Assembly: GCA_900764045.1 (NCBI GenBank)
Contig: CAAFMN010000024.1
Span: 14,492-78,491, forward strand
Reading direction: 5' to 3'
DNA length: 64,000 nt
Source: Clostridia bacterium
Lineage (GTDB): Bacteria > Bacillota > Clostridia > Lachnospirales > Bianqueaceae
In this document: positions 1-64,000 of the stretch, one piece after another
Position numbering within the stretch: the first letter of the stretch is position 1
How the letters are laid out: the number at the start of each line of letters is the position of its first letter
Notes under the pieces: model-generated
The model's database searches: none
Told to the model about the DNA's origin: nothing
Seen by the model: only the letters and a program-made list of their open reading frames with translations
Position numbers and translations under genes: made by a program

Positions 1-57
1 CGGCGCGCTGATCATATTCCCTGTGGTCAAGAAGGTCAAGACGGGAGGAAAAGCAGC

Positions 58-1227
58 ATGATCGGGCTGTTGGCAAGACTTTTCATAAAAGATCGTGAGA
101 ACACACAAGAACCGCGGGTACGCGGTTCTTATGGTATATTATGCAGTATTGTAGGGATTGTTCTGAACATCCTGCTCTTCACGGCCAAGTATATCGCGGG
201 AGCCCTCAGCGGATCCATTGCCATTCAAGCCGATGCGTGGAATAACCTCTCCGACGCCGGTTCTTCGGTAGTGACAATGATTGGATTTAAGGCGGCGGCA
301 AAACGGCCGGACCGGGATCATCCGTTTGGACACGGCCGGTATGAGTATGTGTCAGGACTTGTCGTTTCCTTTTTGATCCTGCTGATGGGCGTACAGCTTT
401 TGCAGTCCTCCATAGGGAAAATTCTGCATCCGGAGGATGTGGAGAGCGGAGCACTGCAGATTCTGGTGCTTCTGGGTTCTATCGGCATCAAGCTGTACAT
501 GAATCTGTACAACCGCAGGATCGGAAAGAAGATTGATTCTGCCGCCATGAGAGCGACGGCGCTGGACAGTTTGAGTGATTCTGTCGCGACCGGAGTGGTT
601 CTCATCTGCACGGTCATCTATATGGTTACCAAAGTGAATCTGGATGGATGGGGCGGAGCATTGGTTGCCTTTTTTATTCTCTATACGGGAATTGGATCTC
701 TGCGCGATACCGTAGGTCCATTGCTGGGGCAGGCCCCGGATCCGGAATTTGTGGAGAAGATCCGTTCTATTGTGCTGTCGCATCCGCAGATCCTGGGAAT
801 TCATGACCTGATCGTGCATGATTACGGACCGGGACACTGTCTGATTTCACTGCATGGAGAAGTCTCGGGGGACGAAGATATCTATGCGCTTCACGAGGTG
901 ATCGATCATGTCGAGGAAGAGCTGCGGGAGACTTTGGGCTGTGAGGCAGTGATTCATATGGATCCTGTGGCAGCGGATGATGAAGAGACGATGGCGTTGA
1001 AAATCCGGGTAGAAGCCTTGTTAAAAGAACTGGATCCCAGAATTACCATGCATGATTTTCGAATCGTGCATGGCGCCTCCTGTACGCGTCTGATCTTTGA
1101 CGCGGTAGTACCGGATGAGGCGATAGCCTCCGAAGAAGAAGCAGGGAGGAGAATTCAGGAAAAGATTCAGGAGCTGGGAGATCAATATAAGACGGCTGCC
1201 AGGATTGACCGTTTTTCCGTAAAATGA
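58..1227 (+). CDS. cation diffusion facilitator (CDF) family metal efflux transporter
   Basis: 389-aa ORF with an N-terminal multi-TM region and CDF-like motifs (SxxSDAGSS, HGRYEYVSG) plus a C-terminal cytoplasmic domain. Confidence 0.8.
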   Translation: MIGLLARLFIKDRENTQEPRVRGSYGILCSIVGIVLNILLFTAKYIAGALSGSIAIQADAWNNLSDAGSSVVTMIGFKAAAKRPDRDHPFGHGRYEYVSGLVVSFLILLMGVQLLQSSIGKILHPEDVESGALQILVLLGSIGIKLYMNLYNRRIGKKIDSAAMRATALDSLSDSVATGVVLICTVIYMVTKVNLDGWGGALVAFFILYTGIGSLRDTVGPLLGQAPDPEFVEKIRSIVLSHPQILGIHDLIVHDYGPGHCLISLHGEVSGDEDIYALHEVIDHVEEELRETLGCEAVIHMDPVAADDEETMALKIRVEALLKELDPRITMHDFRIVHGASCTRLIFDAVVPDEAIASEEEAGRRIQEKIQELGDQYKTAARIDRFSVK

Positions 1228-2411
1228 TAAGAGCGGGAAGTTCCAAAGTAAGATGGAGCTTCCCGCTCTTGCATACGATCAGGAAAGAATGGTTGGTTGA
1301 AGGTGAAACTCTGCGCACAGACGGTCGATCTCGTCTTGCGCGTTTTTTTGACAGCCTCTGGAATCGGAGCCTTGACAGCGCGGATCAGAAGATTCTTGGG
1401 CGTGTGTTCCATATCGACAAATTCCAGAAGCTGCGTTCGGTATCCCTGTGTGATCAGATAATTGGCGCGGATAGCGTCGGTCATCAGGGCAGCGGCTCTC
1501 TCCTGAATGATTCCGTAATGGGTCAGAAGAGAGAAGGTGCTGCTCCTGATCTGACGGTTGAGCTCATGCTGACAGCAAGGGACAGAGAGGATGATGGAAG
1601 CTCCGCAGCCGACGGCATTGCGCAGCGCAAAATCGGTCGCGGTATCGCAGGCGTGGAGCGTGATGACCATGTCCACATCCGGTTCCGCGGCGAATCCATG
1701 GATATCGCCGACCTGAAAATGCAAATGGTCATATCCATAGCGGCGAGCCGCTTCATTGCAATGTTCAATGACGTCCTTTTTCAGGTCCAATCCCAGCATG
1801 TCTACCTGAAGGCCGCGAATCTGCGTAAAATAATAATACAGGATAAAGGTCAGATAAGACTTGCCGCAGCCGAAGTCGATGATCTTATAATACGAATCCG
1901 TCCGGTCCCGCAGAACATCGTCGACCATCTCGACAAAGCGGTTGATCTGACGGTATTTGTCGGACATGGAAGGGATGAGGCGGCCCTCACGGGTAAAGAT
2001 GCCCATGTCGATCAGCGGGGGGATGATCTCCCCTTCGGTCAGAAGCCGCTTCTTGGGACGGTTGTGGTTCAGAGTCGTCATGACGGCGCCCTTAGACAGG
2101 GTTTCCTGCAGCAGAACCTTTCCCTTTTTGGAAATACGCAGGGCATATTCATGAGCTAAGCTCCAGGCGTTTAACTGGGTATAGCTCTGGGTCAAAAGAG
2201 TCTCCAGCCGCTGCGGAAGCTCTTCCGGCGCGTAATTTTCATGGAATACCTGTGTCCGGGTCCGGTTGGCCTGCTGGTAAAAGACCGTTTTCCCCTGCTT
2301 CAGAGTAATCTCAGAGCGGATATAGGAAGAATTCTGGGATCTGGGAGAACTGAGTACCAGACGGGACGGGGACTCGGAGAGAATTCTGAAGATCGCTTCC
2401 TGTAGATTCAT
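1182..2411 (-). CDS. class I SAM-dependent methyltransferase (Methyltransf_32-like)
   Basis: 409-aa ORF with a glycine-rich SAM-binding motif (IIDFGCGKSYL) and an acidic-loop motif (LHACDTATD). Its 3' end overlaps the convergent CDF gene. Confidence 0.55.
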   Translation of the reverse strand: MNLQEAIFRILSESPSRLVLSSPRSQNSSYIRSEITLKQGKTVFYQQANRTRTQVFHENYAPEELPQRLETLLTQSYTQLNAWSLAHEYALRISKKGKVLLQETLSKGAVMTTLNHNRPKKRLLTEGEIIPPLIDMGIFTREGRLIPSMSDKYRQINRFVEMVDDVLRDRTDSYYKIIDFGCGKSYLTFILYYYFTQIRGLQVDMLGLDLKKDVIEHCNEAARRYGYDHLHFQVGDIHGFAAEPDVDMVITLHACDTATDFALRNAVGCGASIILSVPCCQHELNRQIRSSTFSLLTHYGIIQERAAALMTDAIRANYLITQGYRTQLLEFVDMEHTPKNLLIRAVKAPIPEAVKKTRKTRSTVCAQSFTFNQPFFPDRMQEREAPSYFGTSRSYHFTEKRSILAAVLY

Positions 2412-3421
2412 ACTTCACCCTGCTTTCTGCGGCGGGCCTCCAGGCGCAGATCCGGCCCATAAAAACGATAGAGCGTAAAGTTACCCGCCAGACGGGAAGA
2501 GAAGCGGTCGCCGTAGGCGGCGGCAAGCTCTTTGAAGGTAAGATTGGTAGAGATCAGCGTAGAGCGCTGATCCAAAATCCGCTGGTTAATACAATGAAAC
2601 AGTTCCGTAACTGACAGGCTGTTGGAGAACTCCGTACCCAGATCATCGATGATCAGAAAATCACAGCTATAGATGAAATCCAGAGAGAAAGAAGCCTGGG
2701 GGGTTCTTGCGCGATCACGGAAACGTTCGCTTTCCAGCCTCGCGCATAAGTCATAGGCAGTTACATAGAGAACGGTGTAGCCGCGGTCCAGAATCTCTTT
2801 GGCGATGCAATTGGCCATAAAGGTTTTTCCCGTTCCCGTTGTTCCGGTAAAGAGAAAATTCTGCCCGTTTTGCGGAGTGAAATTCTGAATGGCAGTTGTG
2901 AGTCCGCGGAGGATCTTGGTGATATTCTGCCGCGGAGAGACGAGCTCCGCGCCAAAGGGCTGGGCGGAGAAGAGACTCAGATCAAAGGTAGAACGATTCT
3001 CTCTGGCAAGGATCCGGCGCAGTCCGGACTGGTCATACGCGGCGTCGATCAGCTTCTGCTGCAGACAGCGGCATCTCTGATGATCGACATATCCGGTATC
3101 TTTGCAGATGGGACAGGTATAGTGCATCTCCATATAGTCTTCCGGAAAACCGGCAGAACGCAGCAGAGCTTTTTTCTGCTGAAAAAGCTCGTCCATGTGG
3201 GAACGCAGCTTGGAGAGAGCCAGCGCCGGGTCGTGCCCATTCTGCAGATAGGCGCGCATGGCATTCAGGCTGAAGGATTCAATTTCGCTGTCGATGGCTT
3301 TCACCTGCGGCAGCCTTGCGTAAACCTCGTTGACGCGGCCGTCCTTGGCATCCTTTTCCCGCTGCAGACGGATTTCGTATTCCTGCAGAATTTCCCGCAG
3401 TTTGCTTTCTGGAATAGGCAT
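2408..3421 (-). CDS. DnaC/DnaI-like helicase-loader ATPase (IstB-like AAA+)
   Basis: Walker A motif (FTGTTGTGKTFMAN) and an N-terminal Cys-rich zinc-binding motif (CPICKDTGYV...CRC). Translationally coupled downstream of the DnaD-domain gene. Confidence 0.75.
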   Translation of the reverse strand: MPIPESKLREILQEYEIRLQREKDAKDGRVNEVYARLPQVKAIDSEIESFSLNAMRAYLQNGHDPALALSKLRSHMDELFQQKKALLRSAGFPEDYMEMHYTCPICKDTGYVDHQRCRCLQQKLIDAAYDQSGLRRILARENRSTFDLSLFSAQPFGAELVSPRQNITKILRGLTTAIQNFTPQNGQNFLFTGTTGTGKTFMANCIAKEILDRGYTVLYVTAYDLCARLESERFRDRARTPQASFSLDFIYSCDFLIIDDLGTEFSNSLSVTELFHCINQRILDQRSTLISTNLTFKELAAAYGDRFSSRLAGNFTLYRFYGPDLRLEARRRKQGEV

Positions 3422-3450
3422 GGCTCTTCCTCCATAAAATATGATATGTA

Positions 3451-4509
3451 TCAGTTTTCCTGCAGATGACGATAAGAAAGATCGCTCAGTTCCTGTTCCA
3501 GCGCGTCATAATTGATATCATTGCGCTGTGTGTAATTCAGGAAAGCATTCTTATTCCGAGCCGTTTTGGAACGGGACGGAGCTGTCTGCGGGATGGACTG
3601 CTGGTATGCTTCGTCCAGGGCTTTGAGTTCGGTTGTGGTATGTACGCCCTTGCTGTGCCAGTCGGATAGGATTCCTTCAGTATAGGAAAAGCTGGGACTG
3701 TTGGTCCGGGTTCGTGTCCTGCGGCAGGCTTCCAGAAGCATCTCAAGGTTCATCTGGTATTGATTCATCCAGCGGTCGATGGTCGCGCAATCTGTATCGG
3801 AAGGATAACGGCTGACACCCAGTGTTTTCAAGATGGGACGGTATATATCCAGACGCTTGATGTAGAGCTGGGCTTCGGCGAGAGAAGAGATCCCATGATC
3901 GGACCAATCCTGCACGACCCGTTCCATATACCGCAGATCCCGGTGTCCGTTGCGAACACAGTATCCGATCAGATACTCGATGACATCCAACGGGAGACGG
4001 TAATAATCGTAGAAGCTGTAAAGGGTGGACAGATTTGGCTGGCTCAGGACCTGTCCGAGATATTCGGAAGCGGTGGAAAAGAGGCGCTGAATCTGCGCGT
4101 CCCTGCTGTAGAGGCTCAGCTCGTCCGGAGAGTAGGTAGGCTTTTGTTCTACACGGATTACCTTGGAAAACGTGGGCTGGGGCACTTCCTCCTTAACGGG
4201 ATCGGGCGGCGTAGGCTCCGTACCGTTTAAGAATTGAAGCTCCAGATTGTCCCGGCTTCCGCCGATCCGCAGGAGGCCGCAGTTTTCCCAATACCGCAAC
4301 GCTTCCAGTACATCGGATTCGATCATATGGAGAGTGGAAGCGGCCGCCGTCGTTGTGAGCGTAGCGTCGGAGTGAAGGCTGCAATGCAGAAAATACAGAT
4401 AGACCTTGACATAGGTGCCGTTTGCGGATGGCATATACTGTGTAAGAAAGGTATCCGAAACGGGAGTGTAGGATGAGAATGGGGATGGGGCAAAGGAAAT
4501 CGCGGGCAT
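3451..4509 (-). CDS. DnaD-domain replication initiation/membrane attachment protein
   Basis: 352-aa ORF with a DnaD/DnaB-like N-terminal domain (YVKVYLYFLHC...) and a C-terminal DnaD-like region, paired with the dnaC-like ATPase. Confidence 0.65.
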   Translation of the reverse strand: MPAISFAPSPFSSYTPVSDTFLTQYMPSANGTYVKVYLYFLHCSLHSDATLTTTAAASTLHMIESDVLEALRYWENCGLLRIGGSRDNLELQFLNGTEPTPPDPVKEEVPQPTFSKVIRVEQKPTYSPDELSLYSRDAQIQRLFSTASEYLGQVLSQPNLSTLYSFYDYYRLPLDVIEYLIGYCVRNGHRDLRYMERVVQDWSDHGISSLAEAQLYIKRLDIYRPILKTLGVSRYPSDTDCATIDRWMNQYQMNLEMLLEACRRTRTRTNSPSFSYTEGILSDWHSKGVHTTTELKALDEAYQQSIPQTAPSRSKTARNKNAFLNYTQRNDINYDALEQELSDLSYRHLQEN

Positions 4510-4668
4510 GATAAGCCTCCTTCTGTAGATAAAGGACGGAACTCGGGTCCTGTAGAATTGACTGGTATCAAGTAGCCGGAGTTTGTCCGGGCTTTTTGTA
4601 TGAAATGATTATAGCCTATTTTCTCTTTTTTGTGAAGGGGGAAGATATACACCAGGGGAAAACGATAA

Positions 4669-4797
4669 GTAGTCCACATAGCGGTGGATAAGTGGAGATC
4701 TCTATTTTTTATACGGATCCTTGGGATTTTTCCATAAAAAAATATCCACATCGCGTATACGGAAGATCCCGAATAGCAATGTGGATATTGTGGATAT
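4669..4797. promoter_or_regulatory. cluster of five DnaA-box-like 9-mers upstream of the dnaD-like operon
   Basis: tagtccaca (4670-4678), ggtggataa (4683-4691), atatccaca (4742-4750), and a tandem tgtggatat tgtggatat (4780-4797). Each matches TTATCCACA or its complement at 7-8 of 9 positions. Confidence 0.4.
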
Positions 4798-4798
4798 C

Positions 4799-6178
4799 TT
4801 ATCTGGAGAGTAGATCTTCGCCGATAGTTACGACATCTCCGGCTCCCATAGTTATCAACATATCATGTGGACAACATTTTTTTGATAAAAAGTCTTCGAT
4901 TTCTGTGAAAGAGCCGAAGTAGTAGGCATCCTTTCCGAGAGCCTTCAATGCGTCCGAGATCTGGCGGGAATGAATGTCTCCGGGGTCCTTTTCGCGGCTG
5001 GCGGAGTAGATATCAGCCAGAACGATATGATCGGCCAGGGACAGAGCGGAAACAAAATCGTTGAAGAAGGCCTTGGTCCGACTGTAGGTATGGGGCTGGA
5101 ACACCACATAGAGCTCTCCTTGTACGACCTCTCTGGCTGCCTTCAGGGTCGCGCGGATCTCCGAAGGGTGATGGGCATAGTCGTCGATGATCTGGCAGCC
5201 GCCCATGGTTCCTTTGTATTCAAAACGCTTTTTTGGGCTGTGGTATTGCGCGAGTCCGGACTGGATTTTATCGAAAGAGATTCCGCTGTACAATGCGGCG
5301 CCGACGGCGCACAGACAATCAAAAATATTGTGCGAGCCGGGAACGTGGATCGTAATGCGTCCCAGATCCTGTCCTTGATAGATACAGGAAAAGCTGCTGC
5401 CCAGATGATTTTCGGAAGGACGGATATCCGCTGCCGTCAGATCAGCGGAAGGATCAGTCAGAGAGACGGTCAGCATTTTGCCGGTATAATCCGGGAAAAG
5501 GGGCTGGTAGTCTTTATTGAGAACGAGGCAGCCGCCCGGCTTCAGCCCTGCGACATATTTACGGAAAGAATCCACCATGCGTTCATAGGTCTTGAAATAG
5601 TCCAGATGCTCCGCTTCGACGTTGAGTACGATTCCGATTTCCGGATGGAAATGAAGAAAACTGTCAGAGTATTCGCAGGCCTCGGCGATGAAGTAATCGG
5701 AATGTCCGATGCGGTAATTGCTGTGCAGATTCTCCAGAATACCGCCGATCGTAATTGTCGGATCCTTGTCGGCCTCCAGAAAGATGTAGGACAGCATGGT
5801 GCTGGTGCTGGTCTTGCCATGAGTTCCGGCAATACCAATGGAGTGTGTGTATTCGTCCATCAGCTCGCCCAGAAGGACGGAACGCTCAATGACCCGCGGA
5901 ACCTGCGCACGGGCCGCGATAAGCTCCGGATTATCCTCGTGAACCGCCGCGGTAAAGACTACAACATCAATCCCCGGCGTAATATTTTCAGCACGCTGTC
6001 CGATGACAACCGTGATTCCTTGTTCTTCTAGAGAACGGGTGACAGCGGTAGCCTTCAGATCAGAGCCGGTAACCTGATATCCACGGGATTTCAGGATGCA
6101 CGCAAGGCTGCTCATGCTGATGCCACCGATGCCTATAAAATGAATATGTTTCATAAAAGACCTCTCTGTAATTGTCAT
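4799..6178 (-). CDS. murC: UDP-N-acetylmuramate--L-alanine ligase
   Basis: 459-aa ORF with N-terminal GIGGISMS and Mur-ligase ATP-binding motif (GTHGKTSTS) and typical MurC length. Confidence 0.9.
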   Translation of the reverse strand: MTITERSFMKHIHFIGIGGISMSSLACILKSRGYQVTGSDLKATAVTRSLEEQGITVVIGQRAENITPGIDVVVFTAAVHEDNPELIAARAQVPRVIERSVLLGELMDEYTHSIGIAGTHGKTSTSTMLSYIFLEADKDPTITIGGILENLHSNYRIGHSDYFIAEACEYSDSFLHFHPEIGIVLNVEAEHLDYFKTYERMVDSFRKYVAGLKPGGCLVLNKDYQPLFPDYTGKMLTVSLTDPSADLTAADIRPSENHLGSSFSCIYQGQDLGRITIHVPGSHNIFDCLCAVGAALYSGISFDKIQSGLAQYHSPKKRFEYKGTMGGCQIIDDYAHHPSEIRATLKAAREVVQGELYVVFQPHTYSRTKAFFNDFVSALSLADHIVLADIYSASREKDPGDIHSRQISDALKALGKDAYYFGSFTEIEDFLSKKCCPHDMLITMGAGDVVTIGEDLLSR

Positions 6179-6265
6179 ATAATAATCTATGAGGAAAGAT
6201 CCCCCTAAACTATATCAGTATATCATATTTTTCGGATTTGTAAAGTTTTTTTGCTGAAAATGGGG

Positions 6266-6294
6266 TTGACCGAAATTGAAAAAATCAGTATAAT
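6266..6294 (+). promoter_or_regulatory. sigma-A-type promoter upstream of the glmU-like gene
   Basis: TTGACC, a 17-nt spacer, then TATAAT, about 35 nt upstream of the start codon. Confidence 0.4.
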
Positions 6295-6330
6295 GAAGGC
6301 TGCATCAGTCAGAAAGGATAAAGAGAGAAT

Positions 6331-7593
6331 ATGGGAAAACAATGGAATGCGGTTTTGATCGCGGGAACAGAAGGAGCAATGCCGATTGGGCTTGCTGAAA
6401 TATTGGGACGTCCGATGATTGAGTATGTGATACAGGCATTACAGAAAGCCGGGGTCGAGGAGATCTGTATCTTGGCGCCGGGGGCCGAGAAGGCATATCA
6501 GGAGGCGCTGGAGGGTTCATCCAAGGTTCGGATCCTGAGCGAAGGCGGTTTGGCTATAGAAGCGCAGAGGATGGAGACCGGCGCGGATATTGTGGTGATG
6601 AGCGCGAATGTGCCGCTTGTGACGGCACAGGAGTTGGAAGAACTTGTACTGGTGCATCAGGAACACGGCAACGCGGCAACATACTATATGCCCAAGGCAG
6701 ATACGATGCTGCCGGTCATGAGCCGGGAAAAGGGCTTTTGCTTTTGCTTCCGCGCAGAATATCTCGCCGATGCGCTGGAGGCCGTATCGCATTATGCGGC
6801 GACGGATATTCTGACTCGGGTCATCTCCGACGGAGGCCGTGTGGAACAGAGAATTCTGCCGAACGGCGGGGTTTTTGAGATTGTGAGAAACCGTATGCAG
6901 ATGGCGGAGGCTCTGCGTTGCCTGCAGCTTAGAATCAATCGGGAGCATATGATGGCCGGCGTTACAATCATGGCGCCGGAAAATACCTATATTGCACCGG
7001 AGGTGCAGATTGGTGAGAACACGCTGATCTATCCGGGAACCTACCTGGAAGGAACGACCCGGATCGGGAGAAATTGCGTAATCGGGCCGAATTCCAGAAT
7101 CGTTTCTTCGGAAATCGGAGATGGGACGGAGGCGGCGTATTCTACGGTACTGGAGAGCCGTATCGGCCGCAATACCCATGTCGGCCCTTATGCCTATGTG
7201 CGCCCCAACAGCCATATCGGAAACGATGTAAAGGTGGGAGATTTTGTCGAGATCAAGAACTCCAATATTGGCGATGGTACCAAGATGTCGCATCTGACCT
7301 ACGTGGGCGACGCGGATGTAGGAGAGCGCATCAATTTTGGCTGCGGGACGGTAGTCGTCAATTATGATGGTGTACACAAATTCCGCACGGTGATTGAGGA
7401 TGACGTATTTGTAGGATGCAATACCAATCTGGTATCCCCGGTACATGTTCAGAAGGGAGCCTTTATCGCAGCGGGTTCCACCATCACAGAGAATGTACCG
7501 GAGAAGGCGTTGGCGGTAGCGAGGGCGAGACAGGTCAACAAAGAGGGCTGGCTCAGTCCCAAGGATCGGGCTAAACAGGAAAAGGGCGAATGA
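6331..7593 (+). CDS. glmU: GlmU homolog with conserved acetyltransferase domain and degenerate N-terminal uridyltransferase domain
   Basis: The C-terminal left-handed beta-helix hexapeptide repeats and the NYDG...AGSTIT...ARARQVNK region are highly GlmU-like. N-terminal motifs are not conserved: LAAGxGTRM is replaced by LIAGTEGAMPIG, QLGTAHA is absent, and GDTPL is replaced by ANVPL. Confidence 0.75.
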   Translation: MGKQWNAVLIAGTEGAMPIGLAEILGRPMIEYVIQALQKAGVEEICILAPGAEKAYQEALEGSSKVRILSEGGLAIEAQRMETGADIVVMSANVPLVTAQELEELVLVHQEHGNAATYYMPKADTMLPVMSREKGFCFCFRAEYLADALEAVSHYAATDILTRVISDGGRVEQRILPNGGVFEIVRNRMQMAEALRCLQLRINREHMMAGVTIMAPENTYIAPEVQIGENTLIYPGTYLEGTTRIGRNCVIGPNSRIVSSEIGDGTEAAYSTVLESRIGRNTHVGPYAYVRPNSHIGNDVKVGDFVEIKNSNIGDGTKMSHLTYVGDADVGERINFGCGTVVVNYDGVHKFRTVIEDDVFVGCNTNLVSPVHVQKGAFIAAGSTITENVPEKALAVARARQVNKEGWLSPKDRAKQEKGE

Positions 7594-7600
7594 GAAAACA

Positions 7601-8191
7601 ATGTATCTGATAGCAGGTTTGGGAAATCCAGAGGGAAAGTATGCGGCTACACGGCACAATGTGGGATTCGAAGCGGCGGAATGCCTGAGAAAAAAGCTCG
7701 GGTGCGGCCTTCCCAGAATCCGTTTCCATGCGGATATCGCGCAGGGAAAGGTAGGAACAGAGAATGTGATGGTTGTCCGGCCATTGACCTATATGAATTT
7801 AAGCGGGACAGCGATTCGGGAGATTGCCGATTTTTATAAAATTGCGCCGGATCATGTGATCGTGATGTGTGACGACGTGAGTATTCCGTTCGGCCATCTG
7901 CGGCTGCGTCCGAACGGTTCGGCAGGCGGGCATAACGGCCTGAAGAACATCATCGAGCAGCTGGGCAGCCAGAATTTTATGAGAATCCGTATCGGTGTGG
8001 GAGAAAAGCCTGCCGGATGGGATCTGGCGGATTATGTACTGTGCCGCATGAGTGCCGAAGAGCAGCAGCAGATCGGGGAGACGGCCGCGCAGGCTGCGGA
8101 AGCCGCGGTCTGCATCATCGAGCAGGGACTGGGAAAGGCGATGAATCGGTTTAATACACCGCGTGTCAAGCCGGAGCAGGAGAAGAAATAA
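7601..8191 (+). CDS. pth: peptidyl-tRNA hydrolase
   Basis: MYLIAGLGNPEGKYAATRHNVGF N-terminus and 196 aa length. Confidence 0.9.
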   Translation: MYLIAGLGNPEGKYAATRHNVGFEAAECLRKKLGCGLPRIRFHADIAQGKVGTENVMVVRPLTYMNLSGTAIREIADFYKIAPDHVIVMCDDVSIPFGHLRLRPNGSAGGHNGLKNIIEQLGSQNFMRIRIGVGEKPAGWDLADYVLCRMSAEEQQQIGETAAQAAEAAVCIIEQGLGKAMNRFNTPRVKPEQEKK

Positions 8192-11100
8192 TATGCGTGG
8201 AATTTTTCAACCGGCACTTGAGTTTCCGGGATATGGACAGATAAAAGCACGGGCGCTTGCAAAAGAGCCGGTGCTTGTTTCTGGTATCGGAGAGGGAGTA
8301 CAGGACTATCTGGCGGCCGCGCTGGCCGAGGACATGGACAGACCGATTCTGGTTGTTACGGCCAATGAAGTCAGCGCCAGGGCGGTTATGGAAAATATGC
8401 AGTTCTATCACCCTTCCCAGACAGCGTTCTTTCCGGCCAAGGATCCGCTGTTTTACAGTGCGGATGTGCGGGGCGGAGCGATCGAGGAGCAGCGCCTGAA
8501 GGCGATTCACGCGATTCATGAACATAAGGCCAAGGTATTGGTGGTTCCGGTGGAAGCTCTTTTTGACCGTCTGGTTCCCCATGCCGTCTTTCATGATTTT
8601 ACGATCTTCAAGAAGGTCGGGCAGGAGCTGCCGCCGGAGGAGCTTGCGGAGCGTCTGGTCCATATGGGATATAGCCGTAGAGATCAGGTGGAGCATGCGG
8701 GACAGTTTTCGATTCGCGGCGGCGTAATCGATATCTATCCGTTGACGGAAGATACAGCGTATCGTGTGGAGCTCTGGGGAGATGAGATCGATTCGATCCG
8801 GGTACTGGATACGGAGACGCAGCGCTCCGCACACCGCCTGACAGAGATGCGCATTGAACCCGCGCGGGAAATCATTGCCGATTCGGAGACAGAGCGCGCG
8901 GGTCTGGAGAGAATCCAGAAAGAGACCGAGGAAACGGCAGCGCGTTTTCAAAAGCGCGGCAAAGCAGAAGAGGCGCAGAGAATCCGGGAGATGACGGATT
9001 CCTTTTTGTACCGGATGGACGGCGCGCGTTCCAGAACACTGGATGCTCATATCGGCTATTTTTATAAAGAGACCGAATGCATTTTGCAGTATATGCCGGA
9101 GAATACGCTGCTGATCCTGGAAGAGCCCGCGAGAATCCGGGAGAAAGTACGGACATTTCAGGAGGAAATCGCGCAGAGTATACAGGGAAGGCTGGAGAAG
9201 GGCTATCTTTTGCCGGGACAGTGCGAGCTCTTTCCAGACTTTGTTGAAGTGACACGGGTGATGCAGCAGTATGCCGGTGTATACATGTGCGGCCTTCTGG
9301 CAGCGAATCAGCAGATGTTTCCGGTCAAAGAGATCGTGCGGATGCAGAGCCGCTCCGTGAATGTACTCATGAATGAGCAGCAGGAGCTGATCCGGGATCT
9401 GCGGGACTATACGCAAAAAGGATATCGGGTGCTTCTCTTGACAGAATCCAGTTTACGGATCCCGATGGTCATATCATACCTTCAGGAAGAGGAGATTCCC
9501 GTCCGGGGATCGGATAAGGCAGAGGAGGCCCCTCCTCCGGGAATCGTTACCGTGATGAAGGGACAGCTGCGCCATGGCTTTGTATGCCCGGAGGGAAAGT
9601 TCGTTCTGGCAGTGCAGCAGGAGTCCGCGGCAAGGCAGAAGAAGAAAAAACGCCGCCGTAAATTCAAAGAGGGACAGAAGATCGGCACTTTCAGCGAGCT
9701 GACAGTGGGCGATTATGTGGTCCATGAGACGCACGGCGTAGGAATCTATCAGGGAATCGTTCAGCTGGATTCCGACGATGCCTGCAGGGACTATTTTAAG
9801 ATTCTGTATCGGGACGGAGGAGTGCTGTATGTACCGACAACTTCTCTGGATATGCTGCAGCGTTATGTGGGCGGAGAAGATGCCAAACCAAAGGTAAACC
9901 GCCTGGGAGGCCAGGAATGGCAGCGCGCTAAAAATAAAGTAAAAGAGTCGGTTGCCAAGCTTGCAGAGGATCTGATTCAGCTCTATGCGGAACGGGAAGC
10001 CAGGCAGGGATTCGCTTTTTCCAAAGACAGCGTATGGCAGAGGGAGTTTGAAGAGAGCTTTCCTTATGAGGAGACAGAGGATCAGCTGAACGCCATTGAA
10101 GATACCAAGCATGACATGGAGAGCCATAAGATTATGGACCGCCTGATCTGCGGCGATGTCGGCTATGGTAAGACCGAGATTGCCATCCGTGCGGCGTTCA
10201 AGGCAGTGCAGGACGGTAAGCAGGTGGCAATCCTGGCTCCGACAACGATCCTTGCGCAGCAGCATTACAATACATTTACAGCCAGAATGCGGGAGTATCC
10301 GGTGCATATCGATCTGCTCTCCCGTTTCCGCACGAAAAAACAGATTGCAGAGGCGCTGCGGGGCGCGGCGGCCGGAACCGTGGACATTCTGATCGGAACC
10401 CACAGGATTCTGTCGAAGGATGTAAAGTTTAAGGATCTGGGGCTTCTGATCGTGGACGAGGAGCAGCGGTTCGGCGTCAGCCATAAGGAAAAGATCAAAG
10501 CGCTGCAAAAGGACGTGGATGTTCTGACGCTGACGGCGACACCGATTCCGAGAACGCTTCACATGAGCATGTCCGGAATCCGGGACATGAGTGTTCTGGA
10601 GGAACCGCCGCAGGAGCGGCATCCGATTCAGACCTTTGTCATGGAAGAAGATGAGGAGCTGATCCGTGAAGCGATTTATCGGGAGATCGGGCGCGGCGGA
10701 CAGGTCTTTTTCCTGTCCAACCGTGTTCAGAATATTGAGCAGCAGATGCTGCGCGTGCAGAAGCTCGCGCCGGAAGCCAGGGTTTCCTTTGCGCATGGAC
10801 AGATGTCAGAGCGGGAGCTGGAGAACGTGATGATGGAATTTGTTGAAGGGGAGATCGATGTACTGGTCTGCACGACCATCATCGAGACAGGGCTCGATAT
10901 CCCCAATGCCAACACAATCCTGATCGCCGACGCTGATACGATGGGGCTGGCCCAGCTGTATCAGCTGCGGGGCCGTGTCGGACGTTCGGACCGGCTGGCA
11001 TATGCGTATTTTATGTACCCTAAAAACAAAGTTTTGAAAGAGGTCGCGCAGAAACGCCTGGAGGCCATCGGAGAATTTACGGAGTTCGGCTCCGGTTTCC

Positions 11101-11744
11101 GGATTGCCATGCGGGATCTGGAGATTCGCGGCGCAGGCAATATTTTGGGGGCAGAACAGCACGGACATATGGGAGCGGTAGGATATGAGCTATACTGCAA
11201 GCTCCTGAGAGAGGCGATGGAACAGCTGAAGAACACGCCGGTGCGTCCGACCTTCGAGACGACGATGCGGATCGGGGTGGACGCGTATATCCCATCGACT
11301 TATATATCCAACGAGGCACAGAAGCTGGAGGTATATAAGAAGATCGCGGCGATCACCAATGAAGAGGAGTATCTGGAGATGCAGGAGGAACTGTTGGATC
11401 GTTATTCAGATATGCCGGCTCCGGTCGGGAATCTGGTGGATATCAGCTTCCTGAAGGCACTGGCCAACGAGTTGGGAGCCGACAGTCTGGAAGAGGACGG
11501 AAAAGAGCTCCGTCTGCATTTCCGTAAGGATGCTCCGTTGGATCTGGAAAAGCTCCTGAAGCTGGTGCCGCAGATGGGAAAGGGTGCGAGGATCCTTCCG
11601 AAGGAAGACACGCTCCGCATCATCCTGCCGTTTCCGGTAGAGAAAAAGGAAAAGGATTCTATTCGCCTGACCCGGATCCGCAAGGTGTTGGAGCAGCTGG
11701 GAAAAGCCAGACAGGAAGGAGCAGCGGAACATGAAAATCCATAA
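8163..11744 (+). CDS. mfd: transcription-repair coupling factor
   Basis: 1193-aa ORF with a UvrB-homology N-terminus, RNAP-interaction domain, DEAD/DEAH helicase motifs (GDVGYGKTE, DEEQRFG) and a TRCF C-terminal domain. Confidence 0.95.
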   Translation: MSSRSRRRNNMRGIFQPALEFPGYGQIKARALAKEPVLVSGIGEGVQDYLAAALAEDMDRPILVVTANEVSARAVMENMQFYHPSQTAFFPAKDPLFYSADVRGGAIEEQRLKAIHAIHEHKAKVLVVPVEALFDRLVPHAVFHDFTIFKKVGQELPPEELAERLVHMGYSRRDQVEHAGQFSIRGGVIDIYPLTEDTAYRVELWGDEIDSIRVLDTETQRSAHRLTEMRIEPAREIIADSETERAGLERIQKETEETAARFQKRGKAEEAQRIREMTDSFLYRMDGARSRTLDAHIGYFYKETECILQYMPENTLLILEEPARIREKVRTFQEEIAQSIQGRLEKGYLLPGQCELFPDFVEVTRVMQQYAGVYMCGLLAANQQMFPVKEIVRMQSRSVNVLMNEQQELIRDLRDYTQKGYRVLLLTESSLRIPMVISYLQEEEIPVRGSDKAEEAPPPGIVTVMKGQLRHGFVCPEGKFVLAVQQESAARQKKKKRRRKFKEGQKIGTFSELTVGDYVVHETHGVGIYQGIVQLDSDDACRDYFKILYRDGGVLYVPTTSLDMLQRYVGGEDAKPKVNRLGGQEWQRAKNKVKESVAKLAEDLIQLYAEREARQGFAFSKDSVWQREFEESFPYEETEDQLNAIEDTKHDMESHKIMDRLICGDVGYGKTEIAIRAAFKAVQDGKQVAILAPTTILAQQHYNTFTARMREYPVHIDLLSRFRTKKQIAEALRGAAAGTVDILIGTHRILSKDVKFKDLGLLIVDEEQRFGVSHKEKIKALQKDVDVLTLTATPIPRTLHMSMSGIRDMSVLEEPPQERHPIQTFVMEEDEELIREAIYREIGRGGQVFFLSNRVQNIEQQMLRVQKLAPEARVSFAHGQMSERELENVMMEFVEGEIDVLVCTTIIETGLDIPNANTILIADADTMGLAQLYQLRGRVGRSDRLAYAYFMYPKNKVLKEVAQKRLEAIGEFTEFGSGFRIAMRDLEIRGAGNILGAEQHGHMGAVGYELYCKLLREAMEQLKNTPVRPTFETTMRIGVDAYIPSTYISNEAQKLEVYKKIAAITNEEEYLEMQEELLDRYSDMPAPVGNLVDISFLKALANELGADSLEEDGKELRLHFRKDAPLDLEKLLKLVPQMGKGARILPKEDTLRIILPFPVEKKEKDSIRLTRIRKVLEQLGKARQEGAAEHENP

Positions 11745-12825
11745 ATGGAGCATTTACGGATGCGTGTTTCTGATGCTTTTTCTTAGCGGATGTAAGACTT
11801 CTCCCGTTTTGACGGTGGGGAAGGATGAAATCAGCGTAGAACAGGCCCGAATCTATCTGGCGCTTACCTTGCAGGAGTATGAGCAGCGCGGCGGAAATGA
11901 GATCTGGAATATGAAGATCGGCGGAGAGAGCGCCTATGACGCCGCTTGTGAGGCAGCGCTCTCTTCAATGATACGCAATCGTGTCGTATTGGAAAAGAGA
12001 CATACGTCGAAGCGTACGATTACGCAGGAAGAGCAGACGGAGATCGATCAGGCTGTGGACAGGCTGTATCAGCGCCTTGGCGCGGAGACACTGGAATCTT
12101 GGAGGCTGACAAGAGAACAGGTTGAAAAGCTGGTTCAAGAAGAATACACGGTGTGGAGTTTTCTGAATCAGATGGATTACGAGGCGGATCAAACCGAAGT
12201 GGAGCGTCAGGTCGAAGAGTACTTTGTCTGGTATGATCACCTGAACGTCGAAGAGTACATGCAGAAGATCTGGCTGGACGCGGTGGTGATCTATACAGGA
12301 CAGTGGATTGGCGACGAATGGGTGGAATACTCCGCGGAGGGAAAGGAAAGGCAGAGACAGCAGGCGGAACAGGTCGCGGAAGCACTTGCTTCCGGCACGG
12401 AGTTCGAGGAAGTACGAAAGCGCTACAGTGAGGAAGAGACGATCCGTTTCGCAGCTCCGTTCAGAGAAGGTCTGATTCAGAATGATGTCGGCAGTGTCTT
12501 TTATAAAGGACAGCTGGAGAGAAATCTCTGGGAGCCATTATTTCGGATACCGAGCGGAGAGTATTCACAGATTCTGGAGAGCCGGTACGGGTATCTGATT
12601 GTCAAAGTGCTGGGATTTCCGGATACGGAAGACGATGCGCAGAGAATCTATCAGCAGAAGCTGGAAACAGAACGGGAACAATATCGTCAGACTGTTTTGA
12701 AAGCAGAGACTTACAAGGGAATTCTGGCAATCGTCGAACAGTGGCAGGAAGAGACAGAGGTCCATATAGACACCGCTCAGTGGCAGAGAGTCACAGAAAG
12801 TTTGAGGCAGTGGACAGAATCATAA
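11731..12825 (+). CDS. lipoprotein with SurA/PrsA-like N-domain and degenerate parvulin-like PPIase domain
   Basis: Lipobox (LFLSGC), a parvulin-like segment (AEQVAEALASGTEFEEVRKRYSEE...YGYLIVKVLG), and no GGDLG motif. Confidence 0.5.
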   Translation: MKIHKWSIYGCVFLMLFLSGCKTSPVLTVGKDEISVEQARIYLALTLQEYEQRGGNEIWNMKIGGESAYDAACEAALSSMIRNRVVLEKRHTSKRTITQEEQTEIDQAVDRLYQRLGAETLESWRLTREQVEKLVQEEYTVWSFLNQMDYEADQTEVERQVEEYFVWYDHLNVEEYMQKIWLDAVVIYTGQWIGDEWVEYSAEGKERQRQQAEQVAEALASGTEFEEVRKRYSEEETIRFAAPFREGLIQNDVGSVFYKGQLERNLWEPLFRIPSGEYSQILESRYGYLIVKVLGFPDTEDDAQRIYQQKLETEREQYRQTVLKAETYKGILAIVEQWQEETEVHIDTAQWQRVTESLRQWTES

Positions 12826-12832
12826 AAAATGA

Positions 12833-12861
12833 TTGCAAAATATTCAGAAAAGTGATACAAT
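12833..12861 (+). promoter_or_regulatory. sigma-A-type promoter for the orphan gene at 12886
   Basis: TTGCAA, a 17-nt spacer, TACAAT, and then RBS aggaaggaggg before a TTG start. Confidence 0.4.
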
Positions 12862-12885
12862 ATCTCTCCTTAGGAAGGAGGGATA

Positions 12886-13587
12886 TTGTTGTTTCCAGTG
12901 ATTTATTTTCTTTTCGTTACTGCCAAATGCTTCGCGTACCGCGGCACCTGGAGCTTGTCTCATAAGCGCCACACCAACGGGCACATGTATTATTACAAGC
13001 AAATTGGTAATAAGACCTCTTATGTGAGGCGTGGGGAGGAAGCTCAGGTTCTGGCCGAATACGACGAGCGGCAGAAGTGGCGCCAGGAGCGCAAGAATCT
13101 CAACCAGCAGTTGATGAATTTATCGCCTGCCGAGCGCCGTGAAGTCCGCCAGCAAATGAAATTATACCAGGAACTAGGACTTGAGAAATTCCCCTTAGAC
13201 AAGGATGTGTCCTTCGACGGGACGGTTCTCGATTCCAGAGCCGAGATTATCCTCTATGAATTCTTGAGAAATCTGGGCCTTAAGGCTGAACACAACCGCC
13301 CGGTTGATCCTCATCCCTATAGTTATTTGCCTGATTTCACGTTTACCCTTAATGGCAAAAGAATGTATTTGGAACATATGGGCAAACTAGAAGATCCCCA
13401 ATATCGCCGCAAGCAGATCGAAAAGATCAAAAACTACAAAACCTATGACATCCGGCTCGGCGAGAATCTGATTATCACAAGCTCCAATAGACATTTCCAA
13501 GCACCCAGAATCCTCTGGCAACTCGTCATCCGCGGAGTTTTGTCAGCGTCAAAAGCAAGAAAGCTGATCAGAAAGAACAAAAAGTGA
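12886..13587 (+). CDS. hypothetical protein with hydrophobic N-terminus, coiled-coil segment and possible nuclease-like C-terminal region
   Basis: 233-aa ORF with a TTG start, a strong RBS and its own promoter. The C-terminus carries YLPDF...NGKRMYLEHMGK, loosely reminiscent of endonuclease-fold motifs. I recognise no family. Confidence 0.4.
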   Translation: MLFPVIYFLFVTAKCFAYRGTWSLSHKRHTNGHMYYYKQIGNKTSYVRRGEEAQVLAEYDERQKWRQERKNLNQQLMNLSPAERREVRQQMKLYQELGLEKFPLDKDVSFDGTVLDSRAEIILYEFLRNLGLKAEHNRPVDPHPYSYLPDFTFTLNGKRMYLEHMGKLEDPQYRRKQIEKIKNYKTYDIRLGENLIITSSNRHFQAPRILWQLVIRGVLSASKARKLIRKNKK

Positions 13588-13640
13588 CATTTTTCATAGA
13601 TTGGTCTATTTTTCCATAGAAGTCCGTCCCTCCACGAAAA

Positions 13641-13940
13641 ATCTACCAGATTTTCTTGAAAATCCGGAGAAAGCCTATAAAATATCTAGTACACCCAAAC
13701 TTAAACAGCTCCCTGTCAAGTTGACATGGAGCTGTTCACTCTCAAAGTGTACTAGCTATTTTCCCAAAATCAGAGGCAACCTATAAAACCCTGGCACACC
13801 CAAGAGCATCAAGCTTCCAAGTGTACCAGGGTTTTTCAAGAATCCAGAGACAACCTATGGAACCATGGTATACGTAAGAGGCTTGCTCTCCTAAGTGTAC
13901 CAGATTATTTCAAATACAGAGCAGGAAGGAATATTCAAAT
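13641..13940. repeat. degenerate tandem repeat with about 3.5 units of roughly 74 bp, plus an embedded 31-bp near-palindrome
   Basis: Units start at 13641, 13745, 13819 and 13893, with consensus AAGTGTACCAGnnTTTTTCaAgAATCCaGAGaCAACCTATrrAACC. The near-palindrome ACAGCTCCcTGTCAAgTTGACAtGGAGCTGT lies at 13705-13735 between units 1 and 2. Confidence 0.6.
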
Positions 13941-13942
13941 AA

Positions 13943-13980
13943 AAACGAGGGTATCCCTAAGACACCCTCTCGTTTGAATT
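13943..13980 (-). terminator. rho-independent terminator, possibly bidirectional, downstream of the ugtP-like gene
   Basis: GC-rich hairpin aaacgagggt...accctctcgttt, followed on the minus strand by a T-rich tract. Confidence 0.55.
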
Positions 13981-15114
13981 TTATTCTTCAGTGGAAAAGT
14001 TCTTGTTATAGTCTTCCAGGATGAACTCGCAGATCATGGAAGCGGAAAAAGGATTGACATAAAGCGCCTGGGCCTCGCGCATCTGTTCCCGGATGGATTC
14101 GTCATCCAGAAGCGTGCGGACGGCTTGCAGATAATCTCCCGTATTGTTCGGCGCAAGAGCCATGTTATGTCTTGCGTAAAAAGCGGAATTCCTGGTTTCA
14201 CAGCCGGGGATCGGGGCTGTCAAAATGAGGGGAAGACGTTTGGCTGCCGCCTCGGTGGAGGTCAGTCCGCCGGGTTTGGTCAGAAGAACATCGGCGGCGT
14301 CCATATACAGGCTGACCTGATCGGTATAGTCCACGATAAAGATATTTGGGGACTGAGCGTATTTTTGCTGCAGCTGCTCCCGAACCTTCTGATTGCTGCC
14401 ACACAGGATAACCAGCGTGAGTCTCGTTCCGTATTCTTTTTTTAGGGCGGACGTAATCTTACCGATATGCCCGAAGCCCATGCTGCCGGACATAATCAGA
14501 ATCATCTTCCCGTCTTCCGGAAGTCCAAGAGTCTGTCTGGCCTCCGCTTGATTGCGATGAACACCGAAGGTACGCTGTACCGGAATACCCAGAGGAATCA
14601 GCTTCTCGTGCGGAATCCCAGCGCGATAGAACTCCCGCATCAGTTCACGGTGCGGAATGATGAAATAATCCGGATTGGTTTCCTCCCAGAAAGGAATGCA
14701 GGTATAATCGGTCGCGACCGCGTAGGTACGGATATGAAGCGAGCGGTTCTTTTTCAAATACGTCAGCGCCTCGGCAGGAAACAGGTGGGGCATCACAATG
14801 GTGTCAAACTGATGCTCTTCAATGTAATCGCCCAGCTTGGCGGCGTATTTGCAATTGAAAGCATAGACGACGGACTTGCGGTGCGGTGAACTGATCCACT
14901 GCCCGGCATTGTAAAAGAATTGAAACAATTTAGGGATCTTGGTTGTAATATTTACATAGATGGAAGAAGCCTTCTTGGAGGCCTTGGGCCGCGCGAAGGA
15001 AAGCGTATCCAAAAATTCGCATTCGATTCCGCGGCGGTGAAACTCCTCATACAGCGCGCGTCCGGCCGCATTATGGCCGCCGCCGGTATTGCAGGAAAGA
15101 ATCAGCACCTTCAT
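13981..15114 (-). CDS. ugtP: GT28-family diacylglycerol glycosyltransferase (UgtP / MGDG-synthase-like)
   Basis: MKVLILSCNTGGGHNAAGRAL N-terminus and a C-terminal GT-B fold, 377 aa. Confidence 0.8.
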   Translation of the reverse strand: MKVLILSCNTGGGHNAAGRALYEEFHRRGIECEFLDTLSFARPKASKKASSIYVNITTKIPKLFQFFYNAGQWISSPHRKSVVYAFNCKYAAKLGDYIEEHQFDTIVMPHLFPAEALTYLKKNRSLHIRTYAVATDYTCIPFWEETNPDYFIIPHRELMREFYRAGIPHEKLIPLGIPVQRTFGVHRNQAEARQTLGLPEDGKMILIMSGSMGFGHIGKITSALKKEYGTRLTLVILCGSNQKVREQLQQKYAQSPNIFIVDYTDQVSLYMDAADVLLTKPGGLTSTEAAAKRLPLILTAPIPGCETRNSAFYARHNMALAPNNTGDYLQAVRTLLDDESIREQMREAQALYVNPFSASMICEFILEDYNKNFSTEE

Positions 15115-15251
15115 AAGCAGTGAGTCCTTCTTTCTCGTATTGTTAATTTGGTTCTTGCGAATTTAAGGATAACACAGATTCCGAAAGAATGCAAGAAGTA
15201 TTCATACAATTGTAACAATATTAAGGAGAATTAAGAATACCGCGATTCGAT

Positions 15252-15797
15252 TTAGGAAAGTTGACGGCTCAGCAGTAAAGCGGCGGCACTGGCAAGTTTG
15301 ATATCGCTGGCTTCCAGACGCGCGCTGTCCGGAGCGAGGAGTAGGACGGCGCCGGTGGGATCGCCGCCGGAGAGGACGGGACAGAGAAGCTCTTCAGAAA
15401 AATGCTTTTCAGAAACGGATGCGGCAGGGCAGATGTATTCGCGGTCGGTATTGGAAGCGCGAAAGGTTTTACGCAGCAGCAGAAGGCGGTGCAGTTCAGG
15501 CGTGATCTCTTGATCCTGTAATTCTTTGGCGTATTTACCGGCAGCGCAGAGAATATGATCCTGATCGCAGATACAGGCGGTTAGGCCGCTTGTTTGTGAG
15601 AGTACCTCCGAGAGCTGCCGGGCAGTGTCACTCATTTCACCGACAGGGGAATACTTTTTCAGAATGATCTCCTGATCCGGACCGGTAAAGATTTCGATGG
15701 GATCGGCCTCACGGATATGCAGGGTGCGGCGGATCTCCCGTGGGATGACAAGACGTCCCAAGTCGTCCACCCTTCTTACAACACCGGTTGCTTTCAT
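15252..15797 (-). CDS. spoVT: stage V sporulation protein T (AbrB-type N-domain plus GAF domain)
   Basis: MKATGVVRRVDDLGRLVIPREIRRTL matches the SpoVT/AbrB swapped-hairpin domain. Start is placed at the internal ATG preceded by RBS aaggaga. Confidence 0.85.
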   Translation of the reverse strand: MKATGVVRRVDDLGRLVIPREIRRTLHIREADPIEIFTGPDQEIILKKYSPVGEMSDTARQLSEVLSQTSGLTACICDQDHILCAAGKYAKELQDQEITPELHRLLLLRKTFRASNTDREYICPAASVSEKHFSEELLCPVLSGGDPTGAVLLLAPDSARLEASDIKLASAAALLLSRQLS

Positions 15798-15834
15798 GTC
15801 TATCAATCTCCTTATCAAAAAATGGATATAGCTC

Positions 15835-15863
15835 TAGTATCCGGGAAAAGAGCCAAATTATGC
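15835..15863 (-). promoter_or_regulatory. possible forespore sigma (sigF/sigG-type) promoter for spoVT
   Basis: GCATA on the coding strand, about 18 nt, then GGATACTA, roughly 45 nt upstream of the start. The match to the consensus is weak. Confidence 0.25.
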
Positions 15864-15909
15864 AAGACCATAAAAAATAATGAAAATCTCCCTTTTTTGT
15901 ATTTGGGAC

Positions 15910-15938
15910 TTGACAAACCAGAGAAAAATGAGTATAAA
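15910..15938 (+). promoter_or_regulatory. sigma-A-type promoter for hup
   Basis: TTGACA, a 17-nt spacer, then TATAAA. Confidence 0.4.
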
Positions 15939-16057
15939 TAGGTATAGGACAGACAAAGGGACTGGGATACACCCACAGGGATGTAGGAAGAGGCATCTTT
16001 CAGGTTCGTATGCGTCCCTGTGATTTGATCCGAATATATTTCTAGGAGGAATTTAAG

Positions 16058-16336
16058 ATGAACAAGGCAGAACTGGTAGCAGCGCTTGCTGAGTCTATGG
16101 AAGTGACTAAGAAGGAAGCTGAGAAGTTTCTGAAGACTTTTGAGGATGTAGTAACTGAAGAATTGAAGAAGGGCGGAAAGGTTCAGCTGGTTGGCTTTGG
16201 TACCTTTGAAGTAGGTCAGAGACCTTCTCGTACCGGTATCAATCCCCGTACCAAGGAATCCATCCAGATCCCGGCTGCTAAGACCCCGAAGTTCAAGGCT
16301 GGCAAGGCTCTGAAGGACGCTGTCAACGATAAGTAA
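16058..16336 (+). CDS. hup: DNA-binding protein HU
   Basis: 92-aa ORF with MNKAELV...GFGTFEV...RNPRT motifs. Confidence 0.95.
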   Translation: MNKAELVAALAESMEVTKKEAEKFLKTFEDVVTEELKKGGKVQLVGFGTFEVGQRPSRTGINPRTKESIQIPAAKTPKFKAGKALKDAVNDK

Positions 16337-16350
16337 TCAGTAAAGATGCG

Positions 16351-16390
16351 AACGCCTGCGGAGAAGATTCCACAGGCGTTTATTTATTTT
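16351..16390 (+). terminator. rho-independent terminator after hup
   Basis: Stem aacgcctgcgg/ccacaggcgtt with one mismatch, then a tatttatttt tract. Confidence 0.6.
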
Positions 16391-16404
16391 CAGGAGGTGT
16401 TAGG

Positions 16405-16647
16405 ATGCGTTTGGATAAGTACCTTAAGGTGTCCCGGCTGATCAAGCGCAGGACGGTGGCCAATGAGGCCTGCGATGCAGGACGGGTGACGGTCAATGGT
16501 AAGGCGGCAAAAGCGGGAACGGTCGTGAAGGTCGGGGACGTGATCGAAGTACAGTTTGGAAACGGCGCCGTGCGCGCGGAGATTACGCAGATCACGGAGA
16601 CCACGCGGAAAGAAGAAGCTAAGGAAATGTACAAGATCCTTCCCTAA
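16405..16647 (+). CDS. yabO: S4-domain RNA-binding protein (YabO-like)
   Basis: MRLDKYLKVSRLIKRRT S4 motif, 80 aa, and conserved position upstream of yabP. Confidence 0.85.
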   Translation: MRLDKYLKVSRLIKRRTVANEACDAGRVTVNGKAAKAGTVVKVGDVIEVQFGNGAVRAEITQITETTRKEEAKEMYKILP

Positions 16648-16720
16648 GGAAGGAATATTTGCCAGGGCTCCCTCATATATTGAATTAAAGCAGGAACAAT
16701 CCGAAAAAAGGGGGGAGCAG

Positions 16721-17002
16721 ATGGTGGAGACGGCGACGCCGCACCGGCTTGTATTGGAGAACCGCAGTCATATGGAGATAACAGGGGTTCTGGATTTGCT
16801 TGTATTTGATGAGTCGGAGATCGTGCTGGAGACCTCCGGAGGTGTGCTGAATATTCGAGGGGCTGAGCTTCATATGAATACTATGACGCTGGAGAAGGGG
16901 CTGTTGATACTGGACGGAGATGTAGCGGAGATTTTTTATGAAGAGCCGGGAATGCTGAAAAAGCAAAAGACCGGGTTTATGAGCAAGTGGATAAAGGGAT
17001 GA
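16721..17002 (+). CDS. yabP: sporulation protein YabP
   Basis: YabP-like sequence (HRLVLENRSHMEITGVLDL...). Start is placed at the internal ATG preceded by RBS aaaagggggg; the longer ORF from 16556 overlaps yabO. Confidence 0.75.
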   Translation: MVETATPHRLVLENRSHMEITGVLDLLVFDESEIVLETSGGVLNIRGAELHMNTMTLEKGLLILDGDVAEIFYEEPGMLKKQKTGFMSKWIKG

Positions 17003-17006
17003 AGAG

Positions 17007-17387
17007 ATGATAAGCGAGCAGTGCCGGTTATTTCTTCTGTCAATATTGTACGGATTCGGAGCGTGGTCAGGCTACGATCTTCTGCGTCTATGGCGCAGAA
17101 TGGTGCCTCACTCGCTCTTTTTCATTCATATGGAAGATCTGCTGTTCTGGGCAGGGACGGCCCTGCTATTCTACTATGAGGCACTGTATCAGGCGGCGGG
17201 AGTGCTCCGGGCGTATTATTTTCTGGGCGGTTTGCTCGGAGTGATTGTCTGCGAAGGAACCGTAAGTCCGATTTTGCTGAAATATGCGGTGCTGGCAGCG
17301 AAAAAAGCGGGGGAACGATGGGGGAAAGTGTGGAAAAAATGTAAATCCACGGAGAAAAAATTTGAAAAAAGCTCCAAACCCCATTGA
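17007..17387 (+). CDS. yabQ: spore cortex biosynthesis membrane protein YabQ-like
   Basis: Small multi-TM protein immediately after yabP, in the conserved gene order. Confidence 0.6.
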   Translation: MISEQCRLFLLSILYGFGAWSGYDLLRLWRRMVPHSLFFIHMEDLLFWAGTALLFYYEALYQAAGVLRAYYFLGGLLGVIVCEGTVSPILLKYAVLAAKKAGERWGKVWKKCKSTEKKFEKSSKPH

Positions 17388-17444
17388 CGAATGGTGTAAA
17401 ATATTATATCATGATAAACATGAAAGCAAAAAGGCGGTAATAGC

Positions 17445-17777
17445 ATGTCGTATAGAAATAAAAGACACGACATGGCGGCGAGGGAGCAGACATCGGGCAA
17501 AAAGCCTAAGCGTTCATTGAGGAATTTTTGTATCATTGGTTGTTTTCTTGCTTTCATGTTTGGTTGTTATTGGAATTATCAGAAGCTGCAGGATGATATT
17601 GCAGCGGTTTATCAGGAAGCGCAGCTTGTTGAGAATCAGATCAGCGGGGAACTGGAGAAGCAGATCGACATCAAAGCCAAGCAGAGCTATTACAGTACGG
17701 ACGAGTATTATATGAGACTTGCCAGAATGCGGTTTAATCTGCTTCTTCCGGGCGAGCATCTATATGTGTTTGAGTAA
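17445..17777 (+). CDS. divIC: septum formation initiator (DivIC/FtsB-like)
   Basis: Single TM segment plus a coiled-coil, in the conserved position after yabQ. Confidence 0.65.
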   Translation: MSYRNKRHDMAAREQTSGKKPKRSLRNFCIIGCFLAFMFGCYWNYQKLQDDIAAVYQEAQLVENQISGELEKQIDIKAKQSYYSTDEYYMRLARMRFNLLLPGEHLYVFE

Positions 17778-17864
17778 CAGCGTACCGATCGGCAGATACG
17801 GGCGCTGTTTTTGTATGCTTTTAAAAGGTTTTGTCAGAAAATTTTTCGGGACGAACTCCACGCT

Positions 17865-17897
17865 TTGACATTTTTTGTAAATGGAATCTTATATAAT
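17865..17897 (+). promoter_or_regulatory. sigma-A-type promoter upstream of spoIIE with a possible Spo0A-box-like motif
   Basis: TTGACA, an 18-19-nt spacer, then TTATAT/TATATA. tttgtcagaaa at 17829-17841 resembles a 0A box (TGTCGAA). Confidence 0.3.
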
Positions 17898-17926
17898 CAT
17901 GGAAAGCATGATTAGGGGGGAATCCA

Positions 17927-20248
17927 ATGGAGAGACTGGAACGGCTGCAAAAAGCTGTCTCGAATGAACGGATCAGACGGATGCTGCCAGAGAGAGTCAA
18001 AGATGTGCTATGGGGTCTGCCGGCACTGTTTTTGATGCGAATTCCGCTGTTTTTAAATTTATATATATTGGGACCGGCGTATCTATGCCTAATGCTGCGT
18101 CGGCCCTTTCGGGGACGAGTCTGTACGGTCTGGTGCCTGATAGGGGCCGTCAGTATCTACTCGGAGCTGCCCAATGGTAAATATATTCTTCTTGTAATTC
18201 TGTTATGCGGGACGGAGGAGGTGCTGAGACATACAGGGCATGCGCTGCCGTCCATGGCAAGGAGTATGCTGCAGGCAATGATGCTCCCGATATCGGCGCT
18301 GCTGGCGGCTGTGATCTGGAAAACACCGTATCAGTTTCTGATGGTCAGCCTGGAGAGTGTTGTTTTTCTGATCTGGATCCTGCTCTATCAGATGGGGGCG
18401 GACAGGCTGTGGCAGCAGTCTACGGCGGGGTTTCAACTATCGGAGGAGGAGGGCTGCGCCGTTTTGGCGGTCTCGCTTGGTACTTTTCTTGCGATACTTC
18501 CATGGAGCGCGGTATGGAAGGGGTTGCTGCTCTTTTTGTGTCTGGCGGGCGCCTATTATCGGGGAATCTCCTATGGACTCCTGTTCAGTCTGCCCGCAGC
18601 GGCTGTCCTGAGAATGATGGAACGGACGGGGGACAGTTTTCTCTTGTTATGCATTCTGACGGTCATGATCAGCAGCTTTTTCAGAGAATTGGGGAAAGGG
18701 GCGGTAGCGCTGGGCGGGGTGCTGGGAGGGCTGGTGCTCCTTCTCCTCTTTCAGGGGCAGGTTGTGATATGGGAGCTTGCGTCGCTATGCGGCGCTGGTT
18801 TATGCTTTATCTGGGTGCCGGGAAAACTCTATGAGCGCTTTTTATGGGGCAGGACGCTCCAGGAAGAAGCGGGTGCCGGAGAGGTGCGCACAATGCAGCA
18901 GCATATGAGCCGAATGCTTTCCAGAAGCAGTGCGGCTATGGAGGAACTGGGGACGGTGCTGCGGGAGTCCAATCGGGAGAAGAGCCTGAATAGTCTCGAT
19001 ACGGGCAGAATTCTGGAAGATCTCTCAGAGCGTGTCTGCGGGAACTGTGAATATCATTCCTCCTGTTGGGGAGAGCGGTTCAGTGAGACATATGAGACTA
19101 TCGGCGCGATTATGGAGGCGGCAAGGTATAAAGGAATCATAGAAAAAAAGGATATCCCGCTGTTCTTTTTGAATCGCTGTAATAACAGCGAAGAATTTAT
19201 TAAACGGACCAATCGGCATTATGAATTGTATCGACTGAATCTGAGCTGGGAAAACCGTATGCGGCGTGGGGCGCAGATTGCGGCGGAGGAACTGGGCTGC
19301 ATGGCGGGGATGCTGCAGAATTTGAGAAATTATCTATGCACGCAGCTGGAACTGGATCAGAATATGAGCCGTAGGATTCAGGAGGAATTGGAACGCGGCA
19401 ATCTACCGATACAGAGAAGTCAGGTAGTAAAGGATCTGAAGACAGGGCGCTATACGTTAAATATGCAGATAGGGACGGGATATAACAAGAAGCTGAAAGT
19501 TCAGCTGGAGAGTAGGGTCAGCGCGCTGCTCGGCATTCCTGTACAGGTGACGGACAGTCGGATGATTCGGCAGGGACTATGGGACTGGAAGATGGAGGAG
19601 ACCTGCCGTCTGCGGGTGGATGGGAGTATCCTGTCCAGAGGAGTAGAAATCGTAAGCGGGGACAGTACCTGGATGGGACAGCTGCCCGGAGGCCGGTATG
19701 TGGCGGCCATCAGTGACGGCATGGGAGTCGGGGACAGAGCCGGAGGCGAGAGCGAGCGGGCACTGTATCTTCTGAGACTGATCCTAAATGCGGGCGCGGA
19801 GGAAGCAGAGGCCATACGGCTTCTCAATTCCATGCTTCTTTTGAGTGGGGACGGGGAACATTTTTCAACGATCGACATGGCCGTTATGAACCTGTATACC
19901 GGCAGTGTTCATATCGCGAAGGCGGGGAGCGCGGCTACAATCTTAAAGAGACAGGGACGCATACAGATCTATCGGTCGGACAACGTACCGGTCGGAATCA
20001 TCGAAAAGGCGGAATGGGAAGTCTTTCAGGATCAGGTGGATGAAGGGGATTGGATCATTCTGGCATCCGATGGTTTTTTTGACCAGAGAGAAGGATGCGA
20101 GGCTGTAGAACGGCGAATCCGCCAGGTGCTTTTGGAGGAAGCGGGGGCGACAAGCCGACAGATGGCAAGACGCATTTTTGACAGTGTACGGGGATGCGGC
20201 GCACGGGACGATATGACTGTGATCGCGATGAAGATCGCTCGAAAATAG
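17927..20248 (+). CDS. spoIIE: stage II sporulation protein E (PP2C phosphatase with N-terminal multi-TM domain)
   Basis: 773-aa ORF with about 10 N-terminal TM segments and a C-terminal PP2C domain (AISDGMGVG...ASDG). Confidence 0.9.
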   Translation: MERLERLQKAVSNERIRRMLPERVKDVLWGLPALFLMRIPLFLNLYILGPAYLCLMLRRPFRGRVCTVWCLIGAVSIYSELPNGKYILLVILLCGTEEVLRHTGHALPSMARSMLQAMMLPISALLAAVIWKTPYQFLMVSLESVVFLIWILLYQMGADRLWQQSTAGFQLSEEEGCAVLAVSLGTFLAILPWSAVWKGLLLFLCLAGAYYRGISYGLLFSLPAAAVLRMMERTGDSFLLLCILTVMISSFFRELGKGAVALGGVLGGLVLLLLFQGQVVIWELASLCGAGLCFIWVPGKLYERFLWGRTLQEEAGAGEVRTMQQHMSRMLSRSSAAMEELGTVLRESNREKSLNSLDTGRILEDLSERVCGNCEYHSSCWGERFSETYETIGAIMEAARYKGIIEKKDIPLFFLNRCNNSEEFIKRTNRHYELYRLNLSWENRMRRGAQIAAEELGCMAGMLQNLRNYLCTQLELDQNMSRRIQEELERGNLPIQRSQVVKDLKTGRYTLNMQIGTGYNKKLKVQLESRVSALLGIPVQVTDSRMIRQGLWDWKMEETCRLRVDGSILSRGVEIVSGDSTWMGQLPGGRYVAAISDGMGVGDRAGGESERALYLLRLILNAGAEEAEAIRLLNSMLLLSGDGEHFSTIDMAVMNLYTGSVHIAKAGSAATILKRQGRIQIYRSDNVPVGIIEKAEWEVFQDQVDEGDWIILASDGFFDQREGCEAVERRIRQVLLEEAGATSRQMARRIFDSVRGCGARDDMTVIAMKIARK

Positions 20249-20355
20249 GCAGGAGGGCTTCATGTCCTCCTTTTTACTTGCTTTTTCGGCGGTGCTATGG
20301 TAAAATAAACGCTGTCGGAATCGGCTTTGGATAAAACTGGCAAAGGAGGCGCGGC

Positions 20356-21759
20356 ATGCAGAACATCGAAACGGAAACCAGGCGGGTTCTTATGGAAGAG
20401 GGAATCGCCGGATGCGGACAGAGACTCGTCGCAGCCTGTTCTGGGGGACGGGACTCGATCTGTTTGCTGCATGTATTAGAAAAGCTGCGGCAGGAGCTGC
20501 AATTCGAGCTATGCGCGGTTTATGTGCATCATGGCCTGAGGCCGGAGGCCGATCAGGAGGCCGCGTGGTTGATGGGACTTGCAGATCAGTGGGGGGTTCC
20601 CTGCCGAATCCGCTATGTTAATGTTCTGAAGCGGGTGGAGCGCACCGGAGAGAGCATAGAAGAAGCGGCCCGCAATCTCAGGTATGCTGTTTTGCGTGAA
20701 GAGGCAGACGGCGGATATATCGTAACCGCTCATCATCTGGAGGATCAGGCGGAAACAGTGCTTCTGCATCTGATACGAGGCTGCGGATTAAAGGGCCTCG
20801 GAGGGATGGAGAGGTGTCAGAATCAGATTTTGCGTCCGTTTCTGGGGATCCGCCGTGAGAGAATCGACGAGTACATTCAGGAAAATCATCTGAAATATAT
20901 GGAAGACGCCTCCAATGCAGACGACGCGTATACGCGCAACTGGATCCGGGTGCGGCTTCTGCCGCTGCTGCGGGAGAAAAATCCCGCCATCAGCCGGACA
21001 CTTGGAGAGATGGCCGATCTGTTGCGTGAGGAAGAGGCTTATATGGAAGAAGAAGCCGAAAAGCATTATTCAGAAGTCTGCCCGGAAGGCGAACTGCGGA
21101 TATCCGCCTGGAAAACGCTTCCGGAAGCCCTAAGGCGCCGCCTGCTACGCTTGTGGCTGGAGAGAAGCGGAGGGCTCAGGGATACCCAGAGCGTTCATAT
21201 CCAGATGTTGACAGAGCTATGCGGCAAACAGACCGGAAGCCGGATGATGCTGCCGGGCGGCCGTGTTTTTTATAAGAGTTATGACCGGCTATGTCAGGAG
21301 AATACGGTACAGCCGTCACAGGCGGAAACGCTGCTGTATATTGACGGGACATGGCATGAGACGCCTTGGGGGGAGTTTCGGGCGCAATACAGCGAAAATC
21401 CCGGAGAAAAAACAGGGAAAATCCCGGATTATCCATATACAAAATGGGTAAGTTGTGATACAATCACAGAGCCCCTTTGTATCAGGACACGCCGCACGGG
21501 AGATTATATAGGCGCCGGAGGCGGGAGAAAGAGCCTGAAAAAATACATGATTGACCAGAAGATTCCGCAGGAGCAAAGAGGAAAAATGGTATTGGCAGCC
21601 GTAGGCAGTCACATTGTATGGATCGTGACAGAACGTATGAGCGACGGATGCCGGTTAAAACAAGGAGAAAAGAAAGCGGTGCGGTTGGATTACCGTCCAG
21701 CCGGGCAGGAGAAAGAGGAGGTAAGAACGTGCAGGAACCAGGAAGAAATAATTCAGTAA
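20356..21759 (+). CDS. tilS: tRNA(Ile)-lysidine synthetase
   Basis: PP-loop SGGRDS motif, 467 aa with a C-terminal domain. Confidence 0.9.
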
Positions 21760-23573
21760 AGGGCATGGGAACCTATCTGCTGTTCATGGTGGTTATCATG
21801 ATGATCCTGTATTTTGTATGGGATAGCGTGGGTTCACAGAAGACATGGCTCAGCGATCAGGGAGCTGAGGAGCTCCTGAAGCAGGAGAGCAGCATTCAGA
21901 AAGTGCAGCTTGTTCCGGTCGCTGTCGGAGACGCGGCCTCCGGCAATGCGGTTTTTTATGTAAATGACGGTAATCAGACGCGGGTCTATTATTTCTATGT
22001 TTCTAATATAGAGAATTTCCGACAGAAGATGGCATCGGAACACAGTGCGGTTCCGATCTATACTGAGGCGTTGGAGGAGACCAGTATATGGGTAGAAATT
22101 CTGCCGTATCTGTTGGTAACCGTGGTCGGTATCATCGTACTGGTATTCGTGATGGGACGGATGCAAAACGGCGGAGGCGGGCAGGCCATGAATTTTGGCA
22201 AGAGCCACGCACGCATGGTGGATAAGAATAAGAATCCCATTACGTTCCGTCAGGTCGCTGGTTCTTATGAAGAAAAGGAAGAGATGCAGGAACTGGTAGA
22301 TTTTCTGAAGAATCCGGAACGCTTTTCCGCGTTGGGAGCCAGAATCCCTAAGGGAGTGATCCTGGTCGGCCCTCCGGGAACCGGTAAAACCTATCTTGCC
22401 AAGGCTGTGGCAGGGGAAGCCGGAGTACCGTTTTTCAGCATTTCCGGTTCTGACTTTGTAGAGATGTTTGTGGGTGTCGGCGCTTCCCGTGTGCGGGATC
22501 TGTTTGAGCAGGCCAAGCGTCACGCGCCCTGCATCGTATTTATCGATGAGATCGATGCGGTCGGACGCCGACGCGGCGCGGGACTTGGCGGAGGCCATGA
22601 CGAGAGGGAGCAGACCCTCAACCAGCTGCTGGTGGAAATGGACGGTTTTACAGTCAATGAAGGCGTAATCGTAATGGCGGCGACTAACCGTGTAGATATT
22701 CTGGATCCGGCGCTTCTGCGTCCGGGCCGTTTTGACAGGCAGATCGTTGTCAACCGTCCGGATGTGCGCGGACGGCAGGAGATTCTGGACCTCTATGCCC
22801 ATGACAAGCCTCTGGCGGAAGATGTGGATCTGAAGGCGATCGCGCATATCACGGTGGGCTTTTCGCCAGCTGATTTGGAGAACCTTCTGAATGAAGCCGC
22901 CATTCTGGCAGCCAGAAATAAACGTAAGTTCATCACGATGGAGGACGTACAGGCGTCCATGGTCCGAGTTGGTATCGGCGCGGAAAAGAAGAGTCGCAGA
23001 ATCTCCGATAAGGAGAAGAGAGTGACGGCCTATCATGAGGTAGGACACGCGATTCTGCATCATCTGCTGCCGGAGCTGGATCCGGTACACGCGATTTCGA
23101 TTATTCCGACAGGTATGGCAGGCGGTTATACAATGTCCCTGCCCCAGGATGACCATATGTATGCCAGCAAGCAGGAGCTGAAAGCAGAGATGGCGGGACT
23201 TCTGGGAGGACGTGCCGCGGAAGAGCTGATTCTGCAGGATGTGACGACGGGCGCTTCCAATGATATCGAGCGCGTCAGCGAGATTGCCCGGAACATGATC
23301 ACACGGTACGGTATGAGCGATACGCTGGGGCCGCTTCAGTTTGGAGAACAGGATGAAGAGATTTTCCTGGGCAAAGAGATCGGACATTCTAGAAATTACG
23401 GAGAGACCGTAGCCGATCAAATCGATCGTGAGGTGAAGGCTCTGGTAGATGAAGCCTACGATAAGGCGAGACAGGTACTGCATGAGAATGAGAAAATTCT
23501 TCATAAGGGTGCGGAGCTTTTGATGGAAAAGGAAAAGCTGACCGGAGAAGAATTCGAAAGCTTATTTGGGTGA
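21729..23573 (+). CDS. ftsH: ATP-dependent zinc metalloprotease FtsH
   Basis: AAA+ Walker motifs ([13 protein letters not shown]) and the HEVGHA zinc motif. A GTG start with RBS gaggagg is preferred and overlaps the tilS 3' end by about 31 nt. Confidence 0.93.
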
Positions 23574-23574
23574 A

Positions 23575-23934
23575 ATGATGATACAGTCAACAGAAGAAAT
23601 GATCAACGCGGAAGGGCGTACATTGCTGGCGATGGTAAGCCAGTATACGGATAAGTATTTCTGGAATGAGGAGCTGGGAAAGCTTCCAGAGGAAATACGC
23701 AAGGAGGTGCTGGTGCTTCTGATCATGGTGACGGAAGAGGCCGGAGGCATCACCGTTATGGGGTTTGAAGCGGACGGCGAGGTGTATTTGGCCAGTACCT
23801 GTGAAGAGGGGGACCTGGGCTATGACGAAATCAGCGCCGGACTGTTGATCCGAGAAATCGAGCGGGAGCATGCCGACCTTCTGCAGCAGCTTTCCGACTG
23901 GTACCGAAAGGTGGTCAGACAGCAGAAGTCATGA
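23575..23934 (+). CDS. hypothetical small acidic protein
   Basis: About 120-aa ORF between ftsH and dusB. I recognise no motifs. Confidence 0.45.
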   Translation: MMIQSTEEMINAEGRTLLAMVSQYTDKYFWNEELGKLPEEIRKEVLVLLIMVTEEAGGITVMGFEADGEVYLASTCEEGDLGYDEISAGLLIREIEREHADLLQQLSDWYRKVVRQQKS

Positions 23935-24899
23935 AGGTAGGCGGAGTCGATGTAGGAAACGGCGTATATCTGGCGCCGATGGCAGGTTATACGGATAAAA
24001 GCTTCCGCCGGTTGTGCAAGCGGATGGGATGCGACGTGGTGGTGACGGAGATGGTCAGCGCCAAGGCGCTCTCCTATAATAATGAAAATACCTGGAAATA
24101 CTTAGACTGTGATCCGGAAGAAGCGCCGGTATTTGTGCAGATCTTCGGATCAGAGGCGGAAATTATGGCGGCGCAGGCGGAACGGATTCAGGACCGGTTT
24201 GTCGGGATTGACATCAATATGGGATGCCCAGCGCCCAAGGTGTTCCGAAACCATGAAGGCTCCGCTCTTCTTGCGGAACCGGAGAAGATCTACCGGATTG
24301 TGCGGGCCATTACCGAAAGAGTTCATGTTCCAGTGACTGTCAAGATCCGCAAGGGAATCCGCGAGGATAATCTTGCGGTGGAGGCAGCGCTGGCGGCACA
24401 GGAGGGAGGATGCGCCGCGGTCGCGGTACATGGCCGGACAGCAGCGCAGATGTATCACGGACAGGCCGATTGGGAGGTTATCCGACAGGTCAAGCAGGCA
24501 TTGCGGGTCCCGGTGATCGGCAACGGCGATATCCGCGGCGGTCAAGATGCCTTGCGGATGAAGAAAGAGACAGGGTGCGACGGCGTCATGGTTGGAAGAG
24601 CCGCCAGAGGTAATCCATGGATTTTTCGGGAGATTCAGGCAGCCTTTAAAGGTGAGCCGGAACCGGAACGGCCGGATGCCGCGGAGGTATGCCGTATGAT
24701 CCTCTTGCAGAGTCAGATGATCTGTGAACAGAAGGGGGAATATACCGGCATGCGAGAGATGCGGGCGCATATCGGCTTTTATGCCCGGGGATTTCGGGGA
24801 AGCAGCCGGCTGCGTTCGGCAATGCAGCAGCTCACAAGCCTGGATGAATTGAAAGAGATCCTGGCGCGGTTTCAGGCCGAGGAACAATTAAAGGATTGA
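23931..24899 (+). CDS. dusB: tRNA-dihydrouridine synthase
   Basis: LAPMAGYTD motif, a TIM-barrel Dus domain, 322 aa. Confidence 0.9.
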   Translation: MKVGGVDVGNGVYLAPMAGYTDKSFRRLCKRMGCDVVVTEMVSAKALSYNNENTWKYLDCDPEEAPVFVQIFGSEAEIMAAQAERIQDRFVGIDINMGCPAPKVFRNHEGSALLAEPEKIYRIVRAITERVHVPVTVKIRKGIREDNLAVEAALAAQEGGCAAVAVHGRTAAQMYHGQADWEVIRQVKQALRVPVIGNGDIRGGQDALRMKKETGCDGVMVGRAARGNPWIFREIQAAFKGEPEPERPDAAEVCRMILLQSQMICEQKGEYTGMREMRAHIGFYARGFRGSSRLRSAMQQLTSLDELKEILARFQAEEQLKD

Positions 24900-24967
24900 C
24901 TTTTTTCGATGACTATTATATAATAGGGAACAATTGAACTAAAAATAGTGAAAGGAAGCTAGGCGTT

Positions 24968-25444
24968 ATGGAACAGAAAGTGGTTTTGACATACGAAGGT
25001 CTGCAGAAGATGGAAGCGGAATTGAATGATCTTAAGATCAGCAAACGAAAAGAGGTTGCGCAGAAGATCAAAGAGGCGAGAGCGCAGGGAGATTTGTCTG
25101 AAAACGCCGAGTACGATGCTGCCAAGGATCAGCAGGGTGAGATCGAGAGTCGGATCGCGGAACTGGAAAAAATGCTGCGCAACGCGGTAGTGATCGATGA
25201 AGACGACGCACAGGAGGGCAAGGTATCTCTGGGCAATACGGTGCTTTTGCACGATATGGAATTTGATGAGGATGTAGAATATACGATTGTAGGATCGACA
25301 GAAGCGGATCCGGCAGAAGGCAGAATCTCCAATGAATCTCCGGTAGGCAAGGCGCTGTTGGGCGCGCAGGAGGGAGAAGTCGTTCATGTGGAAGCGCCGC
25401 AGGGCGAGATGAGCTTCAAGGTACTGAAGATCGTTAAGGCATAA
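24968..25444 (+). CDS. greA: transcription elongation factor GreA
   Basis: 158-aa ORF with a coiled-coil N-terminus and an FKBP-like C-terminus (ISNESPVGKALLG). Confidence 0.95.
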   Translation: MEQKVVLTYEGLQKMEAELNDLKISKRKEVAQKIKEARAQGDLSENAEYDAAKDQQGEIESRIAELEKMLRNAVVIDEDDAQEGKVSLGNTVLLHDMEFDEDVEYTIVGSTEADPAEGRISNESPVGKALLGAQEGEVVHVEAPQGEMSFKVLKIVKA

Positions 25445-25470
25445 GAGAAACAGGAAGGAATAAGGAATAG

Positions 25471-26973
<1,503 letters not shown>

Positions 26974-27088
26974 GTCTATTCCTGAAAAAATTCTTAAGAT
27001 CTAAAAAAAACTGGAAAAAGCCGGTGTTTTGTGGTATGATTAATAATGGAGGATCGTTGTAGAGCGGTTCAATATATAAGTAGAGGAT

Positions 27089-27484
27089 GTGAACGGATTG
27101 GTCAATGAGCAGAAGATCCGAATTATGACGCATGCTGCTCTGTATGAGGATAGTCAGCAGTTTCGGCGCGACGGCTTTATCAGACGGTATTATAAGGCGG
27201 ATTACATTGCACTCAATCGTTTTATTACCAAGGTTTGGATGACCCTGTTTTACGCGGCGGGTTTGGTAGCGTATATCTTCCAGTTGGTATATGTGGAGAG
27301 CGTAGATCTTCTCCACTTTGATTACCAGGGGTTTGTAATTAAAGCGGTTGCGATCTATCTTCTGATCAGTGTTCTGATTTCTGTTCTGAGTTCGGCGGTT
27401 TATGGCACTCGGTATGCCAAGGCCGAAAAAAGGATGAAGACCTATTTTGGACGTCTCGATCAGATTGACCGCTTCCAGTCATAA
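27089..27484 (+). CDS. hypothetical small membrane protein
   Basis: 131-aa ORF with two predicted TM helices and an uncertain start (GTG or TTG). Confidence 0.4.
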   Translation: MNGLVNEQKIRIMTHAALYEDSQQFRRDGFIRRYYKADYIALNRFITKVWMTLFYAAGLVAYIFQLVYVESVDLLHFDYQGFVIKAVAIYLLISVLISVLSSAVYGTRYAKAEKRMKTYFGRLDQIDRFQS

Positions 27485-27511
27485 TTTACGAACAAACACG
27501 AGGTATTATTT

Positions 27512-28882
27512 ATGAAAACGATTTATATGATCAGAGGGTGGATCTGCCGTATTTTCAAACAATATGAACTGATCGCCAAGGTGCTGTTGAAGTTCGGCGC
27601 ATATCTGTTTATTTTCCGGCAGATCGCAGGATGGGACGGCTTTCAGAATATCGGAGTGCTCAACGCGTTTTCTGTGCATATGTTGTTGGCGCTCTTGTGC
27701 GTATTGCTGCCGGCCCGTTTTGTCGCGTTCTTTTCAGTAGCGATCATCGTCTATAATATTTATCAGGTATCCTTCTGGGGCGCACTTATGGCGGCGGCAC
27801 TGCTTCTGATACTCTATGTGATGGTATCCAGACTTTGTCCGGATGAGACGGTGCTGATGATCCTGATGCCGTTGGCGATGAAATGGAATCTTGTCCTGGT
27901 CGTTCCGTTGTTCGCGGGATTGTACATGGGCGTCTTTTCTATCATACCGATCGTGGGAGGAATTCTCCTGGCAGGATTCCTGAAGATTATTCCGGCGTTT
28001 ACACAGTTTAATGTGACAGCGATAGACGCGCTTCCGGCAGCCATGTCGGAAACCATGAGCTATATCGGGGATCAGCTTCTTAAGAATGAGAACCTGATCT
28101 TTACGATGATCCTGTGCGCGGGTGTTGTATTGGTTGTATATCTGCTCAATAAGATCAGCATCAATTATATGCGGTATTTATCCTTGTGCGTGGGCGCACT
28201 GGTAGGCTTGGTGTGCTATATTGTCGGCAAGATGGCAGGTATGACGGATACAGGCATTTTGGCTGCGTTGGTGATACCGATCGTATCACTGGCGATTATG
28301 ATCGTGGTGGAGTTTTTCCATATGGCGCTCAACTATCAGATGGCGCAGCGTTTGGCGTTCGCGGATGATGAGTATTACTATTATGTGCGTGCCATCCCTA
28401 AGATTCTTGGTATCCGCAATAAGACTGAGGTCAAGACAATTACGACCGGAAGAAGCCAGGAAAGCCGCGAGACCGAGCCGGTGGTAGTACATGAGTTGGA
28501 GCCGATGGAGAAGCCGGAAGGGGAGGCAGAGCATGTGCCTTCAGAGCGAGAAGAAAAACTGGCGGCCGCGGTCAATGAGAAGAAGCAGCAGGCAACGCGG
28601 AAGCTGGATTCGGTATTGCATCAGCTTGGCAGCAAAGCTAAGGATATGATGGATAAGACCAAGGAAAAGCCGAAACAGAAGACGGAAGAAAAGCAGGAGC
28701 CAAAGAAGCCGGAGGGGACAGAGATTCCGAAATCTCCGGTACATGGCGAGAACTTTGAAGTGCCGAGACCGGAAAGCGCTGAAGAGCTTGCTAAGCGGAC
28801 AGGCTGGTCAGAAGAGACGATCCGAGGCTTTTTCGAAGGATTGGATATGGAGTCTCAACAGGAAGACAAGGAGAAAAAGTAA
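27512..28882 (+). CDS. hypothetical polytopic membrane protein with charged low-complexity C-terminal tail
   Basis: 456-aa ORF with about 8 TM helices and a roughly 150-aa K/E-rich disordered C-terminus. Confidence 0.5.
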   Translation: MKTIYMIRGWICRIFKQYELIAKVLLKFGAYLFIFRQIAGWDGFQNIGVLNAFSVHMLLALLCVLLPARFVAFFSVAIIVYNIYQVSFWGALMAAALLLILYVMVSRLCPDETVLMILMPLAMKWNLVLVVPLFAGLYMGVFSIIPIVGGILLAGFLKIIPAFTQFNVTAIDALPAAMSETMSYIGDQLLKNENLIFTMILCAGVVLVVYLLNKISINYMRYLSLCVGALVGLVCYIVGKMAGMTDTGILAALVIPIVSLAIMIVVEFFHMALNYQMAQRLAFADDEYYYYVRAIPKILGIRNKTEVKTITTGRSQESRETEPVVVHELEPMEKPEGEAEHVPSEREEKLAAAVNEKKQQATRKLDSVLHQLGSKAKDMMDKTKEKPKQKTEEKQEPKKPEGTEIPKSPVHGENFEVPRPESAEELAKRTGWSEETIRGFFEGLDMESQQEDKEKK

Positions 28883-28961
28883 ATAATACAGGGGCTGCCC
28901 CCATAAGGCGGCCCTTGTGTGGTTTGCGCCGCAAAGAATATCGGTGGAAGGAAGTGTGATT

Positions 28962-29843
28962 ATGGGATGGTTTGAACAGGTAGTGGAGTGGGTTCGTTCC
29001 AGTATCGGAATCACGTTCGTCCCTAAACTGGGACTGATCGATCTGCTGGATATTTTATTTGTGGCTTTTTTAGTATATCAGATTTTGGTCTGGTTCCGTA
29101 TGACACGGGCATGGACGCTTTTTAAGGGAGTCATTTTCCTTTTGATCATCGCGATGGCGACTTCCATGCTGCAGATGAGCATGAGTTCATGGCTTTTGCA
29201 GAATACCATGGTTTACGGAGTTTTGGCTGTGGTCATTATATTTCAGCCGGAGATCCGGCGCGCGCTGGAAAAGCTGGGGCACGGCGGACTGTTCTCCATT
29301 CTGGCCAGCGAGGAGAATGCCTGTCAGGTTACCAGAGAGACGGTATCGGAGATCGCGGACGCGATGGAGCAGATGGCGGCCGTCAAGACGGGAGCGCTGA
29401 TCGTGGTGGAGCAGGAAGTTAAACTGGGAGAATACGAGGAAACGGGTATTCCGGTGGACGCGGTTGTGACATCGCAGCTGCTCATCAATATCTTCGAACA
29501 TAATACCCCGCTTCATGACGGAGCCGTATTGATCCGGAACAACCGGATTACTTCCGCTACATGCTATCTGCCTTTGTCAGCCAACATGAATATCAGCAAG
29601 GCCATGGGGACAAGACATAGAGCGGCGCTGGGACTCAGCGAGGTATCGGACGCCAAGATCTTTGTCGTATCCGAAGAGACCGGTTCCATGTCGATGGCAC
29701 AGGGAGGGAAAATTACCCGGGATATTGATCGTGAGTTTATCATGAATCAGTTCCAGTATAAGGATGAAAAAGAGAAAAAGTCCAAAGTCATTCGGAACAA
29801 GCTGAGACAGTATACGAGAAAAGGGGGAAAAACCGATGCTTGA
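28962..29843 (+). CDS. cdaA: diadenylate cyclase (c-di-AMP synthase)
   Basis: Three N-terminal TM segments and a DAC domain (DGA and RHRAA motifs). Start is the internal ATG after RBS ggaaggaag. Confidence 0.9.
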   Translation: MGWFEQVVEWVRSSIGITFVPKLGLIDLLDILFVAFLVYQILVWFRMTRAWTLFKGVIFLLIIAMATSMLQMSMSSWLLQNTMVYGVLAVVIIFQPEIRRALEKLGHGGLFSILASEENACQVTRETVSEIADAMEQMAAVKTGALIVVEQEVKLGEYEETGIPVDAVVTSQLLINIFEHNTPLHDGAVLIRNNRITSATCYLPLSANMNISKAMGTRHRAALGLSEVSDAKIFVVSEETGSMSMAQGGKITRDIDREFIMNQFQYKDEKEKKSKVIRNKLRQYTRKGGKTDA

Positions 29844-31149
29844 TTTTGTTAAAAAGTTTTTCTCCAAAAATCTTTTGTTAAAGATATTCTCCGTTGTATT
29901 CTCATTTTGTCTGTGGGTGATGGTCGTCAACCAGCAAGACCCTGTAACGACGGAGACGATTCATAATATACCGATTGCCATACAGAACGAAAATTATTTT
30001 GAAGAGCAGAACCAGCATGTTACACTGGAATCGGAGATGAGGCTCAGTGTGACAGTGAGCGGACGTCGATCGATCGTAGAGAATCTGACGGCGGATAATT
30101 TTAACGCGTATATCGATTATCTGGCTGTACAGCCGGAGGAAGGACGCGCGGAGGTTTCCTGTACGGTTGATGATCGGAACGTGACAGTGAAGCATCAGAG
30201 TGTATCCTATGTCAGGCTTAATGTGGAAGATATCGTATCCAAGGAGTATACGATTCAGCTCCGCACGGAAGGAACGCCGGCGGAGGGGTATGTTGTCGTC
30301 GCGCAGGACGCGTACGCGGTAATGGAACCGTCGGTTGTAATCCTTTCCGGACCGCAGAGTCAGATTGACAGAATCGCTTCCGCGGAAGCCGTGCTGGATG
30401 TACAGGACGCTTCTGATACGGTATCGGGCAAGGGCAAGGCCATCACTTTCCTGGATACGGACGGCAATCCGGTGCTTCTGGATGAGCTGGAGGATATCTC
30501 CTATTCGGCCAAAGTGATGATGCAGCTGAGCGTGCCGGTGTATTTTGTCCAGGAGGTTCCGATCCGCACGGTGGAGATCACGGAAGATCCGAATAATGAG
30601 TATTATGTGGATAGTAGCAGCCTCTCGCAGGAGTCTGTTCAGCTCTACGGTCCCAAGAATGTTCTGGCCGGTATTACAGAGATTGAGCTTGCGGCGGTGT
30701 CGGCAGCAGATAAAACCGCGACATTCCAGCAGAGCTATGACCTGGCGGCAGTTTGTACCAAGATGTCTCAGGAATACGGAGTGCATATAGGACTCGTCGG
30801 CGGCAGCGCGTCGCAGACGACTCTGACAGTCAATATGAAGAAAAAAGAGATCCGAAGTTTCAGCATTACAGGGCAGAACTTTACCTGGCAGAACTCCGTC
30901 AAAGGCAAGACCTATACCTTGGCGGACAGCAGCGCTATCGTCCAGATACAGGGGAAGCCTTCAGCGCTGGACAGCCTGACATCGGCCAATATTCGCTGTA
31001 TGGCAGATGTAGGGGCATTGACCGAAAACGGAACGTATGAGGTGAGTATAGTCTATGCAGCGCCGGAGGGCCTGAAGGTTTACGGAGCGCCGCAGACACT
31101 CAGTATCGTGGTCGCGGATGAAGATACAGCGGGAACAGCGCAATCATAA
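29836..31149 (+). CDS. cdaR: CdaA regulatory protein CdaR (YbbR-like domains)
   Basis: N-terminal TM segment plus repeated YbbR-like domains, translationally coupled to cdaA. Confidence 0.85.
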   Translation: MLDFVKKFFSKNLLLKIFSVVFSFCLWVMVVNQQDPVTTETIHNIPIAIQNENYFEEQNQHVTLESEMRLSVTVSGRRSIVENLTADNFNAYIDYLAVQPEEGRAEVSCTVDDRNVTVKHQSVSYVRLNVEDIVSKEYTIQLRTEGTPAEGYVVVAQDAYAVMEPSVVILSGPQSQIDRIASAEAVLDVQDASDTVSGKGKAITFLDTDGNPVLLDELEDISYSAKVMMQLSVPVYFVQEVPIRTVEITEDPNNEYYVDSSSLSQESVQLYGPKNVLAGITEIELAAVSAADKTATFQQSYDLAAVCTKMSQEYGVHIGLVGGSASQTTLTVNMKKKEIRSFSITGQNFTWQNSVKGKTYTLADSSAIVQIQGKPSALDSLTSANIRCMADVGALTENGTYEVSIVYAAPEGLKVYGAPQTLSIVVADEDTAGTAQS

Positions 31150-31174
31150 CAAGCAGTATGGGAGGAGCGGCCAC

Positions 31175-32833
31175 ATGCCGAAGTTTTATAAAAAGAGTCG
31201 GCTGGAATTTGTCAGAAACCACTGGGGTAAGGATTTCAGCGACAGTGTGCAGGACGATCTGAATTTTCCGGATCTGGAAGAGTTCTTTGTAGACATGATG
31301 AAGCGGGCGGATTGGATCCTGGATGACCAGACCTGGAACGACATGGAGATGAACCGCATATTCTGCAAGCTGGACCGGGCCTATTCCATGCCGGGACAGC
31401 AGATGCTGTATAATATGCTGCGTACGCTGATCTTCGATGAGGAGGAGTTGAAGCGGCGGGACCGGGTGATGGATTATATCCAGCACAATGGAGAGGCAAG
31501 GGATAAGATCGCCTGCCTTCTCTTCTATCTTGGAAAAGTGGAGTATGATGGGGCAGCGTCCCTATTGTTCCATGGGATTCCTAAGCTGCCGGATTCCGCG
31601 TCCTGGGCTAACGGTCTGGCTCTGGCCATGCTGGCGGCACTTGTTTCCATCCCGTTTATGGGCTTTGGCGGATTGATGATGACAGCGGTTATGTTTGTAA
31701 TCAATACCGTTTACCATCAAAAGCTCAACGCCAGAACAGAAGCGACGATGCCGGGCGTTCAGTTCATCGCGAGGATGCTTACGGTTGCGGAAGAGATGGG
31801 TAATATGGATATTCCGCAGCTCGATAAGGGATATCTGAGCTTTTTCCGTAAATGTGTAAAGAAGTGCGGAATCATCAAGAAAAAGGCAGGCCGACTCGGA
31901 ATCGGAGGCAATGATCCGATCGGACTTGTAGAATATCTCAAGATCTTGTTCCTGACAGAGGACCGTGCTTTCATCCGGTGCCTGAAATATGTGGAGCAGG
32001 AGGCGCCTGTACTGCGGGTCCTGTACCGTAAGATCGGAGAGCTGGACGCATTGATGGCGATGGCATCCTTCCGCAGAGGGCTGCGCCGCATGACCAAGCC
32101 GGTATTTGTTTCGGAGCCGAAGTATTTTAAGGTAGAGAATATCACGCATCCGTTGCTGACCAAGGGTGTGCCCAATTCCCTGGAGATGACGGGGGGCAAT
32201 GTAGTGATCACCGGATCCAATATGTCCGGTAAATCCACGTTTTTGCGGACATTGTCCACGGGAGCGGTGTTGGCGCAGACCTTCTACACGGTTCCGGCGG
32301 ACTCTTACACGGCATCCTTTTTCAATATCCTGACATCCATCAGTCCGAGCGATAACCTGATCGAGGGCAAGAGTTATTATATGGCGGAAGCCGAGGCGCT
32401 GCTGCGGATGGTGCAGACACTGGACGAGAACCGGACCTCGTTGCTGATGATCGATGAGATCTTCCGTGGGACCAACCCCATTGAGAGAGTGGCGGCAGCC
32501 TCTTCATTGCTGTCCTATCTGGCCAGACACAATACGATGGTCATTGTAGCGACCCATGATATTGAGATTACACAAAAGGTGGCAGATCAATATACCAGTT
32601 ATCATTTTAGTGAGAATGTCACGAAGGATGCGCTGGATTTCGACTATAAGCTGAAGCCGGGAGTTCTGAAAGTGCCGAACGGTATCCGAATTTTGGAATA
32701 TCTGGGATATCCGCAGGAGATTACGGACGAAGCCTATCGGGAGACCGGTTATGTCGGATTGACAGCTGCCGAAGAGAAACAAAATCAAGATCAAGATAAA
32801 AATACTATACAGGGGGTAGATCAAGATGAGTAA
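31175..32833 (+). CDS. MutS-related protein (MutS domain III/V ATPase with TM segments, no mismatch-binding domain)
   Basis: Walker A (GSNMSGKST), MutS signature (LMIDEIFRGTNP) and a THD motif. Hydrophobic helices lie around residues 160-200. It occupies the position where glmM normally follows cdaR. Confidence 0.75.
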   Translation: MPKFYKKSRLEFVRNHWGKDFSDSVQDDLNFPDLEEFFVDMMKRADWILDDQTWNDMEMNRIFCKLDRAYSMPGQQMLYNMLRTLIFDEEELKRRDRVMDYIQHNGEARDKIACLLFYLGKVEYDGAASLLFHGIPKLPDSASWANGLALAMLAALVSIPFMGFGGLMMTAVMFVINTVYHQKLNARTEATMPGVQFIARMLTVAEEMGNMDIPQLDKGYLSFFRKCVKKCGIIKKKAGRLGIGGNDPIGLVEYLKILFLTEDRAFIRCLKYVEQEAPVLRVLYRKIGELDALMAMASFRRGLRRMTKPVFVSEPKYFKVENITHPLLTKGVPNSLEMTGGNVVITGSNMSGKSTFLRTLSTGAVLAQTFYTVPADSYTASFFNILTSISPSDNLIEGKSYYMAEAEALLRMVQTLDENRTSLLMIDEIFRGTNPIERVAAASSLLSYLARHNTMVIVATHDIEITQKVADQYTSYHFSENVTKDALDFDYKLKPGVLKVPNGIRILEYLGYPQEITDEAYRETGYVGLTAAEEKQNQDQDKNTIQGVDQDE

Positions 32834-35201
32834 GAAAACCTTGCAGGAAATGCAGCCGCTGGCAGATGTCCTGAACAGAGATATCGTCTGCGCATGCGGC
32901 AAGACGCACCGTGCCAATATCGACGCGGTCGTTATCGGACGTGGAGCCATGGAATACGTTCCGGAGCTGCTGCAGCAGCACGGTATGAAGACGGTAATGC
33001 TTCTGGAGGATACGCATACGCATGAGGCTGCCGGAGAACAGGCGGCTCAGTTGATCCGGAACGCTGGAATCGAGGTCTATGAACATATTTATCAGCGCGC
33101 GGATGGATGGCTGACGGCGGATGAAGTAGCGATGGAGGAAGGCGTGAATGCTTTTCGCGCCTGTGAGAACCGCCCGGACGTGATTATCTCCGTAGGTTCC
33201 GGTACGCTGAACGATCTGGGAAAGGTGATCGGAGAGATGCTGGGCGGCGTGCCGCAGTGGATCATTGGAACCGCTGCTTCTATGGACGGATACGCGTCTA
33301 CGGTAGCAGCGCTGGTGCGCAACAATCTGAAGGTAACAGAATACTACAATCCGCCCAAGGTCATCATCGGCGATATGGCGGTGATGTGCAAAGCTCCGAG
33401 GTCTATGACACTGGCAGGAATCGGCGATATGGCAGCTAAGTACAATTCCGGCCTGGACTGGAAGCTCAGCCATCTGATCAATGGAGAATATTATTGCGAT
33501 TTTGTAGCTAAGGCCATGTTAAAGGTAACGGACCAGATCATCGATCTGGCGTTGGAAGCTCCGGAAGAAGGAGAGTTTGGCGATGAGCTGCTGGCGAGAT
33601 TGATGGAAGGACTGGTTCTGTCCGGCGTATATATGAGCTATATGGGATCTTCCCGAGCAGCTTCGGGTTCTGAGCATCATTTCTCTCATTTTTGGGAGAT
33701 GTGGCTGCAGCTGAACGGAAAGCCCGCGATCTATCACGGAACCAAGGTAGGCGTAGGTACGCTGATCATGGACCGTTTGTACCGTGAGTTCCTGACATTG
33801 GATATTGAGGCGCGCCGTGTTATTCCGAGGCTGCGCAAGTTTGATGAGGCGGCATACCGCAAGAAGCTGGAAAAGGTATATGGCGCCGCCGCTCCGGCCA
33901 TTCTGGCTGACTATCATTATGACGCGGAAGAGAGAATCCGCCGGTTGGGATTTATTTTGGAGAATCGCCGCACGATCAATGCGATTATCCGTGAGGCGCT
34001 GCCTTCGCTGGATAAGATGCGCAAGGCGATGGAGCATGTAGGCGCGGTTCGTGATTGGACGGGATTGCCCCACATCACGGGTGAGGTGGCGTTGCAGGCG
34101 CTGCTGTATTGCAAGGAGATGCGTCCCCACTATACCATGTTGCAGATGCTGCAGGACGTAGGATATAACATCAAGAAGTTCGCGCCCAAGATGGTTGAGG
34201 CAGGATATCTGCGCCTGGATCAGATTCAGATGCGGGACCCGTTTGTACTTCCGGTAGAGGAAGAGGGCAAATACTATCTGTTCGGCACGACCGATCCCAG
34301 CTGCTGGAGAGGTCCCTTCTATGGATTTGATTGTTTTGTAAGCGAGGATCTGGAGCATTGGGACGGACCGATCGCCGCTTTCCGGCCGGATGAGAATTTC
34401 TGGGGAACCCGGAACAACTGGGCTCCGGAGGTGCATCGCTATCGCGGTAAGTATTATATGTTCGCGACCTTTGGATCGGAGAAGCGCTATAAGGGTACGC
34501 AGATCCTGCGTTCTGACCGTCCGGAGGGTCCCTATATGCCTATATCCGACGGCCCGGTAACACCGGCGGAGTGGGACTGCCTGGATGGTACGTTCTACCT
34601 GGATCCGGACGGACAGCCGTGGATTGTATTCTGCCATGAATGGACGCAGATTATAGACGGAGAGATTGTGGCCATGCCTTTGAAAAAGGATTTGACCGGA
34701 CCGGCCGGAGATCCTGTTAAGCTTTTCTCGGCATCGGAAGCTTCCTGGGCATCCGGACGTCCGTGGAAGGAACGTCACCCGGAGTCAGACAGCGACGCCT
34801 ACAGCTATGTAACGGATGGCCCGTTTATGGTAGAAGACGGGGATCAGTTGATGATGCTCTGGTCTGGAAGAGGCCCCAAGGGTTATGCCATGGGCAGCGC
34901 ATATTCTGAGGGCGGAATTCTTGGCCCCTGGAAGCAGAACGAGCAGCTTGCCTTTGAAGAAGACGGCGGCCATGGTATGGTCTTCCGTAAATTTACGGGC
35001 GAATTGATGATGACAGTGCATCAGCCCAATCAAACGCCCAACGAGCGTCCTAAGTTCTTTGAGGCGAAGATTCAGAATAAGGCGATTGTACTTGCTTCCG
35101 CTAAGGAAGAGCCGGAACAGAAGCCGGAGGAGCAGGCGAAACCGCTCAAGAGACAGCAAGGCGTTCATGTAAAGGATGAGATGCCCTATTGGCTTCTGTA
35201 A
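32826..35201 (+). CDS. fusion protein: AraM/EgsA-like glycerol-1-phosphate dehydrogenase domain plus GH43 glycoside hydrolase domain
   Basis: The N-terminal ~430 aa carries Fe-ADH/G1PDH-like motifs (GSGTLNDLGK, TAASMDGYAS, HGTKVG). The C-terminal ~330 aa carries GH43 beta-propeller motifs (DPFVLP, WAPEVH, FCHEW, GPFMV). Confidence 0.7.
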   Translation: MSKKTLQEMQPLADVLNRDIVCACGKTHRANIDAVVIGRGAMEYVPELLQQHGMKTVMLLEDTHTHEAAGEQAAQLIRNAGIEVYEHIYQRADGWLTADEVAMEEGVNAFRACENRPDVIISVGSGTLNDLGKVIGEMLGGVPQWIIGTAASMDGYASTVAALVRNNLKVTEYYNPPKVIIGDMAVMCKAPRSMTLAGIGDMAAKYNSGLDWKLSHLINGEYYCDFVAKAMLKVTDQIIDLALEAPEEGEFGDELLARLMEGLVLSGVYMSYMGSSRAASGSEHHFSHFWEMWLQLNGKPAIYHGTKVGVGTLIMDRLYREFLTLDIEARRVIPRLRKFDEAAYRKKLEKVYGAAAPAILADYHYDAEERIRRLGFILENRRTINAIIREALPSLDKMRKAMEHVGAVRDWTGLPHITGEVALQALLYCKEMRPHYTMLQMLQDVGYNIKKFAPKMVEAGYLRLDQIQMRDPFVLPVEEEGKYYLFGTTDPSCWRGPFYGFDCFVSEDLEHWDGPIAAFRPDENFWGTRNNWAPEVHRYRGKYYMFATFGSEKRYKGTQILRSDRPEGPYMPISDGPVTPAEWDCLDGTFYLDPDGQPWIVFCHEWTQIIDGEIVAMPLKKDLTGPAGDPVKLFSASEASWASGRPWKERHPESDSDAYSYVTDGPFMVEDGDQLMMLWSGRGPKGYAMGSAYSEGGILGPWKQNEQLAFEEDGGHGMVFRKFTGELMMTVHQPNQTPNERPKFFEAKIQNKAIVLASAKEEPEQKPEEQAKPLKRQQGVHVKDEMPYWLL

Positions 35202-37568
35202 TGGGAGAAGAAGGGGCAGTTCATGTCTCCATACGGCAGATGGTTGAATTCATCTGCCGTGGCGGAGATCTTGCCAGTGGGGGCTTCAGCGGACCGGAGC
35301 GGGCTCTGGAGGGTACGAGGATTCATCAGAAGCTGCAAAAGAGCCGTTCCGCAGCCTATAGGAACGAAGTTCCCATGCTGCTTGCGGTATCTCTCGAGGA
35401 TGGGCTGTGCCTGGAAGTTGAGGGCCGCGCGGACGGAGTGGAAGAGCTGATGGATCTGGAGGCTCCCTGCCGTATCGAAGAGATCAAGTCAACCTATGCG
35501 TCCGCGGAGCATTTGGGCTTTTCATATGAGCCCGCGCACCGCGGACAGCTTTTGTGTTATGGGCATATTCTGTGCGAGAAGGAAGGATATGCCGCCGTTT
35601 GGCTCCGCCTGACGTATTATCAGATGGAACAGGAAAAAGAGTATACGTATGATGAGCTGTGGCGGGCGGAAGATCTGCGGAACTTTTTTACAGAGACGGT
35701 AGAAGCCTACGCAAAATGGCTGCGCTGGAGCAGCGAACATCTTGCCAAACGTACGCGGAGCCTGCAGAACCTGAAATTTCCCTTTCCCGCGTACAGAACA
35801 GGACAGCGGACGATGGCCGCCTATGTATACAAGACTATTCAATCCGGCGGCGGAATTTTTATACAGGCGCCCACAGGAACCGGCAAGACGGTGTCGGCGC
35901 TTTTCCCGGCCCTGAAGGCTATGGCCAATGGATTGACATCCAAGCTCTTTTATCTGACGGCCAAGACGGCGACGGGACTTGCGGCGCAGGATGCCTTGGA
36001 CAGACTGTCAGAGCAGAAGCCGGAGCTGATCAGTATTACATTGACGGCCAAAGATAAGATCTGTCCTCTGGAGGAAAGAAACTGCGATCCGGAGAACTGC
36101 CCGTATGCCAAGGGACATTATGACCGGATCAATCAGGCAGTGTACGCGGCAATTACGCAGTACCGGCAGATTGGGCGGGAGCTTCTGCGCAGCCATGCGG
36201 AAACGTATCGGGTATGCCCTTTTGAGCTGGGTCTGGATATCAGTACCTGGGCCGATGTGATCATTGGAGATTATAATTACGCGTTTGACCCGACAGCGTC
36301 CTTAAAACGTTTTTTCCAGGACCAGAAAACAGAGTATACTCTATTGGTGGATGAAGCCCATAATCTGCCGGATCGGGCGCAATCTATGTACAGTGCGGAA
36401 GTGACCGGGCAGATGTTTTTTGAGTTTGGACGGATCTTCCGCGGCAAACCGGTTTCCTGGAGGAGAGCTCTCCGGCGGGCACAGCGACGATTGGTTTGAC
36501 CAAAAGGGAGAAGAAGTCAAAGAAGGCGAATGCATTACCTATTCCGCACCCTCCCAGGAGCTGGTAACGCTGCTGGCGGAGTTCAATACTCAGCTTGCCG
36601 AGTGCCTGACGCAGGAGGCAGGAGTGGAAGAGTGGATGGAGCTGTATTTTCAGGTACAGTTTTTCCTGAAGATGGAGGAAGAGTACGATGAGAGTTCCGT
36701 CACCTATCTGGAAAAAATAAGCGGTCAGCCAGTTTACAGGATTTTTTGTGTCCATCCGGCACAGAAACTGTGGCAGCGCTATGAGAAAGTGCGTTCCGTC
36801 ATTCTCTTTTCCGCAACGCTTTTACCCATTGAATATTATAAAGAGCTTTTGGGAGGCAATGATCCGGAGCATCCCATGGACGCGATCTATCTGGAATCCC
36901 CGTTTGATCCGGCACATAAACAGGTGCTTGTGGCAGCCGGAATCCGCGCGGATTATCAGAACCGGGAGAGGACGGTGGGAGCCGTAGCCGCTGTGATCTA
37001 CCGCACCGTACAGGCCAAGGAGGGAAATTACATGGTCTTTTTCCCATCCTATCCGTATTTGCGGCAGGTCGCCGCTTTTTTTCGAGATGCTTATCCGGAG
37101 ATAAACCTCTGGGAGCAGAGCCCGGGGATGAATGAAGAGGAGAGAGAGGATTTCCTGGCGCGATTTCAGGAAAATCCGCCCTGGGGTATCGGATTTTGCG
37201 TACTTGGGGGCGTTTTTTCGGAGGGAATCGATCTTAGAGGCCGGCGGCTGATCGGAAGCCTGATTGTGACGGTAGGATTTCCGCAGATCGGTATGGAGCG
37301 CGACCTTGTGAGAGAATATATGGATCGCCTTTGCGGACGTGGATTTGACTATGCCTACAGGTACCCGGGACTGAACCGGGTGTTTCAGGCGGCCGGACGC
37401 GTGATCCGCACCGAAGAGGACCGGGGGATCATCTTATTGATTGATGAGCGCTACCGGGAGAGAAGATATCTTAAGAGTATGCCGCCGGACTGGAATCCCA
37501 GAATCGTTCCGGCGCAGGAGATCGAGAGAAACATAATAGAATTTTGGAGAAAACAGGAGTTAGAGTAA
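35201..37568 (+). pseudogene. Cas4-like PD-(D/E)XK nuclease plus DinG/XPD-family Fe-S helicase, interrupted by a frameshift near 36420-36500
   Basis: N-terminal nuclease motifs are RADGV, IEEIKS and QLLCY. The helicase carries a Walker A (APTGTGKT), a 4-Cys cluster (CPLEERNCDPENCPYAKG), a DEAH box (VDEAHNL) and a Helicase_C_2 domain. The two halves lie in different frames and overlap at 36420-36499. Confidence 0.65.
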
Positions 37569-37569
37569 T

Positions 37570-38379
37570 ATGCGCTATTGTTCTGTTGCCAGCGGTTCCA
37601 GCGGCAACTGTCATTATATAGAGGCGGGCGGCGTGCGTGTTATGGTCGATGTGGGACTGAGCCTGAAGGTGATCGAGGCCAATCTTAGGCTGCGGGGCAT
37701 TGCCCCGGAATCCATTCAGGCCATCTTTGTTACCCACGAGCATTCAGACCATATCAAGGGAGTTGGAGCCTGGGCCAGAAGATATCATATTCCGGTGTTT
37801 GCTACAGAGGGAACATGGCACGGGATGGAACGCAGCATGGGCCGGATCGAGAGTGAAAAGTGCTATTCCATCCGGGCAGGGCAGGGATACCGGATGGCCG
37901 GCCTGCGGATTGAGCCCTTCATGATTTACCATGACGCCAACGAGCCGGTGGGCTACTGCTTTACAACGGAAAACGAAAAGCTGGTCGTAATGACAGATAC
38001 CGGAATGGTCTCGGCGGAAATGCGGCAGATGCTGCAGGGAGCGCGGATTGCCGTGGTCGAATGCAATCACGATATTGAGATGCTGATGGGAGGCTTCTAT
38101 CCGCTCAGCCTGAAACGGAGAATTCGGAGCAATCTGGGGCACTTGTCCAATGAAGACTGTGCACATTTGCTGGCGGAGCTGATTCCGGACAATCCGGAGT
38201 GTGATTTTCTCTTGGCGCACTTGAGTAAGGAGAACAACACGCCGGAGCTCGCGATGCAGACTGTGCGTCAGATTCTGAATTACCGCCTTGGCGAGGGAGA
38301 ATATCGGATTCATATGACCTATCGGGATCAGCCGACAGAGATCTTTTCCACGGAGGAGACATGTGGTATCGGGACCTGA
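37570..38379 (+). CDS. MBL-fold metallo-hydrolase (YycJ/WalJ-like)
   Basis: MRYCSVASGSSGNC and HEHSDH motifs, 269 aa. Confidence 0.8.
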   Translation: MRYCSVASGSSGNCHYIEAGGVRVMVDVGLSLKVIEANLRLRGIAPESIQAIFVTHEHSDHIKGVGAWARRYHIPVFATEGTWHGMERSMGRIESEKCYSIRAGQGYRMAGLRIEPFMIYHDANEPVGYCFTTENEKLVVMTDTGMVSAEMRQMLQGARIAVVECNHDIEMLMGGFYPLSLKRRIRSNLGHLSNEDCAHLLAELIPDNPECDFLLAHLSKENNTPELAMQTVRQILNYRLGEGEYRIHMTYRDQPTEIFSTEETCGIGT

Positions 38380-39281
38380 ATGGATACTTACAGGAGACCT
38401 TTGGGAAAAAGGTCTACAAGATGGCGTTAAATGGCGGCATGACCTGCCCGAATCGGGATGGAACTCTAGGCTGGGGCGGCTGCATTTTTTGCAGTGCGGG
38501 CGGGTCCGGAGAATTTTCTCCGTCGGCAGCGCTGCCGATCCCAAGACAGCTGGCGGAGGCAAAGGAGAGGCTGAAGAAAAAGTATAAAGGAAACGCGTAC
38601 ATTGCTTATTTTCAGTCCTTTACCAATACATACGCGCCAGTCTCTTATCTGCGGAAGATTTTTTATGAGGCGATCCAGGATCCGGAGGTCGTCGCACTGT
38701 CCATCGCGACAAGACCGGATTGTATAGCAGAGGAAACGCTTGCGCTCCTGCGGGAATTAAACCGACATAAGCCGGTCTGGGTGGAACTGGGACTACAGAC
38801 TTCCAACGAAAAAACAGCGGAGCAGATTCACAGAGGGTATGGGCTGGCTTGTTTTGAAGACTGTGTCCGGAGGCTAAAGGCAGCCGGACTGCAGGTGATT
38901 GTACATGTGATTTTAGGCTTGCCAAATGAGACAAAAGAGTGTATGATAGATACGATCGAATATTTGAATCAAGTGGAAATCCATGGGATCAAGCTGCAGC
39001 TTCTCCATGTGCTGAAAGGAACACAGCTGGAGAACATCTATCGTTCCGGAGCGTTTCAAGTATTGGATCTGGAAGAATATACGGATATTTTATGTGATTG
39101 TATAGAGCATTTGTCTCCGGATGTTGTCATTCATCGTCTGACGGGGGATGGCCCGCGCCGGCTTTTGATCGCGCCTTCCTGGAGTACGGATAAGAAGGGC
39201 GTCAGGAATTATATTCATCAGGAGTTCCTACGCAGAGAGATCTGCCAGGGGCGGCTCCAAGGGAAAGGAGAGAGCCAGTGA
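38361..39281 (+). CDS. TIGR01212-family radical SAM protein
   Basis: CPNRDGTLGWGGCIFC radical-SAM cysteine motif with YtqA/TIGR01212-like architecture. Confidence 0.8.
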   Translation: MWYRDLNGYLQETFGKKVYKMALNGGMTCPNRDGTLGWGGCIFCSAGGSGEFSPSAALPIPRQLAEAKERLKKKYKGNAYIAYFQSFTNTYAPVSYLRKIFYEAIQDPEVVALSIATRPDCIAEETLALLRELNRHKPVWVELGLQTSNEKTAEQIHRGYGLACFEDCVRRLKAAGLQVIVHVILGLPNETKECMIDTIEYLNQVEIHGIKLQLLHVLKGTQLENIYRSGAFQVLDLEEYTDILCDCIEHLSPDVVIHRLTGDGPRRLLIAPSWSTDKKGVRNYIHQEFLRREICQGRLQGKGESQ

Positions 39282-40921
39282 TTCGAATTACTCAGTTAAA
39301 GCTTTCGATCGAAGAACCCATAGAGGCTTTGGAGCCGCTCATCTGTAAGCATCTCAAGATTCAGAAAAAGGATCTGGTTCGCTGGGAGATTCTCCGGCGT
39401 TCGCTGGATGCCCGCAGAGGGCATGCTTTTGTTTTCTCCTATACGGTAGAGGCAGAGGTTACCAATGAGGCGGCCTGCTGGAAAAGATTGACGCAGAAGA
39501 AGGACATGGAGCTGCGGGAGGAGACTGCAGCGAGTTTTCCGGCTCACGCCGGCTATCAGAGCAAGGAGAGGCCGGTGGTCGTGGGCTTCGGTCCGGCCGG
39601 AATGTTCTGCGCATTGGTTCTGGCCCGGGCAGGGCTCTGTCCGATTGTTCTGGAACGAGGACGCAGAGTAGAAGAGAGGGCGCAGGATGTGGAACGTTTC
39701 TGGAAGGAGCATGTCCTGCAGCCGGAATCCAATGTACAGTTCGGAGAAGGAGGCGCGGGAACATTTTCCGACGGTAAGCTCAATACGCTGGTCAAGGATA
39801 AAGAGGGCCTCGGCCGCTGGGTGCTTCGAGAGATGGTTCAGGCTGGCGCGCCGGAAGAGATACTGTATGACAGCAAGCCACATATTGGGACCGATCGGCT
39901 GCGGGAGGTTGTCCGCGGGATTCGGCAGGAGATCGAGAATCTGGGCGGCGAGATCCGATTTGAGACGAAGCTGGAGGATGTGGAAGCCGTTTCGCAGGGA
40001 CTTCGTCTGAGTACCGTCTCTCATGGAGTTCGTAACCATCTGCAGGCGGAAGCCGTCTTTCTCGGGATTGGACATAGCGCACGGGATACATTTTCAATGT
40101 TAAAAAAAGCGGGCCTTCTTATGGAGCCCAAGCCTTTTGCGGTAGGACTTCGGATTGAGCACCCGCAAAGCTTTGTGGATCATCTTCAATATAGGGAATA
40201 CGCAGGGCATCCGGCTTTGGGGGCGGCCTCCTATAAGGTCGCTTACACGGAGCCCGGCGGACGGGGCGTATATTCGTTCTGCATGTGTCCCGGCGGTCTT
40301 GTTGTAGCCTCCGCTTCCGAAGAGGGAGAGATGGTGGTCAATGGCATGAGCAATTACCGCAGAGATGAGAAGAATGCGAATTCCGCCATTCTGGTTACGG
40401 TTACGCCGGAGGATTATCAGAAGTATGGAGAGGATGAGCTGGCAGGCGTTGCCTTTCAGCGCTGCCTGGAACGGGCGGCATACCGGCTGGGAGGCTCCGA
40501 CTGGCGGGCGCCTGTTCAATATGTGGGAGAGTATCTGAAGGGACAGGGCCTGGAGGTACCCAAGGGACAGCCGCCTTTTTCAGAGGTAGAACCCAGTTGC
40601 ACTTCCGGATGGAAGGCAGCGGAGCTGGGAGAGGTTCTGCCGGAAGCGCTTGCTCATTCGTTGGGACTGGGCCTTTTGGGCTTTGAAAAGAGTATGCCGG
40701 GCTTTGCTTCAGCCGGCGCGGTATTGACCGGAGTGGAGTCCAGGAGTTCTTCACCGGTTCGGATGCTGCGGGATGCGGCGATGAATTCTTCCATACCGGG
40801 GCTTTACCCGATCGGAGAGGGCGCAGGCTATGCGGGCGGTATTATGTCCGCAGCGATGGATGGACTCAAGGCAGCCAGAATGTATCTGCGGAAACTGGAG
40901 GGAGGAGCATGTGGTATGTAA
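39278..40921 (+). CDS. FAD-dependent oxidoreductase (COG2509-like)
   Basis: Rossmann GFGPAGMFCA motif and a GGAGTFSDGKL motif, 547 aa, with a GTG start after RBS aaaggagag. Confidence 0.7.
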   Translation: MIRITQLKLSIEEPIEALEPLICKHLKIQKKDLVRWEILRRSLDARRGHAFVFSYTVEAEVTNEAACWKRLTQKKDMELREETAASFPAHAGYQSKERPVVVGFGPAGMFCALVLARAGLCPIVLERGRRVEERAQDVERFWKEHVLQPESNVQFGEGGAGTFSDGKLNTLVKDKEGLGRWVLREMVQAGAPEEILYDSKPHIGTDRLREVVRGIRQEIENLGGEIRFETKLEDVEAVSQGLRLSTVSHGVRNHLQAEAVFLGIGHSARDTFSMLKKAGLLMEPKPFAVGLRIEHPQSFVDHLQYREYAGHPALGAASYKVAYTEPGGRGVYSFCMCPGGLVVASASEEGEMVVNGMSNYRRDEKNANSAILVTVTPEDYQKYGEDELAGVAFQRCLERAAYRLGGSDWRAPVQYVGEYLKGQGLEVPKGQPPFSEVEPSCTSGWKAAELGEVLPEALAHSLGLGLLGFEKSMPGFASAGAVLTGVESRSSSPVRMLRDAAMNSSIPGLYPIGEGAGYAGGIMSAAMDGLKAARMYLRKLEGGACGM

Positions 40922-41541
40922 TGCGCGTCCCTACGGGGATGGAGCAGAGTTATCAGAGAAAATGCGAACAAAGGATAGAAGCGCCGGTTCTGGAAAAAAG
41001 TTTTTTGCCATATTATGATGAGATGAGGAAACAAGGCGGCGTATGGACCATCCGTCCATGCGTGCTGTTTCCGGGTTATGTGTTTATGCAGACAAGGGAA
41101 CCGGAGGAGCTTCAGCGAAAGTTGAGGCAGATTCCGGGCTGGAAATCACTTGTAACAGTGGGGACAGAGATTGTGCCGATCACACCAGCTGAAGAGGCAC
41201 TTCTTCGGGAGCTGGGGCATGAGGAGCAAGTGATCCCCGTTTCACGCGGGATTATACAGGATAATGAGATTATCGTCACAGAGGGGCCTTTAAAGGGCAA
41301 GGAAGCGTACATCCGAAGGATTGACCGTCATAAACGGCGGGCATATCTGGAATGGCATATGGCATCGGAGGTAGTGGAGGCCGGAGTCAGTCTGGAGATC
41401 TACGCCAAGAATCAACCGGAGAGAAAGTATAAGACAGAATTTTTTAATGGAAATCACGCGGTGGTTAGCCTGGAAGACGGGCAAACCGCACAGAATATAC
41501 AAAGTATATACATGGAGACGAAAAAGCGGAAAGGAGTATAG
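40909..41541 (+). CDS. NusG-family transcription antiterminator paralog (LoaP/UpxY-like)
   Basis: NGN motifs (WYVMRVPTGMEQ, LFPGYVFMQ) and a KOW motif (IVTEGPLKGKEAYIRRID). It directly precedes a polysaccharide locus. Confidence 0.75.
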   Translation: MWYVMRVPTGMEQSYQRKCEQRIEAPVLEKSFLPYYDEMRKQGGVWTIRPCVLFPGYVFMQTREPEELQRKLRQIPGWKSLVTVGTEIVPITPAEEALLRELGHEEQVIPVSRGIIQDNEIIVTEGPLKGKEAYIRRIDRHKRRAYLEWHMASEVVEAGVSLEIYAKNQPERKYKTEFFNGNHAVVSLEDGQTAQNIQSIYMETKKRKGV

Positions 41542-41544
41542 GCT

Positions 41545-43389
41545 ATGTGTGGAATCATCGGATATATCGGTAAAGAAGAGAAGGCGACCAATATTATCAT
41601 GGAAGGGTTGGCCAAGCTGGAATACCGGGGATATGACTCGGCGGGAATCGCGGTTTTCACGCCCTCAGGGATCTGTATAGAAAAGAAAAAGGGAAGGCTG
41701 TCCAACCTGGCGGAGCATCTCAAGGAGGTCGGTTTTCCGCAGGGCTATGCCGGAATCGGCCATACCCGCTGGGCAACGCATGGAGAACCGTCCGATATCA
41801 ATGCGCATCCGCATTGCAGTATGGATCACTCGGTGGTTGTGGTACATAATGGTATCATCGAAAATTACGCACAGCTGCGGGATCAGCTGATTGCTCAGGG
41901 GAGTTCCTTTGTCTCTGAGACGGATACGGAGATCCTGGCCAATGTGATCGCATGGTATTATAAGCAGGAAAAGGAGCCGGTGAAGGCGATCAATAAGGCT
42001 CTCAGTGTCATGCGTGGTTCTTATGGTCTGGGAATCCTTTTTGCGGACCATCCGGACACGATATACGCGACAAGAAAGGACAGTCCCTTGATTGTAGGAC
42101 TTGGTAAGGGAGAGAACTATATAGCCTCGGATATCCCCGCCATACTGAATCATACCCGGGACGTATATCTTCTGGAAAATCATGATATCGCGGTCCTGAC
42201 GACCGATACGATTCAGATCGTCGGAGCGGACGGAAATCCGGTTCACAGGGACATTTTCCACGTGACCTGGGATGTAGCGGCGGCAGAAAAGGGCGGATAT
42301 CCGCATTTTATGTTGAAGGAGATCTATGAGCAGCCCCAGGCCGTCAGAGACACACTCAATTCTCGGCTGCAGGATACGGTGGACCGCCCGAGAATGGAAG
42401 ATCTGGGTATCGGTCAGGAAGTATTGGACAATCTGGATCGGATCTATCTGGTAGCCTGCGGTACAGCATATCATGCGGCGATGGTAGGCAAATACCTGAT
42501 TGAGCGGATTGCCAGAGTCAGTACGGTCGTGGAGACGGCCTCCGAGTTCCGGTATCGGGATCCGATCATTGATGAAAAAACACTGGTCATTGTCGTATCG
42601 CAGTCCGGAGAGACGGCGGATACGCTCGCGGCGCTACGGATATCCAAGGCTGCCGGAGCTAAGGTGCTGGGCATCGTGAATGTTGTCGGCTCCAGTATCA
42701 GCCGGGAAGCGGATTATGTATTCTATACCTGGGCTGGCCCGGAGATTGCCGTTGCCAGTACCAAGGCCTATTCCTGCCAGCTCGCGGCCATGTACCTATT
42801 AAGCGCCCATTTTGCCATGCTGCGTGGGAAGATGACTACAGAAGAGTTCCGGGCGCTGCGCAGCGATCTGATCGGTCTGCCAGCCAAGATTGAGGAGATC
42901 CTTCAGAAGGCGGAAGAGATCCATAAGATTGTGGAAGAGAATGATCCATACAATGTGTTTTATGTCGGACGAGGACTGGATTATTACACCGGTATGGAGG
43001 GCTCCCTAAAGCTCAAGGAAGTCGCGTATCTGCATAGTGAAGCCTATGCTGCCGGAGAATTGAAGCATGGACCGATCGCGATGATTGAAAAGGGAACGCT
43101 TGTGATCGGCATTGTGACGCAAAAGAGCCTGATCGAGAAGACCATCAGCAACCTCAAGGAGGTCAAGGCCCGAGGCGCGAAGGTGCTCTGCATTGCGGCG
43201 GAGGATGCGGATATGGCGTTGATCCGCAGTGTAGCGGATGAGATCATCACCATTCCGTCCTGCAATTGGATGTTTACCTCGCTGCTGGCCAATATCCCGC
43301 AGCAGCTGATCGCCTATTACATGTCCGTAAAAAAGGGATACGATGTAGATAAGCCGAGAAATCTGGCCAAAAGTGTCACCGTTGAGTAA
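41545..43389 (+). CDS. glmS: glutamine--fructose-6-phosphate aminotransferase
   Basis: MCGIIGY N-terminal nucleophile and two SIS domains, 614 aa. It lies 3 nt after the NusG paralog, leaving no room for a glmS ribozyme. Confidence 0.95.
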   Translation: MCGIIGYIGKEEKATNIIMEGLAKLEYRGYDSAGIAVFTPSGICIEKKKGRLSNLAEHLKEVGFPQGYAGIGHTRWATHGEPSDINAHPHCSMDHSVVVVHNGIIENYAQLRDQLIAQGSSFVSETDTEILANVIAWYYKQEKEPVKAINKALSVMRGSYGLGILFADHPDTIYATRKDSPLIVGLGKGENYIASDIPAILNHTRDVYLLENHDIAVLTTDTIQIVGADGNPVHRDIFHVTWDVAAAEKGGYPHFMLKEIYEQPQAVRDTLNSRLQDTVDRPRMEDLGIGQEVLDNLDRIYLVACGTAYHAAMVGKYLIERIARVSTVVETASEFRYRDPIIDEKTLVIVVSQSGETADTLAALRISKAAGAKVLGIVNVVGSSISREADYVFYTWAGPEIAVASTKAYSCQLAAMYLLSAHFAMLRGKMTTEEFRALRSDLIGLPAKIEEILQKAEEIHKIVEENDPYNVFYVGRGLDYYTGMEGSLKLKEVAYLHSEAYAAGELKHGPIAMIEKGTLVIGIVTQKSLIEKTISNLKEVKARGAKVLCIAAEDADMALIRSVADEIITIPSCNWMFTSLLANIPQQLIAYYMSVKKGYDVDKPRNLAKSVTVE

Positions 43390-43398
43390 AGAATATTT

Positions 43399-43438
43399 GC
43401 CAAAGATTTTCAAAATGAGAATCTTTGGCATTTTTATT
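43399..43438 (+). terminator. rho-independent terminator after glmS
   Basis: Stem gccaaagatt/aatctttggc followed by a tttttattt tract. Confidence 0.7.
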
Positions 43439-43523
43439 TGGTAGGATCTGTCCAAAAATCCATGGAAAACGGGAGAATAAGGGATATGTCGAACAGATTC
43501 GACAGAAGTAGAAGATAATAGTG

Positions 43524-43552
43524 TTGCAAATCCTAGTGAATTATGGTATACT
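43524..43552 (+). promoter_or_regulatory. sigma-A-type promoter of the polysaccharide operon
   Basis: TTGCAA, a 17-nt spacer, then TATACT. A ~220-nt leader follows before wbaP. Confidence 0.5.
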
Positions 43553-43689
43553 GTCCATGTATAATCAGGAAAGGAGAGGATGGTTTGTGAGCTTCCCTGG
43601 AAGCTGTTTGTGCAAGAGAATCACAAAGCATTGGCCTATCAAATCGTCGCCCAGCCGCGTTTGAGAATCCCGTGCCACACACCTGTTTT

Positions 43690-43737
43690 CCATTCATGCG
43701 GACCCTAGGCATGAATGGCGTAGCTTACTCTTTTTTT
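43690..43737 (+). promoter_or_regulatory. leader hairpin plus T-tract (candidate attenuator or antitermination target) in the cps 5' UTR
   Basis: A 10-bp perfect stem (ccattcatgc/gcatgaatgg) with a 9-nt loop at 43690-43718, then ttttttt at 43731-43737. Confidence 0.35.
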
Positions 43738-43771
43738 AATATCAAAATCACAAAGGATATGGACTCATACT

Positions 43772-45181
43772 ATGTATAGACAAACCAAAAACAGTTTGGA
43801 CAAGCATTGGGATTTTATCATTGTCGATATCTTTGCCCTGGAGCTGTCCCTGTTTCTTGCATATTTGCTACGGAATCAAGGGGAATTGCCTATTTATAGC
43901 GAGCTTTACCGCAATCTGATCCTGATCATTCCGCTGCTACACATCGTAATGGCCTTTTGTATCAATAATTATTCCGGCATTCTTAGAAGAGGCTATCTTC
44001 TGGAGCTGAAAAGCGTCCTGAAGCAATGCCTCGCTATCTCTGTTGTCCTGCTCATGTATTTTTTTGTATTTCAATCTACAGATGAATATTCACGCTATGT
44101 CCTGATCGGAACAGCGGTATTCAGCGTCCTTTTTGTTTATCTTGGAAGAATCGGTCTGAAAGCCCTGAAAAAGCATATTGGAAAAGCCAATGTTTCCTGC
44201 ATGCTTGTGATCGCTCCGTCCGATGAGGTTTCGACGCTGCTTGAGAATCTTCAGAAGGATATCTACAACCGGTATCGCATCAGCGGTATTGTGTATAGTG
44301 ATAAGGAAGTGGAAGAGGGACAGAGTGTAGAAGGAATTCCCGTCGTCGCGGATATGTCGACATATAAGGAATATGTGCGTCAGCAAGTGGTGGATGAGAT
44401 CTTTGTGGCTGTGAAGCCAAGCGATGAGAGAATGGGCGAGATCATGAAGATCGCGGAGGAGATCGGAGTGACAATTCATCTTAGTATCCCCATTCTGTTT
44501 CCTACGTCTTTCCCACAGATAATCTCCAGAATCGGTCCCTATACGGCAGTGACCTCTTCCCCAAAGCTTGTTACGCAGACGCAGCTCTTTATCAAGCGGA
44601 TGATGGACATTGCGTCAGCGCTGATCGGCCTTGTATTTACCGGCATTGCGTATCTATTGGTCGCGCCGATCATCAAGATCCAGGCGCCCGGTCCGGTGTT
44701 ATTCTCACAGACCCGAGTGGGGCGGAACGGCAGACCGTTCAAAATCTATAAATTCCGTTCTATGTATGTGGACGCGGAGGAGCGGAAAAAGGAGCTCATG
44801 AAGGAAAATGAGATGCAGGGTCTGATGTTCAAGATGGAAAACGATCCGCGAATTTTTCCTTTTGGTCGGTTTATCCGTAAGATGTCCATCGATGAGCTGC
44901 CGCAGTTCTGGAATGTGCTCAAGGGGGACATGTCGCTGGTAGGGACAAGGCCGCCGACAATGGACGAGTATAAACAATACGAACTGCACCATAAGTTCCG
45001 CCTGGCCTTTAAGCCGGGCATCACAGGCATGTGGCAGGTTTCCGGCAGATCCTCGATCAAGGACTTCGAGGAGGTTGTCCGCTTGGATGGCGAATATATC
45101 TGCAACTGGTCCATTTTGTTGGATATTAAGATCATATTGAAAACGATCAAAGTCGTTTTAAGTCACGCAGAAGCGGAATAA
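43772..45181 (+). CDS. wbaP: polyprenyl-phosphate hexose-1-phosphate transferase (WbaP/CpsE-like initiating sugar transferase)
   Basis: Multi-TM N-terminus and a C-terminal Bac_transf domain (PGITGMWQVSGRS). Confidence 0.85.
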   Translation: MYRQTKNSLDKHWDFIIVDIFALELSLFLAYLLRNQGELPIYSELYRNLILIIPLLHIVMAFCINNYSGILRRGYLLELKSVLKQCLAISVVLLMYFFVFQSTDEYSRYVLIGTAVFSVLFVYLGRIGLKALKKHIGKANVSCMLVIAPSDEVSTLLENLQKDIYNRYRISGIVYSDKEVEEGQSVEGIPVVADMSTYKEYVRQQVVDEIFVAVKPSDERMGEIMKIAEEIGVTIHLSIPILFPTSFPQIISRIGPYTAVTSSPKLVTQTQLFIKRMMDIASALIGLVFTGIAYLLVAPIIKIQAPGPVLFSQTRVGRNGRPFKIYKFRSMYVDAEERKKELMKENEMQGLMFKMENDPRIFPFGRFIRKMSIDELPQFWNVLKGDMSLVGTRPPTMDEYKQYELHHKFRLAFKPGITGMWQVSGRSSIKDFEEVVRLDGEYICNWSILLDIKIILKTIKVVLSHAEAE

Positions 45182-45211
45182 ATAGTTTATGGTAAGAACT
45201 TTATTAAGACC

Positions 45212-45577
45212 ATGCTGAATGTTGGTAATACACACGATACTGTTCGTGTGGTCAATGACCAGATCGGCACACCGACCTATACATATGATTTGGCTCGACT
45301 GCTCGTCGATATGAATGAAACCGAGAAGTACGGTTATTATCATGCAACCAACGAGGGTGGCTATATCAGCTGGTATGATTTCACGAAAGAAATCTATCGT
45401 CAGGCTGGATATAAGACAGAAGTGGTTCCTGTCACTACGGCGGAGTACGGTCTGAGCAAGGCGGCTCGCCCGTTTAACAGCCGGTTGGACAAGAGCAAGC
45501 TGGTGGAAGCTGGATTTACTCCGCTTCCGACCTGGCAGGATGCACTGAGCCGCTATCTGAAAGAAATCGAGGAGTAA
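45212..45577 (+). pseudogene. rfbD: C-terminal fragment of dTDP-4-dehydrorhamnose reductase
   Basis: Matches only the C-terminal ~120 aa of RfbD (QIGTPTYTYDLA...). The N-terminal Rossmann half is absent. Confidence 0.65.
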
Positions 45578-45583
45578 AAGAAA

Positions 45584-46192
45584 ATGGGACAGATTAAAGT
45601 TGAGAAAAACGTAGGTGGCATCAAGGGTCTTTGTGTGATTGAGCCGGCTGTTCACGGCGATGCCCGTGGCTATTTTATGGAAACCTACAACGAAAAAGAT
45701 ATGAAGGAAGCTGGCATCGACATTCATTTTGTACAGGATAATCAGTCCATGTCCACGAAGGGGGTGCTGCGCGGTTTGCATTTCCAGAAGCAGTATCCGC
45801 AGTGTAAGCTGGTACGCGCCGTGCGCGGAACTGTGTTTGATGTCGCTGTTGACCTGAGAAGTGATTCTACGACCTATGGCAAATGGTATGGTGTTATCCT
45901 GTCGGCCGAGAACAAGAAGCAGTTCCTTATCCCAGAAGGCTTTGCACATGGATTTTTGGTACTGAGTGATGAGGCAGAGTTCTGCTATAAGGTCGACGAT
46001 TTCTGGCATCCAAATGACGAAGGCGGCATGGCTTGGAATGATCCAGAGATTGGCATTGAATGGCCGGAACTGAAGGGTGAGTACAAGGGAAGCGCAAGTG
46101 CAGAAGGCTACACGCTGGAAGACGGTACGGCACTGAATCTGAGTGATAAGGATCAGAAGTGGCTGGGATTGAAGGATACATTTAAATTTTAA
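45584..46192 (+). CDS. rfbC: dTDP-4-dehydrorhamnose 3,5-epimerase
   Basis: Cupin-fold RmlC motifs (RGLHFQ, GFAHGF), 202 aa. Confidence 0.9.
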   Translation: MGQIKVEKNVGGIKGLCVIEPAVHGDARGYFMETYNEKDMKEAGIDIHFVQDNQSMSTKGVLRGLHFQKQYPQCKLVRAVRGTVFDVAVDLRSDSTTYGKWYGVILSAENKKQFLIPEGFAHGFLVLSDEAEFCYKVDDFWHPNDEGGMAWNDPEIGIEWPELKGEYKGSASAEGYTLEDGTALNLSDKDQKWLGLKDTFKF

Positions 46193-46622
46193 GAACACAG
46201 GGGTAGGAAGAATGCAGCGTGAAAACGAAGTACAACACGTATTTCTGGTAGGAGCTAAGAGCTTAGGTGCTTATGGCGGGGAGTGTGAAATAATATGGGC
46301 AACCAGAGAAAAGCCTGATTTCATGCGGGTTTACGCGGCTTGGCCTTTTCACCTCAACCTGTTTCTGCCTGTCATGGTGCGTTATAACCAGCGTGATTTT
46401 AGGTGCTAATGGCTTCTGGTTGCGCTCTATACTTAACCCACCACAGCGAAAGCTGATAGAGCAGAAAACGGAATAAGGAGGTACGAGGACAAGTCTGCAT
46501 GCAGATTCAATTGAATCCGCCTTCATGTTGATTATTAGGAAGCAAAAATACACTTGAAAGCAAGAGACTGTGTGATTTTCACAACGATTTAAGAAGCAAA
46601 AAAGAATTGAGGAGTAAAGATT

Positions 46623-47735
46623 ATGTACGATTATTTGGTGGTTGGTTCCGGCCTTTACGGGGCCACGTTTGCGCAGCAGGCTAAAGCACACGGTAAATCA
46701 GTCCTTGTTATCGACAAGAGGCCGAACATTGCCGGTAATATCTATACTGAAAAAGTAGAAGGTATCAATTTCCATAAGTATGGCGCGCATATTTTTCACA
46801 CTAATAATAAGGAAGTCTGGGATTACCTGCAGCAGTTCACTGCGTTCACCCGTTTCACCAACTCTCCAGTAGCAAACTATAAGGGCGAACTATACTCCAT
46901 GCCCTTCAATATGTATACCTTCAATAAAATGTGGGGAGTTGTGACACCGGAAGAGGCACAGGCCAAGATCGACGAGCAGCGAAAAGAGATAACGGGAGAG
47001 CCGCAGAATCTGGAAGAGCAGGCTATCAGTCTTGTTGGTCGTGACATCTATGAAAAGCTCGTCAAGGGCTACACAGAAAAGCAGTGGGGACGTGACTGCA
47101 AGGATCTGCCTGCCTTTATCATTAAGAGACTTCCGGTAAGGTTGACCTTCGATAACAACTACTTCAATGCTTTGTACCAGGGCATTCCGATTGGTGGCTA
47201 CACCAAGATGGTAGAGCACATGCTGGACGGTATCGAAGTGCGGCTTGGTGTTGACTATCTGGAACACAAAGATGAGTTGGACGCACTGGCTGAGAAGGTC
47301 ATCTATACTGGACCGATTGATGCTTACTTCCAGTATTCCCTTGGTTATCTGGAGTACCGTAGTGTGAGATTTGAAAACGAGATTCTGGACAAGCCAAATT
47401 TCCAGGGTAACGCAGCTGTGAACTACACAGATCGTGAGACGCCGTGGACACGAATCATTGAGCACAAGTGGTTTGAATTCGGCAAGGATGAGAATGGAAA
47501 TGACCTGCCCAAGACTATTATATCTCGTGAGTACAGTTCCGAGTGGAAGCCGGGTGACGAGCCGTATTATCCGGTCAATGATGCAAAGAACGGGGCGCTC
47601 TATACCCAGTATAAGAAGCTGGCTGACCAGGAGACTGATGTGATCTTCGGCGGCCGCCTCGGTGAGTACAAATATTATGACATGGATGCTGTGGTGGCAT
47701 CGGCGCTGGAAATGTGTGAGAAGGAATTGGCTTAA
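46623..47735 (+). CDS. glf: UDP-galactopyranose mutase
   Basis: MYDYLVVGSGLYGA FAD-binding motif and NIAGNIYT motif, 370 aa. Confidence 0.95.
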   Translation: MYDYLVVGSGLYGATFAQQAKAHGKSVLVIDKRPNIAGNIYTEKVEGINFHKYGAHIFHTNNKEVWDYLQQFTAFTRFTNSPVANYKGELYSMPFNMYTFNKMWGVVTPEEAQAKIDEQRKEITGEPQNLEEQAISLVGRDIYEKLVKGYTEKQWGRDCKDLPAFIIKRLPVRLTFDNNYFNALYQGIPIGGYTKMVEHMLDGIEVRLGVDYLEHKDELDALAEKVIYTGPIDAYFQYSLGYLEYRSVRFENEILDKPNFQGNAAVNYTDRETPWTRIIEHKWFEFGKDENGNDLPKTIISREYSSEWKPGDEPYYPVNDAKNGALYTQYKKLADQETDVIFGGRLGEYKYYDMDAVVASALEMCEKELA

Positions 47736-47766
47736 AGCCTAATACAGATTAAAAGGGGTAGGCGAT

Positions 47767-48594
47767 ATGAGCCAAAATAAACAAAGCAAACCGTTAGACA
47801 TCAAAATCATCATTGCTGCACACAAGAAATATCGTATGCCACAGGATGATATATACTTACCACTTCATGTTGGCGCAGAGTGCAAAGCGCCTATTGGATA
47901 TCAGGGCGATAACACAGGCGATAATATCTCCACCCTCAATCCATACTTCTGTGAGCTTACCGGAATGTACTGGATGTGGAAGAATCTGCAGGCTGATTAT
48001 CTGGGCTTGGCGCATTATCGTCGGCATTTTTGTTTCAGAAAGAAAAAAGCTGAAAACGACGAAGAGAGCAAGTGGAAATCGGTATTGAACAGCAAAGAAG
48101 CACAGATTCTGTGCAAACAGTATGATGTTATCGTTCCTGAAAAACGCCATTATGTGATTGAAACGCTTGAATCGCATTATGCTCATACTCATTATATAGA
48201 ACACTTGGAAAAGACACGGGAGATTATCGGCGAACGATATCCGCAGTATCTTGATAGTTATAACAAGATCCTTAAAAGGAAAAGCGGTTACATGTTCAAT
48301 ATGTTTCTGATGAGAGCGGATCTTGTTGATAAGTATTGCTCGTTCCTTTTCGATGTGCTGTTTGAACTGGATAAAAGAGTAGATACGAGCGAATATTCAG
48401 CTTTCCAGGCGCGATATCCCGGAAGAGTTGGAGAAATTCTGCTTAATGTCTGGCTCGATAAAGAGGCGGAAGAGCAAGGGATGAAGATAAAGGAAATCCA
48501 ACATATACACATGGAGCCGATTAACTGGTGGAACAAAGGGACTGCGTTCCTCAAAGCTAAGTTCTTGGGCAGAAGATATGAGCATGGGTTTTGA
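47767..48594 (+). CDS. DUF4422-domain protein (putative glycosyltransferase commonly linked to galactofuranose loci)
   Basis: IIIAAHKKY...GDNISTLNPYFCELTGMYWMWKN motif pattern. Confidence 0.65.
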   Translation: MSQNKQSKPLDIKIIIAAHKKYRMPQDDIYLPLHVGAECKAPIGYQGDNTGDNISTLNPYFCELTGMYWMWKNLQADYLGLAHYRRHFCFRKKKAENDEESKWKSVLNSKEAQILCKQYDVIVPEKRHYVIETLESHYAHTHYIEHLEKTREIIGERYPQYLDSYNKILKRKSGYMFNMFLMRADLVDKYCSFLFDVLFELDKRVDTSEYSAFQARYPGRVGEILLNVWLDKEAEEQGMKIKEIQHIHMEPINWWNKGTAFLKAKFLGRRYEHGF

Positions 48595-48645
48595 TAGAAG
48601 GAAATGGTAGAAGAAACAAAAAAGTTTCACGAAAGGGTTTGACAG

Positions 48646-49764
48646 ATGGGAGAGATGAGGACAGGCTCGCTTAGCAAGCAAGCAAGCAAGCGGATAGAAT
48701 GGCTTGATGCATTAAAAGGCTTTGCGATTATAGCTGTTGTGCTGGGACACACCCTTTTGGGATATACAGAGAATGATGCGTTTGGAGAATATAACGAGTT
48801 CTTCTGTAGGCTGAAAGAGTGGATTTATATATGGCATATGCCGTTATTTATTTGTTTGAGCGGATTTTCATTTTGCCTTGCATATTATCGTAAGGATGCA
48901 TTGGACGCTAACAGTAGACTGAAAACAAGCAAGGTGAAACGGCAAATAATCAATCTGGTGCTTCTTTATGTCATGTTCAGCATTGTGTTCTACGCACTAA
49001 AGATTCCGCTGGCTGCCTTTACTGATAATAAATTGACGATTAGTGAAGCTGCTGTAAATCTGGTATTTCCTAATACGCTGATGTGGTATTTATGGGTCAT
49101 GGCAATTTACTACTTTATCATTCTCTATTGCAAGCCAGCTATGGAGGTGATTGCAGAAAAAACAATGGCTATTTTAGGAATTCTTTTGATAGTCGCCGTT
49201 GCGCAAAGAGTGAGTGGTAACTTTGTCGATTGGAGGCTTTGTTTTGGGAATTTCGTTCACTGTGCCTTTTATTTCTGCTTTGGTATGGCGCTGTGCCTAT
49301 ACAAAGAACGATATGAGAACAAGAAACACGAAAACAAGTGGCTATGGATTGGAATACTTATAGTGATGGTCCATTTTGTATGCTATATGGCAATAAGCGC
49401 AGAAATGGCGGACATTGAAGTGGTTGCCGTTGCTAACACAATCATTAATGAATTAATTGCTATTTTGATAATCGCATTAGCTTTTTCAGTGGCGTATCAT
49501 TGGCAACATGCAGGTGGGCTTTTACCAGCTCTCGGTAGAGCATCGCTTGTGATATATCTTCTCCACACCTACATAGTGACTGCAATGAAGGTGGTTGCAA
49601 TAAGAATGGGAGTATGTAGCAGCATGGTAATTGATATTGTAGTAATAGCTATGAGCGTTATTGTGCCGATAGCCATATGTTATTTTGTGGATTGGATTAG
49701 AAGAAAGAACAGACTGGTTGGAGCAATTTTTGCTCCGGGAAAACACATAAAAATATTCGATTAG
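48646..49764 (+). CDS. membrane acyltransferase (acyltransferase-3 family, O-acetyltransferase-like)
   Basis: About 10 TM helices and a WLDALKGFAII...GHT N-terminus. Confidence 0.7.
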   Translation: MGEMRTGSLSKQASKRIEWLDALKGFAIIAVVLGHTLLGYTENDAFGEYNEFFCRLKEWIYIWHMPLFICLSGFSFCLAYYRKDALDANSRLKTSKVKRQIINLVLLYVMFSIVFYALKIPLAAFTDNKLTISEAAVNLVFPNTLMWYLWVMAIYYFIILYCKPAMEVIAEKTMAILGILLIVAVAQRVSGNFVDWRLCFGNFVHCAFYFCFGMALCLYKERYENKKHENKWLWIGILIVMVHFVCYMAISAEMADIEVVAVANTIINELIAILIIALAFSVAYHWQHAGGLLPALGRASLVIYLLHTYIVTAMKVVAIRMGVCSSMVIDIVVIAMSVIVPIAICYFVDWIRRKNRLVGAIFAPGKHIKIFD

Positions 49765-49839
49765 ATTAGTTGATTTGTTTTAGATACATCCGACCAGATT
49801 AAAAGGAGTAAAGGACGGATTTCTGGAGGAAGATATGCC

Positions 49840-50859
49840 ATGAACTTGGAGTTGACGTTTATTATTCCAGCATATAATTGTGAAAACTCACTTCGCAGAT
49901 GCGTTGCCAGCATAGAAAACGACATTCAGGAAAGTAGTGCTCCTTGTGAAGTACTTATTATAGAAAATGGATCAACCGATAAAACCTGGTGTGTAGCGGA
50001 GGCTTTGAGAGAAGAGCATGAAAATATTGTTCTCTTAAAAAGTGATAAAGGTGTATCGAAAGCCAGAAATAAAGGAATAGAACAAGCGCATGGCAAACGG
50101 ATTGCTTTTGTCGATGCTGATGATGAGTGGATTCACGGATCCATAGCGAAAATACTGAAACATGTGGAAAATGGCTGTATTGATTTATTGATGTGTGGGT
50201 ATTATAAAGGCGAAAAGCTCATTGCCCATGATTATAAAGCCATGAACACGGTATTTTTCGATGACTTGGATGATTTTAAGGCGTGGCTATTGGTGAGGCC
50301 GACAGTGCGTATGCAGGTTTGGGCAAAGGTTTTCAAAAAAAGTATAATAGAGCAATATGATTTGCGATTCAATGAAGGACTTTCTTTCTCGGAGGATTCA
50401 GAATTCCTTTTAAGATATGTTCAGAATTGTTCTTCGGTGCTTGTGTTGGACTTTCCTGTTTACAGATACTCGTGTTCTGGCGTATCCGCCGTGAGAACAT
50501 ATAGCCCAGATAGACAAAAGATGTATTTAAAGTCTCTGGAGGTCACTTCAAAAGATATTGAACCCGAGTCGGCAACTGTGAGAGAAGCCTATGTGGAATA
50601 TGTGCTGGCGCATCTAAATCTGATTACGGTACATGACATTTTTGACTTGCAAATCAAAGGCTCTTTTTGGAAAAAGTACAAAAATATGAGAAAATTGATA
50701 AAAGAGCCGACGTTTGAAAGGGCATTAAAGGATATTCCTTTCAAAAGCTGTTTAACGATGCAGTTGTCCCCCGAGGCCTGCATAAAATGTCATCTTAGCA
50801 TAATGGCTGGAGTAATCTGCTATTTAAAGGCATATCTGAATTTTAGGCAACAGAGATAA
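49840..50859 (+). CDS. glycosyltransferase family 2
   Basis: TFIIPAYN motif and a DAD motif (FVDADDEW). Confidence 0.8.
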   Translation: MNLELTFIIPAYNCENSLRRCVASIENDIQESSAPCEVLIIENGSTDKTWCVAEALREEHENIVLLKSDKGVSKARNKGIEQAHGKRIAFVDADDEWIHGSIAKILKHVENGCIDLLMCGYYKGEKLIAHDYKAMNTVFFDDLDDFKAWLLVRPTVRMQVWAKVFKKSIIEQYDLRFNEGLSFSEDSEFLLRYVQNCSSVLVLDFPVYRYSCSGVSAVRTYSPDRQKMYLKSLEVTSKDIEPESATVREAYVEYVLAHLNLITVHDIFDLQIKGSFWKKYKNMRKLIKEPTFERALKDIPFKSCLTMQLSPEACIKCHLSIMAGVICYLKAYLNFRQQR

Positions 50860-50964
50860 AATTCGCTCCTAAAAAGATTTGCGATAATGCTTATAATGCA
50901 TCACTATCTATTATAGGCCAGCAGTCAATAATATTTGTGGAATGTTCGAGGTGGAAAATAAACA

Positions 50965-51837
50965 ATGCAGGCAATCCTTGTAATAGCGCACAAAAACATA
51001 GAGCAGGTTACAGAGCTCTCTAAACTATTGAAAAGAAAATTTGAAGTTTATATTCATATAGACAAAAAATGCATAGTGCCAGAGCCCCAGATGCGTATGT
51101 TACTAAACACAGGTGCTCATGTCTTTCAAAAAGTGGATGTTAGATGGGGTGGGTGGGGCGTTGCGGAAGCTGCCCGTGTTTTGTTTAGAGAAGCCTTGAA
51201 AAATAAGGACATTACATACATGCACGTTATTTCCGGAGAGGATTATCCCGTGAAATCTCCGGAGATAATATATAATTTTTATGAAAACAACAACAAAATC
51301 TATATGCAGTGCAATCCAGCTGAGGGATCTGTGAAGTCTGGAGAGTCGCAGGTGCTTTGGCAGAAGTATTATTTCGATTATGATAAAATCAACAGAAGAA
51401 CAACATTTGGAAAGATATATCATAGATATACTCTTCTGAAACAGACACTATTGCATGTTGATAAATTCAAAGAGTTAGGCGTGAATTTGAAACTGTATCA
51501 AGGTGCAAACTGGATGGACATTCCAAGAGATGCAGCTGAGTTCTTCATGAAATATTTTGATGAGCATGAAAATGTGAGAAAGCTGTTTATGACTGGTTAT
51601 TGTCCAGATGAATTTTGGATTCAGACAATTTTGAAGAATTCTGAGTTCGAAGCAAGGATAGACGGAGATATACACAGGTATGTCAAGTGGGAAAAGCAAT
51701 ATGATAATTATCCTGCTGTGTTGGACGAACGTGAGTTCTCTAAGATCAAAGGCGGGAACTATCATTTCGCCAGAAAATTCAATCCACAGTATTCAGCTGC
51801 GTTGATAAGAATGATCGATGATGAATTGCTTTCCTAA
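50965..51837 (+). CDS. GT14-like (Core-2/I-branching family) glycosyltransferase
   Basis: ILVIAHKNIEQVTEL N-terminus resembles bacterial Branch-domain proteins. Confidence 0.5.
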   Translation: MQAILVIAHKNIEQVTELSKLLKRKFEVYIHIDKKCIVPEPQMRMLLNTGAHVFQKVDVRWGGWGVAEAARVLFREALKNKDITYMHVISGEDYPVKSPEIIYNFYENNNKIYMQCNPAEGSVKSGESQVLWQKYYFDYDKINRRTTFGKIYHRYTLLKQTLLHVDKFKELGVNLKLYQGANWMDIPRDAAEFFMKYFDEHENVRKLFMTGYCPDEFWIQTILKNSEFEARIDGDIHRYVKWEKQYDNYPAVLDEREFSKIKGGNYHFARKFNPQYSAALIRMIDDELLS

Positions 51838-51864
51838 ATTACAATATAGAGGGAACAAAAGGCG

Positions 51865-52968
51865 ATGAGAATTTTAGTATTTGGTATGACGGAGAATCCA
51901 GGAGGCGTAGAGAGCTTTCTAATCAACTACTATCGTCATATAGACAAAAATAAAATACAGTGGGACTTCCTCTGCAACTCTCATAATCCTGTTGCGTATG
52001 AGGACGAGTTGATAAGCCTTGGCGGTCGGTGCTTCCATATCTCGGCCAGAAGCGCAGACAGGCAGAAATATCGGCAGGAGCTTGACTCTGTTTTTAAGGA
52101 GCATGCGAAAGAGTGGAGCGCAATCTGGGTGAACGTGTGTAGCCTTGCCAACATTGATTATTTGAAGGTTGCAAAAGAATACGGGATCGAAAAGCGAATC
52201 ATACACAGTCATAACTCTCAGAATATGGATAATTGGCTGCGCGGACTGTTACATAAATGGAACAAGCGACAGATCGGGAAAATTGCCACGGATTTCTGGG
52301 CTTGCTCCGAGGACGCGGCAAAGTGGTTTTACAGTGGTGAGACACTGAAAAAGGCCGTGGTGATCCACAACGCAATTGATGTGGAGCGTATGCGTTTTGA
52401 CGAGGAAAAAAGAAAAGCCATCCGCACAAAATACGGATGGAAGGATAAGTATATTATTGGAAATGTTGGAAGACTTCATTTCCAGAAAAATCAAAGCTTC
52501 GCACTTGATATTTTTGCGGAATATCTGAAAAAGAACAAGAATGCACTTCTTGTTCTGGTCGGTCAGGGCGAAGATGAACGAATGCTGAAAGAGAAGGCTG
52601 ATAAGTTGGGCATAGCGGATAGAGTATTCTTCGCTGGGTTGCAAAGCGACATTCAAGCGTGGCTGAGCTGCTTTGATTTGTTTCTGTTCCCATCAAGGTT
52701 TGAAGGTCTAGGTATAGCAGCTTTGGAGGCACAAGTCAATGGCTTGACCACAATTTCTTCAAAAAAAGTTATTCCGGATGAGGTCAAAATGAATGATAAC
52801 TTCTATTTCATGGATTTGGAGGCCGGAGCCGAAGCGTGGAGCAAACAGATTGAAGAGATAAGTGGATACGAGCGCGCTGAGTACAGCGAGGTGAAGAAGC
52901 GTTTCGTTGAAAAGGGCTACGACATAGACACAGAGACAGGCAAGCTGGAAACGCTGTTGATGGGCTAA
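51865..52968 (+). CDS. glycosyltransferase family 4 (GT-B)
   Basis: EGLGIAALEAQVNGL C-terminal GT4 motif. Confidence 0.8.
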   Translation: MRILVFGMTENPGGVESFLINYYRHIDKNKIQWDFLCNSHNPVAYEDELISLGGRCFHISARSADRQKYRQELDSVFKEHAKEWSAIWVNVCSLANIDYLKVAKEYGIEKRIIHSHNSQNMDNWLRGLLHKWNKRQIGKIATDFWACSEDAAKWFYSGETLKKAVVIHNAIDVERMRFDEEKRKAIRTKYGWKDKYIIGNVGRLHFQKNQSFALDIFAEYLKKNKNALLVLVGQGEDERMLKEKADKLGIADRVFFAGLQSDIQAWLSCFDLFLFPSRFEGLGIAALEAQVNGLTTISSKKVIPDEVKMNDNFYFMDLEAGAEAWSKQIEEISGYERAEYSEVKKRFVEKGYDIDTETGKLETLLMG

Positions 52969-52992
52969 GACGATGAAAGAGGAAGCAGTTTC

Positions 52993-54042
52993 ATGGATAA
53001 ATATCAAATTGTGGAGACGACCGAACAATTCAATCATGCTGGAACAAAAGCCACCGCAGATATTTCGGTGGTCGCCGAGAAAATGGGCTTTCAAAAGCTC
53101 TATTTGAAGATGCGCACCACAAAGTCGGGCTATCTTGCAAAGGCGCAGCGCCAGGTGGGGTATTATATCGACTGGAACAACTGTTATCAGGCGATAACAG
53201 AGGGAAGCGTTGTGCTGTTGCAGCATCCGTTCCATTATCCGCAGCTTACAAGAGATAGGTTGCTCTACAAGCTGAAAAAAGAGAAGAAGGTCAAGTTTAT
53301 CTCGGTTATGCATGATGTGGAGGAGCTGAGAGCGTTCCGCTACAACGACTACTACAAGAGAGAGTTTGAGGTCATGCTTGATATTGCGGATGTTATCATC
53401 GTCCACAATCAGGTGATGCTTGATTGGTTTGTGGGGCGCGGTGTGCCAAGAGAAAAGCTTGTCAATTTAAAGTTGTTTGATTATTTGATCGACGCTCCAA
53501 CACCCAAGAAGGTCGATTTTGAAAGGAGCATCAATATCGCCGGCAATCTGGATGTGACGAAATGCGGCTATATCAGTCAGCTCGGCCAGCTGGAAGGCGT
53601 AACGGTGAATCTATACGGTCCGAATTTTGATGAAAAAATGCGGCAGTGTAAAAATATCGTCTATCACGGCTCTTTTCCTGTGGCTGAGATACCGAATCAA
53701 CTTAATAAGGGATTCGGGCTTGTGTGGGACGGAGATAGCATTGACGGCTGCAAGGGACTGTCAGGACAGTATCTGAGGTATAACAATCCACATAAGATGT
53801 CGCTTTATATCGCCTCTGGACTGCCGATTATTATTTGGAAGGAAGCGGCTCAGGCGAAGTTTGTGGAAGAGAATGGGATTGGGATTTGCGTGGGTAGCCT
53901 TGAAGAAATAGGGGGTACTTTATCACGCATATCTGAAAACGAGTATTGTGGTCTTATCGAGAATGTAAATAAAATAAACAATGAAGTTACAACTGGAAAA
54001 TATGCGGAGAACGCACTTTATTTGAGCATTAAAATGCTTTAA
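52993..54042 (+). CDS. putative glycosyltransferase (WbbI/WciB-like, possible galactofuranosyltransferase)
   Basis: 349-aa soluble protein inside a glf-containing locus. Family assignment is tentative. Confidence 0.4.
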   Translation: MDKYQIVETTEQFNHAGTKATADISVVAEKMGFQKLYLKMRTTKSGYLAKAQRQVGYYIDWNNCYQAITEGSVVLLQHPFHYPQLTRDRLLYKLKKEKKVKFISVMHDVEELRAFRYNDYYKREFEVMLDIADVIIVHNQVMLDWFVGRGVPREKLVNLKLFDYLIDAPTPKKVDFERSINIAGNLDVTKCGYISQLGQLEGVTVNLYGPNFDEKMRQCKNIVYHGSFPVAEIPNQLNKGFGLVWDGDSIDGCKGLSGQYLRYNNPHKMSLYIASGLPIIIWKEAAQAKFVEENGIGICVGSLEEIGGTLSRISENEYCGLIENVNKINNEVTTGKYAENALYLSIKML

Positions 54043-54088
54043 ATCAATAACTAAGAGAATTACGTCAATTTTTACGATGGAGGAATAC

Positions 54089-55339
54089 ATGAAACTAAAC
54101 CACAAATCCCACTCGCTTCTGAAGATGTATGACATTATATTATATTTGATGGCATTATCTTTTATCCTTTCGTCCGGTTCGATGTATACCGTAATAACTG
54201 ATTATTATGACGCAGGCATTACAGATTCGCTATTCGTTAAAATTTTCTGCGTTGTGGGATTTATATATTGGATCTTGCTTGTCTCAAAAAAGAATAAGAT
54301 TAAAATAAAAGCTCTGATTTTTCCACTCACAGTCGTTGCTTTTTTTGCTATATATTTATTGTTTACTGGAATTGGCGTTATGCCCTGCATTTCCCAAATG
54401 GTTTTGCCGTTCACCTTATTATTTATGATTTGTGCGCAAGAAGGTCCAAAGCTTTTTCTTGAAAAATTTTTTGATAAATATTCACAAATAATGTCGTTAA
54501 TAGCAATTGTCTCACTTGTGTTTTATTTTTTAGGTACACTTGGTGGCATGCTTCCTAAGAGCGAAATACAATATTACAATAATCGCTGGACTTATAGCTG
54601 CTATAGCTATTTTAATATTTACTTTGAGAATCCTTTACAAAATCTGTCTTATGCACCACGAAATGTCGGCGTGTTCATGGAAGCCCCTGGATTTGCGATT
54701 GCTCTCTTATATGCCCTCTTTTGGAATTTGGTTAAGGAGAAAAAAAATAAAGTTATAATTGTAATTCTACTCGTTACCATGGTGACAACTTTATCCACAA
54801 CTGCAATCGTTGTTGGTGGTCTTTTGATATCGTTGTATTATTATTTTAATGCAAAGAATCGCTCAATTAAAATAGCTTTAAGAGCATTTACACCATTACT
54901 TGTTGTATTGGCTGCGTGGATGGTATATCTGATTATGAAGGCAAAAATGACAACGGGGAATTCTGGATCGGTTTTGATCCGGCTTGACGATATTGGAGCT
55001 GCCTGGAAATCGTTTCTACAAGCTCCAATCTTTGGAGTGGGTTTCTATAATCTTGAGGCAATTTACAGTAACTACACCTATACTACATTAAAAGGTAATC
55101 CGACATTTGGACTTTTAAATATTCTTGCTTATGGTGGAATATATTTAGGTCTTTACTATTACGGAGGACTACTATGGTTTGCTAAATCGAATATTCTTGA
55201 CAAAAATGGAAAAATCTTGTTCGTTTTTATGATGGGCGCTCTTTTATGTTCTAGCCCAATGCAGTATAGTATTATGCTATATCTATTTATAAGTGCTGGA
55301 TATGTTGCTAAGCTTAGCATAGCACCTCGGCTAAAATGA
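54089..55339 (+). CDS. wzy: O-antigen/EPS polymerase (Wzy-like) membrane protein
   Basis: About 10-12 TM helices with a large periplasmic loop. Start is the ATG after RBS ggagga. Confidence 0.6.
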   Translation: MKLNHKSHSLLKMYDIILYLMALSFILSSGSMYTVITDYYDAGITDSLFVKIFCVVGFIYWILLVSKKNKIKIKALIFPLTVVAFFAIYLLFTGIGVMPCISQMVLPFTLLFMICAQEGPKLFLEKFFDKYSQIMSLIAIVSLVFYFLGTLGGMLPKSEIQYYNNRWTYSCYSYFNIYFENPLQNLSYAPRNVGVFMEAPGFAIALLYALFWNLVKEKKNKVIIVILLVTMVTTLSTTAIVVGGLLISLYYYFNAKNRSIKIALRAFTPLLVVLAAWMVYLIMKAKMTTGNSGSVLIRLDDIGAAWKSFLQAPIFGVGFYNLEAIYSNYTYTTLKGNPTFGLLNILAYGGIYLGLYYYGGLLWFAKSNILDKNGKILFVFMMGALLCSSPMQYSIMLYLFISAGYVAKLSIAPRLK

Positions 55340-55391
55340 ATAAAAACAGTCATGTAAATAAAGAATACAATTTATCAAATGGAGAAAATGG

Positions 55392-56837
55392 ATGAGACAG
55401 AAATCTCTAAAACTAAATTTTATTATGAACGCCATCCTTACGATGTCGTCATTTATATTTCCTCTTATAACTTTTCCATATGTCTCCCGCATTCTTTTGC
55501 CAGAAGGTACTGGAAAGGTATCATTTGCGACATCCGTAATCTCGTACTTTGCGATGTTTGCTCAGCTCGGTATCCCTACTTATGGCATCCGCGCCTGCGC
55601 AAAGGTAAGAGACAACCGTAAAGAGCTGACCAAAACAGCACAGGAAATCTTCATAATCAATATTGCAATGACGGTGCTTGCTTATGCTGTTTTCTTAGTT
55701 GCGTTGTTTACAGTTCCTCACTTGCAGCAAGATAAAACATTGTTTTTGATTGTCAGTACAACAATGATTTTTAATGCCATCGGGATGGAATGGCTTTATA
55801 AGGCATTGGAGCAGTATACATACATAACTGTTCGTTCTATCATCTTTAAATTTGTCGCCTTGGTTGCGATGTTTCTTCTGATTCACGAGAAAAGCGATTA
55901 TGTAATTTACGGTGGAATCTCCATATTGGCATCTTCGGCATCGAATGTATTTAACTTTATTAACATACATAGATATATTGGCTTTCGCCCAGTAGGACAA
56001 TATAATTTTAAACGACATCTACAGCCCATTGCTGTGTTCTTTGCAATGTCATGCGCTATGACGGTATATACGAACCTGGACACCGTGATGCTTGGATTCA
56101 TGAAGACAGACACTGATGTCGGATATTACAATGCCGCTGTGAAAATCAAAAATATTTTGGTAAGTGTGGTGTCTTCTCTTGGCACGGTTCTTTTACCGAG
56201 AGCGTCGTACTATGTCGAGCATGATATGCTGAATGAGTTTAAACGTATCACAGGCAAAGCCATAAATTTTGTGTGGTTGGTTGCACCGCCGCTCGTTGTT
56301 TATTTCATCTTATACGCAAAAGAAGGCATCGTTTTGTTATCTGGTGATGCTTATTTGGGCTCGGTATCTGCGATGCAACTTATTATGCCAACTGTGTTTC
56401 TTATAGGTTTATCTGGAGTTATGGGCATCCAGATTTTAGTACCCCTTGGCAGAGAAAGAGTTGTTCTTCACTCCGAAATTGCTGGGGCAATAGTTGACTT
56501 GATTATCAATTGGATGCTTATTCCATCAATGGCTTCAGTTGGAGCTGCGATAGGCACACTTGTTGCCGAGGCTGTTGTTACAGTCTGGCAGTTTGTCGCA
56601 CTGCGTGATACTGTCACAGCTGCTTACAGAGAGGTGCATTATTTGCCGATAATAATCGGCGTTTTGCTGGGTGGCGCAGCATCTATATGGGTAAAAAGCC
56701 TTAGCTGGACGGAGTTTCCTACTCTGACCCTGTCCGCGATACTGTTCTTTAGTGTGTATGCAATTGTCTTGACACTAGCAAAAGAACCAATGACAATTGA
56801 GGTCGAGAAATATATGCTTAGGAAACTACGGCACTGA
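55392..56837 (+). CDS. wzx: oligosaccharide flippase (Wzx, MOP superfamily)
   Basis: 481 aa with about 14 TM helices and a polysaccharide-biosynthesis-protein signature. Confidence 0.8.
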   Translation: MRQKSLKLNFIMNAILTMSSFIFPLITFPYVSRILLPEGTGKVSFATSVISYFAMFAQLGIPTYGIRACAKVRDNRKELTKTAQEIFIINIAMTVLAYAVFLVALFTVPHLQQDKTLFLIVSTTMIFNAIGMEWLYKALEQYTYITVRSIIFKFVALVAMFLLIHEKSDYVIYGGISILASSASNVFNFINIHRYIGFRPVGQYNFKRHLQPIAVFFAMSCAMTVYTNLDTVMLGFMKTDTDVGYYNAAVKIKNILVSVVSSLGTVLLPRASYYVEHDMLNEFKRITGKAINFVWLVAPPLVVYFILYAKEGIVLLSGDAYLGSVSAMQLIMPTVFLIGLSGVMGIQILVPLGRERVVLHSEIAGAIVDLIINWMLIPSMASVGAAIGTLVAEAVVTVWQFVALRDTVTAAYREVHYLPIIIGVLLGGAASIWVKSLSWTEFPTLTLSAILFFSVYAIVLTLAKEPMTIEVEKYMLRKLRH

Positions 56838-56928
56838 ATTTGATGTGTAAAGTGTAGGACGGATTAAAATGATTTGGCTGATTTGACGAAGGAAGCTTTT
56901 AAATGACAATTTAGATAAGGAGTATGAC

Positions 56929-58347
56929 ATGAAAAAAATATTATATTATAATTGGACACCTTTGGATAGTTCTGAGGGAGGTGGTGTCGCTGTATATCAG
57001 CGAAATTTGATCGATTCTCTGGGGGGGAGTTACAGCGTAACATATCTTAATTCGGGATACACTTATACTTTTGATAAAAAGCTTCGTTTAAAAGAAAAAG
57101 CATGCCCAGATTATCCCGAGGTAAAAACATTTGAGGTCATAAACTCTCCTGTCCTTGCTCCGGTACAACAGTCAATAAAAAATATTGATATTTATCTGCA
57201 CGATGAAAGCCTTTATAAGCTTATCAGAAATTTTATTATATCTCAAGGCGGATTCGATGTGATTCATTTTAATAATCTGGAGGGGTTGTCGCTTAAGGTT
57301 CTGAGTTTGAAAAAGGACTTTCCTGATACCACATTTATTTATTCAGTCCATAACTACTTCCCTGTATGCAGCAGAGTCAACCTGTGGAAAGATGAGGCGC
57401 AGGGCAAGGGACATAATTGCAACAAAAGGGATTTTGCAGAGTGCGCAGCATGTTATAAAAGCAGGAGTTACAAAGGAGAAGTTACCTCGAAGATTGCAAA
57501 TCGCTACAAGGACAAAGATAAAGCAAAATGGGTCGCATTAAAAATCGCCTCGAAATTTTATACGCTTACCGAAAACGATTCTTGCGATTTGGACTTGTAC
57601 AGACAGTTCGAAGAGAAAAACATAGAATACATAAACCTCTATTTTGACCGGGTGCTTGCGGTTTCACAACGTGTAAAGACTATTATGCTTGAGCACGGTG
57701 CGGATAAAAGCAAGATCGAGGTATCTTATATAGGAACAGCAGTTGCCGAAGCACAAATGGGGTGTTGCAACGCAGAGGTTGATTTGGAAGAATTCAATAT
57801 GATCTATATGGGATATATGAGAGATGATAAAGGATTCTATTTCTTGCTTGATGCGTTAAAAAATGTCCCACCTGAGATCGCGGCTAAAATTTCAGTTACA
57901 TTTGCTGCTAAATATGATGAGAGAACACAGCGTCAGGATGTGGCCCAAATAATGGAGCTTAAAAGAATATATAAGAATATTAAGCTTGTAAACGGTTACA
58001 CAAAGCAAAATCAAAGAGAGCTTTTAACCGGGATCCACTTGGGGATTGTACCTGTATTGTGGGAGGATAATTTGCCTCAGGTGGCAATCGAGCAAGTCGC
58101 CTATGGTGTGCCAGTCCTGGTCAGCGACTTGGGCGGTGCCGCTGAGGTGTGCAACAACAAGCAGTTCGTTTTTAAAGCAGGTGATAGAAAAGACTTTTTG
58201 ACGAAACTGCAATATATTATAGAAAATAGGGAATGCTTGAATGATTTTTGGAAATATTCAATGCATTTAGTTACAATGGATCAGCATATCAATCAGTTGA
58301 ACCGTTTGTATGAAGGACCTACAGTTCGGAATTTGCATTGCGTGTGA
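56929..58347 (+). CDS. glycosyltransferase family 4 with inserted Cys4 cluster
   Basis: C-terminal GT4 motif (EQVAYGVPVLVSDLGGAAEV) and a C-x16-C-x7-C-x2-C cluster at about 57367-57453. Confidence 0.6.
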   Translation: MKKILYYNWTPLDSSEGGGVAVYQRNLIDSLGGSYSVTYLNSGYTYTFDKKLRLKEKACPDYPEVKTFEVINSPVLAPVQQSIKNIDIYLHDESLYKLIRNFIISQGGFDVIHFNNLEGLSLKVLSLKKDFPDTTFIYSVHNYFPVCSRVNLWKDEAQGKGHNCNKRDFAECAACYKSRSYKGEVTSKIANRYKDKDKAKWVALKIASKFYTLTENDSCDLDLYRQFEEKNIEYINLYFDRVLAVSQRVKTIMLEHGADKSKIEVSYIGTAVAEAQMGCCNAEVDLEEFNMIYMGYMRDDKGFYFLLDALKNVPPEIAAKISVTFAAKYDERTQRQDVAQIMELKRIYKNIKLVNGYTKQNQRELLTGIHLGIVPVLWEDNLPQVAIEQVAYGVPVLVSDLGGAAEVCNNKQFVFKAGDRKDFLTKLQYIIENRECLNDFWKYSMHLVTMDQHINQLNRLYEGPTVRNLHCV

Positions 58348-58472
58348 CTATTAAATAATAAAATTTTCAACCATTTTGTGAACGCAAGCTTCTAATGGAT
58401 AGGTCTACTTTATTTTCTTGTGAGATAAGTCGTTACTTTAAACTTAAAATAGGAAGGGAGTACAAGAGACTT

Positions 58473-59426
58473 ATGAAAACAACATTACTGATAATGGCCG
58501 CAGGTATCGGCTCCCGCTTCGGCGGTGGTATTAAGCAGCTTGAGCCGGTTGGCCTGCATGACGAAATCATCATGGACTATTCCATCCACGATGCCATCAA
58601 GGCAGGATTTAATAAGATTATTTTTGTAATCCGTAAAGATATAGAAGCTGACTTCCGGGAACGAATCGGTGAACGTGTGGAGAGCATCTGCAATAATGCA
58701 GGTGTGGAAGTAGGCTATGCTTTTCAGGATATTAATGATATTCCGGCATCCTATTCTGTTCCCACTGGCCGTACTAAGCCGTGGGGTACTGGACAGGCTG
58801 TACTTGCTGCGAAAGAGCTAATCCATGAGCCGTTTATGGTCATCAACGCGGATGACTATTACGGGAAAGAAGCGTTCAAGGCATTACACGACTGGCTAAT
58901 ACTGCCTCATGCGGACAACGCCATTGCTATGGCTGGATTCATTCTGAAGAATACACTATCTGATAACGGCGGTGTGACCAGAGGTGTGTGCAAGGTAGAA
59001 GAAGGGCATACGCATATTGTTGATGTTGTAGAAACGAGCAATATTGTGAAGACTGTTGATAGGGATGGCAATGTTGGAGCAGAAGCTGATGGCGTAAAAC
59101 TCAATCCGGACTCCTATGTTTCCATGAATATGTGGGGCTTCCCGGCTGCGGAAGGAGAGGCTCCTGCGTTCCTTCAAGTGCTTGAGTATGGTTGGCTTGA
59201 TTTCTTTAAGGATTCAGTATCGGCTAATCCTCTGAAAGCTGAGTATCTGCTACCGACGCTGATCGGTGGACTGTTGAGAACTGGTTCTTGTACTGTAAAA
59301 GTTCTGGAGACGAATGATAAATGGTTTGGTGTTACCTATAAGGAAGATAAGCCTGTGGTAGTGGAGAGCTTTAAGAAGCTGATTGCTGATGGTGTATACG
59401 GTGAGGAACTGTATAGAGATTTATAA
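58473..59426 (+). CDS. sugar-phosphate nucleotidyltransferase (NTP_transferase domain)
   Basis: LIMAAGIGSRFGG glycine-rich motif, about 318 aa. Start is the internal ATG after RBS ggaaggga. Confidence 0.6.
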   Translation: MKTTLLIMAAGIGSRFGGGIKQLEPVGLHDEIIMDYSIHDAIKAGFNKIIFVIRKDIEADFRERIGERVESICNNAGVEVGYAFQDINDIPASYSVPTGRTKPWGTGQAVLAAKELIHEPFMVINADDYYGKEAFKALHDWLILPHADNAIAMAGFILKNTLSDNGGVTRGVCKVEEGHTHIVDVVETSNIVKTVDRDGNVGAEADGVKLNPDSYVSMNMWGFPAAEGEAPAFLQVLEYGWLDFFKDSVSANPLKAEYLLPTLIGGLLRTGSCTVKVLETNDKWFGVTYKEDKPVVVESFKKLIADGVYGEELYRDL

Positions 59427-59462
59427 TTGGCGGTAGAGTTAATCAGAGATGGAGGATTTTCT

Positions 59463-59720
59463 ATGGCTGTATTTAGCAAAAAAGAAGAAAAAGTCACTGC
59501 AATTTTCGAGGCAATGGAAAATATCAATGACGAGCAGGAATTTAAGGATAAATTTAAGGCAACGTATCCGGACGACTGGAATAAAGTTAAAGCTACATTT
59601 AACAAGGAAGAGCGGGATACAAAACCAGGCAAGAACCACCCGATGCCATATCCGGATATTTATTTGAGCAATATGTATAAGGTTGGGCTTAAGAAATTTA
59701 AGGAGAGCAGAGGAGAATAA
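59463..59720 (+). CDS. hypothetical small protein
   Basis: 85-aa ORF after RBS ggagga, with no recognisable motif. Confidence 0.3.
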   Translation: MAVFSKKEEKVTAIFEAMENINDEQEFKDKFKATYPDDWNKVKATFNKEERDTKPGKNHPMPYPDIYLSNMYKVGLKKFKESRGE

Positions 59721-59724
59721 AGCG

Positions 59725-59935
59725 TCTGCATGATCGTACTTGGCCGTCTCCTGAAAGCGCACCTGTTTTTGCCAGTAGTAAAATTGGCCTTCGCCAATAC
59801 CACGTTCCTTGCACCATGCGTTGACTTTCATCCCGCTGGCTTTCTGCTCCTTGATGAGTTCGGTTCACTGCCGAAGCATGACCTGACGTTTTGTTTCCGA
59901 TATTTTCATGGCCTGTCCTCCGACGCTGAGCCAAT
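59725..59935 (-). mobile_element. truncated, frameshifted N-terminal HTH fragment of an IS transposase (family unresolved, IS3/IS66-like HTH)
   Basis: Minus-strand ATG at 59909 after RBS ggagga encodes MKISETKRQVMLRQ and stops. The next frame continues as TELIKEQKASGMKVNAWCKERGIGEGQFYYWQKQVR, and the coding stops abruptly at about 59725. Confidence 0.45.
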
Positions 59936-60004
59936 CCGCTTTATTGCAAAGTGACTCTGAAAACTCTGAAAACTTGAACATTAGTTGACTTAAGTTTTGA
60001 GCTT

Positions 60005-60135
60005 TCACTTCAATTCTTTGAAATGATCGGTTTCGTCCACACGCATCCCCACGTTCTCGGCAATCAGCCGGATGCTCCGTGTTCCGACACTTTGTACAAG
60101 GTCATTTGCTTTCTGGTGTAGAAAAATGGAATCCA
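60005..60135 (-). CDS. possible 43-aa small ORF downstream of the XRE regulator
   Basis: Strong RBS ggaaaggaga, then ATG encoding MDSIFLHQKANDLVQSVGTRSIRLIAENVGMRVDETDHFKELK. It is below the length cutoff of the ORF track. Confidence 0.25.
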
Positions 60136-60171
60136 TAGGGTTCTCCTTTCCTGCATCAGCAGAGCGGATTC

Positions 60172-60582
60172 TTAGCCGCGCTTGCCTTTTGCTTTCAGTT
60201 TGTCCTCTTTATATTTGAAGTATGCTTTTTGCATAACGATCATTACCCCGTCTATATCCTCGTCCGTCAATTCCCCGTCTATGAACAATTCAGATAGTTC
60301 CTGCGCCAATAGCTGCGCTTCCTGTCGTCCCTTTTTGCCGTAGGCGGATTCTGCGTTCTCGAAGAAAGACACCTTTTCTGTATAAAGATAATCGACGGGA
60401 ACGTGGAAGGTATCAGCAAGATTCTGGTAGACTGCTCGTTGACGTGGGTAACGTCCTTCTCGCTCATATCCTATTACAGTCCGCTTGTTGACTCCTAACA
60501 GCTCTGCAAGTTCGGCCTGCGTCAGACCGCTTTTTTCCCGCAAGGTGCGTATTTTCTCGCCAAATTTCATAATGCTCTGCAT
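60172..60582 (-). CDS. XRE-family helix-turn-helix transcriptional regulator (mobile-element repressor-like)
   Basis: IRTLREKSGLTQAELAELLGVNKRTVIGYE HTH motif, 136 aa, RBS gaaagga. Confidence 0.8.
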   Translation of the reverse strand: MQSIMKFGEKIRTLREKSGLTQAELAELLGVNKRTVIGYEREGRYPRQRAVYQNLADTFHVPVDYLYTEKVSFFENAESAYGKKGRQEAQLLAQELSELFIDGELTDEDIDGVMIVMQKAYFKYKEDKLKAKGKRG

Positions 60583-60705
60583 ATCCTTTCTGCCGCTGCA
60601 GAATGTTTAAGTATGCGATATGCAGCGGAATCTGTATATTTTCATAAGACGAAATTAAATTGCACTTAAAATCGTCCTTATTCTCACATAAAAGCGGTTT
60701 TATAC

Positions 60706-60734
60706 TTGACAAGTGACGCTAAATTTCATATAAT
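60706..60734 (+). promoter_or_regulatory. perfect consensus sigma-70 promoter divergent from the XRE gene
   Basis: TTGACA, a 17-nt spacer, then TATAAT. Confidence 0.55.
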
Positions 60735-61270
60735 AGTGCCATGTTTTTTCGCTGTGGGTGTATTATACACAAAAGCGGCGAAGTGCGCAAGTGTTACGGC
60801 ATAAAGACACAGAAAATTAACTTCTCTGTCTGTGGCAGAAACACAGAAATACGATGAAATGCGAGGGAGGATGCCGATTGGAAAAAGGGCAGCATGAAGT
60901 CCGCACCCCGCGAAGTGGGGTGTGAGTAGGAAACCGAAGTGTCATTGACGGGCAGAATGTGCTTCATGTCAAGCAGGGGAAAACCGAAGATTTTATTTCC
61001 CTGGTGGAGCTTGTAGAGGCAATCTGTGGTGTCCCCGTGAAGAAGATCGTATTTCACGGCGGCACGGTACTACTGGAATCCGACTAAGGCTTTGAGCCTG
61101 GCACTGGGGCGCAAACGTAAAAATCCAGGATAGCACAGTATGTAGCTGTCCGGCTTTGCGGGAGCGGTTCTGGGCCTACAATAAAATATCTGCTGGCAGA
61201 GCGATACCGATTGCGAGTATAGGCCGGAGCAGAATGGAACGACAAGGCGTAAGTGCGCCCGGACGTGTTT

Positions 61271-61376
61271 CCATTTTGCCCCGGCTTTTTTGTTTGCCGA
61301 TCAGTTATCAAAAATTTTCAAAATTTTTTTGATAACTGTATATCAAACGCCCTCTCCCGAATGTATAGGTGAGAGG
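61271..61376 (+). promoter_or_regulatory. conserved ~100-bp box, copy 1, upstream of the sigma-like gene
   Basis: cattttgcc...ttttcaaaa...tgtatatcaaaCgccctctcccGaatgtAtaggtgaGagg, near-identical to copy 2. Confidence 0.45.
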
Positions 61377-61532
61377 AGGAACAGTTTCGCTGCCATCAGC
61401 GGCAGAAAAATAAATGTAGCAGGAGAAGTCTTGGCTTCCCGTTCAAAAAAAACGGGCAGTGTCAGGGCGATTTTCTGCTGTATATTTTTCGCTCTTCCCT
61501 GCCCGGAGCCGGAAGGCAGAAAGGCAGGACGT

Positions 61533-62189
61533 ATGCTCACATTGAAAGTTTTGAAGGACAAAGTTGCCGCACCTCGCCGTGCCGAGCGTCTCCCGACCCC
61601 AAAAGCCCTGCGGGAACGCGAGGCAGTTTTGGTACATAAAGATGTCGGCTTGGATGGTCTGCTGACAGTGTTTGAGAGCGGATACACGGTATTTCAATCA
61701 GGCAAGCGTCATGGCGTGTTCCATGTCCATGACTGTGGGGATTATGAATACAGTGCAGCGCACGGAAAAGGGGATGTGATCGCCGAAGAATATTTTGATG
61801 GCCGCGAATGGCATCTGCGCGCCTTGCTGCAAGGTGAGACGGTGATACAGGAAAATGTGGAGAGAACGGAGCAGGCGGGAAATGGGAAGAATGTCTCCTA
61901 CAGCGCGATCTCGGAAGAATGGGAGAGGATGGCCGACCTATCTTCGGACACGCTGGAGCGGCTGATCGACAAGGAGACGGTTACGGCGATGCTGCACAAG
62001 CTGACGGATAAGCAGCGGAACCTTGTCCATCATCATGTGATTTTAGGCAAGCCGCAGCGCGAGATAGCGAGGGAGTGGGGCGTGTCTTACGGCACGATCC
62101 ATCGGATGTTTCAGCAGGCAATGAGCCGTATCCTCCGTACTTATGATTTTGAAGCACATTATGGATTAGCAGGAGGGTTAGCAGAATGA
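61533..62189 (+). CDS. sigma-70 region-4 (HTH) domain protein, conjugative-transposon regulatory type
   Basis: C-terminal LTDKQRNLVHHHVILGKPQREIAREWGVSYGTIHRMFQQAMSRI matches a sigma-70 region-4 HTH. Start is chosen at the ATG after RBS aaaggcagga. Confidence 0.55.
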   Translation: MLTLKVLKDKVAAPRRAERLPTPKALREREAVLVHKDVGLDGLLTVFESGYTVFQSGKRHGVFHVHDCGDYEYSAAHGKGDVIAEEYFDGREWHLRALLQGETVIQENVERTEQAGNGKNVSYSAISEEWERMADLSSDTLERLIDKETVTAMLHKLTDKQRNLVHHHVILGKPQREIAREWGVSYGTIHRMFQQAMSRILRTYDFEAHYGLAGGLAE

Positions 62190-62410
62190 TGAGAAACGAG
62201 AAAATGAATCCAAAAGAATTGAAGTTTCCGCAGGGCGCAGGGCATGAAAAGTGCCGTGAAGTATTTGCTGCGCAGGCGGGAAAAGCGCGGGTCTATAAAG
62301 ATAACGGCTTTACCGTTGAGGTTAGCTTTGCAGGGAGTGCAACGCTGGAATCCTGCATCGCAGAGTACCTGAGCCGGAAGTATGGTATTCCTGCACCAGA
62401 CAGCCGATAA
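62186..62410 (+). CDS. small hypothetical protein translationally coupled to the sigma-like gene
   Basis: 74-aa ORF with an ATGA overlap with the upstream gene. Confidence 0.4.
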   Translation: MMRNEKMNPKELKFPQGAGHEKCREVFAAQAGKARVYKDNGFTVEVSFAGSATLESCIAEYLSRKYGIPAPDSR

Positions 62411-62445
62411 AGACACCTATTATAAATAAAGCAGTTTAAGTAAAG

Positions 62446-62486
62446 CCCTCCGATTGGCCTGAACCGCCAGCCGGAGGGCTTTTTTG
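62446..62486 (+). terminator. rho-independent terminator after the small ORF
   Basis: Stem ccctccg...cggaggg followed by cttttttg. Confidence 0.65.
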
Positions 62487-62489
62487 CGC

Positions 62490-62574
62490 GCATTTTGCCG
62501 CTCAAAAAAATTTTTTGAAATTTTTTCAAAAAGTGTATATCAAAAGCCCTCTCCCAAATGTGTAGGTGAAAGGG
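62490..62574 (+). promoter_or_regulatory. conserved box, copy 2, upstream of the RepA_N gene
   Basis: cattttgcc...ttttcaaaa...gtgtatatcaaaAgccctctcccAaatgtGtaggtgaAaggg. Confidence 0.45.
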
Positions 62575-62840
62575 ACAAGCAAATAGCCCCTCTCACAGAA
62601 CCTTGAAAACTGAATAGCCATCCTGAGTAGATACCACGACCTGAGTGTGCATTCTGCGCGCCGTGCTTTGTGGGGAATACGCCGCTGAAATGGGGGTAGG
62701 AACGGGCTTGGGGCAGAATGGCAACCAATAACAACAGATACCATGCGGCGGAGCAGGAAATGCTCGGCTCCGCCGTATTCATTGTGCTGCTATTGCACAA
62801 AGGACGAAACAAAGCTGTTTTGTGCGCGGGAGGTGATGCA

Positions 62841-63323
62841 ATGCACGAAATAGAATACTCGTACTTTAACGGCCTGACGGCAGACCGATATGCCTTTTAT
62901 CGGATACCGAAAGCCCTCGTGAAGCACGAACGGTTCCGCCGTATGTCCGGCGATGCCAAACTGCTGTATGCGTTCCTGTTGGATCGCATGAGTTTATCGC
63001 TCAAAAACGGTTGGCAGGATAAGGACGGCAATGCCTACATCATCTGCACGATGGAGGAAATCATGGCGGCGATCAACTGTGCTAAGCAAAAAGCCGTGAA
63101 GCTGCTGGACGAACTGGAACAGCAGTTTCGGCTCATTGAGCGCAGGAGGCAGGGGTTGGGAAAGCCGAACCTTGTGTATGTGAAAGACCTGTATGCGGGG
63201 CTGACAGAATCAAACTTCAAGAAGTATGAAAATCAAACTTCTGCAAGTTTGAAAATCGAACCTCTGGAAGTATGGAAATCAAACTCTAATAAGACTGATA
63301 GTAATCATAGGAAAAGTATGTAA
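62841..63323 (+). CDS. RepA_N-family replication initiator, N-terminal domain only
   Basis: YFNGLTADRYAFYRIPKALV...AKLLYAFLLDRMSLSLKNGWQDKDGNAYIICTMEEI...LGKPNLVYV matches the Firmicute plasmid/ICE RepA_N pattern. The low-complexity C-terminus abuts the IS200 fragment. Confidence 0.65.
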   Translation: MHEIEYSYFNGLTADRYAFYRIPKALVKHERFRRMSGDAKLLYAFLLDRMSLSLKNGWQDKDGNAYIICTMEEIMAAINCAKQKAVKLLDELEQQFRLIERRRQGLGKPNLVYVKDLYAGLTESNFKKYENQTSASLKIEPLEVWKSNSNKTDSNHRKSM

Positions 63324-63324
63324 A

Positions 63325-63612
63325 ATGGAAGGAGTAACAATATTAAAAGCAGCAACCCTTCCAGAACATGTACATATGTATGTATCGATTCCGCCGAAGT
63401 TAAATGTGTCAAAAACAATAGGTCGAATCAAAGGAAAGAGTGCATTAATGATATTCGATAGACATCCAGAATATAGAGACAGAAATAATCGTCACTTTTG
63501 GGCAAGAGGATACTATTGTGAAACGGTAGGTAACGTTAATGAAGAAACAATAAAACAATATATACAAGAACAATATGAAAGAGATTGCTTAGAAGGGGAC
63601 TCAGAAAAGTAA
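63325..63612 (+). mobile_element. tnpA: IS200/IS605-family TnpA (Y1 HUH transposase) C-terminal fragment
   Basis: HVHMYVSIPPKLNVSKTIGRIKGKSA...FWARGYYCETVGN matches the TnpA C-terminal two-thirds. The N-terminal HUH region is missing. A hairpin gccgcttttaagcggc follows. Confidence 0.8.
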
Positions 63613-63714
63613 AAAAGAGCCGCTTTTAAGCGGCCACCAGTAACTAAAGGAATGGTTTGTTAGACCGGCTTCAGGCGGAAATGCAATGTGCCCTGGAAGG
63701 GCAAACACAAACCA

Positions 63715-63885
63715 CCAGCAGAGCTGGTGGTACTGACTAAGCTCACTTATGGCTATTGAAAATAAGTGATTATGTTCACTTAAAATAAGTGAGCTTTTTA
63801 CGCATCCTCATATCTGGATGATAGAATCATCCAGACGGAAATAAGTGAGTATAATCACTAAAAATCCATATAAGTGAGAATAATC
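63715..63885. repeat. iteron-like array of at least 9 AAGTGA/TCACTT core motifs plus a perfect 10-bp inverted repeat
   Basis: ATAAGTGA occurs at about 63741, 63764, 63818 and 63848. TCACTTAT occurs at about 63722 and 63862, with further half-sites. The inverted repeat tctggatgat/atcatccaga lies at about 63790-63815. Confidence 0.5.
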
Positions 63886-64000
63886 ACTTATCCAGAAAAA
63901 AGTGAACATTTTACTCCGAACGGGGTTTGAAGCGGTCGATTAGTCCATAATCGGCGGCTTCTTTTTTATGCTTAAAAATCGAAAATGTAGCGTCATATCG

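What the first reader, a model, noticed from the sequence alone, without database searches (positions are those of the whole stretch)
6331..7593. GlmU homolog keeps a conserved acetyltransferase domain but has lost the uridyltransferase catalytic motifs
The C-terminal LbetaH acetyltransferase domain aligns closely with bona fide GlmU. In the N-terminal domain the pyrophosphorylase signature LAAGxGTRM reads LIAGTEGAMPIG. The uridine-binding QLGT(A/G)HA motif is absent, and GD(T/V)PL reads ANVPL. UDP-GlcNAc uridylyl transfer would therefore need another enzyme. The orphan NTP-transferase gene at 58473-59426 (motif AAGIGSRFGG) is a candidate, or a second glmU copy elsewhere. prs is also missing from its usual position between glmU and pth.
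Basis: partly seen in the sequence, partly recalled or inferred. Interest (0 to 1): 0.55.

Follow-up and report, generated by a model that had tools for sequence, protein, structure and literature searches.

The report
GlmU with a dead uridyltransferase domain
In a small group of uncultured gut Clostridia, the cell-wall precursor enzyme GlmU keeps a working acetyltransferase half but carries a catalytically dead, still-conserved uridyltransferase half, so another, unidentified enzyme must finish making UDP-GlcNAc.

Summary
ORF 6331-7593 (420 aa) is the positional ortholog of glmU (murC | glmU-pth-mfd).

- **Acetyltransferase half:** the C-terminal LβH domain is 60-66% identical to real GlmUs, and every catalytic and substrate residue is invariant.
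- **Uridyltransferase half:** the N-terminal domain has lost or replaced R18, K25, Q76, G81/T82, D105, G140, E154, N169, E195 and N227 (E. coli numbering). It carries 26-aa and 6-aa deletions. All GlmU equivalog models score below their cut-offs.
- **Not decay:** the dead domain still folds (AF2 pLDDT 90) and is under purifying selection (ω about 0.03-0.09). Only the two former substrate loops vary freely.
- **Distribution:** six GTDB species, one 50%-identity cluster among 1.84 billion representatives.
- **Other lineages:** in related lineages the same genomic slot holds intact GlmU or uridyltransferase-only forms (248 or 335 aa).

The inference that another uridyltransferase is needed is sound, but I could not identify it. 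The proposed candidate at 58473-59426 sits in a low-GC polysaccharide cluster. It belongs to a family roughly 80% identical in Lachnospiraceae and has no specific support. The missing prs is a lineage trait. A June 2026 preprint (NagU in S. aureus) already describes partial GlmU loss, so this is a new variant of a known kind.

The parts
6331..7593 (+). glmU* coding sequence (420 aa): degenerate uridyltransferase-fold domain, helical arm and intact LβH acetyltransferase domain.
6266..6294 (+). Sigma-70-type promoter-like site TTGACC-17-TATAAT (11 of 12 matches) in the murC/glmU* divergent intergenic region. A purine-rich RBS follows at about 6313-6328.
   Evidence: consensus match only
6331..6888 (+). 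N-terminal pseudo-uridyltransferase domain (aa 1-186). It keeps the α/β fold and has lost all catalytic residues. It is under purifying selection (ω 0.03-0.09 in unsaturated pairs).
6355..6390 (+). Former P-loop: LIAGTEGAMPIG in place of LAAGxGTRMxSxxPK. R18 and K25 are absent. This stretch is hypervariable with indels inside the clade.
6481..6585 (+). Former uracil/GlcNAc loop region (aa 51-85). Q76 and the LGTGHA motif are absent. The region is variable with indels, and 28 residues are deleted in one species (L014).
6604..6618 (+). ANVPL in place of GD(T/V)PL. The Mg2+-binding Asp105 is Asn and Tyr103 is Ser. A 96%-identical relative has ADVPL.
6688..6693 (+). Site of the 26-aa deletion (between aa 120 and 121). 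It removes PTGYGRIxR...VEHKDA, including Y139, G140 and E154.
6787..6792 (+). Site of the 6-aa deletion (between aa 153 and 154). NxNxQGEYY is replaced by HYAAT, with E195 changed to His.
6961..7560 (+). LβH acetyltransferase domain (aa 211-410). R291, E307, K309, H321, Y324, N335, N344, K350, A381 and R398 correspond to E. coli R333, E349, K351, H363, Y366, N377, N386, K392, A423 and R440. All are invariant across 77 sequences.
4799..6178 (-). murC, divergently transcribed. It is the conserved upstream neighbour in every clade member.
7601..8191 (+). pth, which starts 8 bp after the glmU* stop. It is the conserved downstream neighbour and is followed by mfd (8163-11744).
41545..43389 (+). glmS, called from its N-terminal sequence and length only. 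It is the first step of the hexosamine pathway and suggests the organism makes GlcN-6-P de novo.
   Evidence: sequence MCGIIGY..., 614 aa; not profiled
58473..59426 (+). It is the last gene of a low-GC polysaccharide cluster. I list it as a candidate partner only.

Best explanation
The gene is the vertically inherited glmU of a narrow clade of uncultured, spore-forming gut Clostridia (it includes Ca. Faecimorpha stercoravium and MGYG-HGUT-04224). Its C-terminal LβH domain still acetylates glucosamine-1-phosphate to GlcNAc-1-P. Its N-terminal domain is a pseudo-enzyme: it keeps the nucleotidyltransferase fold but cannot bind UTP/Mg2+ or GlcNAc-1-P, so it does not make UDP-GlcNAc. A separate, not yet identified uridyltransferase must carry out that last step in trans. 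The dead domain is retained under selection as a scaffold, for stability or for an interaction or regulatory role.

Shown: loss of all uridyltransferase residues, intact acetyltransferase residues, retained fold, purifying selection, orthologous position, narrow distribution.

Inferred: actual enzyme activities, the existence and identity of the trans-acting uridyltransferase, and the reason for keeping the domain.
For: Loss of uridyltransferase residues:
- R18, K25, Q76, G81/T82, Y103, D105, G140, E154, N169, E195 and N227 are each replaced or deleted in two independent alignments.
- All these positions are invariant in bona fide GlmUs.
- The N-domain is 22-30% identical to real GlmUs and the C-domain 60-66%. 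Real GlmUs compared with each other give 58% and 66%.
- All GlmU equivalogs score below their cut-offs.

Intact acetyltransferase:
- Acetyltransferase residues are invariant across 77 sequences.
- The C-half scores 258 bits against solved S. aureus GlmU.

Retained fold:
- AF2 gives pLDDT 90.4 and pTM 0.84. The top Foldseek hits are all GlmU structures, with TM up to 0.82.

Selection:
- ω for the N-domain is 0.03-0.09 and for the C-domain 0.025-0.05 in unsaturated pairs.
- Within the clade the N-domain is as conserved as PrsA.
- Only the two former substrate loops vary and take indels.

Orthology:
- murC | glmU*-pth-mfd-prsA is conserved in all clade loci. The closest intact GlmU (P0009) is also followed by pth.

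Precedent for trans-acting uridyltransferases:
- NagU in S. aureus, with partial GlmU in other taxa (bioRxiv 10.64898/2026.06.23.733835).
- GlmR (PMC10128056).
Against: - No enzyme assay exists, so inactivity is inferred from sequence and a predicted structure.
- The trans-acting uridyltransferase was not found. Only about 64 kb of this genome and ±10 kb around glmU* in the other species could be inspected.
- Strong purifying selection on the N-domain leaves room for an unrecognised function.
- The E. coli numbering rests on a sequence I recalled from memory. It was checked only by its agreement with the literature residue numbers.
Confidence: 0.8

Rival explanations
1. The nucleotidyltransferase at 58473-59426 is the dedicated GlcNAc-1-P uridyltransferase that replaced the GlmU N-domain.
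For: It is the only other nucleotidyltransferase-fold ORF in the window. It keeps GxGSR and WGTGQA motifs that resemble the UTP and uracil motifs of GlmU and GalU. It is present on 23 contigs of this species, so it is not a rare strain-specific gene.
Against: It is the last gene of a polysaccharide cluster (priming transferase, Glf, glycosyltransferases, Wzx, Wzy) whose GC is 35-45% against about 52% for the rest of the window. It is about 80% identical to Lachnospiraceae proteins, whereas this organism's conserved GlmU C-domain, Pth and Mfd reach only 54-66% identity outside the clade. That suggests horizontal acquisition. Its specificity is unknown: the best solved relative, 3PNN, is uncharacterised, and GalU scores only about 25-32 bits. 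Its presence in the other clade species could not be shown.
Confidence: 0.12
2. A UAP1-like NagU homolog (PF01704) elsewhere in the genome supplies the uridyltransferase, as in S. aureus and in NagU-bearing bacteria with partial GlmU.
For: The preprint reports NagU 'sporadically in Clostridia'. [quoted passage not shown]
Against: No PF01704 protein is encoded in the window among the ORFs I scanned, and none appears in the Pfam gene tables of the clade loci fetched with them (L001-L010). The rest of the genomes could not be searched.
Confidence: 0.35
3. A stand-alone GlmU-type N-domain protein, or a second complete glmU, elsewhere in the genome supplies the uridyltransferase. This is the duplication and subfunctionalisation scenario.
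For: Stand-alone 241-248 aa GlmU N-domain proteins are abundant in gut Clostridia MAGs on long contigs. At least one (P0442) lies outside the glmU slot.
Against: None of the N-only proteins I examined could be tied to this clade. The best matches, P0440 and P0443, turned out to occupy the glmU slot of other lineages rather than being paralogs. No such gene lies within ±10 kb of glmU*.
Confidence: 0.25
4. The N-domain is still an active uridyltransferase that uses non-canonical residues.
For: The domain is under strong purifying selection and folds confidently.
Against: No basic residue remains in the P-loop region. The Mg2+-binding Asp is Asn (and Asp in a 96%-identical relative, so the position is unconstrained). 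The sugar-binding segment is deleted. The former substrate loops are the least conserved parts and take indels, including a 28-aa deletion in one species.
Confidence: 0.04
5. Artefact or pseudogene: a sequencing or assembly error, or a decaying gene.
For: None found.
Against: The identical protein occurs on 17 contigs from independent samples. It forms a 44-member cluster, with orthologs in six GTDB species. The reading frame is intact and ω is far below 1 in both domains.
Confidence: 0.01

Closest known systems
Bifunctional GlmU (TIGR01173; E. coli, S. pneumoniae and M. tuberculosis structures)
   Same: Same overall fold and domain order (Foldseek TM up to 0.82). Same genomic slot upstream of pth-mfd. 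The acetyltransferase domain is 60-66% identical to bona fide Clostridial GlmUs, with all catalytic and substrate residues.
   Different: All uridyltransferase residues are lost and the N-domain is about 32 residues shorter. It scores below every GlmU equivalog cut-off. I predict it to be monofunctional.
S. aureus GlmU (Ser169 variant) working with NagU (bioRxiv 10.64898/2026.06.23.733835)
   Same: GlmU whose uridyltransferase is compromised, with UDP-GlcNAc completed by a separate enzyme.
   Different: S. aureus GlmU has a single substitution and is still active (kcat 6.3 s-1). Here the whole active site is gone. No NagU homolog has been shown for this clade.
C-terminal-only or split GlmU forms in PVC bacteria and Wujia chipingensis (same preprint)
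   Same: The acetyltransferase function is encoded without a working uridyltransferase domain.
   Different: Those are described as truncated. Here the N-domain is physically retained, folded and under purifying selection. This clade consists of uncultured MAGs, so it was probably outside the preprint's survey, which covered RefSeq genomes.
Pseudo-nucleotidyltransferase plus LβH proteins: eIF2B ε/γ and GMPPA
   Same: The same two-domain architecture, with a catalytically dead nucleotidyltransferase domain kept for a non-catalytic role. PF25084 LbH_EIF2B and the GMPPA/GMPPB complex appear among the hits.
   Different: Those are eukaryotic regulatory subunits whose LβH domain is also non-catalytic. 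Here the LβH domain appears fully catalytic. The resemblance is an analogy and not orthology.
Uridyltransferase-only occupants of the glmU slot in related gut Clostridia (P0566, 248 aa; P0440/P0443, 335 aa)
   Same: Same syntenic slot upstream of pth-mfd-prsA and the same ancestral gene, with loss of one of the two activities.
   Different: They show the opposite loss: the acetyltransferase is gone and the uridyltransferase is intact. That form is common (many clusters). The dead-uridyltransferase form is confined to one clade.

Membership tests
Bifunctional GlmU (TIGR01173 / NF010934 equivalogs) | Whole-protein score at or above the curated equivalog cut-off. | tested here: not met
   NF010934 scores 388.3 against 450 and TIGR01173 scores 337.7 against 366.85. 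Nine further GlmU models fall further below their cut-offs.
Bifunctional GlmU | Pyrophosphorylase signature L-x2-G-x-G-T-R-M ... P-K (Arg18, Lys25). | tested here: not met
   The sequence reads LIAGTEGA-MPIG, with no Arg or Lys at either position in MAFFT or hhalign alignments.
Bifunctional GlmU | Uracil/GlcNAc loop Q76 ... L-G-T-G-H-A (Gly81, Thr82). | tested here: not met
   The loop is replaced by SEG--GLAIEA. The region is variable and takes indels within the clade.
Bifunctional GlmU | Y-G-D-(T/V)-P-L with the Mg2+-binding Asp105. | tested here: not met
   The sequence reads S-A-N-V-P-L.
Bifunctional GlmU | Sugar-binding residues Gly140, Glu154, Asn169, Glu195 and Asn227. | tested here: not met
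   G140 and E154 lie in the 26-aa deletion. N169 is Lys or a gap, E195 is His and N227 is Arg.
Bifunctional GlmU | LβH acetyltransferase domain with His363, Glu349, Arg333, Lys351, Tyr366, Asn377, Asn386, Lys392 and Arg440. | tested here: met
   All are present and invariant in the 77-sequence alignment. The C-half scores 258 bits against solved GlmU.
Bifunctional GlmU | Orthologous genomic position (glmU upstream of pth-mfd in Firmicutes). | tested here: met
Bifunctional GlmU | Both enzyme activities demonstrable. | not testable with these tools
   This needs biochemistry.
Pseudoenzyme domain (dead nucleotidyltransferase scaffold, as in eIF2Bε/γ and GMPPA) | Fold retained. | tested here: met
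   N-domain pLDDT is mostly 70-95. The whole-chain Foldseek hits are GlmU structures.
Pseudoenzyme domain | Catalytic residues lost while the domain stays under purifying selection. | tested here: met
   ω is 0.03-0.09. The core has column conservation of 0.78-0.86 and the former loops 0.42-0.48.
Pseudoenzyme domain | A demonstrated non-catalytic function (binding partner or allosteric ligand). | not testable with these tools
   No data.
NagU-dependent UDP-GlcNAc pathway (Fong et al. 2026 preprint) | A UAP1-like NagU (PF01704) encoded in the same genome. | tested here: inconclusive
   None is found among the window ORFs I scanned or in the Pfam gene tables of clade loci L001-L010. About 97% of the genome could not be inspected.
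NagU-dependent UDP-GlcNAc pathway | GlmU uridyltransferase impaired or absent. | tested here: met

The most novel reading that the evidence does not exclude
The dead N-domain has been kept because it acquired a new role. It might act as a docking platform that hands GlcNAc-1-P to the trans-acting uridyltransferase, or as an allosteric sensor of a UDP-sugar that controls the acetyltransferase. The glmU slot of gut Clostridia would then be a hotspot of reciprocal domain loss: uridyltransferase-dead here, and acetyltransferase lost in many Lachnospiraceae. That would imply redundancy in UDP-GlcNAc synthesis across this group, going beyond what the NagU preprint describes.
Probability: 0.25. Interest if true: 0.65.

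Novelty: new variant of a known kind. Interest (0 to 1): 0.5.

Why it matters
GlmU is treated as a universally essential bifunctional enzyme and as an antibiotic target. A 2026 preprint has begun to overturn that view for S. aureus and some other taxa.

This clade adds a clean natural case. The uridyltransferase half is unambiguously dead yet kept as a conserved scaffold, at the ancestral locus, in gut commensals. Related lineages show the opposite loss at the same locus.

It also shows a practical problem. Some source annotations label these proteins 'bifunctional GlmU', which would mislead metabolic reconstructions of gut MAGs.

Finally, it defines a precise search: which uridyltransferase co-occurs with this form?

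Tried and rejected
1. **Contig-length fingerprints.** I tried to spot partner genes on the same chromosome-size contigs. This proved unreliable, because the hit tables give the contig length of the cluster representative only. Compare P0006 at 2661 bp with its member P0148 at 2.16 Mb.

2. **P0438-P0445 as complementary paralogs.** These are 335-aa proteins with an intact uridyltransferase and a truncated LβH domain. I rejected the idea for the two I looked up, P0440 and P0443. They occupy the same glmU-pth-mfd-prsA slot in a different lineage, where Pth is 54% and Mfd 62% identical to the window's.

3. **Naming N-only proteins by cluster membership.** The only names returned were 'Lachnospiraceae bacterium'. 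There was no link to the clade.

4. **P0442, the best N-only hit.** It is a stand-alone gene at another locus, and its organism cannot be determined.

5. **Literature on the 3PNN family and on split GlmU in Lachnospiraceae.** Nothing was found.

6. **Rfam scan of the window.** No hits, so there is no glmS ribozyme or other riboswitch bearing on the pathway.

7. **HMM and Pfam scans for another uridyltransferase.** I scanned the window ORFs and all fetched loci. Only the polysaccharide-cluster NTase turned up.

8. **GlmR as the sole replacement.** I down-weighted this because natively regulated GlmR could not compensate in S. aureus.

9. **Genome walking with the remaining look-ups.** I judged this unproductive: about 20 kb per step in a genome of roughly 2.2 Mb.
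Full report
**The observation**

ORF 6331..7593 (+) encodes a 420-aa protein. It lies between a divergently transcribed murC (4799-6178, minus strand) and pth (7601-8191) followed by mfd (8163-11744). A near-consensus promoter-like site (TTGACC-17-TATAAT, 6266-6294) and a purine-rich RBS precede it.

Pfam finds strong hexapeptide-repeat hits. The nucleotidyltransferase signal is weak: NTP_transf_3 at 29 bits, and PF00483 at 15 bits, below its cut-off. All eleven NCBIfam GlmU equivalogs are the top hits, yet every one falls below its curated cut-off. The best is 388 against 450, TIGR01173 is 338 against 366.85, and the best-matching stretch covers only residues 137-411. Against solved GlmU structures the C-terminal half scores 258 bits and the N-terminal half 20 bits.

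**A clade, not a one-off**

A search of 5.8 billion protein clusters gives eight clusters, P0001 to P0008, that are 63-96% identical and 392-451 aa. None has a PF00483 annotation. The list then drops sharply to ordinary full-length GlmUs at 49% identity or less.

In the alignment every member of the clade lacks LAAGxGTRM, the Lys of PKxLH, QxxxLGTGHA and the Asp of GDTPL. All members share a 26-residue deletion (PTGYGRIxR...VEHKDA) and a 6-residue deletion (NxNxQGEYY becomes xYAAT).

I added E. coli GlmU as a numbering ruler. I recalled that sequence from memory, and its residue numbers reproduce those used in the literature. All of these positions are invariant in 11 bona fide sequences. In the query they read as follows:

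| E. coli residue | State in the query |
|---|---|
| R18 | Ala or gap |
| K25 | Ile |
| Q76 | Ser or gap |
| G81/T82 | deleted |
| Y103 | Ser |
| D105 | Asn |
| Y139/G140/E154 | deleted |
| N169 | Lys or gap |
| E195 | His |
| N227 | Arg |

A profile-profile alignment of the clade N-domain against bona fide N-domains confirms homology (99.7% probability) at only 17% identity. It gives the same residue assignments.

Against real GlmUs the query N-domain is 22-30% identical and the C-domain 60-66%. Real GlmUs compared with each other give 58% and 66%. An HMM of intact N-domains scores 316-381 bits on intact proteins and 38-78 bits on the clade.

**The acetyltransferase half is intact**

With an offset of 42 from E. 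coli numbering, the relevant residues are R291, E307, K309, H321, Y324, N335, N344, K350, A381 and R398. These correspond to R333, E349, K351, H363, Y366, N377, N386, K392, A423 and R440. All are invariant across a 77-sequence alignment of clade members and real GlmUs. The equivalents of A380 and S405 are Cys, as in the other Clostridial GlmUs.

**The dead domain is retained, not decaying**

AlphaFold2 on the 77-sequence alignment gives pLDDT 90.4 and pTM 0.84, with an α/β N-domain mostly at pLDDT 70-95. The top 34 Foldseek hits in the PDB are all GlmU structures, with TM up to 0.82.

I estimated dN/dS by the Nei-Gojobori method on coding DNA from the window and seven clade loci. In pairs where dS is not saturated, ω is 0.03-0.09 for the N-domain and 0.025-0.05 for the C-domain.

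Within the clade the N-domain is 50-56% identical. That is as conserved as the neighbouring PrsA (47-50%). Pth is 70-75% and Mfd 77-81%.

The constraint is patterned:
- The former P-loop (res 12-24) has column conservation of 0.42, and the former uracil loop (res 51-85) 0.48. These are the only parts with indels, including a 28-aa deletion in one species.
- The core segments (res 25-50, 86-120, 135-186) score 0.78-0.86, like the LβH domain.
- The Asn at the old Asp105 position is Asp in a 96%-identical relative, so that site is unconstrained.

This is the signature of an abandoned active site on a scaffold that is still needed.

**Orthology and distribution**

In all clade loci the order is methyltransferase, dnaC-like, dnaB-like and murC on the minus strand, then glmU*, pth, mfd and prsA, followed by spoVT, HU, S4, yabP and divIC. 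The closest intact GlmU (P0009, 49% identical) is also followed directly by pth. So glmU* is the ancestral gene and not an accessory paralog. The absence of prs between glmU and pth is a trait of the wider lineage.

A scan of 185,579 GTDB species genomes for the clade-specific motifs EHGNA[AV]TY and GFCFCFRA found six genomes. They come from human, chicken and roe-deer gut MAGs and include Ca. Faecimorpha stercoravium and MGYG-HGUT-04224. A full HMMER search of 1.84 billion 50%-identity representatives with the clade N-domain profile found one full-length representative and two fragments. Scores then dropped to 65 bits or less for generic nucleotidyltransferase folds.

NCBI annotates one member as 'hypothetical protein'. 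Another source calls a member 'bifunctional N-acetylglucosamine-1-phosphate ...'.

**Who supplies the uridyltransferase?**

The window encodes what looks like glmS (41545-43389, called from its sequence and length only), murC and sporulation/cell-wall genes. UDP-GlcNAc is therefore needed, and GlcNAc-1-P is presumably still made.

In the window the only other nucleotidyltransferase-fold ORF is 58473-59426. Several points count against it as a dedicated replacement:
- It closes a polysaccharide cluster (Bac_transf, Glf, DUF4422, acyltransferase, GT2, Branch, GT4, Wzy, Wzx, GT4) whose GC is 35-45%, against about 52% elsewhere.
- Its best solved relative is the uncharacterised 3PNN at 232 bits. 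GalU matches reach only about 25-32 bits.
- It is about 80% identical to a very large family in Lachnospiraceae, a much higher identity than this organism's housekeeping proteins reach outside the clade.
- It is common within this species, on 23 contigs, but I could not show it in the other clade species.

It remains possible but has no specific support.

No PF01704 (NagU-like) or PF01933 (GlmR) protein is encoded among the window ORFs I scanned or appears in the Pfam gene tables of the clade loci fetched with them. No other GlmU-type N-domain lies within ±10 kb of glmU* in any clade species. The cdaA-cdaR operon (28917-31149) is not followed by glmM. The rest of these genomes could not be searched with the available tools.

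**Comparison with what is known**

A June 2026 preprint (bioRxiv 10.64898/2026.06.23.733835) reports the following:
- S. aureus makes most of its UDP-GlcNAc with NagU, a UAP1-like uridyltransferase.
- Staphylococcal GlmU has an impaired site (Ser169 in place of Asn169).
- NagU occurs sporadically in Clostridia.
- Many NagU-bearing bacteria have only N-terminal, only C-terminal or split GlmU.
- Natively regulated GlmR could not compensate in vivo.

Listeria GlmR is an accessory uridyltransferase in vitro (PMC10128056).

The general idea is therefore already described. The present form differs because the N-domain is physically retained, folded and selected. It also occurs in uncultured MAG lineages, which that RefSeq-based survey probably did not cover.

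**An unexpected comparative result**

I searched with the intact N-domain of the sister lineage. The best hits are short proteins.
- P0440 and P0443 (335 aa) have all uridyltransferase motifs but stop after a few LβH coils. They sit in the same slot: dapB on the minus strand, then the gene, pth, mfd, prsA, HU, S4 and divIC. Only 41 bp separate the stop codon from pth.
- A very abundant Lachnospiraceae protein, P0566 (248 aa, N-domain only), also sits in that slot: rpsF, ssb, rpsR, the gene, pth, mfd, prsA.

The glmU slot of gut Clostridia therefore exists in at least four states: intact, uridyltransferase-only, uridyltransferase plus an LβH stump, and the uridyltransferase-dead form with an intact acetyltransferase. 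The last state is rare and confined to this clade.

**Verdict**

I rate this a new variant of a known kind and of moderate interest. The key open item is the identity of the partner enzyme.

Noticed in passing
L023:10001-11008, L024:2610-3617, L022:1749-2756 (proteins P0443, P0440): In a related Clostridial lineage the same slot upstream of pth-mfd-prsA holds a 335-aa GlmU. It has all uridyltransferase motifs but an LβH domain cut after a few coils, with no His363 region, and only 41 bp before pth. This is the reciprocal loss.
   Followed up: partly
L027:8001-8747, L028:8001-8747 (protein P0566): A very abundant Lachnospiraceae lineage (the protein is indexed in 155 blocks of the collection) has a 248-aa uridyltransferase-only protein in the glmU slot (rpsF-ssb-rpsR, gene, pth-mfd-prsA). 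Its GlcN-1-P acetyltransferase must be elsewhere or bypassed.
   Followed up: partly
L026:2218-2961 (protein P0442): A stand-alone 247-aa GlmU-type uridyltransferase domain gene lies outside the glmU slot, next to Metallophos and transglutaminase-like genes, in an unidentified organism.
   Followed up: no
L011 (CAVGBV010000037.1): A contig whose glmU* product is 96% identical to the window's sits in a MAG labelled Alloprevotella sp. This is almost certainly a misbinned Clostridial contig.
   Followed up: no
window 40909-43389: glmS has no glmS ribozyme (Rfam finds nothing in the whole window). It is directly preceded by a NusG-like paralog (210 aa) and followed by the polysaccharide cluster. 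This suggests LoaP-type antitermination control of glmS plus the cluster.
   Followed up: no
window 28917-32833: The cdaA-cdaR operon is followed by a MutS_V-domain protein and not by glmM, which is the usual Firmicute neighbour.
   Followed up: no
window 35189-37568: A DinG/XPD-like helicase is split into two overlapping ORFs (DEAD_2, 436 aa; Helicase_C_2, 382 aa; 80-nt overlap). This could be a frameshift, a sequencing error or a real split.
   Followed up: no
window 32826-35201: An unusual 791-aa fusion of an Fe-ADH_2 (AraM-like) domain with a GH43 glycoside hydrolase domain.
   Followed up: no
window 59439-63612; L018:6991-12954: Mobile-element-like genes (HTH, sigma-70 region 4, RepA_N, Y1 transposase) and an epimerase gene fragment lie immediately downstream of the low-GC polysaccharide cluster. 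This is consistent with horizontal acquisition of the cluster.
   Followed up: no
L007 and L018 (GCA_965643355.1): This NCBI 'assembly' holds contigs of two different clade species (CBFFOQ010000026.1 and CBFFOQ010002051.1), so it is a metagenome assembly and not a single genome. In L007, mfd is called as two ORFs (237 + 937 aa), probably because of a frameshift error.
   Followed up: no
window 27512-28882 and 12886-13587: Two ORFs (456 aa and 233 aa) have no Pfam match. The first lies directly upstream of cdaA.
   Followed up: no

Follow-up and report, generated by a model that had tools for sequence, protein, structure and literature searches.

araM sits in the arabinan-utilisation clusters of Bacillus and Geobacillus (PMC4428132). 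B. subtilis AraM (work of 2008, as cited in PMC4244643 and PMC13400652) is a single-domain protein of 394 aa encoded in the araABDLMNPQ-abfA operon, and its product, sn-glycerol-1-phosphate (G1P), feeds PcrB ether-lipid synthesis. We analysed a 64-kb stretch of clostridial DNA (the window) that encodes a fusion of an AraM-type G1P dehydrogenase (G1PDH) and a GH43 glycoside hydrolase, and B. subtilis AraM (PDB 9H4X) is the best-scoring solved relative of its N-terminal domain (fold TM 0.81). The motifs GSGTxxD, AGxGD, SGxEHHxSH and HGxKVG are common to the two, but identity is only 24-30%; the window protein adds an N-terminal CxCGxxH motif, the GH43 domain, a disordered linker and a C-terminal peptide, and its gene lies among housekeeping genes without ara genes nearby rather than in an ara operon.

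On the glycosidase side, the comparison is with 5C0P, a Bacteroides thetaiotaomicron 'endo-arabinase', which shares with the window domain a TD[GA]P motif and an Asp at the general-acid position, but. 5C0P is a structural-genomics entry named by automatic annotation, and no publication or documented activity for it was found in the literature searched. Canonical Asp/Asp/Glu GH43 enzymes (H. orenii HoAraf43, 4QQS; C. japonicus Abf43A, 3QED-3QEF; the Geobacillus intracellular arabinanase, 3CU9) have the same five-bladed propeller, N-terminal xDPx base motif, WAPE motif and mid-domain Asp, but they are 16-23% identical to the window domain and use Glu as general acid where its subfamily has an invariant Asp. 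A two-enzyme protein with a clostridial AraM-type G1PDH at its N-terminus is also found in Petroclostridium xylanilyticum (G1PDH-HAD-IIA, 'AraM-AraL', ~730 aa; P0046), although the partner in fusions of this type is a phosphatase, and both GH43 and the LPYWLL tail are missing.

The reading that we prefer, at a probability of roughly 0.6, is that the window gene specifies a real cytoplasmic protein of two enzymes, kept by selection, in which a GH43 domain was captured into a G1PDH-linker-tail protein, and that the two activities probably do not belong to one pathway. It brings two known families together in a new combination of domains and is a modest curiosity, as nothing found places both activities in one pathway.

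Reading frame, neighbours and distribution

The fusion gene (32826..35201, + strand, as are all features below) was read from the ORF listing and its translation as 791 codons from an ATG to a TAA stop, with zero internal stops. It overlaps both neighbours: its first 8 nt are shared with the end of the upstream gene, stop included, and its own stop forms a TAATG with the likely ATG of the downstream gene. A Shine-Dalgarno-like AGGGGG, a putative ribosome-binding site, is read directly from the sequence 9 nt 5' of the ATG (32811..32816). Pfam and synteny identify the conserved neighbours as a MutS_V-domain protein upstream (31118..32833), which carries a hydrophobic and probably membrane-spanning segment, and a DinG-type helicase downstream (DEAD_2 + Helicase_C_2; 35189..37568). 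The original prediction of one 791-aa ORF with both domains, set between MutS-like and helicase genes, is borne out by the uninterrupted frame and its two Pfam matches. Its domain sizes (~430 and ~330 aa) were roughly right and are refined here to 455 aa for G1PDH and 290 aa for GH43, followed by a 46-aa tail.

Wider context was assessed by a Pfam survey of those long ORFs in the 64 kb that were judged to be likely genes, which returned replication, cell-wall, sporulation, tRNA and c-di-AMP genes together with a surface-polysaccharide cluster. Among these ORFs we found no ara genes, no genes for the catabolism or transport of xylose and no sugar ABC transporter, so that the gene lacks an arabinose context, and an araABDLMNPQ-abfA arrangement of the Bacillus type was present neither in the window nor in the syntenic loci L001-L006.

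The same architecture was recovered as seven full-length protein clusters from ENA, Logan, JGI and NCBI (72-100% identity) and in seven species-level genomes, all from Clostridia of the gut and rumen (identity 72-99%), so that the fusion is present in related genomes, as the original prediction had proposed to check. It is monophyletic and confined to uncultured Clostridia of the gut or rumen, about seven species in all, and loci L001 and L002 show identical synteny around it. Purifying selection is strong on both domains, with a dN/dS of 0.008-0.096 in the G1PDH part and of 0.023-0.115 in the GH43 part, and amino-acid divergence is alike in both.

These data bear on the possibility that the ORF is an assembly chimera or the product of a missed stop or frameshift between adjacent genes. 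The window does contain one apparent frameshift, an 8-bp deletion near 36487 that splits the neighbouring helicase gene into two ORFs, so sequence errors or pseudogenes do occur in it. Several observations speak against an artefact. The uninterrupted ORF recurs at 72-99% identity in seven species-level genomes, and in seven clusters drawn from four data sources; GC content and GC skew stay uniform from the flanks through the gene, and composition does not shift where the two domains join; and the conserved tail lies 3' of GH43, where read-through of two adjacent genes would not place it. Seven independent assemblies make a stop or frameshift between the domains very unlikely, and we regard the chimera as effectively refuted.

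The AraM-type dehydrogenase domain

The N-terminal domain (aa 1-455, 32826..34190) was assigned as an AraM-type sn-glycerol-1-phosphate dehydrogenase through Pfam, NCBIfam, PDB alignments and Foldseek. It matches Pfam Fe-ADH_2 at aa 36-191 (90.4 bits, above the gathering threshold of 28), and its best NCBIfam family is G1PDH NF002022 (154.8 bits versus 53.7 for GldA, 21.2 for AroB and 28.3 for shikimate kinase/DHQS), which agrees with the proposal that the N-terminus is G1PDH rather than glycerol dehydrogenase or DHQ synthase. The score lies far below the NF002022 equivalog cutoff of 413 bits, so sequence alone does not certify exact functional equivalence to G1PDH; judging by its PRK00843 name, this family appears to be centred on archaeal EgsA. 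PDB sequence scores follow the same order, with AraM 9H4X at 131 bits, archaeal G1PDH at 86-89 and the best chains deposited as glycerol dehydrogenase at 78 (3CE9, a structural-genomics entry) and 39 (6CSJ). In Foldseek, 9H4X ranks second (E 5e-23), M. jannaschii G1PDH (4RGQ/4RFL) gives TM 0.86-0.88, and AraM and archaeal G1PDH are ranked above glycerol dehydrogenases.

The NAD(P)-binding loop GSGTLND (aa 124-130) aligns with identical residues in 9H4X, 5FB3 and 4RGQ, and AGxGD, SGxEH..SH and HGxKVG are kept in the same alignments. By homology to these three structures, D201 (33426-33428), H284 (33675-33677) and H304 (33735-33737) are putative metal ligands, so that both the loop and the Asp/His/His metal site are intact. 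Two features, the CxCGxxH motif (aa 22-28) and a C-terminal helical extension of ~100 aa, are missing from archaeal G1PDH. If the assignment is correct, the domain would interconvert dihydroxyacetone phosphate (DHAP) and sn-glycerol-1-phosphate with NAD(P)H and a divalent metal.

The N-terminal domain might instead be a different member of the DHQS-like/Fe-ADH_2 superfamily, for example a reductase of glycerol, of a polyol(-phosphate) or of dihydroxyacetone. These two additions, the distance from the equivalog cutoff (155 versus 413 bits) and the 24-30% identity to the characterised AraM lean towards such an enzyme. We know of no clostridial AraM homologue that has ever been characterised, and this, together with the low NF002022 score, means that the substrate of the domain could differ. 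The paralogous families, however, all score ~100 bits under the G1PDH models and structures, the Foldseek ranking points the same way, and clostridial homologues with 35-40% identity are named sn-glycerol-1-phosphate dehydrogenase in NCBI and JGI. We consider a non-G1PDH enzyme improbable and retain the G1PDH assignment.

The GH43 domain and its subfamily

The second domain (aa 456-745, 34191..35060) is a GH43 five-bladed beta-propeller of the 5C0P-like subfamily by Pfam and PDB matches. Pfam Glyco_hydro_43 covers aa 469-736 (113.9 bits, above the gathering threshold of 32.2), the AlphaFold2 (AF2) model is all-beta over aa 470-756, and 5C0P matches with 218 bits, 39% identity and a Foldseek TM of 0.90, compared with TM 0.75-0.76 for 4QQS and 3KST. 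The 5C0P-like subfamily comprises at least 6946 clusters at E<=1e-20. Its stand-alone members are ~300 aa long, start with 'MKT..IQIRDPF' and carry no signal peptide; their neighbours encode sugar ABC transporters, LacI regulators, GFO/IDH/MocA oxidoreductases, GH78-like proteins and GH95. Their names conflict between source databases ('arabinan endo-1,5-alpha-L-arabinosidase' versus 'beta-xylosidase'), and no published activity for any member was found in the literature searched.

Two of the canonical GH43 catalytic positions align directly, namely D471 (RDPF, 34236-34238), the putative general base, which 54 of 55 subfamily members have (the remaining row shows a gap there), and D587 (CLDGT, 34584-34586), the putative pKa modulator, present in 55/55. 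At the general-acid position, D664 (TDGP, 34815-34817) aligns with the Glu of the EGP motif in 4QQS, 3KST and 8HCJ and with an Asp in 5C0P; the canonical Glu (EGP/EAP motif) is absent from all 55 aligned members, each of which has Asp. The Glu-to-Asp change is, from these alignments, a subfamily-wide variant and not decay of the window gene. The GH43 assignment of the original prediction is thus upheld by Pfam, whereas its placement in the beta-xylosidase/arabinofuranosidase type is not established: the domain falls in the 5C0P-like subfamily, in which Asp replaces the general-acid Glu.

Because the canonical general-acid Glu is missing, the domain might be a catalytically inactive carbohydrate-binding, regulatory or scaffolding module, and the absence of published activity from the literature searched fits that idea. 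The pattern of conservation is, on the contrary, that of an active site: besides the catalytic positions, about 85 further positions are near-invariant, and the window domain retains every one of the subfamily's near-invariant residues. Stand-alone members reside in sugar-utilisation loci beside GH78-like, GH95 and ABC transporter genes, one relative (P0211) is joined in tandem to a canonical GH43, and dN/dS is 0.02-0.12. Loss of catalysis is accordingly a poor bet. An active domain would be an inverting glycosidase, of exo or endo type, whose substrates are imported oligosaccharides that contain pentoses or furanoses, with D471 as base and D664 as acid.

Origin of the fusion and relation between the two activities

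The GH43 domain is followed by a K/E/P/Q-rich, low-complexity, disordered linker (aa 746-783, 35061..35174; from orthologue identity and AF2 pLDDT) and by the peptide DEMPYWLL-COOH (35175..35198), for which a comparison of ORF ends across loci gives the consensus [DE][LM]P[YV][WY]LL. The linker evolves fast, with 30-39% identity to orthologues versus 75-85% in the domains, and varies in both length and sequence. The peptide is present in 17/17 loci of the G1PDH clade, GH43-less relatives included, and a tail of this type was found on no other ORF in 88 loci and ends no other ORF of the window. An AF2 model of the whole fusion, built from a 121-sequence alignment, has a pLDDT of 93.2 and a pTM of 0.87, the latter suggesting a fixed inter-domain interface in the predicted model; residues 770-791 are disordered (pLDDT <50 from 770). 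Domain search and structure prediction, which had been proposed as checks, thus return a G1PDH fold and a GH43 propeller by Pfam and AF2/Foldseek.

The closest G1PDH relatives (53-58% identity) are without GH43 and occupy the same MutS_V-[G1PDH]-DinG-MBL slot, with the same linker and tail (P0008-P0015, loci L003-L006 and L014-L017). This slot is the conserved ancestral location of the G1PDH lineage, GH43-less relatives included, so the description of the gene as 'out of context' was misleading. Since the GH43-less relatives share slot, linker and tail, GH43 lies in-frame between the dehydrogenase and its own tail, and a simple end-to-end fusion of two parts does not describe the protein. We infer that the ancestral protein was G1PDH-linker-tail and that a 5C0P-type GH43 gene, which elsewhere encodes a stand-alone cytoplasmic enzyme of 300 aa in sugar-utilisation loci, was probably captured in-frame directly behind the dehydrogenase domain, so that the tail stayed at the extreme C-terminus. 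Gain of GH43, as opposed to its loss, is proposed from parsimony, the sole basis for the direction of the event. Through the tail, the protein as a whole may dock to the membrane or to a partner. The reactions of the two domains would probably not be consecutive steps of one pathway, and the fusion would most likely let the glycosidase be expressed constitutively and localised in the way of a housekeeping enzyme.

The fusion had first been taken as a 'Rosetta stone' link in which both domains act on one substrate stream. GH43 might trim a pentofuranosyl/galactofuranosyl glycan that carries or releases glycerol-1-phosphate, or a glycosyl-glycerol, after which G1PDH would oxidise G1P to DHAP for glycolysis; or arabinan breakdown might be tied to the making of G1P, on the model of the Bacillus ara operon. 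No G1PDH was found within 10 kb of stand-alone 5C0P-like members (0/69 loci) and the window is without arabinose genes, which leaves the link unsupported. Further evidence against it is that the fusion occurs in only seven species versus thousands of GH43 subfamily members, that its surroundings are of the housekeeping kind without sugar transporter or arabinose genes in 64 kb, and that the location and tail of the G1PDH predate the arrival of GH43. We therefore hold such coupling to be unlikely, if less so than the readings of either domain set aside above, and keep to two activities that are probably not in one pathway.

Several observations nonetheless speak for coupling. An in-frame insertion that every member keeps under strong selection goes beyond a neutral accident, and the purifying selection on both halves and the defined inter-domain arrangement implied by the pTM of 0.87 are compatible with real functional coupling. 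araM and araL stand beside arabinofuranosidases in Geobacillus and Bacillus clusters (PMC4428132), so an AraM-arabinan link has precedent. The phosphatase joined to G1PDH in other Clostridia (G1PDH-HAD-IIA, AraL-like; P0046) is also the operon neighbour of AraM in Bacillus, which makes a pathway link plausible in fusions of that type. Finally, a 40%-identical clostridial G1PDH lies in a catabolic-looking operon with a SorC regulator, an ABC transporter, a sugar isomerase and a HAD protein.

An uninterrupted two-domain reading frame

By ORF listing and translation, the gene at 32826..35201 (+) is an uninterrupted frame of 791 aa with an ATG start, and Pfam models matched both of its parts far over their gathering thresholds (Fe-ADH_2 at aa 36-191, 90.4 bits; Glyco_hydro_43 at aa 469-736, 113.9 bits), which confirms the single fused ORF of the original prediction. 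An AGGGGG ribosome-binding-like sequence precedes the ATG by 9 nt. The gene shares 8 nt with the end of its upstream neighbour, and its own stop codon runs into the probable ATG of the gene that follows; neither GC content nor GC skew shifts along the fusion gene. A check for an internal ribosome-binding site, from which the GH43 part could be expressed separately, found no Shine-Dalgarno-like sequence before M469, and a promoter and terminator scan around the gene returned nothing specific; the sole strong terminator in the gene array is at 43398-43430, after glmS.

The same architecture was recovered from a search of 5.8 billion proteins as seven full-length clusters (784-816 aa; 72-100% identity; 100% coverage), all with both Pfam domains and originating from ENA, Logan, JGI and NCBI. 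When one genome per GTDB species was scanned, the gene turned up in seven genomes, so that related genomes do carry the predicted fusion: the human-gut MAG MGYG-HGUT-04224 and a contig binned as 'Alloprevotella' (98% identity each), two uncultured Clostridia MAGs and Ca. Faecimorpha stercoravium (about 80%), and the rumen MAG RUG12817 and goat MAG RGIG2801 (72%). Pairwise dN/dS against seven orthologous loci ranged from 0.008 to 0.096 in the dehydrogenase part and from 0.023 to 0.115 in the GH43 part, with nearly equal amino-acid divergence in the two; both halves have therefore been kept by selection as one gene, and the fusion is not an artefact. One locus, L008 (CAVGBV010000044.1), whose DNA is 95% identical to the window, sits in a bin labelled Alloprevotella sp. 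and is probably a binning contaminant.

A literature search found no paper describing a G1PDH-GH43 protein, and the sole record of the architecture was a JGI automatic name. The fusion is a new combination of two known families, comparable in its predicted activities to AraM plus a GH43 glycosidase.

Assignment of the two domains

The N-terminal domain was assigned to the sn-glycerol-1-phosphate dehydrogenases (G1PDH; AraM/EgsA type, forming G1P from DHAP) by best-scoring family, motifs and fold. NAD(P)-dependent G1PDH was its best NCBIfam family at 154.8 bits, under the equivalog cutoff of 413 bits, against 53.7 bits for glycerol dehydrogenase and 21-28 bits for DHQ synthase models, and the originally predicted identity holds against both competitors. 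The closest solved relative, at 131 bits, was 9H4X, which is AraM of B. subtilis, a Ni2+-dependent enzyme; archaeal G1PDHs came next. In an AF2 model built on a 121-sequence alignment (pLDDT 93.2, pTM 0.87), the predicted domain superposes on 9H4X with a TM-score of 0.81 and on the M. jannaschii G1PDH with 0.86-0.88. Alignments showed conservation of GSGTLND (124-130), the putative NAD(P) loop, and of AGIGD (D201), SGSEHHFSH (H284, H285, H288) and YHG (H304), which hold the Asp/His/His ligands of a putative metal site, assigned by homology. Clostridial AraM-type G1PDHs, fused and unfused, also carry an N-terminal CxCGxxH (aa 22-28; 32889-32909) that B. subtilis AraM (9H4X) lacks and that may form a small extra metal-binding or structural site.

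For the C-terminal domain, the closest solved relative was 5C0P of B. thetaiotaomicron (218 bits, 39% identity, TM 0.90), an unpublished structural-genomics entry deposited as 'endo-arabinase', for which a literature search found no paper mentioning it. Canonical GH43 enzymes ranked behind it at only 16-23% identity, and the nearest group is the 5C0P-like subfamily with Asp at the acid position, so that the label 'beta-xylosidase/arabinofuranosidase type' in the original prediction exceeds the evidence. Pfam match, fold and two of the catalytic Asp residues are those of GH43, with D471 (RDPF) at the general-base position and D587 (CLDGT) at the pKa-modulator position, while alignments to 4QQS, 3KST and 8HCJ place D664 (TDGP) where the canonical enzymes have the general-acid Glu of the EGP motif. 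5C0P carries the same Asp. We aligned the window protein and six fusion orthologues with 48 stand-alone homologues drawn from many phyla (55 sequences in all), in which D587 and D664 were present in 55/55 and D471 in 54/55, with one gap, alongside about 85 further near-invariant positions; on this alignment, the Asp at the acid position is a subfamily-wide catalytic variant and not decay.

At E<=1e-20 the 5C0P-like subfamily numbers 6946 clusters or more. Nearly all are stand-alone proteins of about 300 aa that begin at 'MKT..IQIRDPF' and, having no signal peptide, are taken to be cytoplasmic. Genes recurring beside them encode CUT1-type sugar ABC transporters, LacI regulators, GFO/IDH/MocA oxidoreductases, GH78-like proteins, GH95 and a 695-aa protein with no Pfam match. 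Because the catalytic Asps are conserved throughout the subfamily, the stand-alone relatives are cytoplasmic and sugar-transport genes adjoin them, the C-terminal domain most probably works inside the cell as an active glycosidase on oligosaccharides that are imported. Identification of the 695-aa neighbour as GH65-like was set aside, because the match, to a chain bearing the deposited name 'Glycoside hydrolase family 65 central catalytic', was too weak (E 3e-4). One 543-aa protein (cluster P0211) is a tandem fusion of a 5C0P-like domain and a canonical GH43 domain, the latter with Glu in its acid motif (NEGAAV).

A fixed housekeeping slot and a C-terminal peptide

The entire 64-kb window is a housekeeping region. 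On the 5' side of the fusion gene lie genes for replication, cell wall and translation (dnaD/dnaI-like, murC, glmU, pth, mfd, prsA), sporulation and tRNA-related genes (spoVT, spoIIE, tilS, ftsH, dus, lysS), the c-di-AMP genes cdaA and cdaR, and a gene for a MutS_V protein; on the 3' side lie genes for a DinG-type helicase, an MBL hydrolase, a radical-SAM protein, an FAD protein and a NusG-like protein, and glmS. No arabinose or xylose genes were found in the 64 kb, and the context is not that of the Bacillus ara operon. The orthologous loci share the gene order cdaA-cdaR-MutS_V-fusion-DinG-MBL. The MutS_V-only protein (31118-32833, 571 aa) lacks mismatch-binding domains and contains, around aa 160-200, a hydrophobic stretch that probably spans the membrane; its gene and the fusion gene are coupled in translation, and the synteny holds across the clade.

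Beyond the GH43 domain, a variable, disordered linker rich in K/E/P/A leads to an extreme C-terminal peptide, [DE][LM]P[YV][WY]LL-COOH (35175-35198, aa 784-791), and the fusion proteins end in DEMPYWLL, QDMPYWLL, DELPVWLL or EELPYWLL, each after a variable linker. The next-closest G1PDHs (clusters P0008-P0015; 53-58% identity, 548-605 aa) occupy the same MutS_V-[G1PDH]-DinG-MBL slot with no GH43; in them the dehydrogenase is followed by a low-complexity K/E/P/A-rich linker of 100-150 aa, in some cases with AT-hook-like RGRKPG or RGRPKK motifs, and then by an ...EELPY[YW]LL end. The peptide was present at 17/17 loci of this tail-bearing clade and on no other ORF in the 88 fetched loci or the window, and more distant G1PDHs (41% identity or less) are without it and located elsewhere. 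FtsZ and SSB combine a disordered linker with a terminal docking peptide, a design to which the G1PDH tail bears a formal likeness.

The slot, linker and tail shared with GH43-less relatives make parsimonious a history in which the ancestor would have been a G1PDH-linker-tail protein in the fixed housekeeping slot, a 5C0P-type GH43 would later have been captured in frame, in a single event, directly behind the dehydrogenase domain, and the tail would have been retained as the very end of the protein. An origin by read-through between neighbouring genes was rejected, as it would not yield an arrangement with the tail beyond the GH43.

Relation between the two activities

The original prediction had read the fusion as a 'Rosetta stone' link between G1P formation and arabinan/xylan side-chain hydrolysis. 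A search for G1PDH genes up to 10 kb away from 69 stand-alone genes of the GH43 subfamily found them at 0/69 loci, by which a general gene-neighbourhood link is rejected, and the fusion is limited to seven species, while the GH43 subfamily spans many phyla. A true coupling of the two activities in one pathway, against which both results count, would nevertheless be in keeping with the G1PDH-HAD-IIA fusions that exist in other Clostridia, with the Geobacillus clusters in which araM and araL adjoin arabinofuranosidase genes (PMC4428132), with the strong selection on both halves, and with the pTM of 0.87, which suggests a fixed inter-domain geometry in the model; on balance we consider such coupling unlikely. 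The most likely reading, at a probability of about 0.6, is that a single tail-targeted polypeptide, constitutively expressed, carries two activities that are independent of each other. What was observed in the original prediction is thus borne out, and its interpretation is supported only partly.

If the domains are functionally unrelated, the fusion would show no more than that a constitutively expressed gene has captured a domain. The protein offers a handle on bacterial AraM-type G1PDH outside Bacillus in three respects: the enzyme is fixed in a housekeeping array and not in a sugar operon, its conserved putative docking peptide could reveal its site or partner, and covalently attached to it is a member of a very large, never-characterised GH43 subfamily with a variant catalytic acid. 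Characterising the protein would give an activity to those 6946 or more clusters and would also test the link between G1P metabolism and glycan breakdown; the greatest value would lie in the activity of the Asp-acid subfamily and the identity of the LPYWLL-tail ligand.

PlsY and PlsC were recently shown to accept G1P, which has raised interest in bacterial G1P (PMC13400652). That the fusion, linker and putative docking peptide LPYWLL-COOH together represent an unrecognised, spatially organised use of G1P in gut Clostridia is a long shot. In a catabolic version, glycosylated G1P polymers, for instance lipoteichoic-acid/lipoglycan fragments that stem from neighbouring bacteria or from archaeal lipids, would be broken down, with the GH43 stripping furanosyl/pentosyl residues and the G1PDH passing the freed G1P into glycolysis. 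In a biosynthetic version, the tail-tethered enzyme would supply G1P to PlsY and PlsC at the membrane/divisome, which, if true, would mean heterochiral membranes.

P0046 and similar proteins (about 730 aa; e.g. from Petroclostridium xylanilyticum) join an AraM-type G1PDH to a C-terminal HAD-IIA (AraL-like) phosphatase and so mirror the Bacillus araL-araM gene pair. A 40%-identical clostridial G1PDH (locus L088, 8001-9416) lies in a catabolic-looking operon with a SorC-type regulator, an ABC transporter (SBP, two permeases, MalK-like ATPase), an AP_endonuc_2 isomerase, HAD-IIA and HAD, which hints that some clostridial AraM homologues serve uptake and oxidation and not lipid synthesis.

Downstream of the fusion gene, the DinG-type helicase gene (35189-37568) is split into ORFs 35189-36499 and 36420-37568 by a lesion near 36487, an 8-bp deletion in which one CGATTGGT direct-repeat copy is lost. 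In two conspecific genomes (L007, L008) the helicase frame is intact at about 798 codons, and more distant relatives encode intact helicases of 785-794 aa; in the window the gene is either truly a pseudogene or misassembled. After glmS and the terminator, a surface-polysaccharide cluster (43772-59426) encodes Bac_transf, DUF4422, acyltransferase_3, GT2, Branch enzyme, GT1/GT4, Wzy_C, a Wzx-type flippase, a nucleotidyltransferase and the UDP-galactopyranose mutase Glf (46623-47735), a content that implies a galactofuranose-containing glycan. Near the window's right-hand limit (61290-63323), genes for a sigma-70 region-4 protein and a homologue of RepA_N replication initiators suggest the edge of an integrated mobile element.

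Follow-up and report, generated by a model that had tools for sequence, protein, structure and literature searches.

A frameshifted EndoDinG nuclease-helicase gene, very probably inactivated by loss of one 8-bp repeat unit, in an uncultured human-gut Clostridia species

Introduction

The EndoDinG subgroup was named in 2025 (Cheng 2025, PMC11981726), and its representative, the DinG of Finegoldia magna (FmaDinG, PDB 9KQH), has been solved and assayed (Li et al., Cell Mol Life Sci 2026, PMC13650095). In FmaDinG, H40, E54, R73, D75, E88 and K90 have been validated by mutation, and D378 is the site of an ATPase-dead mutant (PMC13650095). CasDinG, by contrast, lacks the PD-(D/E)XK domain and its Fe-S module is degenerate, and ExoDinG carries a pseudo-Fe-S domain (PMC13650095). 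Here, we describe a locus in a stretch of 64,000 nucleotides (hereafter, the window) from an uncultured human-gut Clostridia species, which is an EndoDinG member by descent, but a disrupted one. The gene is very probably a recent, lineage-specific loss-of-function allele, frameshifted by the slippage loss of an 8-bp unit.

Results

Domain organization of the locus

The locus occupies positions 35201–37568 on the forward strand (2368 bp, compared with 2376 bp for the 791-aa gene of intact relatives) and is read in two frames. ORF1 (35201–36499, forward strand, frame 2) encodes a 432-aa N-terminal fragment with the nuclease, the first part of motor domain MD1, the Fe-S domain, the DEAH box and the start of the Arch domain, and ends at a premature stop. 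Its ATG at 35201 overlaps the stop of the upstream gene (TAATG), a TTG lies at 35189, and an identical 432-aa product is also called on other public contigs. A second forward-strand ORF (36420–37568, frame 0) includes the out-of-frame C-terminal remnant (36489–37568, forward strand), which corresponds to residues 433–791 of the intact protein, has no internal stops and retains all mapped functional residues. A 310-aa C-terminal product had no record in the contig index look-up, though it is listed in the cluster table.

The proposal in the preliminary description that a nuclease of the Cas4/RecB-like fold is fused here to an XPD/DinG-type Fe-S helicase is supported. Pfam assigns DEAD_2 to ORF1 (E 2.3e-11), whereas the second ORF matches Helicase_C_2 (E 1.3e-40). 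The PD-(D/E)XK endonuclease domain (approximately aa 1–190, 35201–35770, forward strand), delineated by residue mapping onto FmaDinG and by profile matches, has a nuclease fold by domain profile, matching the N-domain of 9KQH at 1.2e-59 and Cas4 SSO0001 (4IC1) at 1e-3; PF12705 was matched in 8 of 22 family members. The nuclease motifs quoted earlier do fall on family-invariant residues: GTRIH on H42 (codon 35324–35326), EGRADGV on R76 (35426–35428) and D78 (35432–35434), IEEIKS on E94 (35480–35482) and K96 (35486–35488), and QLLCY on Q116 (35546–35548) and Y120 (35558–35560), all on the forward strand, as is the codon of the further catalytic residue E56 (35366–35368). These residues together with R12 are identical in 121 relatives, the two exceptions being one alignment gap and the engineered D75A of the crystal construct.

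The helicase part likewise bears the four cysteines, DEAH box and Helicase_C_2 domain reported for it. In the family alignment, Walker A (motif I, APTGTGKT, aa 223–230) lies at 35867–35890 on the forward strand, and of 42 family members at least 97% keep A223, P224, T225, G226, G228, K229 and T230. The 4Fe-4S domain (36062–36217, forward strand) is canonical, its ligands C288 (36062–36064), C295 (36083–36085), C300 (36098–36100) and C339 (36215–36217) being invariant in 121/121 relatives and equivalent to C282, C289, C294 and C333 of FmaDinG. It is followed by the DEAH box (motif II, aa 384–387, 36350–36361, forward strand), in which D384 corresponds to FmaDinG D378. Downstream of the frameshift, the remnant encodes, on the forward strand, the rest of Arch with the invariant DNA-stacking F486 (36648–36650; F478 in FmaDinG), the SAT motif III (36810–36818), the MD2 domain with Helicase_C_2 (approximately 36999–37499) and motif VI, QAAGRVIR (37386–37409), and the stop codon TAA (37566–37568). 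The XPD-like helicase core has conserved motifs at aa 223–230, 384–387, 540–542 and 732–739, split over two frames.

The repaired protein matches 9KQH over aa 7–767 with 36% identity (E 5e-144); such a match to a solved family member shows that the identity of the gene is not due to chance. More than 7,600 full-length homologues were found, and the cluster at 90% identity has 48 members, of which the complete ones are nearly all intact at 791 aa and share the same gene neighbourhood. The window copy lacks the single uninterrupted ORF of approximately 750–800 aa required of an EndoDinG.

The lesion is an 8-bp deletion

Alignment with orthologues, the check suggested with the first description of the frameshift, localized the lesion to a single 8-bp gap, found relative to nine intact loci (L001, L002 and L005–L011) from several public samples and also on alignment with those intact genes that are 96–97% identical. 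The closest intact alleles carry the tandem CGATTGGT-CGATTGGT, whereas the window has one copy (36488–36495, forward strand), which constitutes the deletion junction and whose placement is ambiguous within 36488–36496. This loss is the sole indel over 22.4 kb at 97.3% identity. Immediately downstream, a premature TGA (36497–36499, forward strand; context GTT TGA C) follows V432 inside Arch. Given that frame 0 is closed until a stop ending at approximately 36404, after which its ORF opens at 36420, and that frame 2 stops at 36497–36499, the frame switch falls within 36420–36500, the interval in which it had originally been placed.

The T6 run that had been pointed to as adjacent to the break is present (36416–36421, forward strand) but is not the lesion. 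The deletion lies approximately 70 nt downstream of it, ORF1 is still in the frame of the orthologues when it crosses the run, and its context, ATGTTTTTTGAG, is identical and in frame in the intact alleles L001–L008; L009–L011 (approximately 92% DNA identity) have T5 at this position. Removal of one T does yield an open frame of 788 aa, yet this repair was rejected because no orthologue agrees with approximately 26 of the resulting residues (LSLDGSS...GGHSD) and because intact alleles have the same T run. The unedited ORF1 frame agrees with orthologues up to RRAQRRL. Frameshifts next to homopolymers should hence be aligned to orthologues before being "fixed", since the homopolymer fix here opens a frame that is wrong.

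The 64-kb window showed no further split genes. One candidate pair, 20356–21759 and 21618–23573, corresponds to TilS and FtsH, which overlap through ORF extension and involve no frameshift.

Gene neighbourhood

The neighbours encode LysS, CdaA, YbbR, a MutS-like protein, an MBL hydrolase, a radical SAM protein, a NusG-like protein and GlmS. Genes called within approximately 10 kb on each side include no cas-related Pfam families, and Rfam and tRNA scans of the 64-kb window found nothing. The order Fe-ADH/GH43–EndoDinG–MBL is kept in relatives down to approximately 62–65% identity and is absent at 37–40%, where the neighbours vary; synteny across relatives revealed no conserved partner gene for EndoDinG.

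Discussion

Proposed activity of the intact enzyme and consequence of the deletion

By homology to FmaDinG, we infer that the intact enzyme would combine a Mn2+-preferring endonuclease with an ATP-dependent 5'-3' helicase (PMC13650095). By the same analogy, the MD1-MD2 motor would bind a 5' single-stranded tail and use ATP to translocate 5'-3', and duplex separation would fall to the Fe-S and Arch domains. A gated entrance would let the DNA thread into the N-terminal nuclease, to be cut there endonucleolytically, preferably with Mn2+. In the window lineage, slipped-strand mispairing probably deleted one unit of the perfect 8-bp tandem, which encodes L-V-D-W, and translation of the shifted frame would stop at codon 433, inside Arch. 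The resulting 432-aa product would retain the nuclease domain, Walker A, Fe-S ligands and DEAH box. Most of Arch would be lost, as would motif III and the whole of MD2 with its motif VI, so that the product would be unable to act as a helicase. At best, it would be a nuclease fragment that works independently of ATP, but instability is more probable.

Genuine allele, artefact or functional variant

Of the two origins originally offered, recent pseudogenization and a sequencing indel, the former is most likely; a typical sequencing indel is disfavoured, since what was lost is one unit of a perfect 8-bp tandem. It is nonetheless conceivable, if unlikely, that the gene is intact with two 8-mers and that the junction stems from sequencing, library-PCR slippage or a consensus error. 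The window sequence apparently derives from metagenome-derived assemblies, an exact junction search among 185,579 species-representative genomes returned 0 matches, and the remnant has kept all its functional residues without further damage, all of which would fit such an artefact. Across the junction, the window is matched at 100% identity by one Logan and one ENA contig, both from other assembly pipelines, so that, with the NCBI record, the same junction comes from different pipelines, although these three identical records may share one read set and may thus not be independent. Against an artefact also stand the unlikeness of an 8-bp loss to homopolymer-type errors, its being the only indel in 22 kb, and the 16-bp length of the repeat, which is probably shorter than typical assembly k-mers, so that its collapse by assemblers would not be expected. 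On the window lineage, the C part has 11 nonsynonymous and 16 synonymous substitutions, compared with 11 and 45 in neighbouring coding sequence (Fisher p 0.06, not significant), a weak excess that is suggestive of relaxed selection and points to genuine inactivation; one of the changes, L696F, lies where 121/121 relatives have L, I or M. Pairwise omega relative to L001 (0.03 for the N part, 0.10 for the C part and 0.08 for the intact downstream MBL gene) gives no clear signal of relaxation. Downstream of the frameshift, there are no stops and no further indels, suggesting that the inactivation, if real, is very recent. Collectively, the sequence comparisons favour a biological rather than a technical deletion, most likely a real, recent, lineage-specific loss of function. 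If so, EndoDinG loss in one gut lineage suggests that the enzyme is dispensable under some conditions.

It appears quite improbable that the gene is still functional, either through low-level +1 slippage at GUU UGA C or as a stand-alone 432-aa Mn2+ nuclease. The site resembles that of prfB, CUU UGA C, and termination is weak in the UGA-C context, which favours the slippage route; a +1 shift exactly at the stop would regain the downstream frame (...RRLV|DQKG...), three residues shorter. Yet no Shine-Dalgarno-like stimulator is present upstream of GUU at the prfB spacing, tRNA-Val would be expected to re-pair poorly on UUU, and the site arose from a recent lineage-specific deletion, with more than 40 relatives having a plain ORF. 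The fragment route draws on the isolated N-terminal domain of FmaDinG, which is an active nuclease in vitro (PMC13650095), and on the substitutions in the N part (2 nonsynonymous and 9 synonymous, versus 11 and 16 in the C part), but this difference is not significant (p 0.27), the fragment ends within MD1/Arch and is thus likely to misfold, and Fe-S-disrupted FmaDinG already forms inclusion bodies (PMC13650095). Were either route real, the allele would be a natural separation-of-function variant of EndoDinG. Hardly credible is an identity as a CRISPR-associated CasDinG, to which the preliminary description had linked the gene, or as another dedicated defence helicase. Each half does match the PADLOC model PDLC01439 "typeIV_DinG" (E 1e-51 and 6e-71) and Cas4 models match weakly (PADLOC 9.4e-6; TIGR00372 3.6e-5), but the former match is confined to the generic XPD helicase core, from aa 187, and the score for the NCBIfam Csf4 model (TIGR03117) is 18 bits, where the cut-off is 400. 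CasDinG (Csf4 of type IV CRISPR-Cas) shares the XPD-family 5'-3' helicase core; however, it lacks the Fe-S cysteines and PD-(D/E)XK domain and lies beside csf genes, whereas this locus has all four cysteines and the nuclease domain, sits among housekeeping genes and has no Rfam match, CRISPR repeat families included, in 64 kb. The lack of cas genes within approximately 10 kb argues that it is not CasDinG, and the link is better replaced by EndoDinG. Because "typeIV_DinG" strongly matches a helicase in a housekeeping context, automated pipelines may mislabel such genes as CasDinG.

Comparison with known systems

ExoDinG, the DinG of Staphylococcus aureus and Bacillus, similarly joins an N-terminal nuclease to an XPD-family core and couples degradation to 5'-3' translocation, but its nuclease is a DnaQ-like 3'-5' exonuclease (DEDD/DnaQ fold) rather than PD-(D/E)XK, and no such DEDD exonuclease is present at the N-terminus here. 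Consistently, TIGR01407, PRK08074 and PRK07246 align only with the helicase, from approximately aa 183, at 12–62 bits compared with cut-offs above 540. Escherichia coli DinG, YoaA and archaeal/eukaryotic XPD share the four-domain XPD core and its 4Fe-4S cluster (PDB matches: XPD 1e-27; DinG 6FWR 2e-11), but have no N-terminal nuclease, and scores are far under the equivalog cut-offs. With Cas4, AddB, Dna2 and MGME1 the locus shares the catalytic core H...D...ExK...QxxxY, and with Dna2 and AddAB the combination of nuclease, helicase and Fe-S cluster. It differs in that its nuclease domain lacks a separate 4-Cys cluster, containing a single conserved cysteine, C119, and the cluster resides in the helicase. 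The Cas4 model TIGR00372 scores 23.7 bits, below its cut-off of 65, and neither a 4-Cys nuclease cluster nor a cas1/cas2 neighbourhood accompanies the gene.

The closest counterpart is FmaDinG, with the identical domain order of PD-(D/E)XK nuclease, MD1, 4Fe-4S, Arch and MD2, and with its nuclease residues H40, E54, R73, D75, E88 and K90 equivalent to H42, E56, R76, D78, E94 and K96. The Fe-S cysteines, DEAH aspartate, Arch phenylalanine and most MD2 DNA-contact residues are kept, and alignment mapping shows that P697 of the P-motif, R591, F718 and R753 are also conserved. The host, a member of the anaerobic Clostridia, is among the taxa listed for the subgroup. The differences are the identity of only 36%, the Arch DNA contacts D475 and K482, which are E and F here and variable family-wide, and the 8-bp deletion, which breaks the frame in Arch so that no full enzyme is made. 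The scientific weight of the locus is small, comprising a known architecture, a typical orthologue and a strain-specific inactivating deletion: the classification of EndoDinG dates from 2025, and its structure and assays from 2026.

A lost 8-bp repeat unit splits the EndoDinG gene

The EndoDinG nuclease-helicase gene at window positions 35201–37568 (+ strand) is spread over 2 reading frames. The first ORF (ORF1; 35201–36499, +), which starts at an ATG overlapping the upstream stop codon as TAATG (the mechanical ORF opens at a TTG at 35189), contains a DEAD_2 domain (Pfam, E = 2.3e-11), and the second ORF (36420–37568, +), in another frame, contains Helicase_C_2 (Pfam, E = 1.3e-40). NCBIfam models of the rad3/DinG/YoaA type match both halves, below threshold. 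In frame 0, the last stop before the ORF opening at 36420 ends at approximately 36404, whereas frame 2 is closed by the stop at 36497–36499, so that the frame switch must fall inside the bracket of 36420–36500 proposed in the preliminary description; the two-frame split is real.

The lesion itself was localised by alignment with intact orthologues. The best protein homologue (P0001, 791 aa) reads ...GQMFFEFGRIFRGKPVSWRRALRRAQRRLIDWFDQKGEEV..., which places ORF1 in the correct frame as far as RRAQRRL. At the DNA level, the window gene and that of P0001 (96% identity) differ by exactly one indel, 8 bases absent from the window after position ~36486, and the complete sequences among the 48 members of the 90%-identity cluster are nearly all 791 aa long. 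Intact-allele DNA was compared from the closest loci, L005–L008 (4 different assemblies), and the more distant L009–L011; the window and L005, aligned over 22.4 kb (97.3% identity), differ by no indel other than the 8-bp gap. In the closest intact alleles the sequence is CAGCGA-CGATTGGT-CGATTGGT-TTGACC, encoding RRLVDWFD, and in the window it is CAGCGA-CGATTGGT-TTGACC, with a single copy (36488–36495, +). A perfect 8-bp tandem duplication has therefore lost one unit, the signature of slipped-strand mispairing, and the loss created a new TGA stop at 36497–36499 (+).

The bracket thus held, but the cause assigned to the frameshift did not: the preliminary description had pointed to the adjacent T6 run at 36416–36421, which ORF1 crosses directly while remaining in the orthologous frame and whose context, ATGTTTTTTGAG, the intact alleles L001–L008 share unchanged. 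Judged by these alignments, the homopolymer explanation is refuted. A repair by deletion of one T was tried and rejected, as it opens the frame but yields a stretch of ~26 residues unlike any orthologue.

Inactivation, artefact or recoding

The 432-aa truncated product is recorded on 4 contigs. DNA was compared for 2 of these, one from the Logan assembly of SRR3993059 and the other an ENA scaffold of SAMN05414985; they are 100% identical to the window over 5.2 kb and 4.6 kb, respectively, junction included. As both may come from one sample, the shared junction shows that different assemblers reproduce it rather than that it recurs independently. The main rival to a real inactivation is a technical artefact, though an unlikely one. 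No further gene in the window appears split, the sole overlapping ORF pair being TilS and FtsH, and the 16-bp repeat would fall below the usual assembly k-mer size. Substitutions polarised onto the window lineage, using up to 9 intact comparators, amount to 11 nonsynonymous and 16 synonymous changes in the untranslated C part of the gene (after the frameshift), 2 and 9 in the N part (before it), and 0 and 10 in the upstream gene. Against a baseline of 4 intact coding stretches (upstream gene, EndoDinG N part, MBL and radical SAM; 11 nonsynonymous, 45 synonymous), the C part gives p = 0.06 (Fisher test). One of the changes on the window lineage, L696F (numbered, like all residues of the window protein, on the repaired 791-aa product), adjoins the P-motif proline at a position occupied by L, I or M in 121/121 relatives. 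Together, the C-part counts and L696F hint at relaxed constraint, suggestively rather than conclusively; pairwise dN/dS gave no clear relaxation, and the gene remnant contains no secondary stops.

Translational recoding, in which a +1 shift at the stop rejoins the frames, appears highly improbable. The sequence around the stop, GUU UGA C, is similar to the prfB +1 site, and slippage there would restore the downstream frame, but no Shine-Dalgarno-like stimulator stands at the required distance and the site arose recently by accident. With good confidence, the most likely reading is that the inactivation is real and very recent, the locus being most likely a recent lineage-specific pseudogene formed through loss of one 8-bp tandem unit.

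The premature stop lies in the Arch domain, past motif II, leaving out of frame motif III (SAT, aa 540–542), the remaining Arch including F486, and the whole of MD2 including motif VI. The truncated product would be unable to hydrolyse ATP productively or to translocate. On its own, the N-domain of the Finegoldia magna DinG (FmaDinG) shows nuclease activity in vitro (PMC13650095); the 432-aa fragment, ending within MD1/Arch, may misfold.

Genomic neighbourhood

Housekeeping genes surround the locus: GreA, LysS, CdaA, YbbR, a MutS_V protein and an Fe-ADH/GH43 fusion upstream, and an MBL-fold hydrolase, a radical SAM protein, an FAD-dependent protein, a NusG-like protein and GlmS downstream. This order is retained in relatives to ~62–65% identity (e.g., Candidatus Faecimorpha stercoravium and goat- and human-gut Clostridia MAGs) and is absent at 37–40% identity, with no conserved partner gene among the relatives compared. 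The nearest species representatives are the uncultured Clostridiales MAG MGYG-HGUT-04224 (95%) and a contig in an Alloprevotella-labelled bin (97%). The latter bin, "Alloprevotella sp.", contains L012 (CAVGBV010000044.1), which shares the gene order and 97–98% protein identity with the window locus and is probably mis-binned contamination.

Several neighbours merit description. The 791-aa fusion at 32826–35201 (+) joins Fe-ADH_2 (iron-containing alcohol dehydrogenase-like, aa 36–191) to a GH43 glycoside hydrolase (aa 469–736); its stop is the one overlapping the EndoDinG start, and it lies directly 5′ of EndoDinG in relatives to ~62–65% identity. Two genes 5′ of the nuclease-helicase, a position kept in the same clade, a MutS-like paralogue (31118–32833, +; 571 aa) matches only MutS domain V (ATPase). 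The 456-aa ORF at 27512–28882 (+), conserved between LysS and CdaA on related contigs, has no Pfam match in our scan or in its orthologues' precomputed annotations. A run of small ORFs (80–148 aa; 16058–17777, +) lies just 5′ of SpoIIE (17927–20248), followed by TilS and FtsH, a layout resembling the usual Firmicutes sporulation/cell-division cluster. In L008, which comes from another sample, the FAD-dependent gene (6236–7863; window 39278–40921, where it is intact) is split into 337-aa and 196-aa parts, with several small indels around window 40262–40295, reflecting either an unrelated disruption particular to that strain or an assembly problem at this site.

Relationship to EndoDinG, Cas4 and CasDinG

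The locus is a member of an already known enzyme family, EndoDinG, which a 2025 review delimits as the DinG-like proteins that carry a PD-(D/E)XK nuclease at the N-terminus (PMC11981726). The provisionally repaired protein retrieved >7,600 homologues (E ≤ 1e-10), the best 120 of which are nearly all ~770–810 aa with the Pfam architecture of the window protein; the named ones come mostly from Clostridia and other Firmicutes, both MAGs and isolates, and are annotated as "ATP-dependent DNA helicase" or "Rad3-related". In the PDB, residues 7–767 match 9KQH_A (E = 5e-144), the structure of FmaDinG (36% identity in the alignment described below) and the first for the subgroup, published in July 2026. 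FmaDinG has a Mn2+-preferring endonuclease and 5′-3′ helicase activity, holds a 4Fe-4S cluster, contacts DNA through its Arch domain and digests into duplex DNA in an ATP-dependent manner; mutation validated nuclease residues H40, E54, R73, D75, E88 and K90, ATPase residue D378, and DNA-binding residues K249, K278/K280, F478, R578, F698 and R733 (PMC13650095).

Aligned with FmaDinG and 120 homologues (122 sequences in all), the repaired window protein has its nuclease residues at H42, E56, R76, D78, E94 and K96, the Fe-S cysteines at C288, C295, C300 and C339, and the ATPase and DNA-binding residues at D384, K255, K284, K286, F486, R591, P697, F718 and R753. The 4 cysteines, D384, F486, R591, P697 and R753 are invariant among the 121 relatives, as are the 6 nuclease residues except for one alignment gap, 2 exceptions at R76 and the D75A mutation engineered into the crystallised construct; the replacements at K255, K284, K286 and F718 are all conservative (K/R or F/Y).

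The preliminary description had read a Cas4-like nuclease fused to a DinG/XPD helicase, with a CasDinG-like link. The domain reading was correct, and the fusion is borne out by a profile built from just the first 190 residues, which matches the 9KQH N-domain at 1.2e-59 and next, at 1e-3 across the catalytic core, 4IC1, a Sulfolobus Cas4 structure (PMC5704561). PF12705 (PDDEXK_1) was detected in 8/22 family N-domains, and the NCBIfam Cas4 model TIGR00372 matches aa 38–161 weakly (E = 3.6e-5; 23.7 bits versus a cut-off of 65). Membership of the Cas4 or CasDinG family is not upheld. None of the neighbouring genes called is a cas gene, and the window (1–64000) contains no CRISPR repeat family, tRNA gene or Rfam family at the gathering threshold, nor, at that threshold, a glmS ribozyme upstream of GlmS (41545–43389), which lies directly 3′ of the NusG-like gene. 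PADLOC model PDLC01439 ("typeIV_DinG", CAS-IV-A associated) matches the locus (E = 1e-51 and 6e-71); a CRISPR association on this basis was rejected, as the match is limited to the generic helicase core. Unlike Cas4, the window nuclease domain itself lacks a Cys cluster, and the family is EndoDinG rather than Cas4 or CasDinG; EndoDinG genes could be mislabelled as CasDinG by defence-annotation pipelines.
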